Shown: positions 1 through 64,000 of the stretch, piece by piece
Layout of the letters: every line of letters begins with the position of its first letter
Numbering within the stretch: position 1 is the first letter of the stretch
From: Epithemia pelagica
Taxonomy: Eukaryota; Protista; Bacillariophyta
DNA length: 64,000 nucleotides
Direction: 5' to 3'
NCBI GenBank assembly: GCA_946965045.2
Contig: OX337238.1
Location: forward strand, 2,170,001 to 2,234,000
Position numbers and translations under genes: made by a program
Notes under the pieces: generated by a model
What the model was told of the DNA's origin: nothing
The model's database searches: none
What the model saw: the letters and a program-made list of their open reading frames with translations, nothing else

Positions 1-520
1 AATGCTCTGTAATCGATTTCTGCAAATTGAGACATCGGTGGTCAATCTTGTGGCATATATCAGAATTTCTCCGCATTGGGTGGATCGGCCGACGTTGGTG
101 CATAAAAGCGACTGAAAATCGCTTATGTACATGAACGGATCATAATATTTTCAAACGGTCGTGTGTATTTACTTAATCCAATCCAGCCTGCCGGGTTAGA
201 TACCAACGGTGATAGCAGCGATTGGAATTCAAACACTGTGTCAATGCCGAGGATACCGACACTGTCGACATTAGAAAGGAAATGACAATCATTCAAACCC
301 ATGTACCAATGTTCCATCTGACAAGTATGATGTACTTGAAACCACCTATGCTCATCTTCATACGTTCTCTAAACGACCATCGTTCAAACACAGAGTTTAT
401 GATTCAAACATGGAGCATTCCAGCGTTTGAATTTGAATGGTTGTCCATCAGAGGTCTTGTTGTCACCCTGCTCTTGTTCACGTCCTTGTCATAAATCAGA
501 CGGAGCATCCAAGATAAACG

Positions 521-2513
521 ATGGCAGGAGTCACCACCAGAAATGCAGCTCCAACGAGGCGTCGACCCTTAGCAGTCCGAAATGCAAACTATGGAAGTAA
601 TCAGAAAGAGGTTGAACGACAACGAAGAAGCATCTTGGCAGCAGTGGCAACAAGAAATAAAGAGAATCTTCCTAACAAGGACGGGACAATTACAAACAAA
701 GATGCTCTTATTGCAGCAGCCAATGGAGGTTTAGTACTCCAAGAAGATAGTTCTGATGACGAGGAAGAAGAGGAACAGATCTCGATGAACAACGATCAAG
801 CACAAGCACAAGAAGGCACAACTGTGGAAGGGAGTGGTAATCTTTTGGAGCAGGCAACAAATTCAGAAAGAGATGGAGCCGATGTGACTTCAGCAGATGA
901 TAGCAATAATGAACAGGGTGGGCTGAGAACACAACCATCATCTGGTTTTGCGCAACCAACAAACACGGCAGTTAATAACATGGAGGAGGACGACGTCGGT
1001 GTAAATATTCTCACTGGACCTGAAATGCAACGAGCATTGCAGAATATGGGCAATGGACCCAGTGAGTATGATGGAGATGATTTTGATCCTAATGAGAGAC
1101 ATTTTCCTGCTGGAGGACTTGTCAGTAAGTTGTTAGATGCACAAAATAGAGGAGGACAATTTGTCGGTGAGACGGCTCTAATGACGGGGGTGTTTGTGGG
1201 TTGAATGCATCAGGTGATACCTTTGCTAACGACGTTTCTTCCCTTTCGGATATGTCGTCATCTTCATCATCTACTTTGCTAACAACAGGGCCTGATCAGG
1301 CGATGGAAACTCTTCTACAAGACGATATTCAAAATCAGTTGGCACAGGAAACACAGACAACAACAGTACACCATAATCAATCATCTTGCCCGACAAGTAC
1401 GATTGTAACATCCACTACACACAAAGGTTCTGTCGAAAAGGACAAGAATAAGAAGCAAAAGCCGAAGAAAAAGCCTGAGGTGGTATCGGAGAAGTTCTTT
1501 GATACATTTGTTCGGAAGGTGGCATGGCGTTATGTCAAGTATTTCTCCATGTCCGAAGATACTAAGGCAGATCCGAATGGTCTTTGGGGGAAGTATGGCA
1601 AAACATATTTTACTGAGCACTATTTCAAAGGCAAAGGCATTACGGATGCAAAACAACAAGAGGAGTGGTGGATTGAACATTCACCTTATATGCTTGACAA
1701 GTTCCGAAGCAAACGATCAAATGTTCTGGCTTCCATGCGAAAAGCATTTATAAGTAAGTGTCAATCGAAGAGTGAATGTGTTGGTTCATCATGTCGTCTT
1801 CTCATAAAGAGATGTGAGATAATTTGTTGCTGAATCTAGAACATGTGGGTCTTGATCTATGGCGTGACAGTAATTTCCAGCGGAGGTATCCATGCCTTTT
1901 GAACGACTGTGAAGACTTTGGGCCAATGCCTACCCTGGAAGAATTTCTGTTATTGAGAGGAGAGAAGTGTGACAACTATGCCTATTCATATCTCTTGCAA
2001 TTGTTTGGTCCATGTGTCTATGGTGAGAATATGCATAAAACCGTGATTGATTTCAATTTTGGTGACCACACTGAGCAGCAGGGAAAGGAACATTGCGAAA
2101 AGGCCTTGAAGTTATTCACTTCAAGTGACGAGGCATTCATATTGACCATCCTTGTGGATTGCTGGGATGTGTGGACTCACATGGGCAAGACCACTTTCAA
2201 GGCGAAACTATTTGAATTAAATCCAAGGTGGTACAATGAAAATGGTGTTGATCAAATGATTGATACATCCTCAGCAAGGTATCCTCGCTTCAAATATTCA
2301 GGCAGTTGGAACTCAAGTCGATGTATGAATGAGGATGGTATGGACTATTTTGAGGATATGGAAGAGAAAATCGCTCGTGAAGACAGAGCAGGCGACCGCG
2401 GTATCTGGTTCATGATGTTTCTCAATGGGCAATATCGCTCTCGAATGGGGTATGCAGATGATGATGCTGTGACAAGGCCTTCTAAAAGGCCACGAAAACG
2501 GTCGTGGCAGTGA
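521..2513 (+). pseudogene. Unclassified, probably TE-associated protein gene (frameshift near 1170-1204, intron 1754-1839)
   Basis: ORFs 521-1204 and 1201-1833 overlap out of frame. A GTAAGT donor at 1754 and a TCTAG acceptor ending at 1839 join ORF 1201 in frame to ORF 1824 (AFI-K-HVGLDLW). The N-terminus is acidic and low-complexity. The C-terminal part has a 'TSSDEAFILTILVDCWDVW...KYSGS...EDGMDYF' pattern that I associate with repeat-derived diatom proteins; the function is not recognised. Confidence 0.5.
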
Positions 2514-2714
2514 TTGATCAGAGTGACAATTGGTTTCATTTCATATACTACTCCTATATAGCTACATGTATTGTGTTCCATTCATTCGCTGGTTGTTAGT
2601 GGGAGTGTGTGCATGGTGTTAGTTAAATGCACTGTGTTCAACTTGCTTGCACTTGATGCTGGAGTAATGCGCATGATGGTGATGTGACACAATCAAGGAT
2701 GAGTGCATACATAG

Positions 2715-2940
2715 GAGGGTATGTGATGACTGTTGGTTCTTGACTGTGCATGAAGGTGGAGGGATGTGATGACTATTGGTTCTTGACTGTGCATGGTGTT
2801 GAAGTTGGTGAAATGTGGGTCATGCGCTTGCTGGTTCTGGAAAGCACATTTTTAGTAATAACGTGAGGAAGGGCCATGCGCATGTTCTTGTAGGTGTGCG
2901 CATGTTCTTGTAGGTGTGCGCATGTTCTTGTAGGTGTGCG
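2715..2940. repeat. Short tandem/direct repeats
   Basis: Two near-identical copies of GAGGG(T)ATGTGATGACT(G/A)TTGGTTCTTGACTGTGCATG at ~2715 and ~2759, and three copies of CATGTTCTTGTAGGTGTGCG at 2881-2940. Confidence 0.85.
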
Positions 2941-3048
2941 CGTGTCCTGCGCGCGGATGATTCTAGTAGGATGCGCTTAGGGGTGCTTTCTTATCGATAA
3001 TTAAACCGCCATAAACTGGCGTACCGTTCCTTCCTTAGATGCTACCCA

Positions 3049-4194
3049 TTGGGAGGACCCCATTTCCGTGAAGACAATAAGCAAGTATTTAGGCTCCTTA
3101 GTGACTTGGTCAAGGAACAGCCTGCTACATGGATTCAGCCGTATATGGCTTCGCAAGATGGCCGACGGGCTTGGACGGCACTGGTTGATCACTTTGATGG
3201 AGGAGGGCAGAAGGAAAAACGTATCTCCAAGGCCGAGGCGATCTTGACGACGTTGTCCTACAACAACGAACGTGTCTATAGTTTTGAATCCTATGCTGCT
3301 AGACTCCTGAAGGCCTTTCGGACACTCGAGAATACGCCGAACCGTCGTACTCCCTCGAATCAGGTTAAGATCTTAATTGACAATATTAAGATTTCGTCTG
3401 CAGAATTCGCGGTCATTAAAGGACACGTCCGAGCCAACTTTCGAGCCAATCTCCATGGTGCTATCGAATATATCTCTCGGGAAGTCTCAGAACTTTTTCC
3501 CGACGTCATGGCAGGGACCGGTGGCCGCCATCGTCATCGGTTTGTTTCGGAAACCACCTCATCGTCACGCCCTCGACAATTCAACGGCCTTACACATAAT
3601 GGTAATGGCGTGTATCATTTTTATGGTGTGGATGTCACTGACGTCCAGCGACGTTTCACGTCGCAGGAAATGCACACTCTTGGTCCGGCCGGCCAAGCAT
3701 ACATTCACTCCGAAAGGGCTCGGATTCGTGGCCAGGACCATCATGGAGGTCGTGGCAATTTCGGTGGTCGGGGACGTGGTCATGGCAGCCATGGCGGCGG
3801 TCGTGGTCGCGGCGGACAAGGTCGTGGTGGTTACGGCGGCGGACGAGGGATTTCCGAAGTTGACACCAGCGGTGATACTGTCATTACTGACATCACCAAT
3901 GACCAGACCAGGGCATCACAAGGGGGACAGTCAGAGCAAAATGGCGAACGGGGAAGCCATAATGGGCGTAGATTCGGGGCAGGGGCTTATGGGCAACAAA
4001 AGGAAACCAGGGACAAGGGGAGAGCCAGAGCCAAGGGCAAAGCAGAAACGTCAGCACCATCACGTGTGGGCCGCAGAGGCGAATTGGGAAAATGGAGAAG
4101 GGTTGGTTGTTGGAAAAGGGAAACGGGAGCACACTCGGAAGGAATGAAATGGATACCATGGCGGATACCTGCTGTGCAGGGACACCAGCGGTGA
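3049..4194 (+). CDS. Copia gag, C-terminal part
   Basis: 'GPHFREDNKQVFRLL...WIQ...DGRRAWTALVDHFDG' is typical of diatom copia gag. An RGG-rich tail follows. The frame is lost inside the tandem repeat. Confidence 0.75.
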   Translation: MGGPHFREDNKQVFRLLSDLVKEQPATWIQPYMASQDGRRAWTALVDHFDGGGQKEKRISKAEAILTTLSYNNERVYSFESYAARLLKAFRTLENTPNRRTPSNQVKILIDNIKISSAEFAVIKGHVRANFRANLHGAIEYISREVSELFPDVMAGTGGRHRHRFVSETTSSSRPRQFNGLTHNGNGVYHFYGVDVTDVQRRFTSQEMHTLGPAGQAYIHSERARIRGQDHHGGRGNFGGRGRGHGSHGGGRGRGGQGRGGYGGGRGISEVDTSGDTVITDITNDQTRASQGGQSEQNGERGSHNGRRFGAGAYGQQKETRDKGRARAKGKAETSAPSRVGRRGELGKWRRVGCWKRETGAHSEGMKWIPWRIPAVQGHQR

Positions 4195-5131
4195 TACTGT
4201 CATTACTGACATCACCAATGACCAGACCAGGGCATCACAAGGGGGACAGTCAGAACAAAATGGCGAACGGGGAAGCCATAATGGGCGTAGATTTGGGGCA
4301 GGGGCTTATGGGCAACAAGGAAACCAGGGACAAGGGGAGAGCCAGAGCCAAGGGCAAAGCAGAAACGTCAGCACCATCACGTGTGGGCCGCAGAGGCGAA
4401 TTGGGAAAATGGAGAAGGGTTGGTTGTTGGAAAAGGGAAACGGGAGCACACTCGGAAGGAATGAAATGGATACCATGGCGAATACCTGCTGTGCAGGGAC
4501 ACCAGCGGTGATACTGTCATTACTGACATCACCAATGACCAGACCAGGGCATCACAAGGGGGACAGTCAGAACAAAATGGCGAACGGGGAAGCCATAATG
4601 GGCGTAGATTTGGGGCAGGGGCTTATGGGCAACAAGGAAACCAGGGACAAGGGGAGAGCCAGAGCCAAGGGCAAAGCAGAAACGTCAGCACCATCACGTG
4701 TGGGCCGCAGAGGCGAATTGGGAAAATGGAGAAGGGTTGGTTGTTGGAAAAGGGAAACGGGAGCACACTCGGAAGGAATGAAATGGATACCATGGCGAAT
4801 ACCTGCTGTGCAGGGACACCAGCGGTGATACTGTCATTACTGACATCACCAATGACCAGACCAGGGCATCACAAGGGGGACAGTCAGAACAAAATGGCGA
4901 ACGGGGAAGCCATAATGGGCGTAGATTTGGGGCAGGGGCTTATGGGCAACAAGGAAACCAGGGACAAGGGGAGAGCCAGAGCCAAGGGCAAAGCAGAAAC
5001 GTCAGCACCATCACGTGTGGGCCGCAGAGGCGAATTGGGAAAATGGAGAAGGGTTGGTTGTTGGAAAAGGGAAACGGGAGCACACTCGGAAGGAATGAAA
5101 TGGATACCATGGCGAATACCTGCTGTGCAGG
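3862..5131 (+). repeat. Four tandem copies of a 317-bp unit (first copy 319 bp) spanning the gag-protease junction
   Basis: GACACCAGCGGTGATACTG begins at 3862, 4181, 4498 and 4815. The ORF track shows the same peptide repeating every 317 nt. Confidence 0.97.
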
Positions 5132-8100
5132 CATGAACTGGACTTTAATTGAGACCACTGGAATGGAGTGTTCGGTGAGCGACTTTGCTGGGAATGAAGT
5201 GAATGGTGGGCAGGTACCCGTGGCCACTTGTGCGACGTTGGTTCGAGAGCCGAAAAGTGGGGTGGAGTTCGTGTTGATCGGGCATCAGATGTTATGGTTC
5301 GGACAGAAGTTAGTTAAGACTTTGTTAAATCAGAACCAAATTCGCTTTGCGGGACACACGGTAAAGGACGACCCGACTCGCGCAACGACGGATGGGTTCG
5401 GGATTTGGGCTGACGGGTTGCACATACCTTTCGCAATCCAAGGCACGACAGTTTTCTTTGAGTCCCGTGCACCCACATTCAAGGAAATCGAAGAACTGCC
5501 GTGCGTTGTTATCACACGACAGGAACTGTGGGACCCAAGAAAGGTCGACCTTACGACACATGATGCGAGCCCGCATATCGAAGCGTTTGGGGAAACAGAA
5601 GCTGGAATCGGTCATGTCTCAGCATTGCTCACACCTACAGGGATCAGTCGGGAATTGGCTGCACGCCCGAGCGTCAAGCAAGTGGAAACGTCGCGCCACT
5701 CGCAAGTCACGCCAGAAGCACTCAGTCGCAAATGGAAGGTCGGGTTGGAAACTGCGCGAAACACCCTCCGAGTTACCACCCAACAGGGGATCCGGACGGC
5801 GGTTTCGCCGATCACACGCAGGTATCGGGTAGACAACTTAGCTCTACATCGCCATCGCTTGGATGCAAGGATCCACACGGACACATTGTTCTCGAAGACC
5901 CTTTCACTCTCCGGGAACAAATGTGCCCAGGTCTTTACGGACGGGCAGTATACCGCCGTTTACCCTTTGTCGACGAAGTCCCACGCAGGTCAAGCGCTTG
6001 CACAATTTATCGATGAAGTTGGGATTCCGGATCGACTTACGGCTGATCTAGCTGGAGAACAAACTGGCATGTCTACCTTATTTTCTAAATTGGTCCGTCA
6101 CCACCGCATCGACATGAAATGGTGCGAAAAGGGAACTGGGAAACAGAACCACAAGGCAGAACGTGAAATCGGACTCCTCAAGCAGCGGTGGCGGCGTCGC
6201 ATGGCTGATTTGCAGGTCCCAAAACGACTTTGGGACTATGGTTTGGTTTATGAAGCAGGTATCCTCAGCCGCGTCGCCCGGGGACAAGATGGCAGAACAG
6301 GGTTGGAACGACTAGCTGGTAATACCCCAGACATTTCGGAATGGCTGGATTTTGCTTTCTTTGACGTAGTCTGGTACCATGACAACTCGAAAGGAGACAC
6401 CACCGACGAGCAACCGCACCTTGGGCATTGGTTGGGGATAGCACACCGCATCGGTAGCGATTTGTGCTATTGGGTACTCACGAAAGCAGGCAAGGTTATC
6501 GCTCGCACTACTGTGCAGCATGTGACCCAGCAGGACATGGACGACTCAGGAATAAGGGAACGAATCCGACAATTCAAGTTGATTGTTGGGGAACGGTTGA
6601 ATGACCAGAACTTTACCGACCACGGAGCGTCTGGGCCCGGATACCTAGAAGATGATACAGATTTGGACTCGGAAGAAGAAAGACGGGGACGGACGGTAGG
6701 CGTGATACCGACCGATGAGGAATACGGAGCAATGATCCAAGAGGAAACAAAGGAAGCAGACAAATACGGTGATGGGTACGACGAATACGTGGGTGCCGAG
6801 ATAAGGATGGATATAGGGGGTGAGGAGTTGGTCGGAACGGTGATAAAAAGGCAAAAGGGGTTAGATGGAAAACCAATTGGGAGGCGGCACAATAATCCTC
6901 TCTTTGACACCAGGACTTACTCGGTGAAGTTCCCAGGTGGGGTGTTGCATATGTACACGGCAAATGTCGTGGCAGAGAACTTGCACGCACAGTTGGACAG
7001 TGAGGGTAGACGACATCTCATGATGAGAGAGATTATCGGGCACAGGAGAAACGGGGACGCCGTGGAACGCAAGGATGGGTTCGTGCTCTCTTCGAACGGA
7101 AACAAACACCCGAAAAGGACGACCAAAGGGTGGGAGATCGCAGTTGAATGGAAGAACGGGGACCAGCAGTGGGTCCCATTGAAAGATGTGAAAGAGGGAT
7201 ACGCAATCGAATTGGCGGAATATGCGGTCGCCTAAGGGATCGAACAAGAGCCAGCGTTCCACTGGTGGGTACCGCAGGTACTGAATCATCTGCGACGGAT
7301 AGTTAAGAAGGTAAAGAAAAAGTATTGGCGGACGACGAAGAAGTACGGGATTCAACTACCTCATTCCGTGGAAGAGGCACTCAAGATAGACAAGGTTACT
7401 GGAACTACCTATTGGCGGGACGCTATAGATAAGGAACTGCGGGTAGTGAAGGTAGCTTGGGAAGCCAGGGACGACCTCGATCTAGGAGAAGTGAGAGCAG
7501 GGCGACAGCTGATTGGCCACACAGAAATATCTTGCCACATGGTTTTCGACGTGAAGATGGACCTGACTCGGAAGGCAAGACTCGTCGCAGGAGGGCATAT
7601 GACTGACGCGCCGAATAGCTTAACGTATTCGAGCGTGGTGAGCCGCGATTCGATCCGGGTGGCATTTCTGGTCGCCGCATTGAACGGACTACGCATATTG
7701 GCATGTGATATTGGAAACGCGTACTTGAACGCGCCATGCAGGGAAAAGATATGGTTTCTGGGCGGACCAGAGGTAGGGAAGGAGTTCCAGGGTCGAATAT
7801 GCTTGATGGTGAGGGCACTCTACGGCCTGAATTCCTCCGGAGCGAGTTGGCGGGCCACCATGATGGCGTTGCTTTACGAGATGGGCTTCAAGGATACACT
7901 GGCTGACCCTTGCGTACTACGGCGGAAGTCGAAAAGGAAGAACGGAGAGGAATACTACGAGCTTATTTTGGTATATGTGGATGATTTACTATTGGTTAGT
8001 GATGATCCGGAGCCTGTGTTGAATGAGATCGACAAGAAGTATAAAATCAAGGCAGGTAGTTTGGGTGAGCCTGACATATATCTTGGCGCGCAGATATATC

Positions 8101-9137
8101 GGCATAACCTACCCGATGGTTCGTGGGCCTGGGGAATGAATAGTGAGAAATACGTTGGCAATGCAATTAAGATCGTCGAAGGGATGCTAAAGGACGACGC
8201 ATCAGGGAAACACCTCAAGACGACGGCGAAGGTGCCTGTACCGACAACATATAAACCAGAACTTGATGTGAGTCAAGAGTTAGACAAGGAATTGACAGCA
8301 CGGTATCAACAACTGATTGGGATTCTGCGCTGGGCCGTCGAGCTCGGACGAGTGGATATCTACCTGGAGGTGTCACTCTTGTCGCAATATTTGGCAAACC
8401 CGAGACAGGGACATCTCGAAGCTGCATACCACATATTCGCTTATCTGAAGACACACCCAAAGATGAAACTGGTGTTCGATCCGAAAGATGTTGATTTGGA
8501 TGAATCGTGCTTCGCACAAGTGCAGATGAGCGAGTGGAGAGAGTTCTATGGAGATGTGGCCGAAGAGCTCCCTATTAACATGCCGGTGCCGCTTGGGAAG
8601 CCGATCCAGGTAACATGCTTCGTCGACGCAGATCACGCCGGTAATTTGGTGACAAGACGGTCACACAGCGGAATCCTGATCATGCTGCAAAATGCGCCCA
8701 TCTTGTGGTACTCTAGGCGGCAAAATACGGTCGAAACATCAAGTTTTGGCAGTGAGTTCGTGGCAATGAGAATCGCGAAAGAAATGATCGTGGCGATCCG
8801 ATACAAGTTGCGAATGTTTGGCGTACCTGTTGTTGCACCTGCTAATCTGTTATGCGATAACCGCGGTGTGGTCAAGAACACAAGCTTGCCATCCTCTGTA
8901 TTGTCGAAACGGCACAATGCCATTAACTACCATGCCGTCCGAGAAGCGGCTACGGCTGGGATTCTCCGTGTGGGAAAAGAGGATACGGAAACCAACATTG
9001 CTGACCTTTTTACCAAGATGTTGTCACGGGACCGCCGGAACGAGCTATTATCACAGTTCACTTACTCGTCTGCATTTGGTGCATCGGGTCCGCCGACACT
9101 GGCATCACGTACAATTCCCAACCCCGCAAGCTTATAA
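5043..9137 (+). pseudogene. Copia pol (PR-IN-RT-RH) with one in-frame TAA at 7233-7235
   Basis: Protease EMDTMANTC. Integrase HTDT...TADLA...HKAEREIG. RT RKARLVAGG, DIGNAYL, RALYGL, YVDD. RNase H FVDADHAG, FGSEF, CDN, ADLFTK. ORFs 5043 and 7368 share a frame, and the conserved YAVA*GIEQEPAFHWWVP reads across the stop. Confidence 0.93.
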
Positions 9138-9169
9138 GACAAGATCCTTGTTGAGTCTCTTGCGGGGAC

Positions 9170-9492
9170 TGTCCGAATGACCTTGTAGCGGGATTGGGAA
9201 TCACGGGTGTAAGGGAATGGTCATTACCTCGTACCGAATTACTACTTTTGGGGAAATCTTCGTTCGTAGTGTAAGCTTAGTCTTTTAGGAACTGGTTTGT
9301 ACGAAGAGTATAAGACACGTGTGCGTGTAGCTACTCATTTGGGTCATTGATTGGAGTGTACTCCTATACGTTTGTGGCTACCACACGGTGGATCTTGGAT
9401 CGGACCACCTAGGGCTCCCGTACGTCCGACGGACGATCCACAAGTCAAAGCTCCCCAGCGGGCGGATCACGAACCGGAAAAGATCGCTATCA
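9170..9492 (+). repeat. Putative 3' LTR of the first copia
   Basis: Starts TGTCC right after GCGGGGAC, 33 nt after the pol stop. The end at ...CGCTATCA (9492) is a guess because no partner LTR is available. Confidence 0.45.
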
Positions 9493-9699
9493 AGCGAGTC
9501 AAAAGATACTTCTTTTCTCTTTTGTTCGTTTGTTCCTATTGCTACCTTGGGATTTCCATTGAGGCATTGTCATCTTCATCATCATCAGCAGCAGCAACAA
9601 CAACCGGACTCTCGCAGAATCATGGCGTTTTCTTCCACTTGTGCGATGTTCCTCCTCTCCATGGTGTCCATGGCAGCTTCTTCCCAATAGTTGTCTTGT

Positions 9700-9900
9700 C
9701 AGTGTGCATTCCCAAGTTTAACCCTATCCCTAAAAACAAAAGTTTCCCCAAATGTCTCTCATTTCGCTATGAAGCCCTACCCCCAAGCAGGGGTGAGTTG
9801 TCTGGTCGCGCATGAATCGTGTATTTTGAACAATTCGTATACTCACCCCCATGGCGCGAGAGGACAAAATTGGCGATTTCTCGAGGGTGATACAAAACTC
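9700..9900 (+). repeat. Left imperfect TIR of the Academ-like element
   Basis: TACCCCCAAGCAGGGGTGAGT, CGTATACTCACCCCCATGGCGCG and CTCGAGGGTGATACAAAACTC all recur reverse-complemented at 17398-17510. Confidence 0.85.
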
Positions 9901-10155
9901 ATTCTACCTCAACACATACACCACGGTGCCAATTTGCTGAGGTACCTTTCTTCCACTGCCAACGTTTCAATCTCTCTGTAAACCACTTGGGATTATCTTC
10001 TATACATACAAGAAGGTGTGGGAGTTCTGGTTTTGCGACTGAAAGGTTCCTTCACGTTGCCCAGTTCACCAATCCACCCCATGCTTTCGTTCTTCACACA
10101 AGGCGACTCTGACCCATACAAAACAAGCCTTTCCCAACCTCCTCCATAGAATCAA

Positions 10156-12152
10156 ATGCCTTCCAACACCCCAATTCTTCCTCCCGATGATGACGACGAC
10201 ATCACTTCCCCAGACGATGCAATCAAGCAAGCTTTCATCGACTGGCATGGCAAGACAGCCCGTCCATGGCAAGTTACTGCATGTGCAGAACTCCTTCGAC
10301 GCCATGTTGAACACCCTCCCGACCGTATGCTCCGCCCTCTTCTTCTTATCCGGTCCACTGGTGGTGGGAAATCTGCTGTTCGGGACATCACGGGGATTCT
10401 ATGTGGTGGTATCATGTTAAAAATTGTTCCTTTGCTAAGTTTGGCCGCAGACCAAACCTCTAAGCTTCTTCAACTATCCATCGATCAGACTTTGTTCCAC
10501 CGGTTTAAAGTCTTCAACCTTGACGTTATACGCTCCGCATCCTTAAACAACGAGTTACGGAACCACCTCGAGCAACTGAAAAGCGACGCCGATTGCAAAA
10601 CCATTGTGTCTTTGTTCTCTTCACCACAAAAGATAACAAAAGACCCCCATTGGCAACAAACCATCGCATCATGCTGTATGAATGGTACCCTACGGTTGCT
10701 TGCAGTAGACGAATGTCACCTCTATGCCGCCCATGGCATGGAGTTCAGAGAGGAGTTCGGAGAGCTTCGTAAATTTTTGTTTCGCTGGTCGAAAAACGAA
10801 TTCAATATCCCATCCCAGTTCTTTTCATGACAGCAACGGCCTCCAAGTCTATGGTACAAGATTTGGAGCAACTCACAGGTTTACCTGTCCATCCTACGAA
10901 TGACATGATGTGGCCCCAATATCATTCTGGAGTGCAGCGCCGGAATGTTTTCCTCGATATCTCCTTCAATGCATCACCTCATCGACGAGTCAAATCAGAA
11001 TTGCTTAAGCTTTGCCGGACCCCGGGTGGCAGGAAGTTAATTGTATACTCCAATTCACGCAAAGGCATTGTCCATTTATATAACAAGAGCCGGAATGTGT
11101 TGAACCTCGCGGGTATACAGAAAGATCTGCTCTTGGTACATGGTAACATGTACCGAGAGCAGAAATTTCATCACACTGATATGTTCATTGGCAAACCTTT
11201 GTTGGACGAATGTCCCACTACTAGGCTTCCCTTGTGATTTGATCCGGTGGCCCTCTTCGCTACTGCTGGGGCTACGAGTTCTGGTTTGGACTGTCAAGAG
11301 GTCGACAAAGTCATATTTCAAGGCTTTCTGGCTACGATAGAAGATCTCCTCCAATGTTCAGGAAGGTGTGGTCGGAGTGCAGAAGCGCATCCAGGGAACT
11401 CGTCATTCACCATGGTCATCTCGCTCAACAGTCTTGTAGCGTTGATGACTCGCATATTCATCATTCCTAAATACGAAGCTGCTAAAGCCACGAAAGAAGC
11501 TACAACCAACCCCACAGATGCTTCTACATCAGTTTCCTCAGCCCCTACTACGAACATATTGTCAATGGAAGAACTGGCTAAGCGTCAATGGGAGAAATTA
11601 AAGGAAGTCCTGTACCTTGTCTGCATCAATAATGGCCAATGTATCCACTATCAATTGGAACGACTCATGTTGCATCCATATGTGGATCCTGTAAATGACA
11701 TGGATGAATGTTGTGACGGTGCTTGTTGGCGTTGTTCCGTGGCACCTGTTTCGACCCCCCTTGATTGTCCCATCAACAAAGATCGCTTAAAGGAGTATCT
11801 CGTTGCAATCTTTATCACTGCAAAGCTCCCTGCGTCGCAATTGTCTTTACACCGTGACTGTTTTTTAAATGAACTCCTGAATTACGAGACACCTGGCCTT
11901 AAGGGAAAACCGATCAAAAACTTTCACAAAGCTGTATTTGGGGTGAAGACGGTGCAGACAGCCCGTCCAAGGACGAAAGCCCTAATTCTAAAATGCTTTG
12001 CAGCCGAGATACTGGAGCCCGAGGTTGATGGGTACCATTTACGTGCAAAGCTGGGCTATTCTAATAATGGCAACCCGAGGTTGAACGATGACAGCGCTTG
12101 GGTAGGCTTTTTGTTCATTGAAAAAGACAAATCAGACGATAGTGAATCTTAA
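10156..12152 (+). pseudogene. RecQ-like superfamily 2 helicase, disrupted
   Basis: Motif I STGGGKS, Ia IVPLLSLAADQ, II VDECH, III MTATAS, V ATAGATSSGLD, VI LQCSGRCGR, and a RecQ zinc-like C...CCDGACWRC. Frameshift at a duplicated ATCCC (10807-10816) and an in-frame TGA at 11235-11237. Confidence 0.9.
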
Positions 12153-12181
12153 CATGAAATTACTAATGCATTACTTGTTTC

Positions 12182-15100
12182 CTATTGATTTCTTATAGCC
12201 TTGAACATAGATAAGGAACGATCAAGTCGTTCAGTTACCTCCGGTTCACAGTCATTGCGAGTACTCCAACCCAATCCAGTTCCCTCCTCTTCCATTTCTT
12301 CGAGCCTGCAAAACAATTTGTACCGAAGGAAATGGTGCTCTCTTTCCTTACGAGAGGTATCCCATTCTCTTCCGGAAATAATATTCTTCTCACAGATTTC
12401 CTCCAGTGCATGCGATATAACGTCCGTTGTCGCAAGCTTGTTGAGTTCGACAACTTTCATGCCTTTGAGCTTATTCTTTGCGACAAACTTCTCGTCCTTT
12501 CTTGATGTAGCACTGTCATCTTCAACACTGTCATCTTTTTTACTCGATGCCGCATCCCCATCGCTTTGCTCTCCGTCTTCATCTGCATCTTCATCATTCT
12601 CGTTTTCAACTTCTTCTGCATCATCCAGAATGACGTCCTCCACCTGTGTTTCAGGAACTTGAGATTCCGATACCTCGCCGCCATCGTTGTCGTCATCCAC
12701 TACGTCATCCACTGTAGCATCTTCTTCGTTGTCATTATCTTCGTCATTCTCTACGGTCACATCTTGTTCCACCGTCTCATTCGTCTCATTTCCCCCAAAC
12801 TCATTTTCATATTCAATCTCAACAACAGCAATCTCGTCCTCACTGAAAACAGAGTCCTCTCCAACCGACTTATCATCATCTTGTTCTTTCAGAGCCTGTT
12901 CTAAGTCGATTTCTGAATCGTCGTCATTCTTGTTTTCTGTTTCGGACTGGTTCTCCTCGTCGCCAGTCTCTGTCAGACCACCAACCATCCCTGTCGCTTG
13001 CACCATGACATATTCATGAGTACTGTCTGCTTCAACCTTCCCATTCCCACATCGTCTCGTTTTCTGATGTACTTCCAGTGTGGTATGATCCAGTGCCCGC
13101 CAAAACTGGTTGTTGTCTATTGCTATTGTGTGGTCGTGTCGCACTTCATGACATTTCGCCAACAACAGGACCTCTGTTATCAAAATTCGATTCATTCGAC
13201 TCTTTGGGACTGTTGTGGTTTTGTTGCGTTGCCATGGATCGGCCGTAGCACCCGCTTCCATTCCAACTATATCCAGTTTTTCCTTCATGCGCTCCGACAA
13301 CTCAGTCTCACCGTCGGCTCTGTTCCTCCTGTAGTATTCTACAAAATGTTTTGCACGCTGACACGCTGTCAGCATCTTCAACACCTTTATGAAGGCTGCT
13401 TCTGTCCCACTGTGGCTCATGCTTTTGAAGAAAGGCATGAGCCGTTCCATAATCTGGTCCAATGCGCTTTCTTTCGGCACCATGGACGGACCGCTTCCTT
13501 CCTTCTGTCTTTTGGTACGGTTCAAGCGGATTTGTTGCAGGATCGAAATGGGCATTCGGTTGTAGTAAAGCTCAATGAGCCTAAGTTGCGTATTGAAGGA
13601 ATTACTTTTCTTCGTGATATAGAACACAGGAAGAAACTCTACCACAACAGATTCCATTGTCAACGCATCTCCTCGTTGCTCCGCTTCCAAGAAAGTAGAG
13701 TATTTCCGAACGATAAGTAGATAGTTACAGACGTATCGATGCAACCAATCCTTGCTTTCACGGACTTGACGCTCGAGATATGCTCTATATCCCTTTGCCA
13801 AAAATATAGCCAATTCTTCATCTTGTCCATGGTGTAAATAGCCGTCCACCATTTCCTCCGACACAGTCCTGTAGACAAAGATATCTAGCACGATTCTGTC
13901 CACTTCTTCGAATACCAACATTGCCAATCGATGAGCAAGGCGGTAAGTCTTGGACACGTCGGAAGCATTCACTCGCTTCCATTTCAGTCGTACTTGCATG
14001 CATTGTAGGAAACCGCCATAGAAGAGGCGGTAAATCGCATCAAGCATGTGGAAACGAACATGCAAGTCCCCATTGATGGAAACCACTCGATGCACCACCT
14101 GAGATATAGTCATGGCTTGGCGGTATGCGGCTCTGTAGGATGATATAGAAGAGTCGGTGATTGCCATGATGTCATCGAAGAATTGAAACATTCTATCTAT
14201 TGACAAACCATCCCCAACGATGAACAGCCATTTGTCTTCCCAACTACTTCCAAGTCGATACATAGTAGTTCTTGGATCCCACTCCAGAAGGCCATGTAGG
14301 ACCATAAAGTCAATGACAATACCCGTTGCACCGATTTTGGTAGTTTCGTCCAGAACCGACACAGGGAGGATCAGCAATTCCGCGACGGGAGGAATATATC
14401 GCCATGTCCTAACAACACGACGCTGAAATTCTGCCGCCATCTGAAACACATTAGAATCACGATTTTTGCGCAATCGGTGCATCGCCTCACAAATAGCAGT
14501 TCTTGCATGATTGAGAGCGAACTCTGGTGGTTGCAGAGTATAATCCACCTTATATCCCTTTCGTTGCTTTGTTGACATGTACCGTTTGATTGCTCGTAAC
14601 TCACTGCACCAACCGACTATCTGCTGGTGTGTTCTCACCCGAACCCCCGAACAATCAAACGGATTTCCTTCTTGTTCAAGGTCGTCGGGGTAAGTGCCCA
14701 GGAAAACAGATCTCAGGACATCAGCCAAGTTTAAATCCTTCGTCGTTTCCAATGCCGGCATTTGATACGACGCCGGTATAGCTTGTTGGATATACGTGAG
14801 CTTCGGTCTTTTGAGGTAGGAATACACCCACGTTGGGTAACGGGAAAGATACATCGACATGACAAAACGTGCTGTCACGCGAGTGAAAACAGAACTCTGT
14901 CCCTGCTGAAATTGCAGGAGACGTCCGTCTTGAAGATTATCAAACACGCAAAGGAGGCTTGTAACATTGCGGAGTGCCATCTTGACGCGATTGTCGTACG
15001 ACTGCAACCATGGCTCAAGTCGTCGTTCCATGGTGCGCTTCGACACTGATATTCCCAGCCATATTGGGATTTGTGTCGCAAGCAATGGATGGCCACACGC

Positions 15101-17328
15101 ATATTGTGCCATGGCAAAGAGCATCCCAAAAGGCACAAGCATGTGGTTATTATGCTTACGGGCTCGGATTATAAACTGGAATAGGACATCTAGGGTGAAT
15201 CTTGCACGTAGAAAATCAGGGGTTGTAGGAGAAGCCAGCTCCAACTTTCGGTTGTAACCACTGATTGCCATCAAAGTATTGAATTGTTGCGGAAGCATGT
15301 TTTCAAATTCAACAGCAAGGCGTCGAATTTCTAATTCTGACAGAAACTTCTTGAATAGGTGATTAAACCTCCCGAAACAATCCTCCATGCGTTTCCAGAG
15401 AGTCTCATCCAGCAGCTTACAGAATTTCTGGAGTTGCTTCAGATTGTGGTCGATTATAGGAAGGGGGTCAGCTGCAACCTTCGCCTCAGCCTCTTGTAGC
15501 TTCAGATTGACTTCAATAAATTCATCACGGGCTTTACGGACACCTGGGTTCAAGCGCAAGCGCTCCCACACATGGCGCAACTCTGATAGAACGTATCGAT
15601 CACCTGGAGTCTCTTGTATAATTCTATGTAACAATGTGAGTCTGTCCCCTCCTTCTTCTTTCAAGCGGCTGAAAATGCTAGCCCAATTACGTTTAGGATG
15701 GTAGTCAGCCTGAATAAATATGGACTGTGGAAATGTAAAGATCTCGAACCACGACAATAGCTGTTCGTAGCACTCCAAAGGGGGAGAAGTGATGTTATAA
15801 TTGGATGGGGAAAACATTGGAAACTTGAGGTAGACACCGTTCTGTGAGTGTTCATTCATAGCCTGAACATGGGCCTTATAAGCTTTGTCTTCTTCAATTT
15901 TCTCTTTGGCGGCCTTGTTGTTGTGGACCCAACCACATAGCTGTTTGTACGACCGTCCGTCAAACATAACAGTTGGGATGTAGTTACATTGCTAAGTGTC
16001 TTTCCACACTTTCGTCCAACGTTTGGAATGCCGAGGGGGAAGCATGTCATCGTTGAAAAACATAATAATGGCTTGGTCTTCTTGGAGGAACCAAATATCT
16101 TCGATAAACAGTGTCCGCATGGCAAAGGAACTGACCATTTGCAGATTTTGAGGCCCTGTAGATGACGAGGGCGATGGTGCCGCGTCGTGAGCACTAAGCC
16201 TGCGCTTCTTTGCTTTGTGGTATCGTTGTTGTTTGTGTGTCCCCGTCGGAGACCGAGTAACGCCCCGTGTGAAATTCTTGGCTTTACGCATCATGGGTCC
16301 ACAGAAATTCGACACCAAATTCAAAGCTTTTGCGGTCCTCTTGTCGGGAGTTTGTGTAATAATCACCATTGGTGGGTTTTTGGTTAGTGCTTCACCAACG
16401 TCGAGGCAGGGAAGCTGGGGATGGCGCCGAATGGGAACCAGGAACGATCCCTCTTTTATTTTTTCAGTTGCAGTTTCAAATTTGGGTGGAGAGTGGCTGG
16501 TGGAGCAATTGGGTCCGGTTGCTGTAAAAGTTCCAAGGAAGTAGATGAAGAATCACTATCATCAGGATTGACGGCAGGAGGAGACGGCGAGGCAACAGCG
16601 GTCGGGACGGAATACGAACTGGATGCCTCGTTTTGGTTGTTGGGGGCTTCGTTGGTTGGGTGGTTAGTTGTACTATTCGTCACATTCGTTTCTTGTACAG
16701 GTACCACTTCTGGGGAATTATTCGCAGCCTCGATCATGCCCAAAAGGTTAAAGGATTTCGTCGGGGAAGATTGGGTGCCAAATTGCACGTGACCGAATGA
16801 GTCGCGGCAATGCAGAAGGTGAAAAGACGCCGCCGAAATCTTCGTTGTTTGCTGAGCGGAAAAATTGGTTGATTCTTGGTTTTGATTTTGATAGCAGGGA
16901 GAAGGTTCAGGCGGAGGCATGGACTGAAAACGAGTCAATTGGAAAGGTGCGGGAGCAATGGCATGCTGAAAGCGTGGCGTCGTCGATGGGGCCGTCGATA
17001 GGGAGCTTGTTGCCGCAGCACTATCCATGAACGTAGTAGACGGCTCTGACAGATTGCTCGGGGGAGGTTTCGTCCGTTGTTGGGCTCGCAGCGCTTGAGG
17101 CGTCGTGTAAGGACGGAATGGGACCGGTTCACGCATAGAAGAGGCTTCTGGTGGCAATGACGAACTGTCGTGGGGAGACGACGTTGCGTTGTTGGTTTCG
17201 GCGATGTTGTTGTCGACGACTTGTGTTGTAGGAAGGGACAACCGTAAAGAGGTATGGTGATTTGAAAACCTTGCCTTGGCATCTTTTTGAGAGAGTCGTT
17301 TGCGTTTGTGGGAGGAAGACGACGACAT
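12182..17328 (-). pseudogene. Academ-type transposase; main ORF 12182-15967 extends upstream through a TAG (15992-15994) and a frame change near 16460-16550
   Basis: Motifs VFDNLQ, IVGDGLS, GDLHVRFH, WKRVN and ALDQIMERL resemble the D/D/H/E pattern of Academ/DUF6589-type transposases. ORF 15992-16369 is in frame with 12182-15967. The C-terminal tail is long and acidic. Confidence 0.7.
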
Positions 17329-17397
17329 TGGATGCGATATAGGGCTACTGCACCTCCACCACTGTGATGAATGAGGGGATTATACATGTGGTGTTTG

Positions 17398-17632
17398 GAG
17401 TTTTGTATCACCCTCGAGAGCTGGGTGGCCGCGCCATGGGGGTGAGTATACGATTCGCCAGAATACACGACACATGTGCGACTACATACTCACCCCTGCT
17501 TGGGGGTATATGAAGCCCTGAAAAAGTCAAATGAAAGACTTTCGGATAGCTTTTTGATTTTTGAGAGACGTTCGGAGTTTTAGGGTAGCTTTTTGAGAGA
17601 CTTTCGGGAAAACTTTTGATCAACGTACACTA
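17398..17632 (-). repeat. Right imperfect TIR of the Academ-like element
   Basis: Reverse complement of 9700-9900, with extra copies of a GAGAGAC(T/G)TTCGG sub-repeat. Confidence 0.85.
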
Positions 17633-18548
17633 CTATAATATAATGAACCCAACCAGCAACGAATTGTGGGCACAATACTACTTACTACTTACTTGCTACT
17701 CGTATACGTAAATGTAGAGATTATTTACATTTTAGTCTTGGTTCACGGCTAAGTACGACATTGCAATACGACTATCTAGCATTTCTAATTCTGTCCATGT
17801 TTTTTGCCGTGATTGTCGCTAAATTTTCGCTAATCATTAGCGATCATCCTAGCCGATCGCTAGCAACACAACATCTCCTTGCTTAGTTTCCATGCCTGAC
17901 ATTGTCATAATTTCCGTTTACTTGGAAAGCATGTCGAAGGTCGAAGACTATAATATTATTATTTTCTTTAACACATTCAGTTTTTAGTATCCACGCTAAT
18001 TCTGATATATCTGGTTGAAACTTGGGGCACAGTGTGGAGGAGGGATAACCGTGAGTTGGTACGGTGGTAGTGCTAAGGTCCAAGGGAGAAATCACTCCGA
18101 CTAGGTGTCCGCTTCTTAGCCACCCAGCCGCTCTCCGCGACCAACGATTTTCATTTTGTTTTTTTTGCGTTTTAGAAGAAAATTTCTGGTCAAAATGAAA
18201 ATGATCACGCCGGCCTTCTGGATCACCCTTTCGAAATTTTGTGAGCAGGCGTGCGCACTTTGACCGTTGGTCTTCCCCATTCTTGATTGTCGTCCCAAGT
18301 TTCGACCCACATTATTCGACTGAGTTCAGAATGAACGTGTCGGGTAAGCCGGCAGGCTAAGGCTAAGGGGGTCTGGGGGTGGAAAAACATTAAAGACTAG
18401 AAAAAATTTTTTTAGCTCAAGAGTCGAAATTCAGTAGTTTACACCAAAACCTTCCCACGTTAGGCAAAAAACGCCGGGCCAACCCCTATTCAAAACCATC
18501 CAGCCCCGAAGAAAAAGAATGATCGAAGAACGGTCATCCATTGTTTTA

Positions 18549-19154
18549 AGGGCTGGGTAAGCCGATCCATGTTCGGCTAAGTAGGCTCAGTACATTAAGC
18601 TACGTAGAGTACATAAAATCAGATAGTACACGTCACGCCGGAAATGGTCGGAATTTCAAAAAAATGCAAAAACGCTCGACAATGATGGCGAGATCCGGTG
18701 ACGCCGTATGCATTCACCCATGCATCGCATAAACATCCAACCACCGTAAGTCCTTTGCCTTTACCTTTGAAATTGTTGTCTGAAATTACAGAAGATTTGC
18801 CAAGTTGGCTGAAAAGGTACGCTCATTTTTCTGCAGTGATGAAATCGAACGACCGCCCTAACTCATTCATTTTTCAAGGGTGCCTGAATCAAAGTGAAAG
18901 CAAAGTTGCTCTAGTAGTAAAGATTCTTATTGTAAAAGTGATTCAGGCAGGCTCAATTATTGAGGAAGTTATGGCCATGGGGGTGACGGCTTCCACCATT
19001 GTCGAGTGATGGCTTCCAATTTGCATTGTTTCTCGTGGCAGCAAGTTTTCAATTTGAGACCATCCGCCCCACTTGTTACACTGATGAAAATAGTACTACG
19101 TAGATTAATGTACTGAGCCTACTTAGCCGAACATGGATCGGCTTACCCAGCCCT
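18549..19154. mobile_element. MITE, ~606 bp, with ~70-bp TIRs and flanking TA
   Basis: AGGGCTGGGTAAGCCGATCCATGTTCGGCTAAGTAGGCTCAGTACATTAA at 18549 is reverse-complemented at the end (19154). TA lies on both sides. No convincing coding content. Confidence 0.9.
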
Positions 19155-19324
19155 TATCATTCCATTAAATAAAAACCATTTCACCACGCTGTTCCACGTC
19201 AGAATCACGCCCAACGAACCAACCCACGAAACATCTCCCCGCGCCCTCTAGGCAGAGTAGCAACAATGTCACTAACACCTAGCCAAACATAGAAGCTGAA
19301 GACCCAGACTTGTGCTATCTCTCA

Positions 19325-21511
19325 GTAGCTAGGATTGAGTACAATAGGTCCCACGCATCTATTAGGTTCTTACTTGATTGCATCAAGTATCATCCATGTC
19401 GACTCCAGTTTGGTTGCCATCATAGCTACCCCTAGTATCTCTGGAGTCCAAGTCGACTCCATTGGAATAACGCAAAAATACAACTGCAGTAGTATTCTTC
19501 TTGACTGGGTCTCGAATCGCGTACTATTTTAGCGCATGCAGGAGTATGCATCAGTCCAGTCAGTCCCATCAGGAGTATGTCTTCGTACTTCATAGTGTGC
19601 CTCTAGCTTATAGTTGCGAGAGTATGCCATACAACTAGAAGTTGCCCTTTCAGTTGCGCAAACCATGCCAAAAATACAACTCTGCACTATGAAAGTAAGT
19701 GTACTTCATGACTGAAATACAACTTTTCTCACATTTTTCATTTCACGTACACCTTCGGCCCTTGTGGTGGCAATCCAAAATCCTACAACAGCAACAGCAA
19801 CAGCAACAACCATCCACAAGAGTCGTCGTCGTGATCGTATTCGTTGGTCTCCGACAAGGCACTGCTCCTGCATTCCCGCATCTATCAAGTCTTTATGGCG
19901 CAACAACAAGACCAACCACCAGACCAGGTGGCAGCCGAAAGAGCAACAAGGGCTCCTCCTCCTGCCCGAAAACCTGCGACAGTCGAGTGTCGGGAATACA
20001 GTTGGTCGGCGTAATGGGCCACCTTGAGCCTTGTCACAAGAAGCACCCATCGCCATGATGACGATGTCGACATCACAGCACCATCATCAACAAGACAACA
20101 ACGACAAGTCGTTGTGCGCACGCAATTGCTCGAGGCCACAAACCAAACGAGCTTCCCGTTCAACCATGTTCTCTACACGGGACGGTTGAGGTAATAACAA
20201 GCCAGGTCGCCGTACACACCACACAAAAGTGGTGGTGGTGGACTCTCCATTCAGTCATCCTTATTGGAAAGGGAGCAACAAACGAAGGAACGAGAGTATT
20301 GTTGTTGGTTGTCGTCTCAAGGTAGAATTTAATCTCACGAGCATGTCCATAAAAAAGAATCACCAAAACACTCCATGTTCGTCCTTAGGGGACACTTTGA
20401 ATCATTCTGCACTCGGACACTGCCCGTACTACCTAGGTAGGAGTAATAGGTTGGTAGAATAGACCCAAGAGATCCAAAAGAGTCATACCATCCGCCTCTT
20501 TAGTCCATAGAGAACGGTTTTTTTGTCCAATTTCACGGTCGCACTGAAACGGAGGGTATCTAGATACCTTTCTCCCGGACGATACATTCTGTGGATGGTC
20601 GAGGGGCGAGAATTGCGGTCTTCTCTTCTACTCCTATGAATGAATGATGGACGACACCCAGTGTAGTGAATTTGAGTGCGTGTATGTGCTGCTACTACAG
20701 GAGTCTCTTAGTGGACAGATATCGGGTGGAGGAAGGGCTATTTTGGCAAATGTTTGCTGCCATGTTCGGAGATTCAAACAACGGCTTCTCCTGTCCACGA
20801 CCGTGACGGCTGGATCCTGATGGTACGATAGATTGGTAGAGAGAAGGAGACTATGGCACCATGTTTGGGCACCTGGAGAGGCTCATACAGAATCGCCAAG
20901 GAGATTTTATTCCGCTCTACATACAGAGGTGTTGGAGTAAATTGGAAAAGAAGACAGATAAGGTAGCAAAGGTATCGTCTTTTGGATGCCCACCTACTAT
21001 GGCGTATAAAGTATCGTAGGAATGTACCAGAAGCTATGTAGTTGCACTCCCCGTTGTATTTTGTTCGGATACTAAGGGAGTATCCATCGCAAATTGGATC
21101 TGAGTCTTGGATTCAGTCATGAATGACATAGTCGTCTGCCCATCATCCGATTCACATCCGGGTTGTTGTATGAGTAGTGAGTAGCTATGCTATCTAGTAG
21201 ACCGCTAGCTACACTCAGAAGAGGGCGGAGTAGATCCGGACCTAGATTCTGGTGATTGTCACCGATTGGTTTTGGTAGGAAAGCAGCAATCTCTTGGTAG
21301 CTAGGATTGAGTACAATAGGTCCCACGCATCTATTAGGTTCCTACTTGATTGCATCAAGTATGATCCATGTTGACTCCAGTTTGGTTGCCATCATAGCTA
21401 CCCCTAGTATCTCTGGAGTCCAAGTCGACTCCATTGTGGAGTATCCATCGCAAATTGGATCTGAGTCTTGGATTCAGTCATGAATGACATAGTCGTCTGC
21501 CCATCATCCGA
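19325..21511 (+). repeat. Dispersed direct repeats: 19325-19464 = 21297-21436 (140 bp) and 21077-21150 = 21438-21511 (74 bp)
   Basis: Direct sequence comparison. The 140-bp pair differs at a few bases and the 74-bp pair looks identical. Confidence 0.9.
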
Positions 21512-22957
21512 AGCAAATGAATCAACTTTGGTGGCCGGCAACTTTCAATCATTACAATTTAAATTACACATAGTAACGTTCATGTTCAACATCGGGGGTG
21601 TAAAAAAGTTGGATGAACTAGAATCCAGAAAGGCTATGCTTCGAAGCGCAGCCTTAACCCTAACTACAATACCCATCATGTGGTATCTCTTGTTTCTCCT
21701 CTTTGATTCACTCCCTTCTTATGTGAGCCATTGCTATAGAAAGGCTTGAACGTGAGGAGTGAGGAATCTGGGGGTAACCCTATAGTTGGTCAAGAGCCTA
21801 CAGATAAAAATTGAGGGAGCGATGTACGCTGAAGTTAAATGGGGGGTCCAGGGCTATGGGGGGTCTGGAATTTGCAAATTACGGGTTGGCAGCCCATAAA
21901 TGAAGTCAACTCAGCTTTTAACTTTGAAGTCAGTTCTTGGTTCTGCGGTAAGCAGTAAGCAGTCACGCAACTTCAGCGCTGGAGATCCAGCGCTAGAGAA
22001 TCCCCAGCAAAGATTTTCTGTTGCGTGTATACGTTAGTCACCGTACTCTTTTCTCTGCACCGGTCACTTCTATCCTTTCTCATTTGTTTGTTTCATACTG
22101 GTCACTCTGTGTCATTCATTTGCTCCACACAGCCTTCCAAAGTGTCTGATTGCAATAACAATGATGACTCTTCAACTGTGGAAGAGTGCAATATGGATAG
22201 CAGTCTGAAGCACACCCCCAAAATGAAGGTTCTGTAAGAGGACACCTATCAGTGTATTCTTGAAAGGAGAGAATATTGACATGGCAACAAAACAAAAAGA
22301 TTCTGCTGGAGACAAGCAACTATTCCACCACTGGAAAGGAAAGCTCTCACCAAGATAAGTGCTCTAGCTACTAGGAGTACTAACCTAGCTAGGCATTTTT
22401 ATCATGGTAGCACAGGTAGTCTTATCTCCAGCGGATGCGCATACCTAGTTCCAGCAGAGACCTCTCCAGCGCACTCCAGCAGAGATGAGCTGTTGCGGGA
22501 CCGACCTCTACTAGAGATCTTGGAACACACAAACTCAACAAATTCTTGAAAAAGGAACAATTCAACTGCCACAAAAGTTCTGCAAATTGACTTTTTACTT
22601 TTTCAGAAAGAAAAGTCGACTTAAAGTCAGAAGTCAGAAACTAAGATATATTATTGACTTCCACGATTCGAGATACAAGTAATGGTAGAAGTCGCAGCAC
22701 ACGCTGACGTTGGAAGGTCATAGTTCAGAACTTGACTTCATGAAAAACGTTAAGTCAAAGTTGAAAATGTGGTGCTGTCCAACTTGATTTCACTGAGAAA
22801 AGAGAAAAGTCATGGGATCTCGGCTGGAAATGAACTTGACTTTCATGAAAAAAGTTAAAAGTTGTTAATTTAAGCTTAAAAGTGTAAAACAGTCAAGTAG
22901 AACTTCAACACTCAACTGCGTTTTGCGTGATCACTGAACTCAGCCGTTCCATCCCGA

Positions 22958-23173
22958 TGCGGTACCCCTATATGGATCCCGCCATACGTGTCGCCACGTT
23001 CCATTCCCGGTTCGCGTTCTTGACACTGCGACATGAGTCTTCCGCCACCTGGCTGTTCCTCCTTCAGTCATTTCTCGTCGCACGTGGCACTGTGGATTCC
23101 TCATTCCTCCTAATTCCTCGTAATTCCTAAAGATCACAATTTTTTTACCGTGCTAATTTACATGGGTATGGCA
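22958..23173 (+). repeat. Gypsy 5' LTR
   Basis: Matches 28452-28668 except for about one substitution and a small difference in the T run. Confidence 0.95.
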
Positions 23174-23301
23174 CTCTGATCAGAAGCTCGAAAACTTCCC
23201 CCAACACTCTTTCACCATAACCACCTGCCGTTCTTTGGCCGATCCTCGTTGATCTTATCATCCTTTGATTCCTTTCCTTTTCTTTCTTTTGCAGTCTCAT
23301 C

Positions 23302-26300
23302 ATGAGCATAGGATCTTCCCTCGTCTCCCTTGCGGATGTTCAACGCTTCCAAAAGCGCTTCGATCAAGCCTCGGCTTCAGATTCTTCCTCTGCTCTTTCC
23401 ACCCTCAAGTTGAAAGACGACGACGATGACAAGTACTACGTCCGTCTCTTGCCATTCCGAGATGGCGTGGATGAAGAGCCCTCGAATCTCTTCCTGTGGG
23501 TCCTCCATTTTGTTGACAAGGTCAAGATCTCCGGTCATCCAGAGCCCTTTGCTGCCTGCTGCACCTACTTTCCCCGTGTTACCACAAGTCTCGTAGCGGA
23601 CAAGTTCCATGATGCATTCCAGGCCTTGCCTGATGGCGCCGACCTCGATGAGGCGTGTTTCAAACGGTTGATTGCTATGATCTTCGAACCCAAGTTGACG
23701 GTTTCCGAAGTCAATGCCTTTCGGGCACACCTTCTTAGCGGTCCTCGCAAGCCACCTGATATGAACGTGGATATCCATTATCACACTCTCCAGAAGATTT
23801 CCAACGGTCTCCGTTACTTGTCTAACGACAACGCTGTCCAAGCCCTCACTGACGATGAGTTGAAGCAAGCCTTCTATCTCGGCTCTCCTGTTGCTTGGCG
23901 CAACAAGTTCAAGACGGTCAATCCCTTGGTTGCAGATTTGGTGAATCATTTCAACATCACCGACCTTCTTCATGCGATGCGTGGCTATCAAAAGGTCTCC
24001 CAAGAAAAGATGGCTGCCAATGCACAGTCCCAGGCCAAGTCCCGCAATCCTCGCGATGATTCCACTTCTCGCGGTTCCACGAAGCGTTTTTGCTCCTCTA
24101 ATGGTGGCCGTGGCGGTCTTCGCGGCGGCAATCGCCAGTCCAATGGTGGACGCCAAGCGTCCGGTGATCGTCCCGTCAATGACGGCGATTCCTGTCCGTA
24201 CAAGGACGCGATTCCTTCGCATGCCAATCATACTTGGGCCAACTGCATCTACAACCCGCAGTCATCCAATTTTAACCAAGAGCGTTTCAACGCCTTTCTT
24301 GCCCGTACCGGGTCTGGTCTTCGGACCCCTACTGGGTCTCACCCCAACAATGGTTCTCAGAACCAAGGCCGTAATGGCCAAGGCTCTCGTAGCCAGGGAA
24401 CTCCCTCGTCTGGAGGATCGCGCCCTATTGGCTCCAGTTGGGGTGCTGTTCCCCGTCGTCCTGGATCTGGCTCAGACCAGCATGCCTCTGAAGGCACCAA
24501 CACAGGCGACAATCCACCGGTTGATCCGTCGTTGGCCGAGCCGTTGCCTTCTGTGCAAGACGCGGCTTATCGTGCTCGTCAACGTCCTCTCGCTGATACG
24601 CGTGATTGGTCGAGTCTCCGTAATGCCGATCGCACGGTCCCCGGTATGTGCTCTTCTTCCTTTTTTACCTCATCCTCTCCGGATAATTCTCATCATCTTG
24701 ATGTTCTTTTTGCTCAGCAATGTCACATCCAGACTGGCCCTCCACAGGCTATGCCGGCCGAGAATGCCATCCTCAGGCCCCAATTCTCGAGGTCCGCGAA
24801 CAATTGTACAAGATCTACGGGCGTAACATGGACATCGCCCACATCTACGACTTGTCCTCCCCTGGAGGCAACGACGAATACTGTCGTTTCCCCTTATCTT
24901 AATCCTACGGATGCTGTCATCGCTGACATCGTTGATCCCAATAATGGTTTTTTATCTAACCTAGATCACTATGAAGATGTCTACTCATCTAGTTCTGTCT
25001 CTGACATTCCTAGTCTATCTAGTCCTCTTTCGGTCGCTCCCTCTGAGCCTCCGTCTGTTCCCCTCACCATTTTGATGGCTCGGTCCATTGGTGGAGTCGA
25101 GAACACCGTCCCGTTGCGTGCCCTGCTCGATTCAGGCGCCGACAAGACGATCCTGCACGCGCGCTGTCTTCAGCCCGGCATGCATCCACGTGTAACCAAT
25201 CGGTCTGTCAATACCACCATGGGTACGCGCGACCACGTCTCCGAGATTCTTCTCGAAGATTTGGTTCTCCCCGAGTTTTCTCGGACCAAACACATTTCAT
25301 ACCCCCTTTGGGCCGATATCTTTGATGCCCCCACTTGTCGTTATGACATCATTATTGGTCGCGATCTTTTGCGTCGTTTGGGCATTGTGCTCAACTTTCA
25401 CACTGGTCTCACAACTTGGGACTCCGTTGATGTCGCTATGCGCCATCGCGATTCATTCGCCACTGACCAGACATTCATGTCTCATTTCATCGACATCTTT
25501 GCCGACGATCCCATTATTGGTGATCAATTCCTCTTGGATTCGAACTACGTTCCTACGGATCTACAAGATCTGATTGACAAACAACATCATCTTACCGATG
25601 CCCAAAAGCAAGATCTTCTTGCTATTTGGCAAGACTGTGGCAAAATCTTCGATGGTGAGCTCCGTGAATATCCGGACCGAACGCTCCATCTTCATCTCAA
25701 GCCTGATGCCCAGCCTGTCCATCATCGTCACTTTTCAGTGCCCCGCAATATACATGATACTTTCACGAAGGAGCTGTGGCGCTTCGTCGACATCGGTATC
25801 CTTGAGCGCGTCGGTTCTACCGAATGGGCTGCTCCTCACTTTGCCATTCCCAAAAAGGATGGTCGTATCCGAATGATTTCGGACTTTCGTTCTTTGAACG
25901 CCCAACTCTACCGTCGGGTCTACCCCTTTCCTCGTATCGAGGACATGCTCCGTAAACGGAAAGGCTACAAGTATTTTACAAAGTTAGACATCTCCATGTG
26001 TTTTTACACATTCCGCCTCGATGAGGAATCCAGCAATCTTTGCGTCATTACTACGCCTTTTGGCAAATTCCGTTACCGTCGCTTACCGATGGGTGTTAAA
26101 CAGTCTCCTGACTTCTGTCAAGAGATTATGGAAGACGTCCTCAAGGACTTCAGCGACCATGTCGAAGTCTATATTGACGACATTGGCATCTTCTCCAATT
26201 CTTGGGAAGAACACGTGGACATCTTGTCCAAAGTTCTCCAACGTCTTCAAGACAAGAACTTCTCCATCAACCCTTCCAAATGTGAATGGGCCGTTAAAGA

Positions 26301-28371
26301 AACGGAATGGCTCGGCCATTGGCTCACGCCCACTGGGATCAAGCCCTGGAAAAAGAAGATTTCTGCCATCTTGGCATTGGCTCCGCCAAAAACCATGAAA
26401 GAACTACGTTCCTTCATTGGCATGATCAATTTCTATCGCCACATGTATCCGCAACGATCTCATATTCTTGCTCCCCTCACATCCATTACGGGTAACAAGA
26501 CCCTCGTTTGGTCCCCGCAATGTCAGCGTGCTTTCGACAAAGCCAAGTCCATGCTCGCACATGATGCCTTTCTTCGGTATCCCGACCATTACCTTCCCTT
26601 CCATGTCTATGTGGACGCCTCTGATTACCAGCTTGGTGCTGTAATCATGCAACAAGACGTTCCCGTCGCATATTACTCTCGCAAATTAAACCCTGCTCAA
26701 CGCAACTACACTACTATGGAAAAGGAGTTACTCTCCATCGTCGAAACCCTTAAGGAGTTCCGCTCCATGCTTCTCGGCTGCGCCGAACTGCACGTCCATA
26801 CGGACCATAAAAATCTTACTTACGCTACGCTCAACTCGCAACGGGTCCTCCGTTGGCGGTTGTTCCTCGAGGAGTATAACCCTATTTTTCATTACGTCCC
26901 TGGCCAGGACAATGTCATCGCCGACGCCTTGTCGCGTCTCCCTCTCTCTGAAGAGGAGGAGAAGAGTGTCTCTCCGTCGTCGACCTCCTCTACGGATGCC
27001 TCGCCGCATCCACGATCGCTCTATGATCATAGCGGACAACACTCAGTGTTGCAAGTGCCTCATGGCCCTAATGATGACCCCCGCTCTCATCACTCGCGTG
27101 ATCCTGACGCTTTCGAATCTCCCATCTTCATGGATGAGGATTTGATCGATGTCTACCTCAATCATCCTCCCATTAACGCAAATCAACCATTGCCCGTCGA
27201 TTACGCGACGATCCATCAACACCAACAAAACGATGCCGCTCTTGTGGCCAAGTTGACCGAACAACCACAGAGATTCCATCTCCAACCCTTCCCTACGGAA
27301 AACCCACAATACAACTTGATTTGTTATCGTCAGAATCCTAATGCCGCATGGCGTATTCGTATCCCAGACAGCCTCTTGGCCCATACCGTCAATTGGTATC
27401 ACCTGTCCCTCAATCACTTGGGGTCTACACGTCTTCGCGAGACGATCTCTATGCACATGAGTCATCCTAATGTGGGTTTGTATTGTGAACAAGCCGTGGC
27501 TAGTTGTGCTACATGCCAACGCTCTAAAGTCATACATCGCCATTACGGTGAACTCCCTCCTCGCGAGGTCCGAGGCAATCCATGGGCTGACATCTCTGTC
27601 GACCTCATTGGACCATGGAACGTTACCGTTCATGGGCAGAAATTAACATTTCAAGCCTTGACTATTATCGATAATGTCACTAACTTCTGCGAACTCATTC
27701 GCATCCATGACAAGACGGCACGTCATGTGGGTCTGCAATTGGAAAACGCGTGGCTCGCACGCTATCCACGTCCCGTTCGTTGCCTTTTTGATCAAGGCGG
27801 TGAATTTATTGGACATGCGTTCACGCAAGTTCTTCGAAACCATGGCATTAAGCCAGTGCCGTTGACGGCCAAGAATTCTCAATCAAATGCTCTTTGCGAG
27901 CGACTACATTTGACTGTTGGCAACACTCTTCGTGTGATCACCAACTATGAACCACCACAAGATGCGCACAATGCTGCACTTGCCGTGGATACTGCTCTGC
28001 AGACCGCTGCGTATTTCACTCGCACTGCCATTCATGGCGCCTTGAAATATTCTCCCGGCAGCCTTGCGTTCCATCGCGACATGCTGTTCGACATCCCGAT
28101 TATCGCGGACATGGAAACAGTCCGTCTGAAACGACAACAAATTGTCGATGAACGCGCTCGTCTCGCAAATCGTTCTCGTGTCTTTCATGATTACGCTGTC
28201 AACGATCGTGTGTTGCTCCGCGCCACGAATCCGGACAAGCTTGAGCTTCGCACAAGCCCCAATCCCTTTCGGATTACACAGGTCCATTCCAATGGCACTG
28301 TGACTATCCAACGTGGTCCCCACGTCACTGAACGAATCAACATTCGTCGTCTTGTTCCATTTCGTGAATAA
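23302..28371 (+). CDS. Gypsy gag-pol polyprotein (Gag-PR-RT-RNase H-IN), 1689 aa
   Basis: PR LLDSGAD. RT PKKDG...DFRSLN, LPMG, YIDD. RNase H DASDYQLG, EKELL, TDHKNL, DALSRL. Integrase H-H-C-C, DLIGP, DQGGEF, SNALCER. RT precedes IN, which is the gypsy order. Confidence 0.97.
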   Translation: MSIGSSLVSLADVQRFQKRFDQASASDSSSALSTLKLKDDDDDKYYVRLLPFRDGVDEEPSNLFLWVLHFVDKVKISGHPEPFAACCTYFPRVTTSLVADKFHDAFQALPDGADLDEACFKRLIAMIFEPKLTVSEVNAFRAHLLSGPRKPPDMNVDIHYHTLQKISNGLRYLSNDNAVQALTDDELKQAFYLGSPVAWRNKFKTVNPLVADLVNHFNITDLLHAMRGYQKVSQEKMAANAQSQAKSRNPRDDSTSRGSTKRFCSSNGGRGGLRGGNRQSNGGRQASGDRPVNDGDSCPYKDAIPSHANHTWANCIYNPQSSNFNQERFNAFLARTGSGLRTPTGSHPNNGSQNQGRNGQGSRSQGTPSSGGSRPIGSSWGAVPRRPGSGSDQHASEGTNTGDNPPVDPSLAEPLPSVQDAAYRARQRPLADTRDWSSLRNADRTVPGMCSSSFFTSSSPDNSHHLDVLFAQQCHIQTGPPQAMPAENAILRPQFSRSANNCTRSTGVTWTSPTSTTCPPLEATTNTVVSPYLNPTDAVIADIVDPNNGFLSNLDHYEDVYSSSSVSDIPSLSSPLSVAPSEPPSVPLTILMARSIGGVENTVPLRALLDSGADKTILHARCLQPGMHPRVTNRSVNTTMGTRDHVSEILLEDLVLPEFSRTKHISYPLWADIFDAPTCRYDIIIGRDLLRRLGIVLNFHTGLTTWDSVDVAMRHRDSFATDQTFMSHFIDIFADDPIIGDQFLLDSNYVPTDLQDLIDKQHHLTDAQKQDLLAIWQDCGKIFDGELREYPDRTLHLHLKPDAQPVHHRHFSVPRNIHDTFTKELWRFVDIGILERVGSTEWAAPHFAIPKKDGRIRMISDFRSLNAQLYRRVYPFPRIEDMLRKRKGYKYFTKLDISMCFYTFRLDEESSNLCVITTPFGKFRYRRLPMGVKQSPDFCQEIMEDVLKDFSDHVEVYIDDIGIFSNSWEEHVDILSKVLQRLQDKNFSINPSKCEWAVKETEWLGHWLTPTGIKPWKKKISAILALAPPKTMKELRSFIGMINFYRHMYPQRSHILAPLTSITGNKTLVWSPQCQRAFDKAKSMLAHDAFLRYPDHYLPFHVYVDASDYQLGAVIMQQDVPVAYYSRKLNPAQRNYTTMEKELLSIVETLKEFRSMLLGCAELHVHTDHKNLTYATLNSQRVLRWRLFLEEYNPIFHYVPGQDNVIADALSRLPLSEEEEKSVSPSSTSSTDASPHPRSLYDHSGQHSVLQVPHGPNDDPRSHHSRDPDAFESPIFMDEDLIDVYLNHPPINANQPLPVDYATIHQHQQNDAALVAKLTEQPQRFHLQPFPTENPQYNLICYRQNPNAAWRIRIPDSLLAHTVNWYHLSLNHLGSTRLRETISMHMSHPNVGLYCEQAVASCATCQRSKVIHRHYGELPPREVRGNPWADISVDLIGPWNVTVHGQKLTFQALTIIDNVTNFCELIRIHDKTARHVGLQLENAWLARYPRPVRCLFDQGGEFIGHAFTQVLRNHGIKPVPLTAKNSQSNALCERLHLTVGNTLRVITNYEPPQDAHNAALAVDTALQTAAYFTRTAIHGALKYSPGSLAFHRDMLFDIPIIADMETVRLKRQQIVDERARLANRSRVFHDYAVNDRVLLRATNPDKLELRTSPNPFRITQVHSNGTVTIQRGPHVTERINIRRLVPFRE

Positions 28372-28451
28372 ATGGGTTTTAATGCTGGCCTCCAAGCTTT
28401 CCCATTCTTGTCCCGCTCGAACTCCCTAGGTCCGACCAGGGAGAGGTAGAG

Positions 28452-28668
28452 TGCGGTACCCCTATATGGATCCCGCCATACGTGTCGCCACGTTCCATTC
28501 CCGGTTCGCGTTCTTGACACTGCGACATGAGTCTTCCGCCACCTGGCTGTTCCTCCTCCAGTCATTTCTCGTCGCACGTGGCACTGTGGATTCCTCATTC
28601 CTCCTAATTCCTCGTAATTCCTAAAGATCACAATTTTTTATACCGTGCTAATTTACATGGGTATGGCA
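28452..28668 (+). repeat. Gypsy 3' LTR
   Basis: Direct repeat of 22958-23173, preceded by the PPT and followed by the TSD CCCGA. Confidence 0.95.
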
Positions 28669-29870
28669 CCCGAAGGGTACTGTTTTCACCACGCACCTTT
28701 TGACAAGGACAATGGACATGCACCATGCACCATCACAATGCATTCTCCATCATCTGCACACCATGGACATTTGACATATAGACCATAGATAGTGTTTTGC
28801 TCAACCCCCATCCTTTCTTTTTTTTCTAGGATAAATGTGCTTGGTTCTAGTGTTTGTGTCCGTTTAAAAGTGAACCCTCTTCCACAACACCGTGCTGTTG
28901 CCGTAGGCTTGTCTCTTAGACCTACCACAGTCCTATTTTAGAATACGTCTCTTTCTACTTGCGTTATGGAGCATGTAGAGTGTAGAGTCCCCTGCACTGC
29001 TGGGGAAGACAAGTCATGCTCATGGCAATAAAAAAAAGAACCAAAAGGAGCAGGTCGACATCGCAATCCACTAAAGACCCAAACTGAGCGACAGAGGAAA
29101 AATGGATGGCTTCCTCCACTTATCCTATCTACTCCTAATTGAGGTCTATAGCTATATTGTGTCCTATGAATCCAACAAATGATGCCAGCAGCCCCCAATG
29201 GCATCGACCAAAATGGATGTTACATGGCACAAACAAATGACACACTTTGGCAACGTAGTGAGAGCCTAAAACTAAACATTGTCCATTCCAATGCAAGTAT
29301 TAGTCATTCCAGAACTTACCATGCTGGATGCGCAGTGACAAAGATGAGATGAGATGCCCAGGGACGAAGCATGAGGCCGTTTTTGGTGTTGGTTTGGTCA
29401 TTGCCTCGTTTTGTTGCCTGCATCGATTTTGTGGCCTCTGGCCTCTGGCTCATCGAACACAATTTTGAGTCTTGTTGAGCAGAACGCCTGCCATCTTCCA
29501 ACTGTCACAGCACGCCAGCCTTTCCAGACGGATGTACAATACCAGCTAACGGTCATAACGTTTTTCTGGGGTCACGTGTCCCAACACCAATTTTGCTCCG
29601 CAGACTCATTCCCAAACCATGCCGGCGCCCATAGATAAAAAAATCCCAGACTTTAGTTGGACATTTTTCTTTTTAAGTCTATCGTTAAATTTCTGTCGTA
29701 CCACCACTCCCGTTCACTCATGATCCATCCAACTCGGAAGTCTCCCTCCGAGGCCATCGAGACCACCAATGGTGGTATCACAATGACAAACCATTGCTAT
29801 CGAAGCATCCAGCATCCATTCAATCAAAGAGTGGATTGTCGAATAAACTCTGTGTACAACTCTTTCGACC

Positions 29871-31349
29871 ATGCCGTCCCTACCCCCGCAGATCAATGCC
29901 CCTCCGATCTACGTCAAGGCGATTGACGACCATTTACGTATCGGAAGCTTTGTCCATGTGCACCTTGCAGAACGCAACTTCACCACCATTGCCCGCATCC
30001 ACTCCAGAGTCGGAAAATCCGGCCTTAGGTTTGTTGTATACCCCCCACTGTTCCCAAAGGACGACAAACCACACCCTTCTCACGGCCCCTTACCGACACA
30101 TCACTATCCTCGTATTTTGATTTCCACTGGATGTCGAAACGTCGAGTTATACCAATCCAGGTTGATTGTTGAAAAAAAACAAGATGGTGCATCCATAATC
30201 GTTTGCCCGGCCTTTGTGTTTACGTACTACGAATTCAAGCACCCGAAGAATGCCTGGACTCATGGGCTCAAGAATGTGTTCATTGTTCGCTTTGAGGCTG
30301 TGAAAAAAGATCCGGACAACCCCTCATGCCCCATTTCACTCCGAGAGGTCGACAACCAAGATCTTTACATTTGTTTCCCGAATGAACACCAGCTTCGTCA
30401 AGTGGTTGATGATGCCATTCGGCCTCCACGTTGTTTCCACCAATCAGCCTTTGTCGGGCTGTTTATGATTCGCAAGGCACTGTTCAAACTCCTCAACAAA
30501 TGTTCAGGACAGTCAGAAGAAGAAGAGGTCGATCGCGAAACCATTGGTCTCATCCCGACAGAAACCTGGACTTATATAGTCCATCTCTGCCGCCAAGAAG
30601 GAATGAAGACTCACGAGACGAAGGGTTCGGCATCATATCTTGATGTCGAACCCAATTTTACCAGGAAGAAGGTCCGAATGGAGTATCCGACGACCATCAT
30701 TCGGTTTGAATCGCCATCTGAACTTCAATTCTTGCGCGGACTTTTGGGATTTGGTTCGACATATGGCTCGACTGAACGAAAGCCAACGCTCAAGGATGGC
30801 CCAGAAGGCGTTAGTATCAAGCCAGACCACCGCTTGACTGTTGTCAATGGCGTAGTCTCCGAAGACAGCGACAACGAATCGAACTTTAAGGTTCGATCTC
30901 GAGCACAGAGAGTTGATTTGTGCTGGTCAGACTTTCACTGCCAGGTTGTTGTGGGCTACGAGCAATACCAATACTCCGTTGGAAACGATGGTAAAATCAG
31001 GAACGCTCCACCGAATCCTGCCATGTCGAAGTTGCTACGTGGTGATTACTCCGAAGAAGACCCGACTTTGGTGTCCTCGAAAGAGAGTTCGGTCAATTCC
31101 CCTTCCCACAAGTCTCCCCGTCTCAACAAGAACGATGACCAAGTTTTGATTGGCCAGCAATTCGCCGATTGGGACGACGAGAACGTGTACGAGGTCATTT
31201 CTGTAGATGATGGTTGTTCCGGTCTGTTTGTTCTTGCCCGAGTCATTGGAGGACCGTTGTACGACCATGATTTGTCCGACGAACATCAAAAGACTGAGAA
31301 ATGGGAAGACATTGACGAAGTCAAACTACTTATTCGCCAATACAACTAA
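29871..31349 (+). CDS. 492-aa protein with a BAH-like N-terminal domain, convergent partner of the RAG1-like transposase
   Basis: The ORF is intact. 'LRIGSFVHV...IARI...VELYQS...IVCPAFV...EF...VFIVRF' follows the BAH consensus pattern (by eye). A short beta-barrel-like segment lies at the C-terminus. Its stop is 83 bp from the transposase stop. Confidence 0.55.
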   Translation: MPSLPPQINAPPIYVKAIDDHLRIGSFVHVHLAERNFTTIARIHSRVGKSGLRFVVYPPLFPKDDKPHPSHGPLPTHHYPRILISTGCRNVELYQSRLIVEKKQDGASIIVCPAFVFTYYEFKHPKNAWTHGLKNVFIVRFEAVKKDPDNPSCPISLREVDNQDLYICFPNEHQLRQVVDDAIRPPRCFHQSAFVGLFMIRKALFKLLNKCSGQSEEEEVDRETIGLIPTETWTYIVHLCRQEGMKTHETKGSASYLDVEPNFTRKKVRMEYPTTIIRFESPSELQFLRGLLGFGSTYGSTERKPTLKDGPEGVSIKPDHRLTVVNGVVSEDSDNESNFKVRSRAQRVDLCWSDFHCQVVVGYEQYQYSVGNDGKIRNAPPNPAMSKLLRGDYSEEDPTLVSSKESSVNSPSHKSPRLNKNDDQVLIGQQFADWDDENVYEVISVDDGCSGLFVLARVIGGPLYDHDLSDEHQKTEKWEDIDEVKLLIRQYN

Positions 31350-31432
31350 CTCTATACTCTATATGACGCTTGCTCTTCTTCTATGATAATCCAATTAGTA
31401 ACTCTAATGCATTCGATTACTCTATCCATTCA

Positions 31433-34400
31433 CTACATCTCCACATAGTCTTCGTCTAGCGTCACAAAGTTCATCAGCTCTGAAAACTCGTCTTCGTCCG
31501 ATTCAGAGTCCGAGTCACTGTCATCGCTGTCTTTGTTACCTTTCGGCGGACGATCGAGCCCAATTGCCCAGTCGTCCTCAACAGGACCTTCCAAGTCCTC
31601 CAATCGAATAGGCGTGTTTTCTGTGACAGCCATTCCATATTCGATTGTTCCGCCATTTCGACGAATCCATCCATCGAACTTTTCAATCTCATCCTCGCTT
31701 TTGTCCAAATACTCACTCTTGATCTGCTCCTCTGTCGTTCCGACAAGGAAAACCATTCTACGTTGTAACCACCTCGCCATTGAGAGCATTCGACTTTTGC
31801 TCCCCTTTCCACCATTTACTGCCCCGCCCCTTTGTGTGCGAGAAAAGTAATAAGTTTTAAATAGACTGTTAAAGGCTGTTGGATCATTCGGTGAGTGGAT
31901 AGTGCAGTGATACAATACACAAGGAACAAACAAACGACTTACCTTCCCACCCCTGTTGTGAATGAATCCACAGGTTCCGCCAGTGGAGTAAGTACTCCAT
32001 CACATGGGCACTACCTAACATATGGGCGTAATTCGTGATGCCCTCTTCACCGTACAGGTCACACCAATTCGCGTAGAAGGTGTCCATGTCGTTCTGGAAG
32101 GACTTGATTTCCCCGTCGGTGAGATCGTGTCGGACGTTGATCTTCTTCAGACCTTCACGGAAGTACTGCACACTGGTACTAAATTGTTGTTTCTTGACTG
32201 GGTCGCTGATGCAGCGCTCAATCAAAAGGTCAAAATTCTTCAACACCTTTCGTATGCGGACATTGTCCATAGTAATGTCCCCGATCTTCTTCTCCTTCTC
32301 ATCAAAGGGCACCTTCCACTGACTTGGTTGGGTAGGGGAACCCAGGATCTGAGTCCTCATTATGTCAGCGATGTCGTACCTGAATTTAGCTGTAGCCACA
32401 TCACTATCGTCTTCCTTCTTCGTATTGGTTAGACCGGACTTAAGGCACATGTACAAGAACTTTATGCCCATTCTGTTCTCGAGATGGAGGAGGCATGGAA
32501 TTGAATCGAGCATCATAACTAAAGCTTCAAGTTTCCGAGACGACTTCATATTCTTCAGTGTCTCATTCGCCTTATGAAACTCCCATTCGGCAGTCAGCTG
32601 TGTCTTCAGACGTTGCTGTCTCAGTTCCAGTCTCCCCGAAATGTCCAGTCGACGGATCTTCAGGTCGTTGGTGATAATATTATTGTACTGGGATCGTAGT
32701 TGGAAGGAGGCCTTGGACAGGTCGAAAGGGATGCATCGAATGTCGGTCAATTGTGATTCACTAGGATTTCCCTTTGGGTCATGATCCATGTTGAGCATGG
32801 AGTGTTTCTTCAACTTTGCCAGGTCCTTGGACATCTCGGGCATCGTTCCCTTCCGGAAATCCTTCACTTCTTTCTTTAGTTCTGCCATATGACTCTCGGT
32901 ACACATTTTTACATGTCGACAAATGAAGTGGGGGTCGGTACTCTTGCCCAACATAACGCAGAACCGACAATCCTTCTTTTCTTTGTTAGTTCGCTGGTGC
33001 AACTTCCCACTCTCCGTCGCACACTTGGAACAGGGAAACCGGCGTTGTTTCGCTGCACCTCCACGGCCCATCAATTTCCAGTCACAGCTCATGTCACAGT
33101 TTGTGACTAAGACTAATTGCTTGATATCAAACTCGCCCGGTAGAACTTTCTCCACCGCCTCCCGAATTTCTTCAAACACCCTTGCGAAAATTCCATGTAC
33201 CATTGGTGTGGATTCCGGAAGGGCGATACATCCAATAGGGAATACAGAATCCCTAGATTGCGCGTAGGGATTGGATGGGTCGTTGAACTTTACTCCAATC
33301 AAAGTGTGAGATAAATTCTTGGTGAATAAGGCACCGTCCAGACTTTGGGCCAACTTGATTGCCCGCGTCAAAGCCTCACTATCCAGAACTTTCCCGGCTT
33401 TTAGTAAACACACTATAACATCGGCCGCACGGAAAGCAAACCCCTCGGTCCCATCCTTTTGGTTGCGCTTCATTACAAAGGGACACTGAGTACGCCCAAA
33501 TGCTTCCACCATTGTAGCGTACTTCTGCAAGCAGTTGGATGATGGTAGAAGGGTGCGCTGTTCGGAACGCCGTCCGTTTCCACCATTCGGAGTAACTCGA
33601 TGCCTTCATAGTTTAAAACTCCTCCTTTCTGATCCATTAGTTTGAGAATTCTATGGGGAGTAAACACATGATCCCTGACATACTGTCGAAAGACAGAGTA
33701 TGCGCATTCCTTGAGTTGTCCACCGTGAATTTCTTCGTCAAGCATCATTTCAGTAAGCTTATTAAAGAAATATCTACCAGACCGACTCCGTTCTGTCAAA
33801 TTCTTGGTCTTGTCGATGATGAAATCCCTCACCTGTTGCACGAGGGTGTCTGCATCACTTTCGGCTAAGCAGGATTGTGGACCAACCTTCATGGTGCATT
33901 GATCGCAAACAACAGACGACGATGTGACTTGATTCTTGTTGTACCGAGCTCTTTCTTCGGCATTTCTCAGAGCTTTTTCACGTTCTTGCAGCTTCCTTTC
34001 TGTTGCTTGTAGACGGTCTTGTGCTGTTCTAAGTTGTCTTTTCAGACGATCAATCTCAGCGAGCAAATCTTCTTGGGTAGATTCTTCAGAGCCTATGGAA
34101 ACAGGTTCCATGAGAACATCAGGAGATGACGGAGCAGAGTTCATGGATGAGGGTGTGTCATCTTCCAGCACTGTTTCGACTCGGATTGCACTGGGACTTG
34201 AGGAAGAGGATGGATTGGTTTCGGAATGGGAATTTGAGCGAGATGGGCTTGGTCTGTCTTGTTGGCCTGTGGTGGTTACTTCTTCGGGTACTACGGTTGA
34301 AGAAGTCGAAGGTGCTTGCGGTTGGCCAATAGGAGCCTGTGAAAGTGGGTCAGATGGTGAGTTTGGAAGGTCTGGGTTTGTGTCCTGGTCGTCCTCGTCT

Positions 34401-35251
34401 CCTTCTTCAACATCCGACAAATACTGATGATCTGATAAAATTATTGGAACAAATCTACATGAGGGTGTGTCTTCAGCATCAGTTGGAGTGGCTACCTTCT
34501 TCTTGCGTCTTCGAGTACTTTTCTTTCGGCGACTACTGCGTTCTGGCTCAGGATATCGTCGATCAGTGGGCCTGACGATGTTCCTGTGTGAGGCGACACA
34601 CTTATAGGGACCTTTTTCTCGTTTGCGGTTGATCTTCAGCTTGGGTGACGATCTTTCGTCATCATCGGCGCTTTTGCATTGACCGCAAAAGAAGTAATCG
34701 GAGAATTCTCCTATGTATCGGTCGAGGCCGAAGACAGAACACGGTTGTGTGTCTTCACCCTCGAAGTCATCAATGATCTTTTGGATCCTCTCTTTCTCTG
34801 AAGCCGTGTTGGCTATGGGGGCATTCTCTTGTAATCTTCTGGATCTGGTCCGTAAGTTGGGAGACGGAGGTCTTGGGGGGGATGATGGTGCCGCACGACG
34901 CTTTGGGTTGCGACGTGATCCTGCTGGTCGGGGGTTGGGGGTGGCTTTCTTTCTCTTCTTTTGGTTCTTTTTTGGGGGTGCTTTCTTTTTTCTCTTCTTT
35001 GAGTCGTCCTCTTCGACACTGGGTTCTTGGGTCGCGTCCTCTTCGACATTGGGTTCTTGGGTTTCGACAGGTGGGTCGTCATTTTCCACTGGTGGATCCG
35101 TTGAGTTGTCCTGGGAAATCTCTTTCAGGATGGTGTCCTGGAGAATGGACAAAGGGACGAAGGATATGGGAACACAGCATGAATCTGTGCATGGATTAGA
35201 CTCGGATTCCACCAAGGGGTCGTTAAGAGGCTTCGAGAGAGACATCGTCAA
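31433..35251 (-). pseudogene. RAG1/Transib/Chapaev-like DDE transposase (one frameshift ~33555-33570; intron 31876-31942)
   Basis: SLDGA (first D), NCDMS (second D), FPCSKC, LLHLE and ITNYAHMLGSAHVMEY. After removing a 67-nt GTAAGT...CAG intron it reads SQQGWEAFNSLF (catalytic E). The N-terminal part has a CxxC, a basic/acidic low-complexity region and a coiled coil. Confidence 0.8.
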
Positions 35252-36085
35252 AGAAAGGCTTCGTCAAATGGTGATCTAAAGCAAAACAGAGCGACGTGAT
35301 ACGTTTTGTTTTGTTGGGTTGTTGTTTTGATAAATTGGGTGAGACTGAGGTGCGATTGGTCATCTTATTGTAGAAAAATTGATTCTAGTGTAAGGACGCG
35401 AGTCGATATTTTTTCATCACCTCACATTTAAAAGCAATGATTCGTTTGGGAATTACTGCTCGTGTAGTTGTGTGCAGATTGTGAGCCAACTTGGATTAGT
35501 GAGAGCGTGACCAAGAGCGGGGATTCGTTCTTGACTATGTAATGGATGATTGCCCGCCGTTAGTCTCGCTCTCACTATCCTATATCGTCCGTTGGAACGG
35601 TCCAAAGTTGGAGGTTGGCCTAAATTTGGAATTTTGTCGGAATGAAGTTTTGTATTTAACAAAAGGGCTTCTCACTGATTAGGGGATACTAAAAATGTCA
35701 CTTTCTGATGGCGGCTCGCAGGCTCCTGCGTGAGTTGGCGATGACGGTTAACACCGTTAGCTGGTATTGAATATTATTTTTCCAAGTCTTTTTGCGGAAT
35801 ATTCAAACCCGAAGCGACAGCAATCGAACCCTCTATGTCTGTCATGCCAGTCGACACGAAATTTTGTTGGGATTCCTCATGGAATCGCAACGCTTTCTGC
35901 AGCAACAACAACAATTAAGTACGAATACGTCTCCTCCATGGGAAGCCGTCTTGATTGTGACGGGGTGTGACGACCATCCACCCTGTCCCCAAGTGTTGGA
36001 AATGGTGGTGGATCATCCGCAAGCACCACCCGTCTTGTTGGCCCCGCAATCCACGGCTCAAGTCTTGCAAGAATTGCATGCCTAT

Positions 36086-37590
36086 TGCCGCGCCGGGTGA
36101 GGCGGCCAAAACCTCGAAAATAGCGGCCAAATGACCATGATGGACATCTAGCGTAACTCACTCAATATAGGACGCCCATGCCCCAATATCGAGCGACGTT
36201 TTCTTCAAACAATGCTCTCGGCCCCTGCGGGCCACTTTTGCTATAGCGGCCATGGTTATCGAGTTCTAACTCACCATTGTAGGGTCATTTTTTTTCGTCC
36301 ACGTAATGGCCGCTAGATTGCCCTTTGGCCGCTACATTGATGGTACTATAAGTCAACCACTACGTGCCCTACCATCAAATGGTGCCTACGATGTGTCTAT
36401 CGTAGTGTAAGGAAGAGCACTTTCAGGTCATATGGGCTATCGGTGGGCGTGATAGCGCAAACAAACCCCTGCTCGATTTGGCTCATTTTTGTTGGAACGA
36501 GATTTTCATCCGTAACTCGATGTACTGCCGAAGCTCCAATATGGTAGTTCTACAGTTCATACTTGAAGGGCTTTTACTTTAGGGTCTACCTTCGTGAAAC
36601 CAACTACCATAACTATCGTAGGTGCCATGGTTATCGCAAAATAGTCTTCCATCGATGAGGATTTTCATCTCTCGCGACACGAACCACAATAGATCCTCAT
36701 CGTCCGTTTCCGCTACTCGCCTCGTTCAATCTTGATTCTCTGCCCCTCCTACTTTGTAGCATTTTAGTTTAGGACCTACTTGAGCGTGACGAGGTATCAG
36801 ATTGACCGTAGGCGCCATGGTCATTGAGAAGGTGCCATCCATTGATGGAGGCATTTTTCCCGATGTAGCACGTAGCACACAACATTTCGAGACCGAAGGA
36901 CGTTGCTACTCGTCTCGTTCAATATTGTTTTGCTTGCCTTCCTACTTTGTAGCATTTTAGTTTAGAACCTACTTGATCGTAACGAGGTCTCAGATTGATC
37001 GTAGGCGCCATGGTCATTGAGAAGGTGCCATCCATTGATGGAGGCATTTTCCCCGATGTAGCACGTAGCACACAACATTTCGAGACCGAAGGACGTTGCA
37101 ATTTGCTCCATCAATTTGGACTCGCTTGCCTTCCTACTTTGTAGCATTTTAGTTTAAAACCTACTTGATCGTAACGAGGTCTCAGATTGATCGTAGGTGC
37201 CATGGTCATTGAGAAGGTGCCATCCATTGATGGAGGCATTTTTTCTCGATGTAGCACGTAGCACACAACATTGCGAGAACGAAGGACGTTGCTACTCGTC
37301 TCGTTCAATATTGTTTCGCTTGCCTTCCTACATTGTAGCATTTTAGTTTAGAACCTACTTGATCGTAACGAGGTCTCAGATTGATCGTAGGCGCCATGGT
37401 CATTGAGAAGGTGCCATCCATTGATGGAGGCATTTTCCCCGATGTAGCACGTAGCACACAACATTTCGAGACCGAAGGACGTTGCTAATCGTCTCGTTCA
37501 ATATTGATTCGCTTGCCTTCCTACTTTGTAGCATTTTAGTTTAGGACCCACTTGATCGTAACGAGGTCTCAGATTGACCGTAGGTGCCAT
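36086..37590 (+). repeat. Left TIR with ~4.5 tandem copies of a ~193-bp unit (~36720-37590)
   Basis: CTACTTTGTAGC-type anchor at 36749, 36942, 37134, 37328 and 37521. The outer part is the near-perfect reverse complement of the right end. Confidence 0.93.
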
Positions 37591-37747
37591 GGTGTTTATG
37601 ATCCTAGTAGCGACCATCAACGGAAGTGGTGTTTCCATTTGGTAGTTTGCCCTTTGAATCCGTAAGTTTCTATGACTTCTGAGTGATGATTGAAGGAAGT
37701 TGAAGAATATTCAATGCTATTTTGATTTATATCTAGTTCAACGTTGT

Positions 37748-38269
37748 TTAGGACTGCATGTAGTTGTCGTAAAGATTCTCGCAGTCATCTTGTTGGGTCT
37801 CGGCAAAGTCGAAAGAAAGATCGCTATCAACAGTAGTTCCACGGGAGGATACAGTCTGAGCACTACGCATCGAGATGCTGCTCATGATTGAAAAACGTGA
37901 TGCAGGCTTTTCGATCTCCTCGTTGACTGGGCTAAGGTCGTCGGCAAACTTGATTTTCAGGTGGCGTACTGGAGTCTTGTCTCCACCATTCAATCCTTCT
38001 TCCTCTAAATTGTCGCAAATCTTGGTGATTGATTCTTCAACGGTTCCAAGAACAACTACGGTTTTGTCCCCACATTCTTGATCCAATCCTTCCGAGAGCA
38101 ATTCTGCCTTTCCAATGGTTGCTGTCTCTGCCTTGATTTTGGTTTTCTTGAGGGCACCTTGTTCAGTTGGGCGCACGGCAGATTTTGACACACTGGTTCG
38201 AACAACACTTGTGTGTGTGCGGTTTTGAAGGCGCGCACTAACACGGCGCTTGTCGATATAGAGTGACAT
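37748..38269 (-). CDS. Hypothetical 173-aa ORF inside the piggyBac-like element
   Basis: ATG-initiated ORF with plausible composition; no recognised domain. Confidence 0.35.
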   Translation of the reverse strand: MSLYIDKRRVSARLQNRTHTSVVRTSVSKSAVRPTEQGALKKTKIKAETATIGKAELLSEGLDQECGDKTVVVLGTVEESITKICDNLEEEGLNGGDKTPVRHLKIKFADDLSPVNEEIEKPASRFSIMSSISMRSAQTVSSRGTTVDSDLSFDFAETQQDDCENLYDNYMQS

Positions 38270-38771
38270 TGTGTTGTTGCTTTTGTTGTTGTAGTTGCAG
38301 TTGTTCTTGATGTGTTTCTCGTTGACGCCGTTTTATGAAGGTCGCTGTCGGCTCTGTCTCTCGTTGATGTTTGATTGATGTGACGTCTCACCATAAAATC
38401 GGATCTCGTATGGGAAGCCGGCTTGCGGCTCAACGCTCAACGTAAGAAAATTTTCTTAAGTAACTTGTCACACTTTTGTAATTGCTCCCGAGTGGCAATA
38501 GTAGGAAGTCCCCAACCGTTCCCCCAAATCAAATGAAATTTACTGCATGTCGTCTGAGAAATCGAGTTTACGACGAAAGAGCTTTTCCGAAGGAGAGGAG
38601 AGAATCGATAGGCCACCTGAATGAAGTGCTCACCTGAGGAAAGAGCTTTTGTTTGCAAATGAAAACGAGCGTAGAAGTAAGTGGTTCCGCGGCATCTAAA
38701 TCATTGCTTACAATGGTGGCAATAACCTCGACTCATTGATTCTCTCTATGCTTAGGACGGATCGAAGTACA

Positions 38772-39308
38772 ATGTCCGAACACGAGAATGAATCGCGCAA
38801 TCGGATTCTCCTTCCTAGCGGCTTTCACCTCGTACAAGATACGGGGAGCAACATCGAGCTCCAAGGAAGCCGCTTAACCATCTACGGTGAAGCGGGTGTG
38901 GATGTACACCTTCAAGACGCCACTCTCGGGGAGAAAGGAGAAAAGGGGACACTTGTTGTGGATCGAGGCGTGATTCTTTTACAGCGCTCCAGGTATGGTA
39001 CCAACGGTGGAATGCTATCAATTTGCGCGTTTGGCCGTGACAAGAAGGACGATTCGATGCCTGACATCGTCATTCCAGTCGGATCGGTTCACAACAAAAT
39101 TCGCTCCAAGAAGTTCCGTTCCAAAAATGGGTCCCTTGTCAAAGGAGAACTCACCATTGAGACCTCTCACTCCTTGGATACCAAGGTGACAATGGGACCC
39201 ATGATCATTACTGTGCGAATGAGTCTTACTGGGATGAATGCATTCATGTCGCTCTATGACAAAGCAACGGAGACGTGGCCCAACCAGGAAAGTGTTAAAA
39301 TCACGTAA
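38772..39308 (+). CDS. Hypothetical beta-rich protein (~180 aa), cargo of the piggyBac-like element
   Basis: ORF 38736-39308 with a likely ATG at 38772. It has alternating hydrophobic beta-like segments ending in a helix, and converges on the transposase. Confidence 0.5.
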   Translation: MSEHENESRNRILLPSGFHLVQDTGSNIELQGSRLTIYGEAGVDVHLQDATLGEKGEKGTLVVDRGVILLQRSRYGTNGGMLSICAFGRDKKDDSMPDIVIPVGSVHNKIRSKKFRSKNGSLVKGELTIETSHSLDTKVTMGPMIITVRMSLTGMNAFMSLYDKATETWPNQESVKIT

Positions 39309-39423
39309 GCGGGTAACAAATGATAGTTAGTATTCTTATTCATGGTGGTTTCCTAATTTCATAATATGTAGAGAGGCGCAAACATGTAGAATGAGTGTAG
39401 TTCTTGTGCACACAGAAGTTTCA

Positions 39424-42400
39424 TTAAGTCGCATTCCCTCCTTTCGCCGCAGCAAAGTTCATGGCGTGCTGCTCGATACAAGTTCATTGTTTCCCATATC
39501 GAATGCCCACAGATGGCTTGCACACTGGTGTTCCCACGTAGGTTATCGAGCGCCAAGTCTTGGTGAACATGCGGCATTGTGGATGGCCACACATGGTTTG
39601 CGTGTCATAGTTACAAATAACACATTTACGCTTCATGCCTCTTTGGTCTGATGAAGAAACGTTGTCCTGTTCAACAACGCTGTGACAAACGACCAAATCA
39701 ATTGTAAGCTCAGAAAATACGGACGCGGGTGATATACTGCTTGAACAGGTATGGCCAACACTGGATGGCACAGTTACGGAGGCATCCGTACACACCGAAA
39801 GGTTGTTTGTCACTGGCAAGCTTTCAAGCACACCCGCTCTTCATTCAGCTGAACTGCGTTCGGAATATGGATTGTTGATTAAGTCATAAGCCAGCATATC
39901 CGCAAAGTCGTGGATTGAGGTATTCAGGAAAGGTTCCACTTGCTTGTGAAAACACAGTGCAAGATAACAATCAACCACCGTCATACCGAAGACTGTCGTC
40001 ACAATCCGAAACCACGGATTTTTAGTTAACCATAGTTCTTCGAGGCGTAGAAGACCCTGACGGATGTGATTGTGCCGGTCAATTGCATTGGCGTGCCGAA
40101 AGTATTTTGAAATACAGTCGGGACGCTCGACTCTCCGCTGCTTGATATTTCCAAACACATCTGTGAAGCGAGCAATGTATGGTGCGCCCGGTTGAGTATG
40201 CCCGGCATCTTTGGTCATGACAAAGAGAAGAACCTTCCTTGTACTGCACTTGTACCCAACCGCTACGAGCTTCACTCCAGTGACAGGGGCAGTACACTCC
40301 ATGACAAGGTAGGCTCCGGATGGAAAAGACTTCATCTGCTTCTCGATCTGTTTCTTGGGAAACCATGAGTGCGCTGTCTTCACAGCACCAATGAACTCAT
40401 GTCCATCCGTGTTCAGCCCTTTCTCTTTGTCCACGTAGAACGGAAAGGAAGTGCGATTGCGTCGATCGTCCTGTTCCCTCCACGAACACTTGAGGCATTC
40501 AGCAACCTGGACACTTCCAAACCAGGAGTCGCCTAAATACAGGTAGCGCTTGGAGGCCTTTCCAGCTTCGTGGCGTGCGCTTGACAGCTGTTCACTGTAT
40601 TGTGAACCTTCGACAAGCCGCAGTGTGCAGCCGCCCGATGGACCAGACTTCGCGACAAACTTCTTACGCCGCATTGGGACTCTTCCCTCTTGGATTTCAA
40701 GATGGGTCAGACACCATGTCGTGGTGTCGGCGACCACCTGTGAATGAAATAAGGTAGTAAGGTCAGACACATTAAGTCTTCAAAACATTGTCTGTCTGGT
40801 GTTAGCTTACCTTGAACTCCGTCCCAAGAGGTTTGGGCTTGCGGGCAATAAATGAGATATGCGGCAACAAAGATTGCTTGGTCGTTCGTGGTCGAAACGC
40901 ACTCATCGACTCGTCAAGCACTTGAACCACGGACGACGCAATTATTTGTCGGCGGTTCTCATTGAGCCCATCAATCAGGGGACGGATTTCATTCCATTTG
41001 TCATTCGGATCCGTCCCCCTGAAGGCATGATAGAGATGCGTCTTAATGTCGTTAAACCTACTCTCTGCCATGATGTCTTCGCCTTTCGTTCCAAGATTTA
41101 CATGTGGTGATAACCGACGAGTGCTAGGATCCTGGAAAAGAGCCTTTCCTCCCACACCAAGGGGACTTGCCGCGACGATAATCCCCCAAACTTTCCACCA
41201 CTCGCCTTCCGTAACCATTCGAATTTTCTTCTTTTTGTCACGCTTTTGATTCAATCGATCTAAACTAAGATTAAGGACTCTCAACTGATTTTGCCAGTTC
41301 CCTGTACAGAGGCCGATTGCAAGAAAGTGAGACTGTTGAACTTCTCCGATGTAGAAACAAAGAGTAGTGCTTACCTACCTGGCCAGAAGTGCATCAACAA
41401 GTCAAGAAATGGAAAGGAGTATTTTTCATTGTCGTGGCTTATTTCACTTTTACTCATCCTTTTGCCGAAGTTGTAGCCAACGATTGCATTCTTCTCATAG
41501 TCCGACACTGGATGATCCGGCGATGAATCCTCGACTATCTTCCACTCAAATCTTCTCCTGTCCTCTTTCCTTTGTAGCTGTTGACCCGTTAAATCGGTCG
41601 TTGGCTCACTCTCTCCGTCAAAAAGCACAGTCCATAGGTTTCCTCTTGCCACTGGATTCTTCTTCCCGTCGACAACTGTTCCCCATTGAGCATTGTTGCC
41701 ATTCTTGTGAACTCGATCTCCAATGCCGATTCCTTTTTTCTTGGGAGGCTTGACGACTACGGTCCAGTTGCTTTCAATAAGATGGTCTTTGGTAAGCTTG
41801 TATTGCTCCATTTTATGCCTGTGACGATCTTCGTCTCTTTCAACCAAAGCCCCGAAAGCCAATTGGCGTGCTTGTGCTTGTTCTTGTTCAGCTCCGTCAT
41901 CCTCGTCATCATAGACAAGTTCCACGGGTACATCTTCTTCGAGTTCTTCATCGGCAGCTGCATCTTCATCCTGATCTTCATGTTCATTGTCACTATCTTC
42001 ATCATCATTTTGCCTGGTCGTTGGTGGGCTGTTCTGATTGTTCAGAGGTGCATCTTGACCTTGAGCGTTGTCCAGGATCGCCGCTTGTGCCAAAACTTCG
42101 ATTTCTTCATCGTCGCTTACATCTGTTAATATCACTCCACCAACAGTGCGAGGAGCCTCTGAAGTCGTTGTCGTTGCTGCGGTCGTTGCAGTGGTCGTTG
42201 CAGTGGTCGTTGCCGTGGTCGTTGGTGCAACAGTCGTTGTCATTACCGATTGCATTGGTGTGGTTATTCCTGCTGTCGATGCCGCTGCCGTCGGCCTTGC
42301 TGTCGTCTCGACTGGGGTGTTCGTTGTCGTTGTCGCGCTCGTTGTCGCGCTCGTTGTCGCGCTCGTTGTCGCGCTCGTTGTCGTTGTCGTGGTTGCCGTT

Positions 42401-42758
42401 GGCATTGACGTGGATGTTGCTGTCCTCGATGCCGTTGTCATTGTCCTTGCTGCGGTTTCGGCTGGAACTGGAGTATTTGATACTGTGGTTGTTGTTGAGA
42501 TCGTAGGTCGAGGTCCGGTTGCTGCAACTGGATCTGGTTGTCCAGGAAAACCTTCATCTTTCTTGGGGAATCGAAGCTGTGGGAAGAGCGTTCATTTCTT
42601 AGCTCTGTTAGATTTCCTCTTTCGTCCACTCCGGCGACCATCCACTTATGAAATTCGACTGCTTCAACAATAATGCATGGGATGTCTCCACGCCTCATGA
42701 AGCATCTCGATCCAATCCCCAAACCACATGATTTGGGCCTCGGCGGCGGTGGTTCCAT
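39424..42758 (-). pseudogene. piggyBac-like (DDE_Tnp_1_7-type) transposase with two introns, a frameshift and two in-frame TGA
   Basis: VLDESM, RKPKPLGTEFK, LGDSWF, NAIDRHNHIRQ and a C-terminal Cys-rich KCVIC...C...C...C..H. Introns at 41302-41378 and 40738-40810 restore the frame (WPG|NWQNQL; EFK|VVAD). TGA at 39841-39843 and 39484-39486. Frameshift near 42560. Confidence 0.92.
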
Positions 42759-43192
42759 TGCTGTATCGTTCTCGTGCGTTTTGGTCTTCTCAAGTTTCTA
42801 AGAGGTTATTGAGAATTGCTGTTTGTGTGTCCAATCTCCATTAGCGGTCAAAAGCATCTTTTCGACTTGCAAGCAAGCACATGGTTGATTGTTGAATGAA
42901 CTGTGGAACGATGTTGGAGGGAAGATGTAGTTTTTGTGGAGCAGTCGCTACAAAAGCACGTGTTCCGCATGCCCGCCCGCCTTAATTAAACGACAAGAAT
43001 GTTCTAAACATAATGAAATATCTCACAAAATTTAACGTTTTAACCGTATTCCCGTTGAATCGAAAGATTTTTTCCAAGAGTGGTCTGATTTGGTTTTTTG
43101 TCAAGTGGTCTGCAGACCAGGCAATGACGAACGCTCTCTGAGAAACGCTCGAAAACCCAAGACTCTCTGAGAAACCCCTACTCCACAAAAAG

Positions 43193-45779
43193 ATGGAGAG
43201 GAGAACAATGAAAACACGAAGTCAATCTGAATCGCGTCTTAAGGCGCTTGCTCATGTTGCAGTTGCTGCCTCGGAGGCGGAGTCGGAGCCACATTCACCA
43301 TCACCTATGGCAGCAGCAGACGAAGCAACAATGGCAGCAACAGAAGAAGCGAGAGCAAGCCATCGGTTTCTTACAGACGAAGACCTCCATAAAGTCAACG
43401 AGAAAAAGCATGCAGACAGTCGTCGCGGCAAGCTAAAGGACGACAATGCATACACGGACTCGGCATTATGCGGAGGCTGTCGCTGCAGTAAAGAAAGTCA
43501 AGGCCTATGGACGGGATCCATGGGACAATTTCATCCGAGGACTGAAGTTTCTGTCCACTTCGATCAAGGATGGCACTGTGCTGATCAACGCATACGAAGT
43601 GTTTGTGGCAAAGAAGATTGGCGTCACATTTTCGGTGACAGCTGCGCCCATTCGCAAATCAGGCACAGGTATCAAGAACTCTAATACGGCCCCCAAGAAA
43701 AATGACTACGGACTGGAAGTTGGGGAAGGTGTGCCCAAGTCCGTTGGGATTGGGATCCCAACCAAGCAAACTCGAAACAACTCGTGCCTCAAGTTTCGAC
43801 AGTTCAGCTTCTCCCTCAAGAATGATCCGATCTTCAAGATTATGCTGGGGACAAAACACATCTTCACAGTCAAGAAGTCGGGCCTCAAGGCTGAAGAGGG
43901 AAAAGAAGGCCCCGGGTTTGGTCTTTTTTCTGTACAAGAGCACAAAGTAGGTGAGGTGATTGGTGTGTATGCAGGGTTGGATATCACCTCTCGGACCGTC
44001 GGTCGGACCGAGTGCGCAATTCAGTTTGGAGAGCACGGAGAACGCATCGTTCAAGCCGACAACGAGGATTTCTTTTTCATGGGGTTTCATTTGATGAATG
44101 ATCCCCAGTATCACCTCTACAATACAGAAGAAGGACCTGACGAAGCACACAAGGACTACAACGTGCGTATCGACAATAATCTGCTAGTTCGTGTGATCAA
44201 GGAGATTGCGGAGGGGGACGAGCTGTTTTTATTCTACAACCTTAGCTCGGACACCAAGACGATCGCAGCCTCAAAGGAAGGCGGTGAGGAGCCTGATGAG
44301 GATGTGCAGAAGAAGCAAGGTCGATCCAGCCAGGATGATTCTCTGAAGAAGGTGAAGAAGATGAAGATGGGTGGTTCTGGTGGTAATGCTCCTGCTCCTG
44401 ATGTTGCCATTCAACAGCACTACCAACCGCACGACCTTCAACTGCACCATCCTGTTCCCGCCGCTGCTGCTCCTGATGTTGCCATTCAACAGCACTACCA
44501 ACCGCACGACCTTCAACTGCACCATCCTGTTCCCGCAGCTGCTGTTCCTCATGATGTTGCCACTCAACAGCACCACTACAATTCTCCGCAAATACACCAC
44601 CTTCAACCACACCATCATCCTCAGTACCACAGTCCACCATACCATCATCCTCCACATTCCCACTACACGCCCGGGCATTTCTATGATGAGCATCATCGGC
44701 CCCATGTCTTGGTGGCTCATGGGCAGCTCCCTTATGAAGGATACGGGCAGGTTCAGCCACAACCAAGCATTCCATATGACGCCCCGATACTCAATCAAAA
44801 CCCCAGTCCGGAGGACTCTCACCAGGTGGAAGCGGTTGAGGAGGAACCAAATCCGGCAGAGAAAGCAAAAGAACTGAATAAAAACTATGGCCACTTGTTG
44901 ATCAATTATGAGGGTGATCCACGAGGACGTTTTTTGGTCGCTCCGACAGAGCTTCTTGGATTGTTGCGTGATGTCTGGTCTCTCGGAACGGAGAAGCATG
45001 GGGACGACAAGATTTCGAAGAGAATGCGGGGTGTGCAACAATACACCCCACAAATCCAAATGCGCATGTTTGACGGTGAAGGATTAGTGGCACATGACGA
45101 ATTCACGCCCTGGGGGAAGAAGCGGGTAGCTGAAATTGTGGCAACGTTCAAGAAGACTCTTGCTCAAGCCCTTGTGGACATGGAGTACGCAGAGGATGAC
45201 TCCTTTGCTGAGGGTATCCAGATCCACCTGTCGCTCCTCAAGACCACATTTGAAAAGGTGCAAGAGCCACATCTGGATTTCAAATGGGATGTGGTCACAC
45301 CAAGTCCGGACGAGGAAAAGGGTTCGACTGAACAGAAAGGGACACCCCAAGGCAACGTCAAGACTCGTGGAAAGGGACGAAAGAAAGCGCCGTTCCGAGA
45401 ACGTGTCCCATTTGCTGTTTTTGTGCCCCTGACGGAGGACGGAATGACTTTAGAATTGTGGCGGCACCGCAAGGACCACAAGGAGAATAGGCATCAGTTG
45501 GATGAGGTGGTCGACGTTCCCTATGGAACGTTCCTCATGATGCGAGGCGATACTGTTCACAACGGAGGCTTCTTGACCAGTGCCCAAGGCAATCCACGTG
45601 CCCATTTCTACATGTATCAAGGGCGTGATCAAACCATTCATCCATATCTTCCAAAAAACGAGTACCAGTTACCACCCTACTACAACTCAGAAGATCGTCT
45701 CGCAACATATTACCGGCACAGTCAGCATGTCCACGATAAATCTCCAAAGAAAGTTCGTGGCGCACCTCTTCTAAAATAA
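43193..45779 (+). CDS. SET-domain plus 2OG-Fe(II) dioxygenase-like fusion protein (main ORF 43446-45779; N-terminus joined by a frame change near 43450)
   Basis: SET-like GFGLFS...GEVIGVYAG...HLMNDP...YNV...KEIAEGDELFLFY. His/Pro/Gln linker. C-terminal QEPHLDF (HxD), FVPL, RGDTVHNGG (distal H) and GNPRAH. Confidence 0.75.
44394..44543 (+). repeat. 75-bp (25-aa) in-frame tandem duplication in the SET-protein linker
   Basis: APDVAIQQHYQPHDLQLHHPVPAAA occurs twice (44394, 44469), followed by a degenerate third copy. Confidence 0.9.
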
Positions 45780-45925
45780 AAAACTATAAGTTTATGCTTG
45801 CGTGATAGACTTTCGTCTGTTGTTGTAATCCATGACCTCCCCACTTCCATTTCTCGTCTCAATCGTCCCCTGTCTCCGACATCTTCAGACGACACTTAAA
45901 AATTGATTTGAAGCATGCCTAATCT

Positions 45926-47106
45926 CGTGTGCTTTGTGCTACATTGGGAAAATGCCTCCATCAATGGATGGCCCAATTTCAATGACCATGGCGCCTACGG
46001 TCAATCTGAGACCTGGGTACGCTCAGGTAGGTCCTAAACTAAAATGCTACAAAGTAGGAAGGCAAGCGAATCAATATTGAACGAGACGATTAGCAACGTC
46101 CTTCGGTCTCGAAATGTTGTGTGCTACGTGCTACATCGGGAAAAATGCCTCCATCAATGGATGGCACCTTCTCAATGACCATGGCGCCTACGGTCAATCT
46201 GAGACCTGGGTACGCTCAAGTAGGTTCTAAACTAAAATGCTACAAAGTAGGAAGGCAAGCAAAACAATATTGAACGAGACGAGTAGCAACGTCCTTCGGT
46301 CTCGAAATGTTGTGTGCTACGTGCTACATCGGGAAAAATGCCTCCATCAATGGATGGCACCTTCTCAATGACCATGGCGCCTACGGTCAATCTGATACCT
46401 CGTTACGCTCAAGTAGGTCCTAAACTAAAATGCTACAAAGTAGGAGGGGCAGAGAATCAAGATTGAACGAGACGAGTAGCGGAAACTGACGATGAGGATC
46501 TATTGTGGTTCGTGTCGCGAGAGATGAAAATCCTCATCGATGGAAGACTATTTTGCGATAACCATGGCACCTACGATAGTTATGGTAGTTGGTTTCACGA
46601 AGGTAGACCCTAAAGTAAAAGCCCTTCAAGTATGAACTGTAGAACTACCATATTGGAGCTTCGGCAGTACATCGAGTTACGGATGAAAATCTCGTTCCAA
46701 CAAAAACAAGCCAAATCGAGCAGGGGTTTGTTTGCGTTATCACGCCCACCGATAGCCCATATGACCTGAAAGTGCTCTTCCTTACACTACGATAGACACA
46801 TCGTAGGCACCATTTGATGGTAGGGCACGTAGTGGTCGACTTATAGTACCATCAATGTAGCGGCCAAAGGGCAATCTAGCGGCCATTACGTGGACGAAAA
46901 AAAATGACCCTACAATGGTGAGTTAGAACTCGATAACCATGGCCGCTATAGCAAAAGTGGCCCGCAGGGGCCGAGAGCATTGTTTGAAGAAAACGTCGCT
47001 CGATATTGGGGCATGGGCGTCCTATATTGAGTGAGTTACGCTAGATGTCCATCATGGTCATTTGGCCGCTATTTTCGAGGTTTTGGCCGCCTCACCCGGC
47101 GCGGCA
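45926..47106 (-). repeat. Right TIR with ~3 copies of the ~193-bp unit
   Basis: GCTACAAAGTAG at 46046, 46239 and 46432. Reverse complement of 36086 to ~37270. Confidence 0.93.
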
Positions 47107-48217
47107 CTATACACCCAAATTGTATCACGAAGATGGACATCGCGTCCATACCGCCATTCCGCCATTTTACATTATGAATCCTATATTGATTTTGATACCC
47201 TCTTGGAACAAACCGAAACCACCACCGAGGACGACGACCAGTCCACGACGACAACGACGACCAGTAGTACCACATCCGTCGCAGCCTCAAGTGCCTCGCG
47301 TTCTCTCCCACCCCCTCCATTGGAACAGGAGCAGTGGGTGGCGGCCATTCCTTCCTAAACGTAGCTACACCCCTGGGTCTGTGGCCGCAACAAACAGAGT
47401 GATGATGATGATGATTATGGTCGCTTCCATCCAAGGGATGATGATTCCCAAACCAAGGCTGCCGAAAACGCGCGTGGTGAACGAGTCAGCAACCCCACGA
47501 TGGAAGCCAATAAGTGTCGTCGTCCCCCTCCAAAACTATACAGCCACTGATCGCATGTAATATGTATAGGTACTAGATATGTAAAGGGTGTTCGTCCTCT
47601 AGAGAGAACGACAGAAAAACAAGGAAAAGAGCCCCGACACAAAAGTAGCATTCCTCCTGTGGGACTTGTCAACACTGTTGCAATGGATTCGTATTGGATG
47701 CGTCCACTCGCGGAGCAAAATACCAATGACGACGTAAAGGACTCTGGGATGAAACAATCCCATTGTGTGCGGGACTTCCCATGCCAGACGGATTGTGTAC
47801 CCGACGTGTGTGGCATTGTCACGTCGAGGCGAGAGCCAACTTTGCCGAGTACCTAGCTACCTATAGCTGCTGCTTTGATGGAATGCCAATCGTGGCACGG
47901 CAAAATATGTGGAGAAAGAAACCAACTCAGATAGGAGGATCAGAGGATTGTTGTTGGATGCATAAGTCTTGAACTTGCCCATGCAGTCGGGATGATGCAG
48001 TGTTGTTCCTTGAAAGACTACAAAAGCAAGTCCTTCTCAACATCTTGTTGTCCACTTCTAGTATCCTTTGTGCCTGTCGCATATTATATGCCTCCAAAGT
48101 CTTTTCGCTCGCTTTTGTGTGTGTGACACAAGGCTCTACACGAAGCTACTCCTACCTGAGACGAAGAGGCTTGATAACCAGTAGTATGGTTCACGTGAGA
48201 AGAAGCAATCGAGAGTT

Positions 48218-49321
48218 TTACAAAAAATATTCCGGTGTTTTGCCCAACTGATTGGGTTCGCCCCGGCGCGGCGCCGGATCAAATTGAAGAAAGGTTGTTT
48301 GGAGCGTGTCTTCGTCCACTTCCATCATGGCCGCTTGATTGCCACAGCGGTAGCAATAATTGGGGGCCGAAAAGACAGTGACCAAGGATTTTTCGTGGCA
48401 CCAACTGTATCCTTCCATGACCAATTGATGAGCCCGGACCACCGTGGACAAGCCGTTGCAGTGCGTAAAGGCTTGCGTAACGTCGGCACCAAAGATAAAG
48501 CCGGCGCCGCGCGGACTAATGCCCCATCCCGTCGTCCGATCGTCGGGATCACTCCAAACCAAGTCACACATGGCTCCTTCGTGAGGGACTTCTTGGATCC
48601 GATCCAATTCTCGCACGTGATCGAGTGTCTCCAGCGACGGCGACAAGCCGCCGTGGGGACAAAAGATACTGGATTCAATCAAGGCCGACAATGGCAAGTA
48701 ATCAAACAAATCGGTAAACATTTTCCAAACATTGGCCGATCCATATTTCCGCAAGCATTCATCGTAAAAGCCATAGACTTGGGTGATTTGTCGACTTTCG
48801 TGATTTCCCCGAATCATGTACACGCGTTGTGGATATCGGACCTTGTAACAGGTCACCAATTGTACTGTTTCGACACTATAGTAGCCTCGATCCACGTAAT
48901 CTCCCAAGAACAAATAATTGGTATCCGGCGGGGCGCCACCAATCTGAAAGAGTTCCATCAAATCGTGCCATTGTCCGTGCACATCACCCACCACGGTGAC
49001 GGGAGCTGGCACGGGTTGTACGTTGCTTTCATTGAAAAAGACCTCCCGTGCCATGTCGCACAACAGTTTCACTTCAGCTTCCGTCAAGGGGGTCCCCAAA
49101 CGGAGTTTGGACAACCAAGCCTCCAAGTCATTCGTACTGGCCGTCGGCGTCGGGGTGGTGCTTGTGGTCTTATTGCTCCAAGAACCCTTTGCGAGTGACG
49201 GGGGGGCAATGGACGAGGAACTACTACTACTACTCGAGACTGACGACGATGTAACGTCGGGCTCACTGTCCTCCATGGTAGTCATCTCCGTCTTGCTCCA
49301 TTGTATCCATGCATGTTCCAA
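48218..49321 (-). CDS. PPP2C: Serine/threonine protein phosphatase 2A catalytic subunit
   Basis: [63 protein letters not shown] and a C-terminal TPEYFL. Intronless, with a Ser/Thr-rich N-terminal extension (exact start uncertain). Confidence 0.96.
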
Positions 49322-50477
49322 CTTCCAACGATGAGGACGAGACAGACGACAAAGAGCCTATTACCGGTAATGAAAGGCCTATAATGAAGGCCTCAAACTT
49401 AAAAATTCAAGGGACAGTCTACTTCGTTGAAAAAATGCGTGCCAAAGTCCAACCGAAGATCCATCCGTACTCCGTGCCAAAGTCCGAAGTGCCTGTACAG
49501 AAAAACCCCACAATTGCACCAAGCACTAACACTACTGCCTGGCGTTGTACGATTCGCCCTTAGGTCGGGTAGGTAAAGGTTGCGTTCCCATACTCAAGAG
49601 TAGTGAGTAGTGAGCATCCAAATTTCCGACTGAGTGCTACCAAACCTCACTCTAGGGCGTACGACATCACTACGCAGAAAAATCCAACCTTCTGTCGCAA
49701 GAAGGTACTCGAGATAGAAAATAAGTCGTTCTGCCTTTATTTCAATTGATGTATCGCTTCATTCGTTCCTGTGCTGGACAACTTTCAGTAGTAGCAAGAT
49801 GCCAGAGACAATCTCGTCCGGAAACCAACGAAACAAAAAGCTTGGTACTGATCTACAGCCGAGTGTCGAAATCAAAGAATCTGCAGCAAAGAGGACAAAA
49901 CTTGATGCGTTGAACGGTGCCGCGTCGAATGAGCAGATTCTCGGGGCTTAGGGCACATTCGCAAAGCGATATTTTAGTCAAGAAGACTCACAAGATTTGT
50001 GTTACCCTTTCATGGTCTCCGAAACTTGGAATCGCAATGAACTCAACAGATTGTTCCGTGAAAAGCAAGTGACTGTTTTAGAACACATCCGTAAAGACAA
50101 TGACACACGTGCTCCTTTGGTTGTAATGGCCGTGGCAGGTTGGGGAACGGGAAAACTCATTTTCTCAAAGCCGCCCCTGGGTTTGTCGGCCAAGAGAGCC
50201 TATTCATCAGCTACAACCAAGGTCAAGATTTGGCAACTGACGTGTCAGAAACACGCAAGGCTCTATTGCTGCGCATCATCTTTCAAACGTACGGAACCGG
50301 ATCATGTGGAGCCGCAAGCTTTCTCACTTCGCGCGAAGGAAGGCATATGATTGAAACATGGGACTATCAAACGTTACTTGGCGTTGCCACCGAACGTCTC
50401 GTGGAAACGTTTGCTCACACCACTGGCCTTGTGATTTGCCTCGACAACGCGAGAAAACTTGAACGTCTCAGGGTTGG

Positions 50478-50689
50478 TGTTGGAGGTAGCTGGAGTCGGA
50501 TGTGCGACTAAGGACAAAGAACAGGCGAAAATGGATGACGAGAACACGTGGCAGCTGGTGACGCAAAAGAAAAAGAGTCATAGTAGATTTAGTGGTAACG
50601 AGGGCACCAAGTGCTCATTCTATCAACAATAAGAAGTTATCGATCCTTTTGTTGCTTGTACGGCACTTGGTAGGGATTGTGTTTCAACA
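50478..50689 (+). repeat. Copia 5' LTR
   Basis: Identical by eye to 56505-56716. Confidence 0.96.
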
Positions 50690-50735
50690 TATTGTTGATA
50701 GAAAGCTTTATATCTTAAGATTGACTGTTGCGTTC

Positions 50736-51521
50736 ATGTCTGGAGCTGAGATTCCTTTTGGACCGCCAGTTAATACTCCAGTGACCCGTCTCATCCGTGC
50801 ACTAGCCCACTTGAAGATTGAGCAGAATCGCGAACTCAACCAACGAGAACGAGGTCACCAAACCCGACTGCGTGACATCGATCGTCAATATTGGGCCGAC
50901 AAGGCTCAGCTGGAGCAGCAGTACCAGCAGCGTCGCGCGGAAGAGTGCCAACAGTACCAACAAACAGTACGAGACATTCGCCACAACCAGGAAGTTGCCC
51001 AACGCGATCTCTACCGTGAAGCAGAGCAAGCTGAACAAGCACGACGTCAAGCAGAGGTGCAAGAGAATCTTGAACAGCCCGAAGAACCGCACGTCGTAGT
51101 AGTACACCGTGACGAAGTTCAACCAGTCAATCAGGTTCAACAAGACCCAGAAATCCTAGCGGAGGCTCAGCCAATTGGAGTCGTCGCTGAGGAACAGGAA
51201 CACGAAGAAGTTCAAGAAGCAATTCCAGACAATTCTCGTGAAAATCCGAGAGAACAAAACCTTCCTCAAGCCCAACCAGTTGCGCGCCGTCTACGAGTAG
51301 CACCAGTACGTGAAGTAGCAGCACGACAACTTGCAGTTGGAAGTCGAGTCGGAATCCGAAACGGGATACGCCTCGCAGACCACATCGACTTGGTACACAA
51401 TCAGGAAGGGCGCGTCACGCGAATCACTGAAGTGTACATCCACATAGAGGTGTGGAATCCAAGAACCAACCACCACGAAGTAATACTAAGACAAGAACAA
51501 AACGTCCGCCTCATTGAGTAA
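50736..51521 (+). CDS. Extra ORF upstream of gag-pol: coiled coil plus C-terminal KOW/SH3-like module
   Basis: First ATG after the LTR is at 50736. Gln/Glu/Arg heptad-rich region, then LAVGSRVGIRN...EGRVTRITEVYIHIEV...RQEQNVRLI. Stops 8 nt before the gag-pol ATG. Confidence 0.75.
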   Translation: MSGAEIPFGPPVNTPVTRLIRALAHLKIEQNRELNQRERGHQTRLRDIDRQYWADKAQLEQQYQQRRAEECQQYQQTVRDIRHNQEVAQRDLYREAEQAEQARRQAEVQENLEQPEEPHVVVVHRDEVQPVNQVQQDPEILAEAQPIGVVAEEQEHEEVQEAIPDNSRENPREQNLPQAQPVARRLRVAPVREVAARQLAVGSRVGIRNGIRLADHIDLVHNQEGRVTRITEVYIHIEVWNPRTNHHEVILRQEQNVRLIE

Positions 51522-51529
51522 CCACCAAG

Positions 51530-54500
51530 ATGTCCAGCAATCAAACAGATGGCCCAAGGCCTGATCAAGCGACATCATCTTCGAACCAGTCCCAAGGACG
51601 TGGTAACCAAGGTCGTGGAGGACGAGGAGGACGCGGACGATCGAACCAAGGTCGAGGACAGCGCCAAAATCAACCAAAGTTTGAAGGGCAAGAGCCGCTG
51701 CTCAAGGAGTGCATATTTGATTATGCCCATGATGCACAATCAAAGAAGTACCTGAAGAACATCGAGCTACTTGTCGGATACGTGGGGACGAAGTTCCCAA
51801 AGTATAACATGATTTTTCAACGTGGAATAGAGAATTTGGAAATTCCTCCACCGCAAAGGCCACAAATCCCTGAAGACGAAAGCACCATGACGATGCTAGC
51901 CGTCGAGCAGTGGAAAATGGAGTTCAAGCAGATACAAGAGCAAGAAGTTGCAATTGGCAGTTTCAAGTCCTCGCTGTACAGTCTCTTGCTCGGCCAGTCA
52001 ACACCCGTACTCAAAGACAAGCTCAAGGCACACGCGTCGTTCGAAAGCATTCACACAAGTCGTGATGGAATCGAACTACTCAAGTTAATCAAGAGTATCA
52101 CCTTCACCTACGATAGTGATAGAGTCTACACTGGAATGGCCCTGGATAAAGTGAGGGCAGACTTCTACACCATGAAGCGCCATCCTGGCCAGTCAATCCA
52201 GGCATTCTATGAAGCCTTCACTGCTAAGGTAAAGATCATGAGGGAGTTGGGAGTGGTGTTATGCGACCCAACCTACGTGAATGAAATAGCCAAGAAAAAT
52301 AAGCGAACAACTGCTGAGGATGCCGACAGGGAAGAGGCAGAAGAAAGGATGATCGCAAATAGATTCATCAGGGCGTGTGGGGTGAAGGAGTATGAGGCTC
52401 ATCTCCACAACAGCTTCTTGGATGGGAACACAATATACCCATCAACCTTGGCAAATGCCCGTGCAATCATTGATGCACGAATGGTTCGCCGTGATAGCCA
52501 ACAGAACAATAATAACAACAACAATCAGAACCAAGGACAAGGGACAGGCACTGGTGTAGCTTTTGTGGCTGAGAACTCTAATGCAAGCGAGCATGGGTCA
52601 TCAGAGAACAGCCAAAATGCATCTAGCTCAGAAGGTTCGCGCTCAAATGCAATTTGTACTGACAACCACTACTCTGTCTCACATATATTCGCTGCCTCTA
52701 CTTTGTCACAGGATAATGTCCCTCCCCATTGGGTCCTATTGGACAGCCAAGCAACAGTTAGCATTTTCAGTAACAAGAAACTTATTACCAACATCACAAA
52801 GGTAGCAACAAGCATGACCATCCGAGGCCTTTGTGGTAAAAGAACAACCAACCTACAGGCCCAAGTCAAGAATTATGGTACCGTATGGTACGACCCAGGC
52901 GGTTGGGTGAATATTTTATCTATGCATCAAGTGAAAAGAGCACACAGTATCCATTTCAACAGCGTGAAAGAAGACGAATTCATTGTCCGGGCAATACTGA
53001 CAGGGGAAGTCACAGATATATTCCGCCCCAGCCCTGAAGGACTGTACTATACTAGCTGGCCAAGTGCCCCATTCACACACGGCTCTGTTTTAGTTAGTAC
53101 AGTTAAAGACAATAAGACATCATATTCGAAACAAGATATCAAACGGGCTGAAGCCGTAAGGCAACTGCAAGCCAAGATAGGACGGCCAAACACCCGAGAA
53201 CAATTCATCAGAATCCTTGATGCAAAGATGATCAACAATTGCCCATATACAAGCAAGGACGTAAAGATTGCTGAAAGTCTGTTTGGGCCCGATATAGGAA
53301 CGCTAAAAGGAAAGACCGTGCGATCAAAGCCAACCAAAGTGCACACGGAGGAAATTAAGGAGTGTAGAATCCCTGCCGAATATCAAGATGTCACACTTGG
53401 GATGGATGTTATGCATGTGAATGGTGTGGGGTTCCTAGTGACCGTGTCACGAAACATCAAGTTCGGAACCATTGATGTAATCTCAAGTACACAAGATAGT
53501 GAAATCGTCCAGTCAATCAAGAAAGTGGTCAGTACCTACAGAAGAGGGGGCCTGCGGCCTAAAATTATACTAGCTGATGGTGCCTTCGACACCACAGAGA
53601 TTAACAACGCCCTTGGACTACTGGGAATAAAATTGAATCCGACGTCACGAGAAGAACATGTCGGTGACATTGAGCGTTACATCAGAACAATCAAAGAGAG
53701 AATGAGATGCGTGTATAACACCCTACCATTTAGTTTTGTCCCGCGGATAATGGTGATGGAGCTTGGGAAATTCGCTGTCTACTGGCTGAACTCATTCCCG
53801 GCCAAGAATGGAATATCAGACCGGTCAAGCCCTCGATTATTGGTAACTGGTGAGGATATCGACTTTCACAAGCACTGTCAGTACGAGTTCGGGCAGTACG
53901 TACAAGTACACGAACCGCATAACAACACCATGCAGCCACGAACAGTCGGAGCCATTGCACTCCGACCAACAGGAAACAAACAAGGGGGTTACTACTTTAT
54001 GAGTTTGGTAACCGGGAGAATTCTAAACCGGGCAAAAGCAACGGTATTGCCAATGCCCGAAGGAATAGAGAAAAGAGTAGCGGCATTGACAGCAACACAA
54101 GACCAATATCCTGAATTGGCCTTTGGAAATCGTGACAACCGAATCACAATGGTTAATTTTGAGGATCTTGGCTATAATGAGGACGAAGACGAGGATTATA
54201 ATGAGGACGAAGACGAGGATTATGTTGTACATGAGGATTTTGACGAAGTATTAAGATATGATGACGAGTTTATTGCTGAGGAGCTGGCCGATGTTCAGGA
54301 TGACGAACCAGTGGGGGAGGACATTGTCGCTGATGATTATGTAAGTGATGGAGATGGAGAGGATGAAGGAGTGTTGGATGGTCTGGAGGACGAGGAGACT
54401 GAAGAACATGGTTTGAATGATGAGGAAGGTGACAACGTGATAGACAATGTAGCTAACGTGGATCATCATGTGGATGATCACTTGGAACCAGCAGCGGAAC

Positions 54501-56659
54501 CGAATTCGGGTCCAACTACAGCTCCGAATGCAGAGGCACACCAAATGGAGAATGCCTCGGTACAAACTCAGGAAGACACTGAAGAAATTATTGAGCAATT
54601 CATGGAGCAAGCTACGGCCGATGATGAGATGGCAAATAACAATAATGAAGCACCTGAAGTGGAGACAGACAGCAATGAGTCGGATATGGAGACTGCGATA
54701 AGAGAACCGAACGAGGGTCCAACTGCAGCTCCCAGTGGAGACGATGCAAACAGGGCGAGTCCGCCACGACACCAATACAACCTACGAACCAATCGAGAAC
54801 GGAATTATGCCCATCGTTATCACGGTGATATCTATGTTAGCAGCAGTACTGTTCAGGACCTGTCGACACCACAAATGAGCATGAAACAAGGGGTGAGACT
54901 GTTCGGAGATGCAGGAGTGGCAGCAGTGAAAACTGAAGTTGTTCAACTTCACGAACGAGAGGTCATAAGAGCAATACAGAAAAGCAGTCTTACACCGGGA
55001 CAAATAAAAGAAGCGTTAGGATACTTAATGTTCCTTAAACGAAAGAGGAATGGGAAAATAAAAGGAAGAGGATGTGCAGACGGACGGAAACAAAGAGCAT
55101 ACATTGCCAAGGAAGATGCAACCTCACCGACTGTCAGTACAGATGCTGTATTTATCACAGCAATCATTGACGCCATGGAGGGTCGCTGTGTGACTGTGGT
55201 AGATATACCAGGTGCATTCATGCAAGTGATGATGGACAAAGGCGTGCACATGAGAATCACGGGACTAATGGCAACACTTTTGATCGAGATCGATTCAAGT
55301 TACAAACAGTTTGTTGTGTATGAACATGGCGAACCGGTCATCTATGTTGAATTGCTGCGTGCTCTGTACGGAACTCTTCGGGCAGCTCGGCTGTTTTGGG
55401 AGCGTCTGTCGGCTGAGATCAAGGAGTGGGGATTCATTATTAACCCATATGACAGCTGTGTGGCGAATAAGGTGATCAACGGGTCACAATGTACCATAAC
55501 CTGGCACATTGATGACCTGAAAATATCACACAAAGAAGACAAAGTGGTTAGTGATATTGTGGATCAAATCAAGCATAGCTTCGGTCAGCTGGGAGAAATC
55601 TCAGTATCGGAAGGAAAAAGACATGATTACCTGGGCATGTACCTGGATTATACCGAGCCTGGGGTATTGATTGTTGACATGAGAAGTTACATTCAAAATG
55701 CATTGGACGAAATGCCGAAACAGTTCAAAGGGAAAGCAGTGACCCCTGCTGCACAACATTTGTTTGCAGTAAACGACAATGCTCCAAAGCTCAACAAGGA
55801 AAAGAGTGAATACTTCCATAGTCTGGTGATGCAATTGATGTATCTTGCCCACCGTGGTCGCCCCGATATCCGTGTAGCCATCGGATTCCTGAGCACAAGA
55901 GTTGCAGCACCCGACCTTGACGATTGGAGAAAGTTGAGTCGGGTCATGAAGTATTTACAGTCAACCTTTGATTTGTTGTTGCGTCTCGAGTGTGATGGAA
56001 GTGGACGGGTGCAATGGTGGATTGATGCATCGTATGCCGTACACCCCGACATGCGAGGTCACACTGGTGCAGTGATGAGTCTAGGCAAAGGTGGTGCCAT
56101 GAACATGTCGAGTAAACAAAAGCTTGTGTCCCGAAGTTCCACGGAAAGTGAACTGATTGGGGTTCATGACGGACTGCCAAATTTGTTGTGGTGCCGAAAT
56201 TTTCTGCACCATCAAGGGTATCAACCTAAAGACGTTGTGCTGTACCAAGATAATATGAGCGCATTACAGTTAGAGAAAAATGGACGCGCATCAAGCAGCA
56301 AGAGAACGAAACACATCAACGTACGCTATTTTTACGTGAAAGACCGGATTGCAAAGAAAGAATTGCGTGTGGAACATTGCCCAACCGAAGAGATGTTGGC
56401 TGACTTTCACACTAAGCCACTGCAAGGTCATCTGTTTTACAAGTTTCGTGACGCTATCCTCCATATTCCAAAAAGTGATCCACATCACTCTTCGAAAAGG
56501 AGTGTGTTGGAGGTAGCTGGAGTCGGATGTGCGACTAAGGACAAAGAACAGGCGAAAATGGATGACGAGAACACGTGGCAGCTGGTGACGCAAAAGAAAA
56601 AGAGTCATAGTAGATTTAGTGGTAACGAGGGCACCAAGTGCTCATTCTATCAACAATAA
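51530..56659 (+). CDS. Copia gag-pol polyprotein, 1709 aa, intact
   Basis: PR WVLLDSQAT. Integrase MDVMHV, LADGAF, HVGDIERYIRTIKER. RT KGRGCADGR, DIPGAFM, RALYG, WHIDD. RNase H IDASYA, STESEL, YQDN, ADFHTKPL. Confidence 0.97.
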   Translation: MSSNQTDGPRPDQATSSSNQSQGRGNQGRGGRGGRGRSNQGRGQRQNQPKFEGQEPLLKECIFDYAHDAQSKKYLKNIELLVGYVGTKFPKYNMIFQRGIENLEIPPPQRPQIPEDESTMTMLAVEQWKMEFKQIQEQEVAIGSFKSSLYSLLLGQSTPVLKDKLKAHASFESIHTSRDGIELLKLIKSITFTYDSDRVYTGMALDKVRADFYTMKRHPGQSIQAFYEAFTAKVKIMRELGVVLCDPTYVNEIAKKNKRTTAEDADREEAEERMIANRFIRACGVKEYEAHLHNSFLDGNTIYPSTLANARAIIDARMVRRDSQQNNNNNNNQNQGQGTGTGVAFVAENSNASEHGSSENSQNASSSEGSRSNAICTDNHYSVSHIFAASTLSQDNVPPHWVLLDSQATVSIFSNKKLITNITKVATSMTIRGLCGKRTTNLQAQVKNYGTVWYDPGGWVNILSMHQVKRAHSIHFNSVKEDEFIVRAILTGEVTDIFRPSPEGLYYTSWPSAPFTHGSVLVSTVKDNKTSYSKQDIKRAEAVRQLQAKIGRPNTREQFIRILDAKMINNCPYTSKDVKIAESLFGPDIGTLKGKTVRSKPTKVHTEEIKECRIPAEYQDVTLGMDVMHVNGVGFLVTVSRNIKFGTIDVISSTQDSEIVQSIKKVVSTYRRGGLRPKIILADGAFDTTEINNALGLLGIKLNPTSREEHVGDIERYIRTIKERMRCVYNTLPFSFVPRIMVMELGKFAVYWLNSFPAKNGISDRSSPRLLVTGEDIDFHKHCQYEFGQYVQVHEPHNNTMQPRTVGAIALRPTGNKQGGYYFMSLVTGRILNRAKATVLPMPEGIEKRVAALTATQDQYPELAFGNRDNRITMVNFEDLGYNEDEDEDYNEDEDEDYVVHEDFDEVLRYDDEFIAEELADVQDDEPVGEDIVADDYVSDGDGEDEGVLDGLEDEETEEHGLNDEEGDNVIDNVANVDHHVDDHLEPAAEPNSGPTTAPNAEAHQMENASVQTQEDTEEIIEQFMEQATADDEMANNNNEAPEVETDSNESDMETAIREPNEGPTAAPSGDDANRASPPRHQYNLRTNRERNYAHRYHGDIYVSSSTVQDLSTPQMSMKQGVRLFGDAGVAAVKTEVVQLHEREVIRAIQKSSLTPGQIKEALGYLMFLKRKRNGKIKGRGCADGRKQRAYIAKEDATSPTVSTDAVFITAIIDAMEGRCVTVVDIPGAFMQVMMDKGVHMRITGLMATLLIEIDSSYKQFVVYEHGEPVIYVELLRALYGTLRAARLFWERLSAEIKEWGFIINPYDSCVANKVINGSQCTITWHIDDLKISHKEDKVVSDIVDQIKHSFGQLGEISVSEGKRHDYLGMYLDYTEPGVLIVDMRSYIQNALDEMPKQFKGKAVTPAAQHLFAVNDNAPKLNKEKSEYFHSLVMQLMYLAHRGRPDIRVAIGFLSTRVAAPDLDDWRKLSRVMKYLQSTFDLLLRLECDGSGRVQWWIDASYAVHPDMRGHTGAVMSLGKGGAMNMSSKQKLVSRSSTESELIGVHDGLPNLLWCRNFLHHQGYQPKDVVLYQDNMSALQLEKNGRASSSKRTKHINVRYFYVKDRIAKKELRVEHCPTEEMLADFHTKPLQGHLFYKFRDAILHIPKSDPHHSSKRSVLEVAGVGCATKDKEQAKMDDENTWQLVTQKKKSHSRFSGNEGTKCSFYQQ

Positions 56660-56716
56660 GAAGTTATCGATCCTTTTGTTGCTTGTACGGCACTTGGTAG
56701 GGATTGTGTTTCAACA
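56505..56716 (+). repeat. Copia 3' LTR
   Basis: Direct repeat of 50478-50689, followed by the TSD GTTGG. Confidence 0.96.
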
Positions 56717-58420
56717 GTTGGTGCCACTTCGCATCTTCTTTCCGTGCTTGGAGCTCTAGCTGTCAAAGTCTACAAGTCACCAGCCAAACTGCAGTGCACC
56801 CCTCTTGTCGCTGCATTGGACACTGAAAGTGTGGGAGTACAGTCTAGCTATTCTAGAAGTGTGGAGACTCTTAAGTTGCCGATGGCGGATTCATCCGCTG
56901 TGGACTTTGTTTGCAGGGTAATGAAGTTACCCAAAGAGCTCGTTTGGAAGGTTTTCATAGTCGCTGGAAGTCATTTTCGCAGTATTGTAGCTGCGATCAA
57001 CGTCTTGCTTGGGGAAAGCTCTCATGATGTGGACATGGAGAGATTATTCCACCTTTGCTTCGATCGTCTTGAACAAACGCTCGACAGTAACACTGTGCTT
57101 GCTATCGAGGCTTATCTGAAGAACATGATGGAGCAGGGCGGTGGTTGGGCCTGCAGACCACCACAGGTGAGATCGCTGTGTTCGACCGACTACTCTATTC
57201 CACCGGCGATCATCTGTTCAGCGTTTCAAATGCACTCTGAACTGCAGCAGTTGGGCGCGGACAAACACGCGTTCGGAATCTTTTGCCATGACATTGACAA
57301 GGATGCCTTCCATCAACTGGAACGTTCGGCAATGAGTTTTGATCTCCTTCGCTCTGTTTGGAAAATGAATGTTATTCCTTCATCCATGAGGGTGAGCGGT
57401 GGTCTCCCGTGGTACTCGGACCTGCGGTTTCCGCGGCGCTCGATGCGAACTTCCCAGGAAGGAATACTTGAAACGAAGGGACAACAGACCGTGGTTTGGA
57501 GTGGTTTAACGCCCCGAGTAGGGGTATATTACCATCCAGGTCTGGGAAACCACCCTTGGATTGATCGATTTTTTGTGGCCGAAACGAAGGACGAAAAAAG
57601 TGTTTGGTCTTGTACCAAGACAAGATAGATGCGGCAGGATTCCCAAACGCCGTCAACGATCTGAATCTGGCGGCAAGTATTCTGACCAAGGAGTTGGCAA
57701 TGCCGGTCATTTGCATTGCCAATGTGATTGGCGCTTCCAGTCAAACGAGGAGCCCTTTGCGTTTGGACTTTCCACTTTCCATACGTCCTTGTTGGTGACA
57801 CGGAACTCGATGCTTTTTATACGACAAACTTTTCACCCGCCATGAGGTTCGTGCGGACTCGATTCCGGGATCATGGCACGAAGCAGGTTCCGCCAGCAGC
57901 TGCTAATTGACAAGAACAATTTCTGTGAGTTTTATGACGACCCTATTCGCATCTATCTACCTCTCTAGAGAGAGAGAGGTGTTGTGGACCTTTCTATTTC
58001 TCTACACCTTTAATACTTCTACTCCTATTTCTATCTAGGAGTAAGAGCCATCAAAGCGAGCAAAAAAATGATTGATCGTAATCCGTACTACTCTAGGTAT
58101 GGTAGCGCGGACCCCGCTCCTTATCCGCGACTCGAATATTCCGTGGATCGTCGATAAATCGCACAACAACAGCAAAAAGAGAGAGGGACACTTTTTTTGG
58201 TCACAGAGATTCCTGGAAGATATTGAAGAGAGAGAGAGACAGAGACAAACAGAGAGTCCTTCTCCTTTTATCTCTCCAAGGGTGTTTTGGTTGTTGCTGT
58301 CCATCGTCCCGAGTCCAGCAACGAAACGAACTACGAAAAGAGCAAGAAGAAGAACAACAACAATCCCACCACACGGTCGACGACACCAACAACAAGAGAG
58401 GTTTTTTTCCAAAACCCACA

Positions 58421-60055
58421 ATGACATCCACCAACAAACCACACCAAGAACAACAACAGCCACCAACAAACCGTCCGTTGCGTGTGGCCTTTGTCCATTT
58501 GGATTGGGGCATTGGTGGAGCCGAACAACTCATGTTGCAATTGGCGCAAGCCAGTGTGGCCTTGGGACATGACGTGCAATTGTGGACGAGCCACTGCAAT
58601 CCATCGCATTGCTTTGCACCCCTCAAACCCGAAACCGGAAGCTTACATTCGTGTTTGCAGGTGGTAGGATCCTGGATTCCTCATACCATTGCCGGTGGTG
58701 GTCGAGTCGTGTGTTCCACCCTGCGATTGCTCTATGTGGCGTTTCAATTGAGTCGATCCGTTCAACAACAACAACAACAACATGCCAGGATGCCTGATGT
58801 CATTGTCTTGGATGGCTTGCCGACGCCGTTACCCCTGTTACAGTATTGGATTCCCACCGCCTCCTTGTTGTTTTATTGTCATTTTCCCGATCAACTCTTG
58901 ACCACCGCCAATACTACTACTACTACTACATCCTTGACACCAACCGCCGACACCACCAATACTACCAGACCAAAGAGTTGGTATCGGCACATTATGGATG
59001 GTTTGGAAGATTGGACTTTACCCTGGGCCGACACGATTGTCGTCAATAGTGAATTTACGCGACAAACAGTCTTGCAAACCTTTCCATCCCTCTTACAACA
59101 ACAAGAACCAGTACCGTCCTCGTCCTTGCCCATTTTGTATCCGGCACTCGATACAACCGCCTTGGATGCTCCCGTGGATCCCACATGGATTCGAACCTTG
59201 CCGTATCATCATGATTCGTCGACAAGGACGATACGTCCCCTGGTATCCTTGAATCGGTATGAACGCAAAAAGAATTTGACCCTCTTTTTGCAAGCAATCG
59301 TTTGGATTCAAGAGCATTATCCCAACCTGAACCTTCCACCCGTTATTGTCGCGGGCGGATACGATCCCACCAATGTCGAAAATGTCGAATACCGAGGCGA
59401 ATTGCAACACTATGTCGACACGCACTTGTCGACGACGACTGCCTCTATTTATTTTCGGCATTCCATTTCCGATGTGGAACGTACCTACTTGTTGCATCAG
59501 GCCTTGGCAGTCGTGTATACACCCTCGCACGAACATTTTGGCATTGTCCCCGTCGAAGCCATGTATTGTGGAACGCCCGTCGTGGCCGCAAATTCCGGAG
59601 GACCGTTGGAAACGGTCGTGGACGGTGTGACGGGATATCTCTGTCCACCCACACCACAAGCCTTTGGACAAGCCTTGGTCCAATTGTTGCAAGCCGAAGA
59701 ACAACAACCACAACAAGCAGCGACCGCCAATGGACACACAACATCAAGCCCAATCCTCCAGACCAGCCAAACCATGGGAGAAGCCGGACGACGACTTGTA
59801 GAGACACACTTTGGATTGCAACGGTTTCAACAGCAATGGAATCAGTACCTGTATACGACAGTGGAAACGGGACGACAACGACACGAACGACAGGCAGCCC
59901 AACGGCAATTTGTGGCGGTCCTGATGTGGTTGGTGCAACTGGCGTGTACCGTCCTCCTGGCAGTACTGCTCGCCTATCTTGTACAAACAGTGTTGCTCAA
60001 TGTCTCGTCGGGACGGATGCGAAGCCTTTCCGACATGTTGTGGCGAGAATTGTAG
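58421..60055 (+). CDS. ALG2: Alpha-1,3/1,6-mannosyltransferase ALG2 (GT4)
   Basis: RVAFVHLDWGIGGAEQL, LFYCHFPDQLL, SLNRYERKKN, AGGYD...ENVEY, EHFGIVPVEAM, NSGGPLETV, and a C-terminal hydrophobic anchor. The start at ATG 58421 is inferred; the frame is open from 58223. Confidence 0.93.
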   Translation: MTSTNKPHQEQQQPPTNRPLRVAFVHLDWGIGGAEQLMLQLAQASVALGHDVQLWTSHCNPSHCFAPLKPETGSLHSCLQVVGSWIPHTIAGGGRVVCSTLRLLYVAFQLSRSVQQQQQQHARMPDVIVLDGLPTPLPLLQYWIPTASLLFYCHFPDQLLTTANTTTTTTSLTPTADTTNTTRPKSWYRHIMDGLEDWTLPWADTIVVNSEFTRQTVLQTFPSLLQQQEPVPSSSLPILYPALDTTALDAPVDPTWIRTLPYHHDSSTRTIRPLVSLNRYERKKNLTLFLQAIVWIQEHYPNLNLPPVIVAGGYDPTNVENVEYRGELQHYVDTHLSTTTASIYFRHSISDVERTYLLHQALAVVYTPSHEHFGIVPVEAMYCGTPVVAANSGGPLETVVDGVTGYLCPPTPQAFGQALVQLLQAEEQQPQQAATANGHTTSSPILQTSQTMGEAGRRLVETHFGLQRFQQQWNQYLYTTVETGRQRHERQAAQRQFVAVLMWLVQLACTVLLAVLLAYLVQTVLLNVSSGRMRSLSDMLWREL

Positions 60056-60213
60056 AGTCATCTTAGCTTCTCTACACAATAAGGGTTGTTTTCAATAGTG
60101 TTCGTTTAATAGTGTCCTGTTAACAGATATACGAGTGCGTGAGTGTTTGTGAGAATCGCCATGGTGTGCTTCAGGAGGAGAACAAGTGTCCGTGTTGTGT
60201 GCTTTCTATTTCT

Positions 60214-63200
60214 TTATTGAAAGTCGAGACTCGCCAAATCTTTTTGAAGGGCCTCAATTTGTGCTTGAACACCCGCTGCCTTGACAGACTTGACCTTGGC
60301 TGCCACAGCATCGGCATTGGATTCAAAAAAGTCGGCCACAGCCTTGTTGTCCTCGTAGTCACCGTCAAACATGGACTGAATGATTTCCACCGCTCCTTCC
60401 TTGGTCAGTGCGACATCGGCCGCACGGAGTTGGCTCACCACATCATCTTCAGCAATGCGTCGCTTCACACGCCAGTAAAAGTATTCTCGAGATGATTCCC
60501 AAGGGACGGATTCCCGAATCACTCCCTTGGCCTTCATGCGACCCGTCTTGTCGTGCAAGTCGGCAAATTCCGTCGCCGCCTGCAAGTACACGGGTTTCAA
60601 CACCTCTTCCCGAGCCGTAATTTGAGACTGAATGGCTGCCTTGTCCTCTTCCAATTCCGCCATTTCAAGCTCCGCATCCAACAGCTTCAATTGGGCATCC
60701 AATCGGTGCATCGCCTTGAGCTGATCGGGCAAACGGAACTTGATTTCGGTAATACCAGCCGGTTCCAAAATACCTCCACGAGAATCGGGGTCGGCGTACA
60801 TTTCCATCTTTTCTTCGTTAATGGTAGGATCCACCACGACCCACGATCCACCACGAAGTTCACCGTGGGGTGGAAGGTAAATGTAAACGGGATTGTTGTA
60901 TTCGCGCAAGGCATCGACAATCATGGAACCAAACTTGAGGATTTCACCAGCCATGTCACGACTTCCTCCCGAGAAACCACGCCAGTTGGCAAAGATCATG
61001 ACCGGAAGACCTTCCTTGTTGAAGTCGTTCAGAGCCTGTGCGGTCTTGTACGAGGAATCAGGGAACAATACCTGTCCTGCCTGCGGAAGGACGGCCTCAC
61101 GAGAGTTGGGATCGGCTGGATCGGCCGGAATGACCTTGTCCACCAACCGAGTCTCAACAGCAATAGCACCCATTGGGATACCACCCAAACGACCACGACC
61201 AATGACGACACTCTTTCCCCATCCGTCCAAGTATTCTTTCCAGCTTCCCTTGTCGAAGAAACCAGCCATGTCGCTGGTTCCCGAAAGCATCAATCGAGGA
61301 TCGTATGGTGTGGGGGTAGGACGCCAAGCCACTGGACGGTCGACCGGGTCGGCCGAGATACGAGCGGCAGGAAGACCTCCAATGGTCTTGGGGACAAAGC
61401 TCAACCATTTCAAAATGGAGGCAACTCCCTGTTGGTCGTCTTCGACAACCTCATGCGAAACTCCATTAGGATACATGATTTGAGGTCCACCAAGTTGATC
61501 TTGAGAGGTGTACACATCGCGACCAAGCAGCTTGTTCAAGGCGGAGAAACCAGTCAGAATGATTGGACCCTCCTTCATTTGGATAACACGTTGACCAAGA
61601 CGGACCAAGTAGGCTCCAATACCGACACTTCGTCCAGTGACGTAACTCAAGGTGAATCCTTCATCATAAGCGCGGGATGTCTCACCGGCAATCTTTCCAC
61701 TTCCTTGCAAGTTCTCGACTCCAATACCGTGCTTAGTTCCAATGACATCGGACAATGCCCAACCTTCGGCAACCTTCTCTGCGATGACGGCACCTTCAGG
61801 AAGAGCTTGGTAGTCTTCATCAGTAAGGTAGAGATATTCGAATCCCTTCGCAGGGTTCTCCGCGTCGACGAACTTGATGTTGATTTGTTCCTTGAGCTCG
61901 TCAAAGAGACCAATACGAGCTCCAGCATTACAGGCAATGTACACGCGAGGAAGATTGTTTTCTCTGGCGTAGGTGGAAGCCTTGTAGTAAAATTCATCCT
62001 CTTCGACTCCGAATGATCCACTTTGAACAGTCACGTCATTTGAAATCACAATAACATCGCGGCCCTCTGGGTACTCGGGTGTCTTCATGGTGACTTTCCA
62101 TCCCACCATTCCGACCTTGTTGGTTCCCACAGTTCGGCTTCCAAGGACAAGAGCACCAGTGTCGTCTTCGAGAAGCTCTTGAGCAGAGAAAACATTTCCA
62201 GGAGCCTCAATGGAGGATCGTGCAGGCAAGCCACTGATATATTCATCCCATTCAGCAAGCAAACCCACTTCCATAAGTCCCAAGAAATCGTACGCATACG
62301 TTGAACCAACACGACGAGCGTTGGCACGCTTCATCTGGACAATGTTCGATGTGGCGTATGGATCCAACACACACATGGATGATTCACCGCTTTCTTCCAA
62401 CAGACAGAATTCGGTTGTGACGCCAGTCACAGGGTCGGGTGCTTCAAGGTATGCATTCGGGGTAAGGTATTGGCCATCAATCGACGAGGCAACAAGACGA
62501 ACGCTTCGAGAAATTGGTGTGCCATCCTCTGCCGTAGACAACAGACGAATCTTGACTTCGATCTCGTCCACCCGCAATTTCAAAAGGCGTGTGGCAAGCT
62601 TACTCTTCATCGATCCCATAATTTCCTTGAATCGCACGGCAAGATCAGTCGGGGAGCTGCCTTCGATTTCATAGAGAGAATGCAGGAAGATTCGTGAAGA
62701 CGATTGACGTGTCACCTTCGAATTAGCTTGGGCACGCTCAAGTTCGTCAAGACCTTGTTGCATGGCTCTCATGGCACCAAGATCGGTCACCATTCCAGGG
62801 CTGTGAGAGATTCCTCGAACAAATACAACTTGAGGAGCTCCACCTCGGATCGGCTTGTCAGATTTCTCCGTTCCAATGTAAACCTGAGCATTTCGACCAA
62901 TAGCTGACGTACGCTCAAGATTGAAATTCTCAGCAAGACGATTCAACTCAAGAAGGTCAAAGAACGTAGGTCTCATGTTACGACGGAGTGGATCTTCCTT
63001 GAAACCTTCGCTCTGAGGGAAGGTGAAATACGAAGGATCCTTCTTGTTGTTGGGAAGGAGGAAGTTCGCGTCTCGGATACCCAATGCGTCAAGCTCCTTG
63101 CTATGGTCGGCGAGTAGGTATTCAAAGGCGCTAATCTCACCACTTTTACCGTCCGCAATCGCAACATGCAAGATGTTCAATGGACCTCCCTCAGCACGAG

Positions 63201-64000
63201 TGGGTGCTTCACCAATGCTCTCTGACAGATTCTCGAGGATTCCAGAAATATCAGATTTCAGACCATCAAATGAAGGGACGACGGAAAGAATTCCATGTCG
63301 AATAGGGGCTTTGCTTTGGTCGACGTCAGCAAACTGGAACGTGAACAAGCAGGTGAGACGACCGTCTTTTTCAGTGACCTGGAGGTCCAAGATTCTGTGA
63401 GCCCGGTAAACACGGCGAACATAAACTTCCATAGCCGCCATTTTGACGTCACTTGCGGGGTCGGTAAATAGAGAGGTCAAAAGATCCACACCAGCCGAGA
63501 GCGTACTGCTTCTAGAGAGCTTTGTAAAGTCAGCGGCAGGGTCGTTCAATTGAGCACGAAGTTCTTCTGCTCGACTTTCGAACGACGGAACCTTCGATTG
63601 ACGAATAATCTCGTCCGCAGCCAAGGCAATTTCTCCGTAAACCTTGTCCTTAAGCTCGGCCAGTTTCCCCAAGACTTCCATAAGCGGTTCAGGGAGACCT
63701 GCAGCTCCGAATCGGTCATCAAACAATTCAACTTGGCGGAGCATTGCAAGTACAAGACGTGCGCGGTTACGAAGTTGCTGGTGAGCCTGGTTTTCGGCAA
63801 TGACAAGGTCCAAGTCTTCCGCATTGGCCTTGGTCAAGTCACGGACAACGTCATCCAGAAGCTTTCCGGCAAAGATGCTTTCGACGCGCAAAAATTCGTT
63901 GAATGCCTCTGTGACAATAGCAGCGGCTGACTCCAAGTCCTCAACTCCTTCAAAAGGCTTTTGGGCAACGACTTCGGCATCACCACTGAAACCGGCAAGC
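60214..64000 (-). CDS. ACC: Homomeric acetyl-CoA carboxylase, 3' part (central and carboxyltransferase domains), running off the window edge
   Basis: GSTYAYDF, NDVTVQSGSFG, NAGARIG, GIGVENLQGSG, VTGRSVGIGAYLVRLGQR, AGQVLFPDS, ANWRGFSGG, ELRGGSWVV, RGGILEP, FADLHD. The frame stays open from 63936 to 64000. Confidence 0.97.
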   Translation of the reverse strand, partial: LAGFSGDAEVVAQKPFEGVEDLESAAAIVTEAFNEFLRVESIFAGKLLDDVVRDLTKANAEDLDLVIAENQAHQQLRNRARLVLAMLRQVELFDDRFGAAGLPEPLMEVLGKLAELKDKVYGEIALAADEIIRQSKVPSFESRAEELRAQLNDPAADFTKLSRSSTLSAGVDLLTSLFTDPASDVKMAAMEVYVRRVYRAHRILDLQVTEKDGRLTCLFTFQFADVDQSKAPIRHGILSVVPSFDGLKSDISGILENLSESIGEAPTRAEGGPLNILHVAIADGKSGEISAFEYLLADHSKELDALGIRDANFLLPNNKKDPSYFTFPQSEGFKEDPLRRNMRPTFFDLLELNRLAENFNLERTSAIGRNAQVYIGTEKSDKPIRGGAPQVVFVRGISHSPGMVTDLGAMRAMQQGLDELERAQANSKVTRQSSSRIFLHSLYEIEGSSPTDLAVRFKEIMGSMKSKLATRLLKLRVDEIEVKIRLLSTAEDGTPISRSVRLVASSIDGQYLTPNAYLEAPDPVTGVTTEFCLLEESGESSMCVLDPYATSNIVQMKRANARRVGSTYAYDFLGLMEVGLLAEWDEYISGLPARSSIEAPGNVFSAQELLEDDTGALVLGSRTVGTNKVGMVGWKVTMKTPEYPEGRDVIVISNDVTVQSGSFGVEEDEFYYKASTYARENNLPRVYIACNAGARIGLFDELKEQINIKFVDAENPAKGFEYLYLTDEDYQALPEGAVIAEKVAEGWALSDVIGTKHGIGVENLQGSGKIAGETSRAYDEGFTLSYVTGRSVGIGAYLVRLGQRVIQMKEGPIILTGFSALNKLLGRDVYTSQDQLGGPQIMYPNGVSHEVVEDDQQGVASILKWLSFVPKTIGGLPAARISADPVDRPVAWRPTPTPYDPRLMLSGTSDMAGFFDKGSWKEYLDGWGKSVVIGRGRLGGIPMGAIAVETRLVDKVIPADPADPNSREAVLPQAGQVLFPDSSYKTAQALNDFNKEGLPVMIFANWRGFSGGSRDMAGEILKFGSMIVDALREYNNPVYIYLPPHGELRGGSWVVVDPTINEEKMEMYADPDSRGGILEPAGITEIKFRLPDQLKAMHRLDAQLKLLDAELEMAELEEDKAAIQSQITAREEVLKPVYLQAATEFADLHDKTGRMKAKGVIRESVPWESSREYFYWRVKRRIAEDDVVSQLRAADVALTKEGAVEIIQSMFDGDYEDNKAVADFFESNADAVAAKVKSVKAAGVQAQIEALQKDLASLDFQ

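Follow-up and report, generated by a model that had tools for sequence, protein, structure and literature searches.

A two-gene DNA transposon of the diatom Epithemia pelagica combining a transposase of predicted RAG1 fold with a conserved convergent partner gene

Whether two convergent genes in the genome of the diatom Epithemia pelagica move as one unit, and whether this unit is akin to the ProtoRAG transposons of animals, is the question raised by a locus within a stretch of 64,000 nucleotides (contig OX337238.1, positions 2,170,001 to 2,234,000; the window, whose own numbering is used here). A preliminary description based on the letters of the window had proposed a ProtoRAG-like system, in which a RAG1-like transposase lies tail-to-tail with a BAH-like protein. 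We consider it probable that the element belongs to a cut-and-paste DNA transposon family recently active in E. pelagica, which carries two convergent genes, adds itself and one duplicated base to its target, encodes a transposase of its own diatom lineage within the broad CACTA-Mirage-Chapaev-Transib group, and brings along a partner that would act as an accessory subunit.

Extent, termini and mobility of the element

The transposon occupies positions 29537..35769 (6,233 bp) and has the ends 5'-CAATACC...GGTATTG-3'. Its left terminal inverted repeat (TIR), CAATACCAGCTAACGGT, is perfect over 17 bp (29537..29553, plus strand) and is faced by a right TIR on the minus strand (35753..35769) that is its perfect complement. 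Exact matches to this pattern occur twice in the window, at the two ends of the element, compared with a chance expectation of 0.06, and the first 10 nt of the TIR are identical in a metagenome element (L006). A second copy (L003, positions 9666-15914) is 98.0% identical to the window element over 6,249 bp and is embedded in unrelated flanking DNA, while an empty-site allele was found in another sample (sequencing run X2), where a contig joins the left flank of the window element straight to its right flank. Given this copy with its unrelated flanks, the perfect TIRs and the empty-site contig, both genes are co-mobile as one unit, a point that the preliminary description had called unproven after finding neither TIRs nor a target site duplication (TSD); both exist.

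The TSD is 1 bp long. The filled site reads GGATGT-A-element-A-ATATT and the empty site in run X2 GGATGT-A-ATATT, which places the two copies of the duplicated A at 29536..29536 (left) and 35770..35770 (right). This length was derived from eight copies plus a single loose end of just 29 nt, the comparison of several copies for termini and TSD having been proposed in the preliminary description. All eight copies have 5'-CA..TG-3' termini (variants across copies: CAATACCAGC, CACTTCCAGC, CAATACGAGC, CACTACGAGC and CATTAGGAGC), and an identical base stands on both flanks in seven of them, each of the four bases occurring among these. No other duplication length or boundary offset scored above chance in the eight copies; a perfect 2-bp TSD was present in two of them and a 3-bp TSD in one, and a 5-bp TSD was found in none at any boundary offset. 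Less probably, the element has one extra terminal base and makes no TSD. The subterminal regions contain no k-mer of at least 8 bases that occurs three or more times. An imperfect palindrome with two 39-nt arms (35497..35577) lies upstream of the transposase gene and has been conserved in L001, a divergent copy.

Transposase gene and predicted fold

On the minus strand, the transposase is distributed over three reading frames of the window (35251-33473, 33530-31884 and 31933-31433). Exon 1 (31943..35245, with the ATG at 35245) encodes a low-complexity N-terminus, a conserved CxxC...CxxxH region and the catalytic core, and its frame is broken in the window copy. It is followed, directly after the catalytic Glu codon, by a GT-AG intron of 67 nt in phase 1 (31876..31942) and by a last exon of 146 aa plus a split Ala codon (31433..31875, stop at 31433-31435). 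Splicing is documented by an RNA contig of run X4 that joins 31875 to 31943, and in the paralogue P0010, which lacks the intron, the protein sequence runs through this site as ...QQGWEAFNS... Pairwise alignment with the intact sister copy L003, the transposase of which is an uninterrupted ORF of 1,120 aa, revealed a 1-bp deletion in the window copy (a missing G near 33559, minus strand) that shifts the frame; contigs of run X1 match the window at 33559, and those of X2 and X3 contain the extra G. The spliced transposase has a length of about 1,248 aa and is transcribed despite the frameshift, as seen from RNA contigs of run X4, and mobilization of the window copy probably requires intact copies such as L003.

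The catalytic residues were assigned in an alignment of 53 transposase sequences (A3) and a model of the core, whose numbering is used here. The first catalytic Asp, D170 in the motif SLDGA (33336..33338, minus strand), is near-invariant and, in the model, part of a beta strand; the second, D251 in TNCDMS (33093..33095, minus strand), is conserved and followed by C272-x2-C275; and the Glu, E634 in SQQGWE (31944..31946, minus strand), is invariant and preceded by H608-x5-H614. Beside this putative C-x2-C plus H-x5-H zinc site, the core contains an extra CxxC...CxH cluster. The AlphaFold model of the core (pLDDT 92.2, pTM 0.85) retrieved exclusively RAG1, BbRAGL or HzTransib among the top 49 Foldseek matches (best E 1.3e-9, 6cg0_A), and VIA Z scores were 20.9 for mouse RAG1, 20.6 for HzTransib and 19.0 for amphioxus BbRAGL, compared with 12 for the P element and 7 for Hermes. 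Structural alignments with 6cim, 6cik and 6oeo stop at model residue 634, which faces RAG1 residue 962. The fold is matched to a similar degree by ESM-Atlas models carrying Pfam Transposase_21 (CACTA TnpD), with TM scores of 0.54-0.55 versus 0.51-0.58 for RAG1 models. At the level of sequence, RAG1-family Pfam models had no match in the window proteins or the 53 relatives at E<=10, the 53-sequence profile found no RAG1 or Transib chain among solved chains at E<=10, and the Transposase_21, Transposase_24 and Plavaka profiles matched no family member. As modelled, the first gene is a DDE transposase with the domain order and fold of RAG1/Transib. The earlier proposal of a RAG1-like transposase is supported at the level of fold; in the window the gene is not one ORF, owing to the intron and the deletion.

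The convergent partner gene and its possible role

The partner gene (29871..31349, plus strand) is intact and intron-free in the ORF list and encodes 492 aa; its coordinates agree with the convergent orientation described before, the two stop codons being separated by 83 bp (31350-31432). Conservation of this linkage, which the preliminary description had suggested examining, was found at nine loci of the assembly (the window, L001-L005, L008, L009 and L010) and in two contigs from other samples, L006 and L012, where the partner was recognized with E values of 4e-21 and 2.5e-20 at identities of 28-35% for the transposase and about 26% for the partner. No partner was detectable in the decayed Epithemia copy L007 or in the 24%-identity relative L011. 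Among 5.8 billion proteins, nine relatives of the partner were found, all from ENA records, and the seven that were traced (all except P0015 and P0017) belong to transposase-linked loci of this assembly; a free-standing host paralogue was not found in this set. With dN/dS values of 0.17 for the partner (versus L003) and 0.20 for the transposase core, both genes are evidently under purifying selection (dN/dS about 0.2), and the sequences indicate that the partner has accompanied the transposase since the transposases were about 28% identical. A literature search found no description of this two-gene arrangement, in line with the earlier impression that it was new.

Alignment A4 and the model divide the partner into an N-terminal region (about residues 1-190), a conserved central region (about 190-390) and a small C-terminal beta-barrel (about 425-492). 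In the 13 members of the family that were searched (the 492-aa protein and 12 relatives), Pfam yielded no kelch, PHD, BAH, Tudor, chromo or other domain at E<=10, which agrees with the absence of kelch repeats and a PHD finger reported earlier. The BAH-like N-terminus proposed at the same time found no such backing, as the isolated first 190 residues had no BAH match in Pfam at E<=10 and a 13-sequence profile searched against PDB sequences returned nothing; a language-model search gave weak, exclusively PH-like leads (score 0.71). The AlphaFold model of the partner reached an overall pLDDT of 45.7, and since residues 1-190 are unreadable in it (pLDDT 25-40, 8-sequence alignment), fold searches with the N-terminus carry no meaning. 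Residues 421-492 were modelled with a pLDDT of about 80 and align with Tudor, MRG15 chromo, KOW and PWWP structures at Z scores of 5.0-5.8 and an rmsd of 2-3.5 A, values too low to distinguish kinship from a common arrangement. The aromatic residues of this barrel (F in QF, Y in VYEV, Y in YDH and W in KWED) are frequent in A4 without being invariant, and W481 is lost in four members. In the single RNA run (X4) no contig covers the partner, where contigs show presence and not absence.

Because the partner model is poor, linkage and conservation are the only grounds on which its function can be judged. Most likely, the partner would be a dedicated accessory subunit needed by the transposase. 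It may serve in recognising the ends or in synapsis, or its C-terminal SH3/Tudor-like barrel may provide a tether to DNA or chromatin, and its role would be analogous to that of RAG2, CACTA TnpA or the Harbinger Myb-like protein, although it is related to none of these. The preliminary description had favored a protein of BAH type, or another kind of histone reader, that directs or licenses the RAG1-like enzyme, as an independent analogue of RAG1-RAG2 and ProtoRAG. While the convergent arrangement around a RAG1-fold enzyme does exist and is conserved, and the C-terminal 70 residues do superpose on Tudor, chromo-barrel, PWWP and KOW domains, a Z score below 8 for a barrel of 55 residues falls in the range of common arrangements, its aromatics vary, the supposed BAH region is unmodelled, and no profile of a reader domain matched any of the 13 members. 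With this barrel as the sole hint, we regard a chromatin reader as improbable. Hardly more is to be said for the partner as cargo, i.e. a gene captured from the host, or one that counters silencing or benefits the host, in either case dispensable for the transposition chemistry. Cargo genes are frequent in transposons of the wider group, for example TET/JBP in fungal elements (PMC12730594), and transposase RNA was seen without partner RNA; however, the seven traced relatives of the partner all belong to transposase-linked loci, no free-standing host paralogue was found among the proteins searched, and its position and orientation are kept down to 26% identity, which is not expected of sporadic cargo.

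It also appears rather unlikely that the element is essentially of the CACTA/Mirage type (CMC), with a TnpA-like DNA-binding or synapsis protein as partner and a RAG1 likeness that is merely group-wide. CACTA elements encode TnpA beside TnpD, hence a second gene is not unusual in the wider group. The equally good match of the Transposase_21 models, the CA..TG termini and a very short TSD, nearer to that of Mirage or ESTA (2 bp) than to that of Transib (5 bp), are all consistent with this reading. Yet none of the three profiles of the group matched any member, subterminal repeat arrays, the usual binding sites of TnpA, are absent, the TSD is 1 bp and not 2-3 bp, and the partner has no recognisable DNA-binding domain.

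Placement and comparison with known systems

The CMCT clade (EnSpm/CACTA-Mirage-Chapaev-Transib; Kojima 2025) is characterized by C(2)C and H(3-4)H motifs, CA..TG termini and TSDs of 2-5 bp (PMC12730594), the 5-bp TSD being typical of Transib (PMC4411706). In the diatom transposase, C272-x2-C275 fits the C(2)C motif, and H608 and H614 are five residues apart, not 3-4. Membership in Transib/ProtoRAG, and with it the kinship implied by the earlier label, found no support: the TSD measures 1 bp instead of 5 bp, the termini do not resemble an RSS, no relationship links the partner to RAG2 and the fold is equally CACTA/EnSpm-like. EnSpm/CACTA proper likewise found no support, since Transposase_21 is not recognized by sequence, termini and TSD differ (3 bp in CACTA) and subterminal repeat arrays are missing. 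Because CACTA/EnSpm models match equally well and no Pfam family matches, we place the transposase, by fold and motifs only, as a putative diatom lineage of its own within the CACTA-Mirage-Chapaev-Transib group. Its partner represents a new family. That we are dealing with a superfamily-level RAG1-fold lineage active in diatoms, with a 1-bp stagger unknown for the group and reliant on its own three-domain partner, is a tentative possibility, less probable than not; if true, two-subunit transposases of the RAG1 type would have arisen a second time, independently, in a non-animal host and with a partner that has no relationship to RAG2.

PIF/Harbinger elements likewise encode two distinct proteins, a transposase and a recognisable Myb/SANT partner, which have been conserved jointly, and their TSD is a 3-bp TWA. 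This likeness would be one of analogy, as the transposase folds are unrelated, the diatom TSD is 1 bp and the Myb/SANT partner is confined to the Harbinger side. With the CMCT clade (EnSpm/CACTA, Mirage, Chapaev, ESTA, Plavaka, Lanisha; PMC12730594) the element shares C(2)C and His-His motifs located after the second Asp and before the Glu, the 5'-CA..TG-3' termini, a short TSD and the fold match to Transposase_21 models, but it differs by the lack of a Transposase_21, Transposase_24 or Plavaka match, the H-x5-H spacing, the extra CxxC...CxH cluster, a TSD below the range of the clade and the lack of subterminal repeat arrays. Canonical Transib (HzTransib, PDB 6pqx) is similar in fold (Z 20.6 over 377 residues), both being single-dimer DDE enzymes with a zinc module as far as the model indicates; in contrast to the diatom element, however, it carries one gene, duplicates 5 bp of its target and ends in CAC heptamers (PMC4411706).

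Compared with ProtoRAG/TransibSU of amphioxus and echinoderms, the host is a diatom and not an animal, the partner has neither a kelch propeller nor a PHD finger and no similarity to RAG2, and the TSD is 1 bp instead of 5 bp. The termini, CAATACC or CACTTCC, agree with an RSS-like heptamer (CACAGTG / CACTATG type) in the first 2-3 bases only, and the transposase is beyond the reach of RAG1 sequence models. Nevertheless, the two systems have in common TIR boundaries, cut-and-paste movement and a convergent gene pair, one member of which encodes an enzyme of RAG1 fold, as predicted for the diatom, including a DDE triad and a Cys2/His2 zinc site.

Element ends, mobility and target site

The transposon (29537-35769, 6,233 bp) is bounded by terminal inverted repeats (TIRs) and inserts, its presence being polymorphic between samples. 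Positions 29536-35771 match a sister copy with an intact transposase in the same assembly (L003, 9666-15914) at 98.0% identity over 6,249 bp, with no match beyond either end, and a perfect 17-bp inverted repeat, CAATACCAGCTAACGGT, occupies 29537-29553 and 35753-35769 (0.06 such matches expected by chance). A contig from sequencing run X2 carries the left flank of the window (...CCAGACGGATGT, 29 of 29 nt) and continues directly from 35770 onward. Given this empty site, the insertion is polymorphic between samples and recent. The preliminary description had left open whether both genes move together, which is settled by the sister copy, the TIRs and the empty site. TIRs were located in eight copies (the window, L002-L005, L008 and L009 of the same assembly, and L006, a metagenome contig), all of which start with CA, end with TG and share an end motif of approximately CA-H-T-W-S-S-AGC. 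They were not definable in the old copy L001, the contig of L010 stops short of the element's right end, and subterminal repeats were sought in the window copy without success.

In seven of the eight copies, the bases immediately left and right of the element are identical (A/A, A/A, G/G, T/T, C/C, T/T and C/C; the mismatch, C/G, is that of L006). At a one-in-four chance per copy, the probability of at least seven such matches is approximately 4e-4. Perfect duplications of 2 bp were found in two copies and of 3 bp in one, and target site duplications (TSDs) of 2, 3, 4, 5 and 8 bp, assessed in the eight copies at boundary offsets of -2 to +2, were all at chance level. The empty site (GGATGT-A-ATATT) differs from the filled one (GGATGT-A-[element]-A-ATATT) by the element and one A. 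The 5-bp TSD that typifies Transib (PMC4411706) is excluded by this difference and by its occurrence in none of the eight copies. As an alternative, there remains the reading that no TSD is formed and that the element itself carries one extra base; such an element, however, would not predict a match of the flanking bases across subfamilies. No paper describing 1-bp TSDs was found in our literature search, and a 1-bp target duplication, if confirmed, would widen the range of target-joining geometries known from the RAG1-fold enzyme class. A sister subfamily with a transposase of 1,208 aa (P0024, P0166, P0167) occurs on three contigs of the assembly and forms one protein cluster at 90% identity, an indication of a further young subfamily with several copies, from which additional TSDs could be drawn.

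A retroelement of about 11.4 kb (18089-29535), whose gag-pol ORF (23302-28371) encodes 1,689 aa, stops 1 bp short of the transposon; a disturbance of the left flank by this retroelement is ruled out by the empty-site contig, the transposon having landed 1 bp past its end. An internally deleted derivative of the retroelement, its first 228 bp joined to its last 858 bp, lies at L001 1637-2720. To the right, starting about 310 bp from the transposon, inverted repeats of 318 bp and 99.4% identity (36083-36400 and 46792-47109) represent the long TIRs of a neighbouring element (36082-47110). Most of the copies L001-L005, L008 and L009 adjoin copia-type (RVT_2) or other retroelement genes, and the transposon family therefore resides mainly in repeat-rich DNA. 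Within the element, an imperfect palindrome upstream of the transposase gene (35497-35577, core GAGAGCG.GAC...GTC.CGCTCTC) is retained at L001 7932-8004, in a copy with only about 66% nucleotide identity to that of the window, and may be a promoter or binding element.

The transposase gene and its convergent neighbour

The partner gene is a plus-strand ORF of 492 aa (29871-31349), and the transposase was called as three successive minus-strand ORFs (35251-33473, 33530-31884 and 31933-31433); the claimed 83 bp between the two stop codons were confirmed. The break between ORF 2 and ORF 3 is a genuine intron (GAAG/GTAAGT...CAACAG/CC): the intron-less paralogue P0010 reads uninterrupted across the site (...QQGWEAFNS...), and a contig of the RNA run X4 connects 31875 with 31943 and leaves out 67 nt that are bounded by GT and AG on the minus strand. 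The break between ORF 1 and ORF 2 is a lesion, one G near 33559 being missing relative to L003, which has a single ORF of 1,120 aa at the corresponding place. This G is absent from X1 contigs, as in the window, and present in X2 and X3. The transposase of the window copy is therefore frameshifted, and this copy would be non-autonomous for the protein and presumably served in trans by intact copies.

The transposase is transcribed as well as spliced. Two X4 contigs (31428-32442) carry the window allele at 21 of 21 positions distinguishing it from L003, so that the window copy itself is transcribed, and RNA contigs spanning 34485-35245 match the L003 type. No X4 contig covers the partner gene, which in contigs does not show absence of its RNA. 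Positions 34550-35000 (transposase residues ~126-229) encode a conserved N-terminal block, C-x17-CxxC...C-x3-H, kept in L002, L006, L007 and L008, which has no Pfam match and is probably the transposase's DNA-binding zinc finger.

Conserved convergent linkage, proposed as a check in the preliminary description, was found at nine loci of the assembly. At every locus fetched via either protein (the window, L001-L005, L008, L009 and L010), the transposase is followed by a convergent partner, and HMM scans of six-frame ORFs detected both genes at each of these nine loci. In other samples, the same layout is present in the 6.4-kb contig L006 (transposase 35% and partner 26% identity, E 4e-21), which has its own 17-bp TIRs with the first 10 nt as in the window, and in L012 from a Logan assembly (partner homologue, E 2.5e-20). 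No partner was detected beside the transposase in L007, a decayed copy of Epithemia clementina, nor, by HMM or hhalign, among the convergent ORFs of L011 (24% transposase identity). The partner gene is co-inherited with the transposase and is under selection: between the window and L003, dN/dS is 0.17 in the partner, and in the transposase it is 0.20 over the core and 0.49 over the low-complexity N-terminus. Divergence of the partner CDS from L003 is 0.54%, below that of the rest of the element (1.4-3.6%), and at six of its eight substitutions (29871-31349) the window has G where L003 has A. Relatives with a named source belong to Seminavis robusta, a Bacillariaceae MAG or Epithemia, which makes this a diatom family.

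The partner protein and its possible role

A word-seeded search of 5.8 billion clustered proteins, performed first with the partner alone and then with a profile of eight sequences, yielded only nine relatives of the partner, all ENA records. In the 13-sequence alignment, an N-terminal region is followed by a strongly conserved centre (~190-390; invariant residues include K206, Y235, L288, R289, P305, L307 and G327), a linker of low complexity and a block at the C-terminus. Only eight sequences entered the AlphaFold model, which predates the 13-sequence alignment and is poor (mean pLDDT 45.7). Its one confidently modelled segment (residues 421-492, pLDDT ~80) forms a helix and a small barrel. 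Superposed on domains of the Tudor, chromo-barrel, KOW, PWWP and SH3-like types, this segment reaches Z 5-5.8, values compatible with a common arrangement only. Foldseek (PDB, AFDB) and an Atlas shape search on this model gave nothing reliable, and an ESM-Atlas language-model search with the whole protein and two parts scored no higher than 0.71, its best leads being PH-like. Against AFDB clusters, Foldseek aligned residues 194-418 (30450-31124) to U9UFA6, an unnamed Rhizophagus protein of 219 aa, with probability 1.00 and a TM of only 0.39.

We hypothesize that the partner serves as a dedicated accessory subunit, acting in end recognition or synapsis, or in tethering, and consider the chances of an obligate role of this kind to be roughly even. 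A DNA-binding, TnpA-like version of this role is conceivable but distinctly less probable. The BAH-like pattern formerly assigned to the N-terminus is unsupported, given that no profile, PDB or fold match was obtained and that the N-terminal 190 residues are modelled at pLDDT 25-40. Pfam returned nothing relevant for the eight members of alignment A2, five further family proteins and three window partner fragments, no family member or fragment tested matched BAH, Tudor, chromo, PHD or kelch profiles, and the partner profile found nothing in the PDB. A chromatin reader would be no more than a possibility, and we regard a histone-reading version of the role as unlikely. Equally improbable in our estimate is mere cargo.

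Fold and placement of the transposase

The transposase is a DDE enzyme of RAG1 fold, with its catalytic residues intact in L003. With a profile of ten relatives, 2,331 of 1.84 billion representative proteins were retrieved at E<=0.001. In the 53-sequence alignment, D170, D251 and E634, C272-x2-C275, a second cluster (C293, C296, C309, H311), PCxLHxExR and NYxH608-x5-H614 are invariant or nearly so. Pfam matched no family in the four window ORFs and gave no relevant match for nine distant transposases and the 53 aligned members, and phmmer and profile searches of PDB sequences with transposase and partner were negative. The core of the intact copy was modelled with the 53-sequence alignment at pLDDT 92.2 and pTM 0.85. 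Its top 49 Foldseek matches in the PDB are all RAG1, amphioxus BbRAGL or HzTransib (E 1e-9 to 6e-3), followed by the P element (E 8e-3). In VIA-align, RAG1 scored Z 20.9 (model residues 56-634 aligned to 460-965), HzTransib 20.6 and BbRAGL 19.0, compared with 12 and 7 for the P element and Hermes, and in several of the alignments the last model residue, 634, faces residue 962 of RAG1. The term RAG1-like is thus correct for fold and active-site layout. The enzyme would bind the CA-ended TIRs as a dimer, and may cut and rejoin in the manner of its structural relatives, with an unusually short target stagger.

RAG1-RAG2 is the textbook domesticated two-subunit transposase, and studies of RAG1's need for a partner are usually confined to animals. 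With a compact (6.2 kb) RAG1-fold transposon that is naturally active and expressed in a microalga and that retains a different partner gene, it becomes directly testable whether RAG1-fold enzymes recurrently recruit a second subunit and what this subunit does. Furthermore, an active element with known ends could become an insertional mutagenesis tool for diatoms. As neither the transposase, with its 2,331 relatives, nor the partner family has a Pfam model, both are missed by standard diatom genome annotation. Our literature search, with Repbase outside its scope, found no paper on RAG1-fold or CMCT elements with such a partner in diatoms.

Kinship with Transib or ProtoRAG does not follow from the RAG1 fold. 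Models of Pfam Transposase_21 (CACTA/EnSpm) match comparably in the ESM-Atlas shape search (TM 0.54-0.55, with 0.51-0.58 for RAG1 models), and Rhizophagus proteins are among the closest structural neighbours of the transposase. To our knowledge, there is as yet no solved structure of CACTA type, so a likeness to CACTA could not emerge from the PDB ranking. The family fits the CMCT clade (EnSpm/CACTA, Mirage, Chapaev, Transib) as grouped by Kojima 2025 (PMC12730594), and we rate the finding as a cut-and-paste transposon of this group in which the partner family is new and the TSD unusual. The diatom family lies beyond the reach of every sequence model available for the known members of the clade, and its transposase has an H-x5-H motif and an extra zinc cluster.
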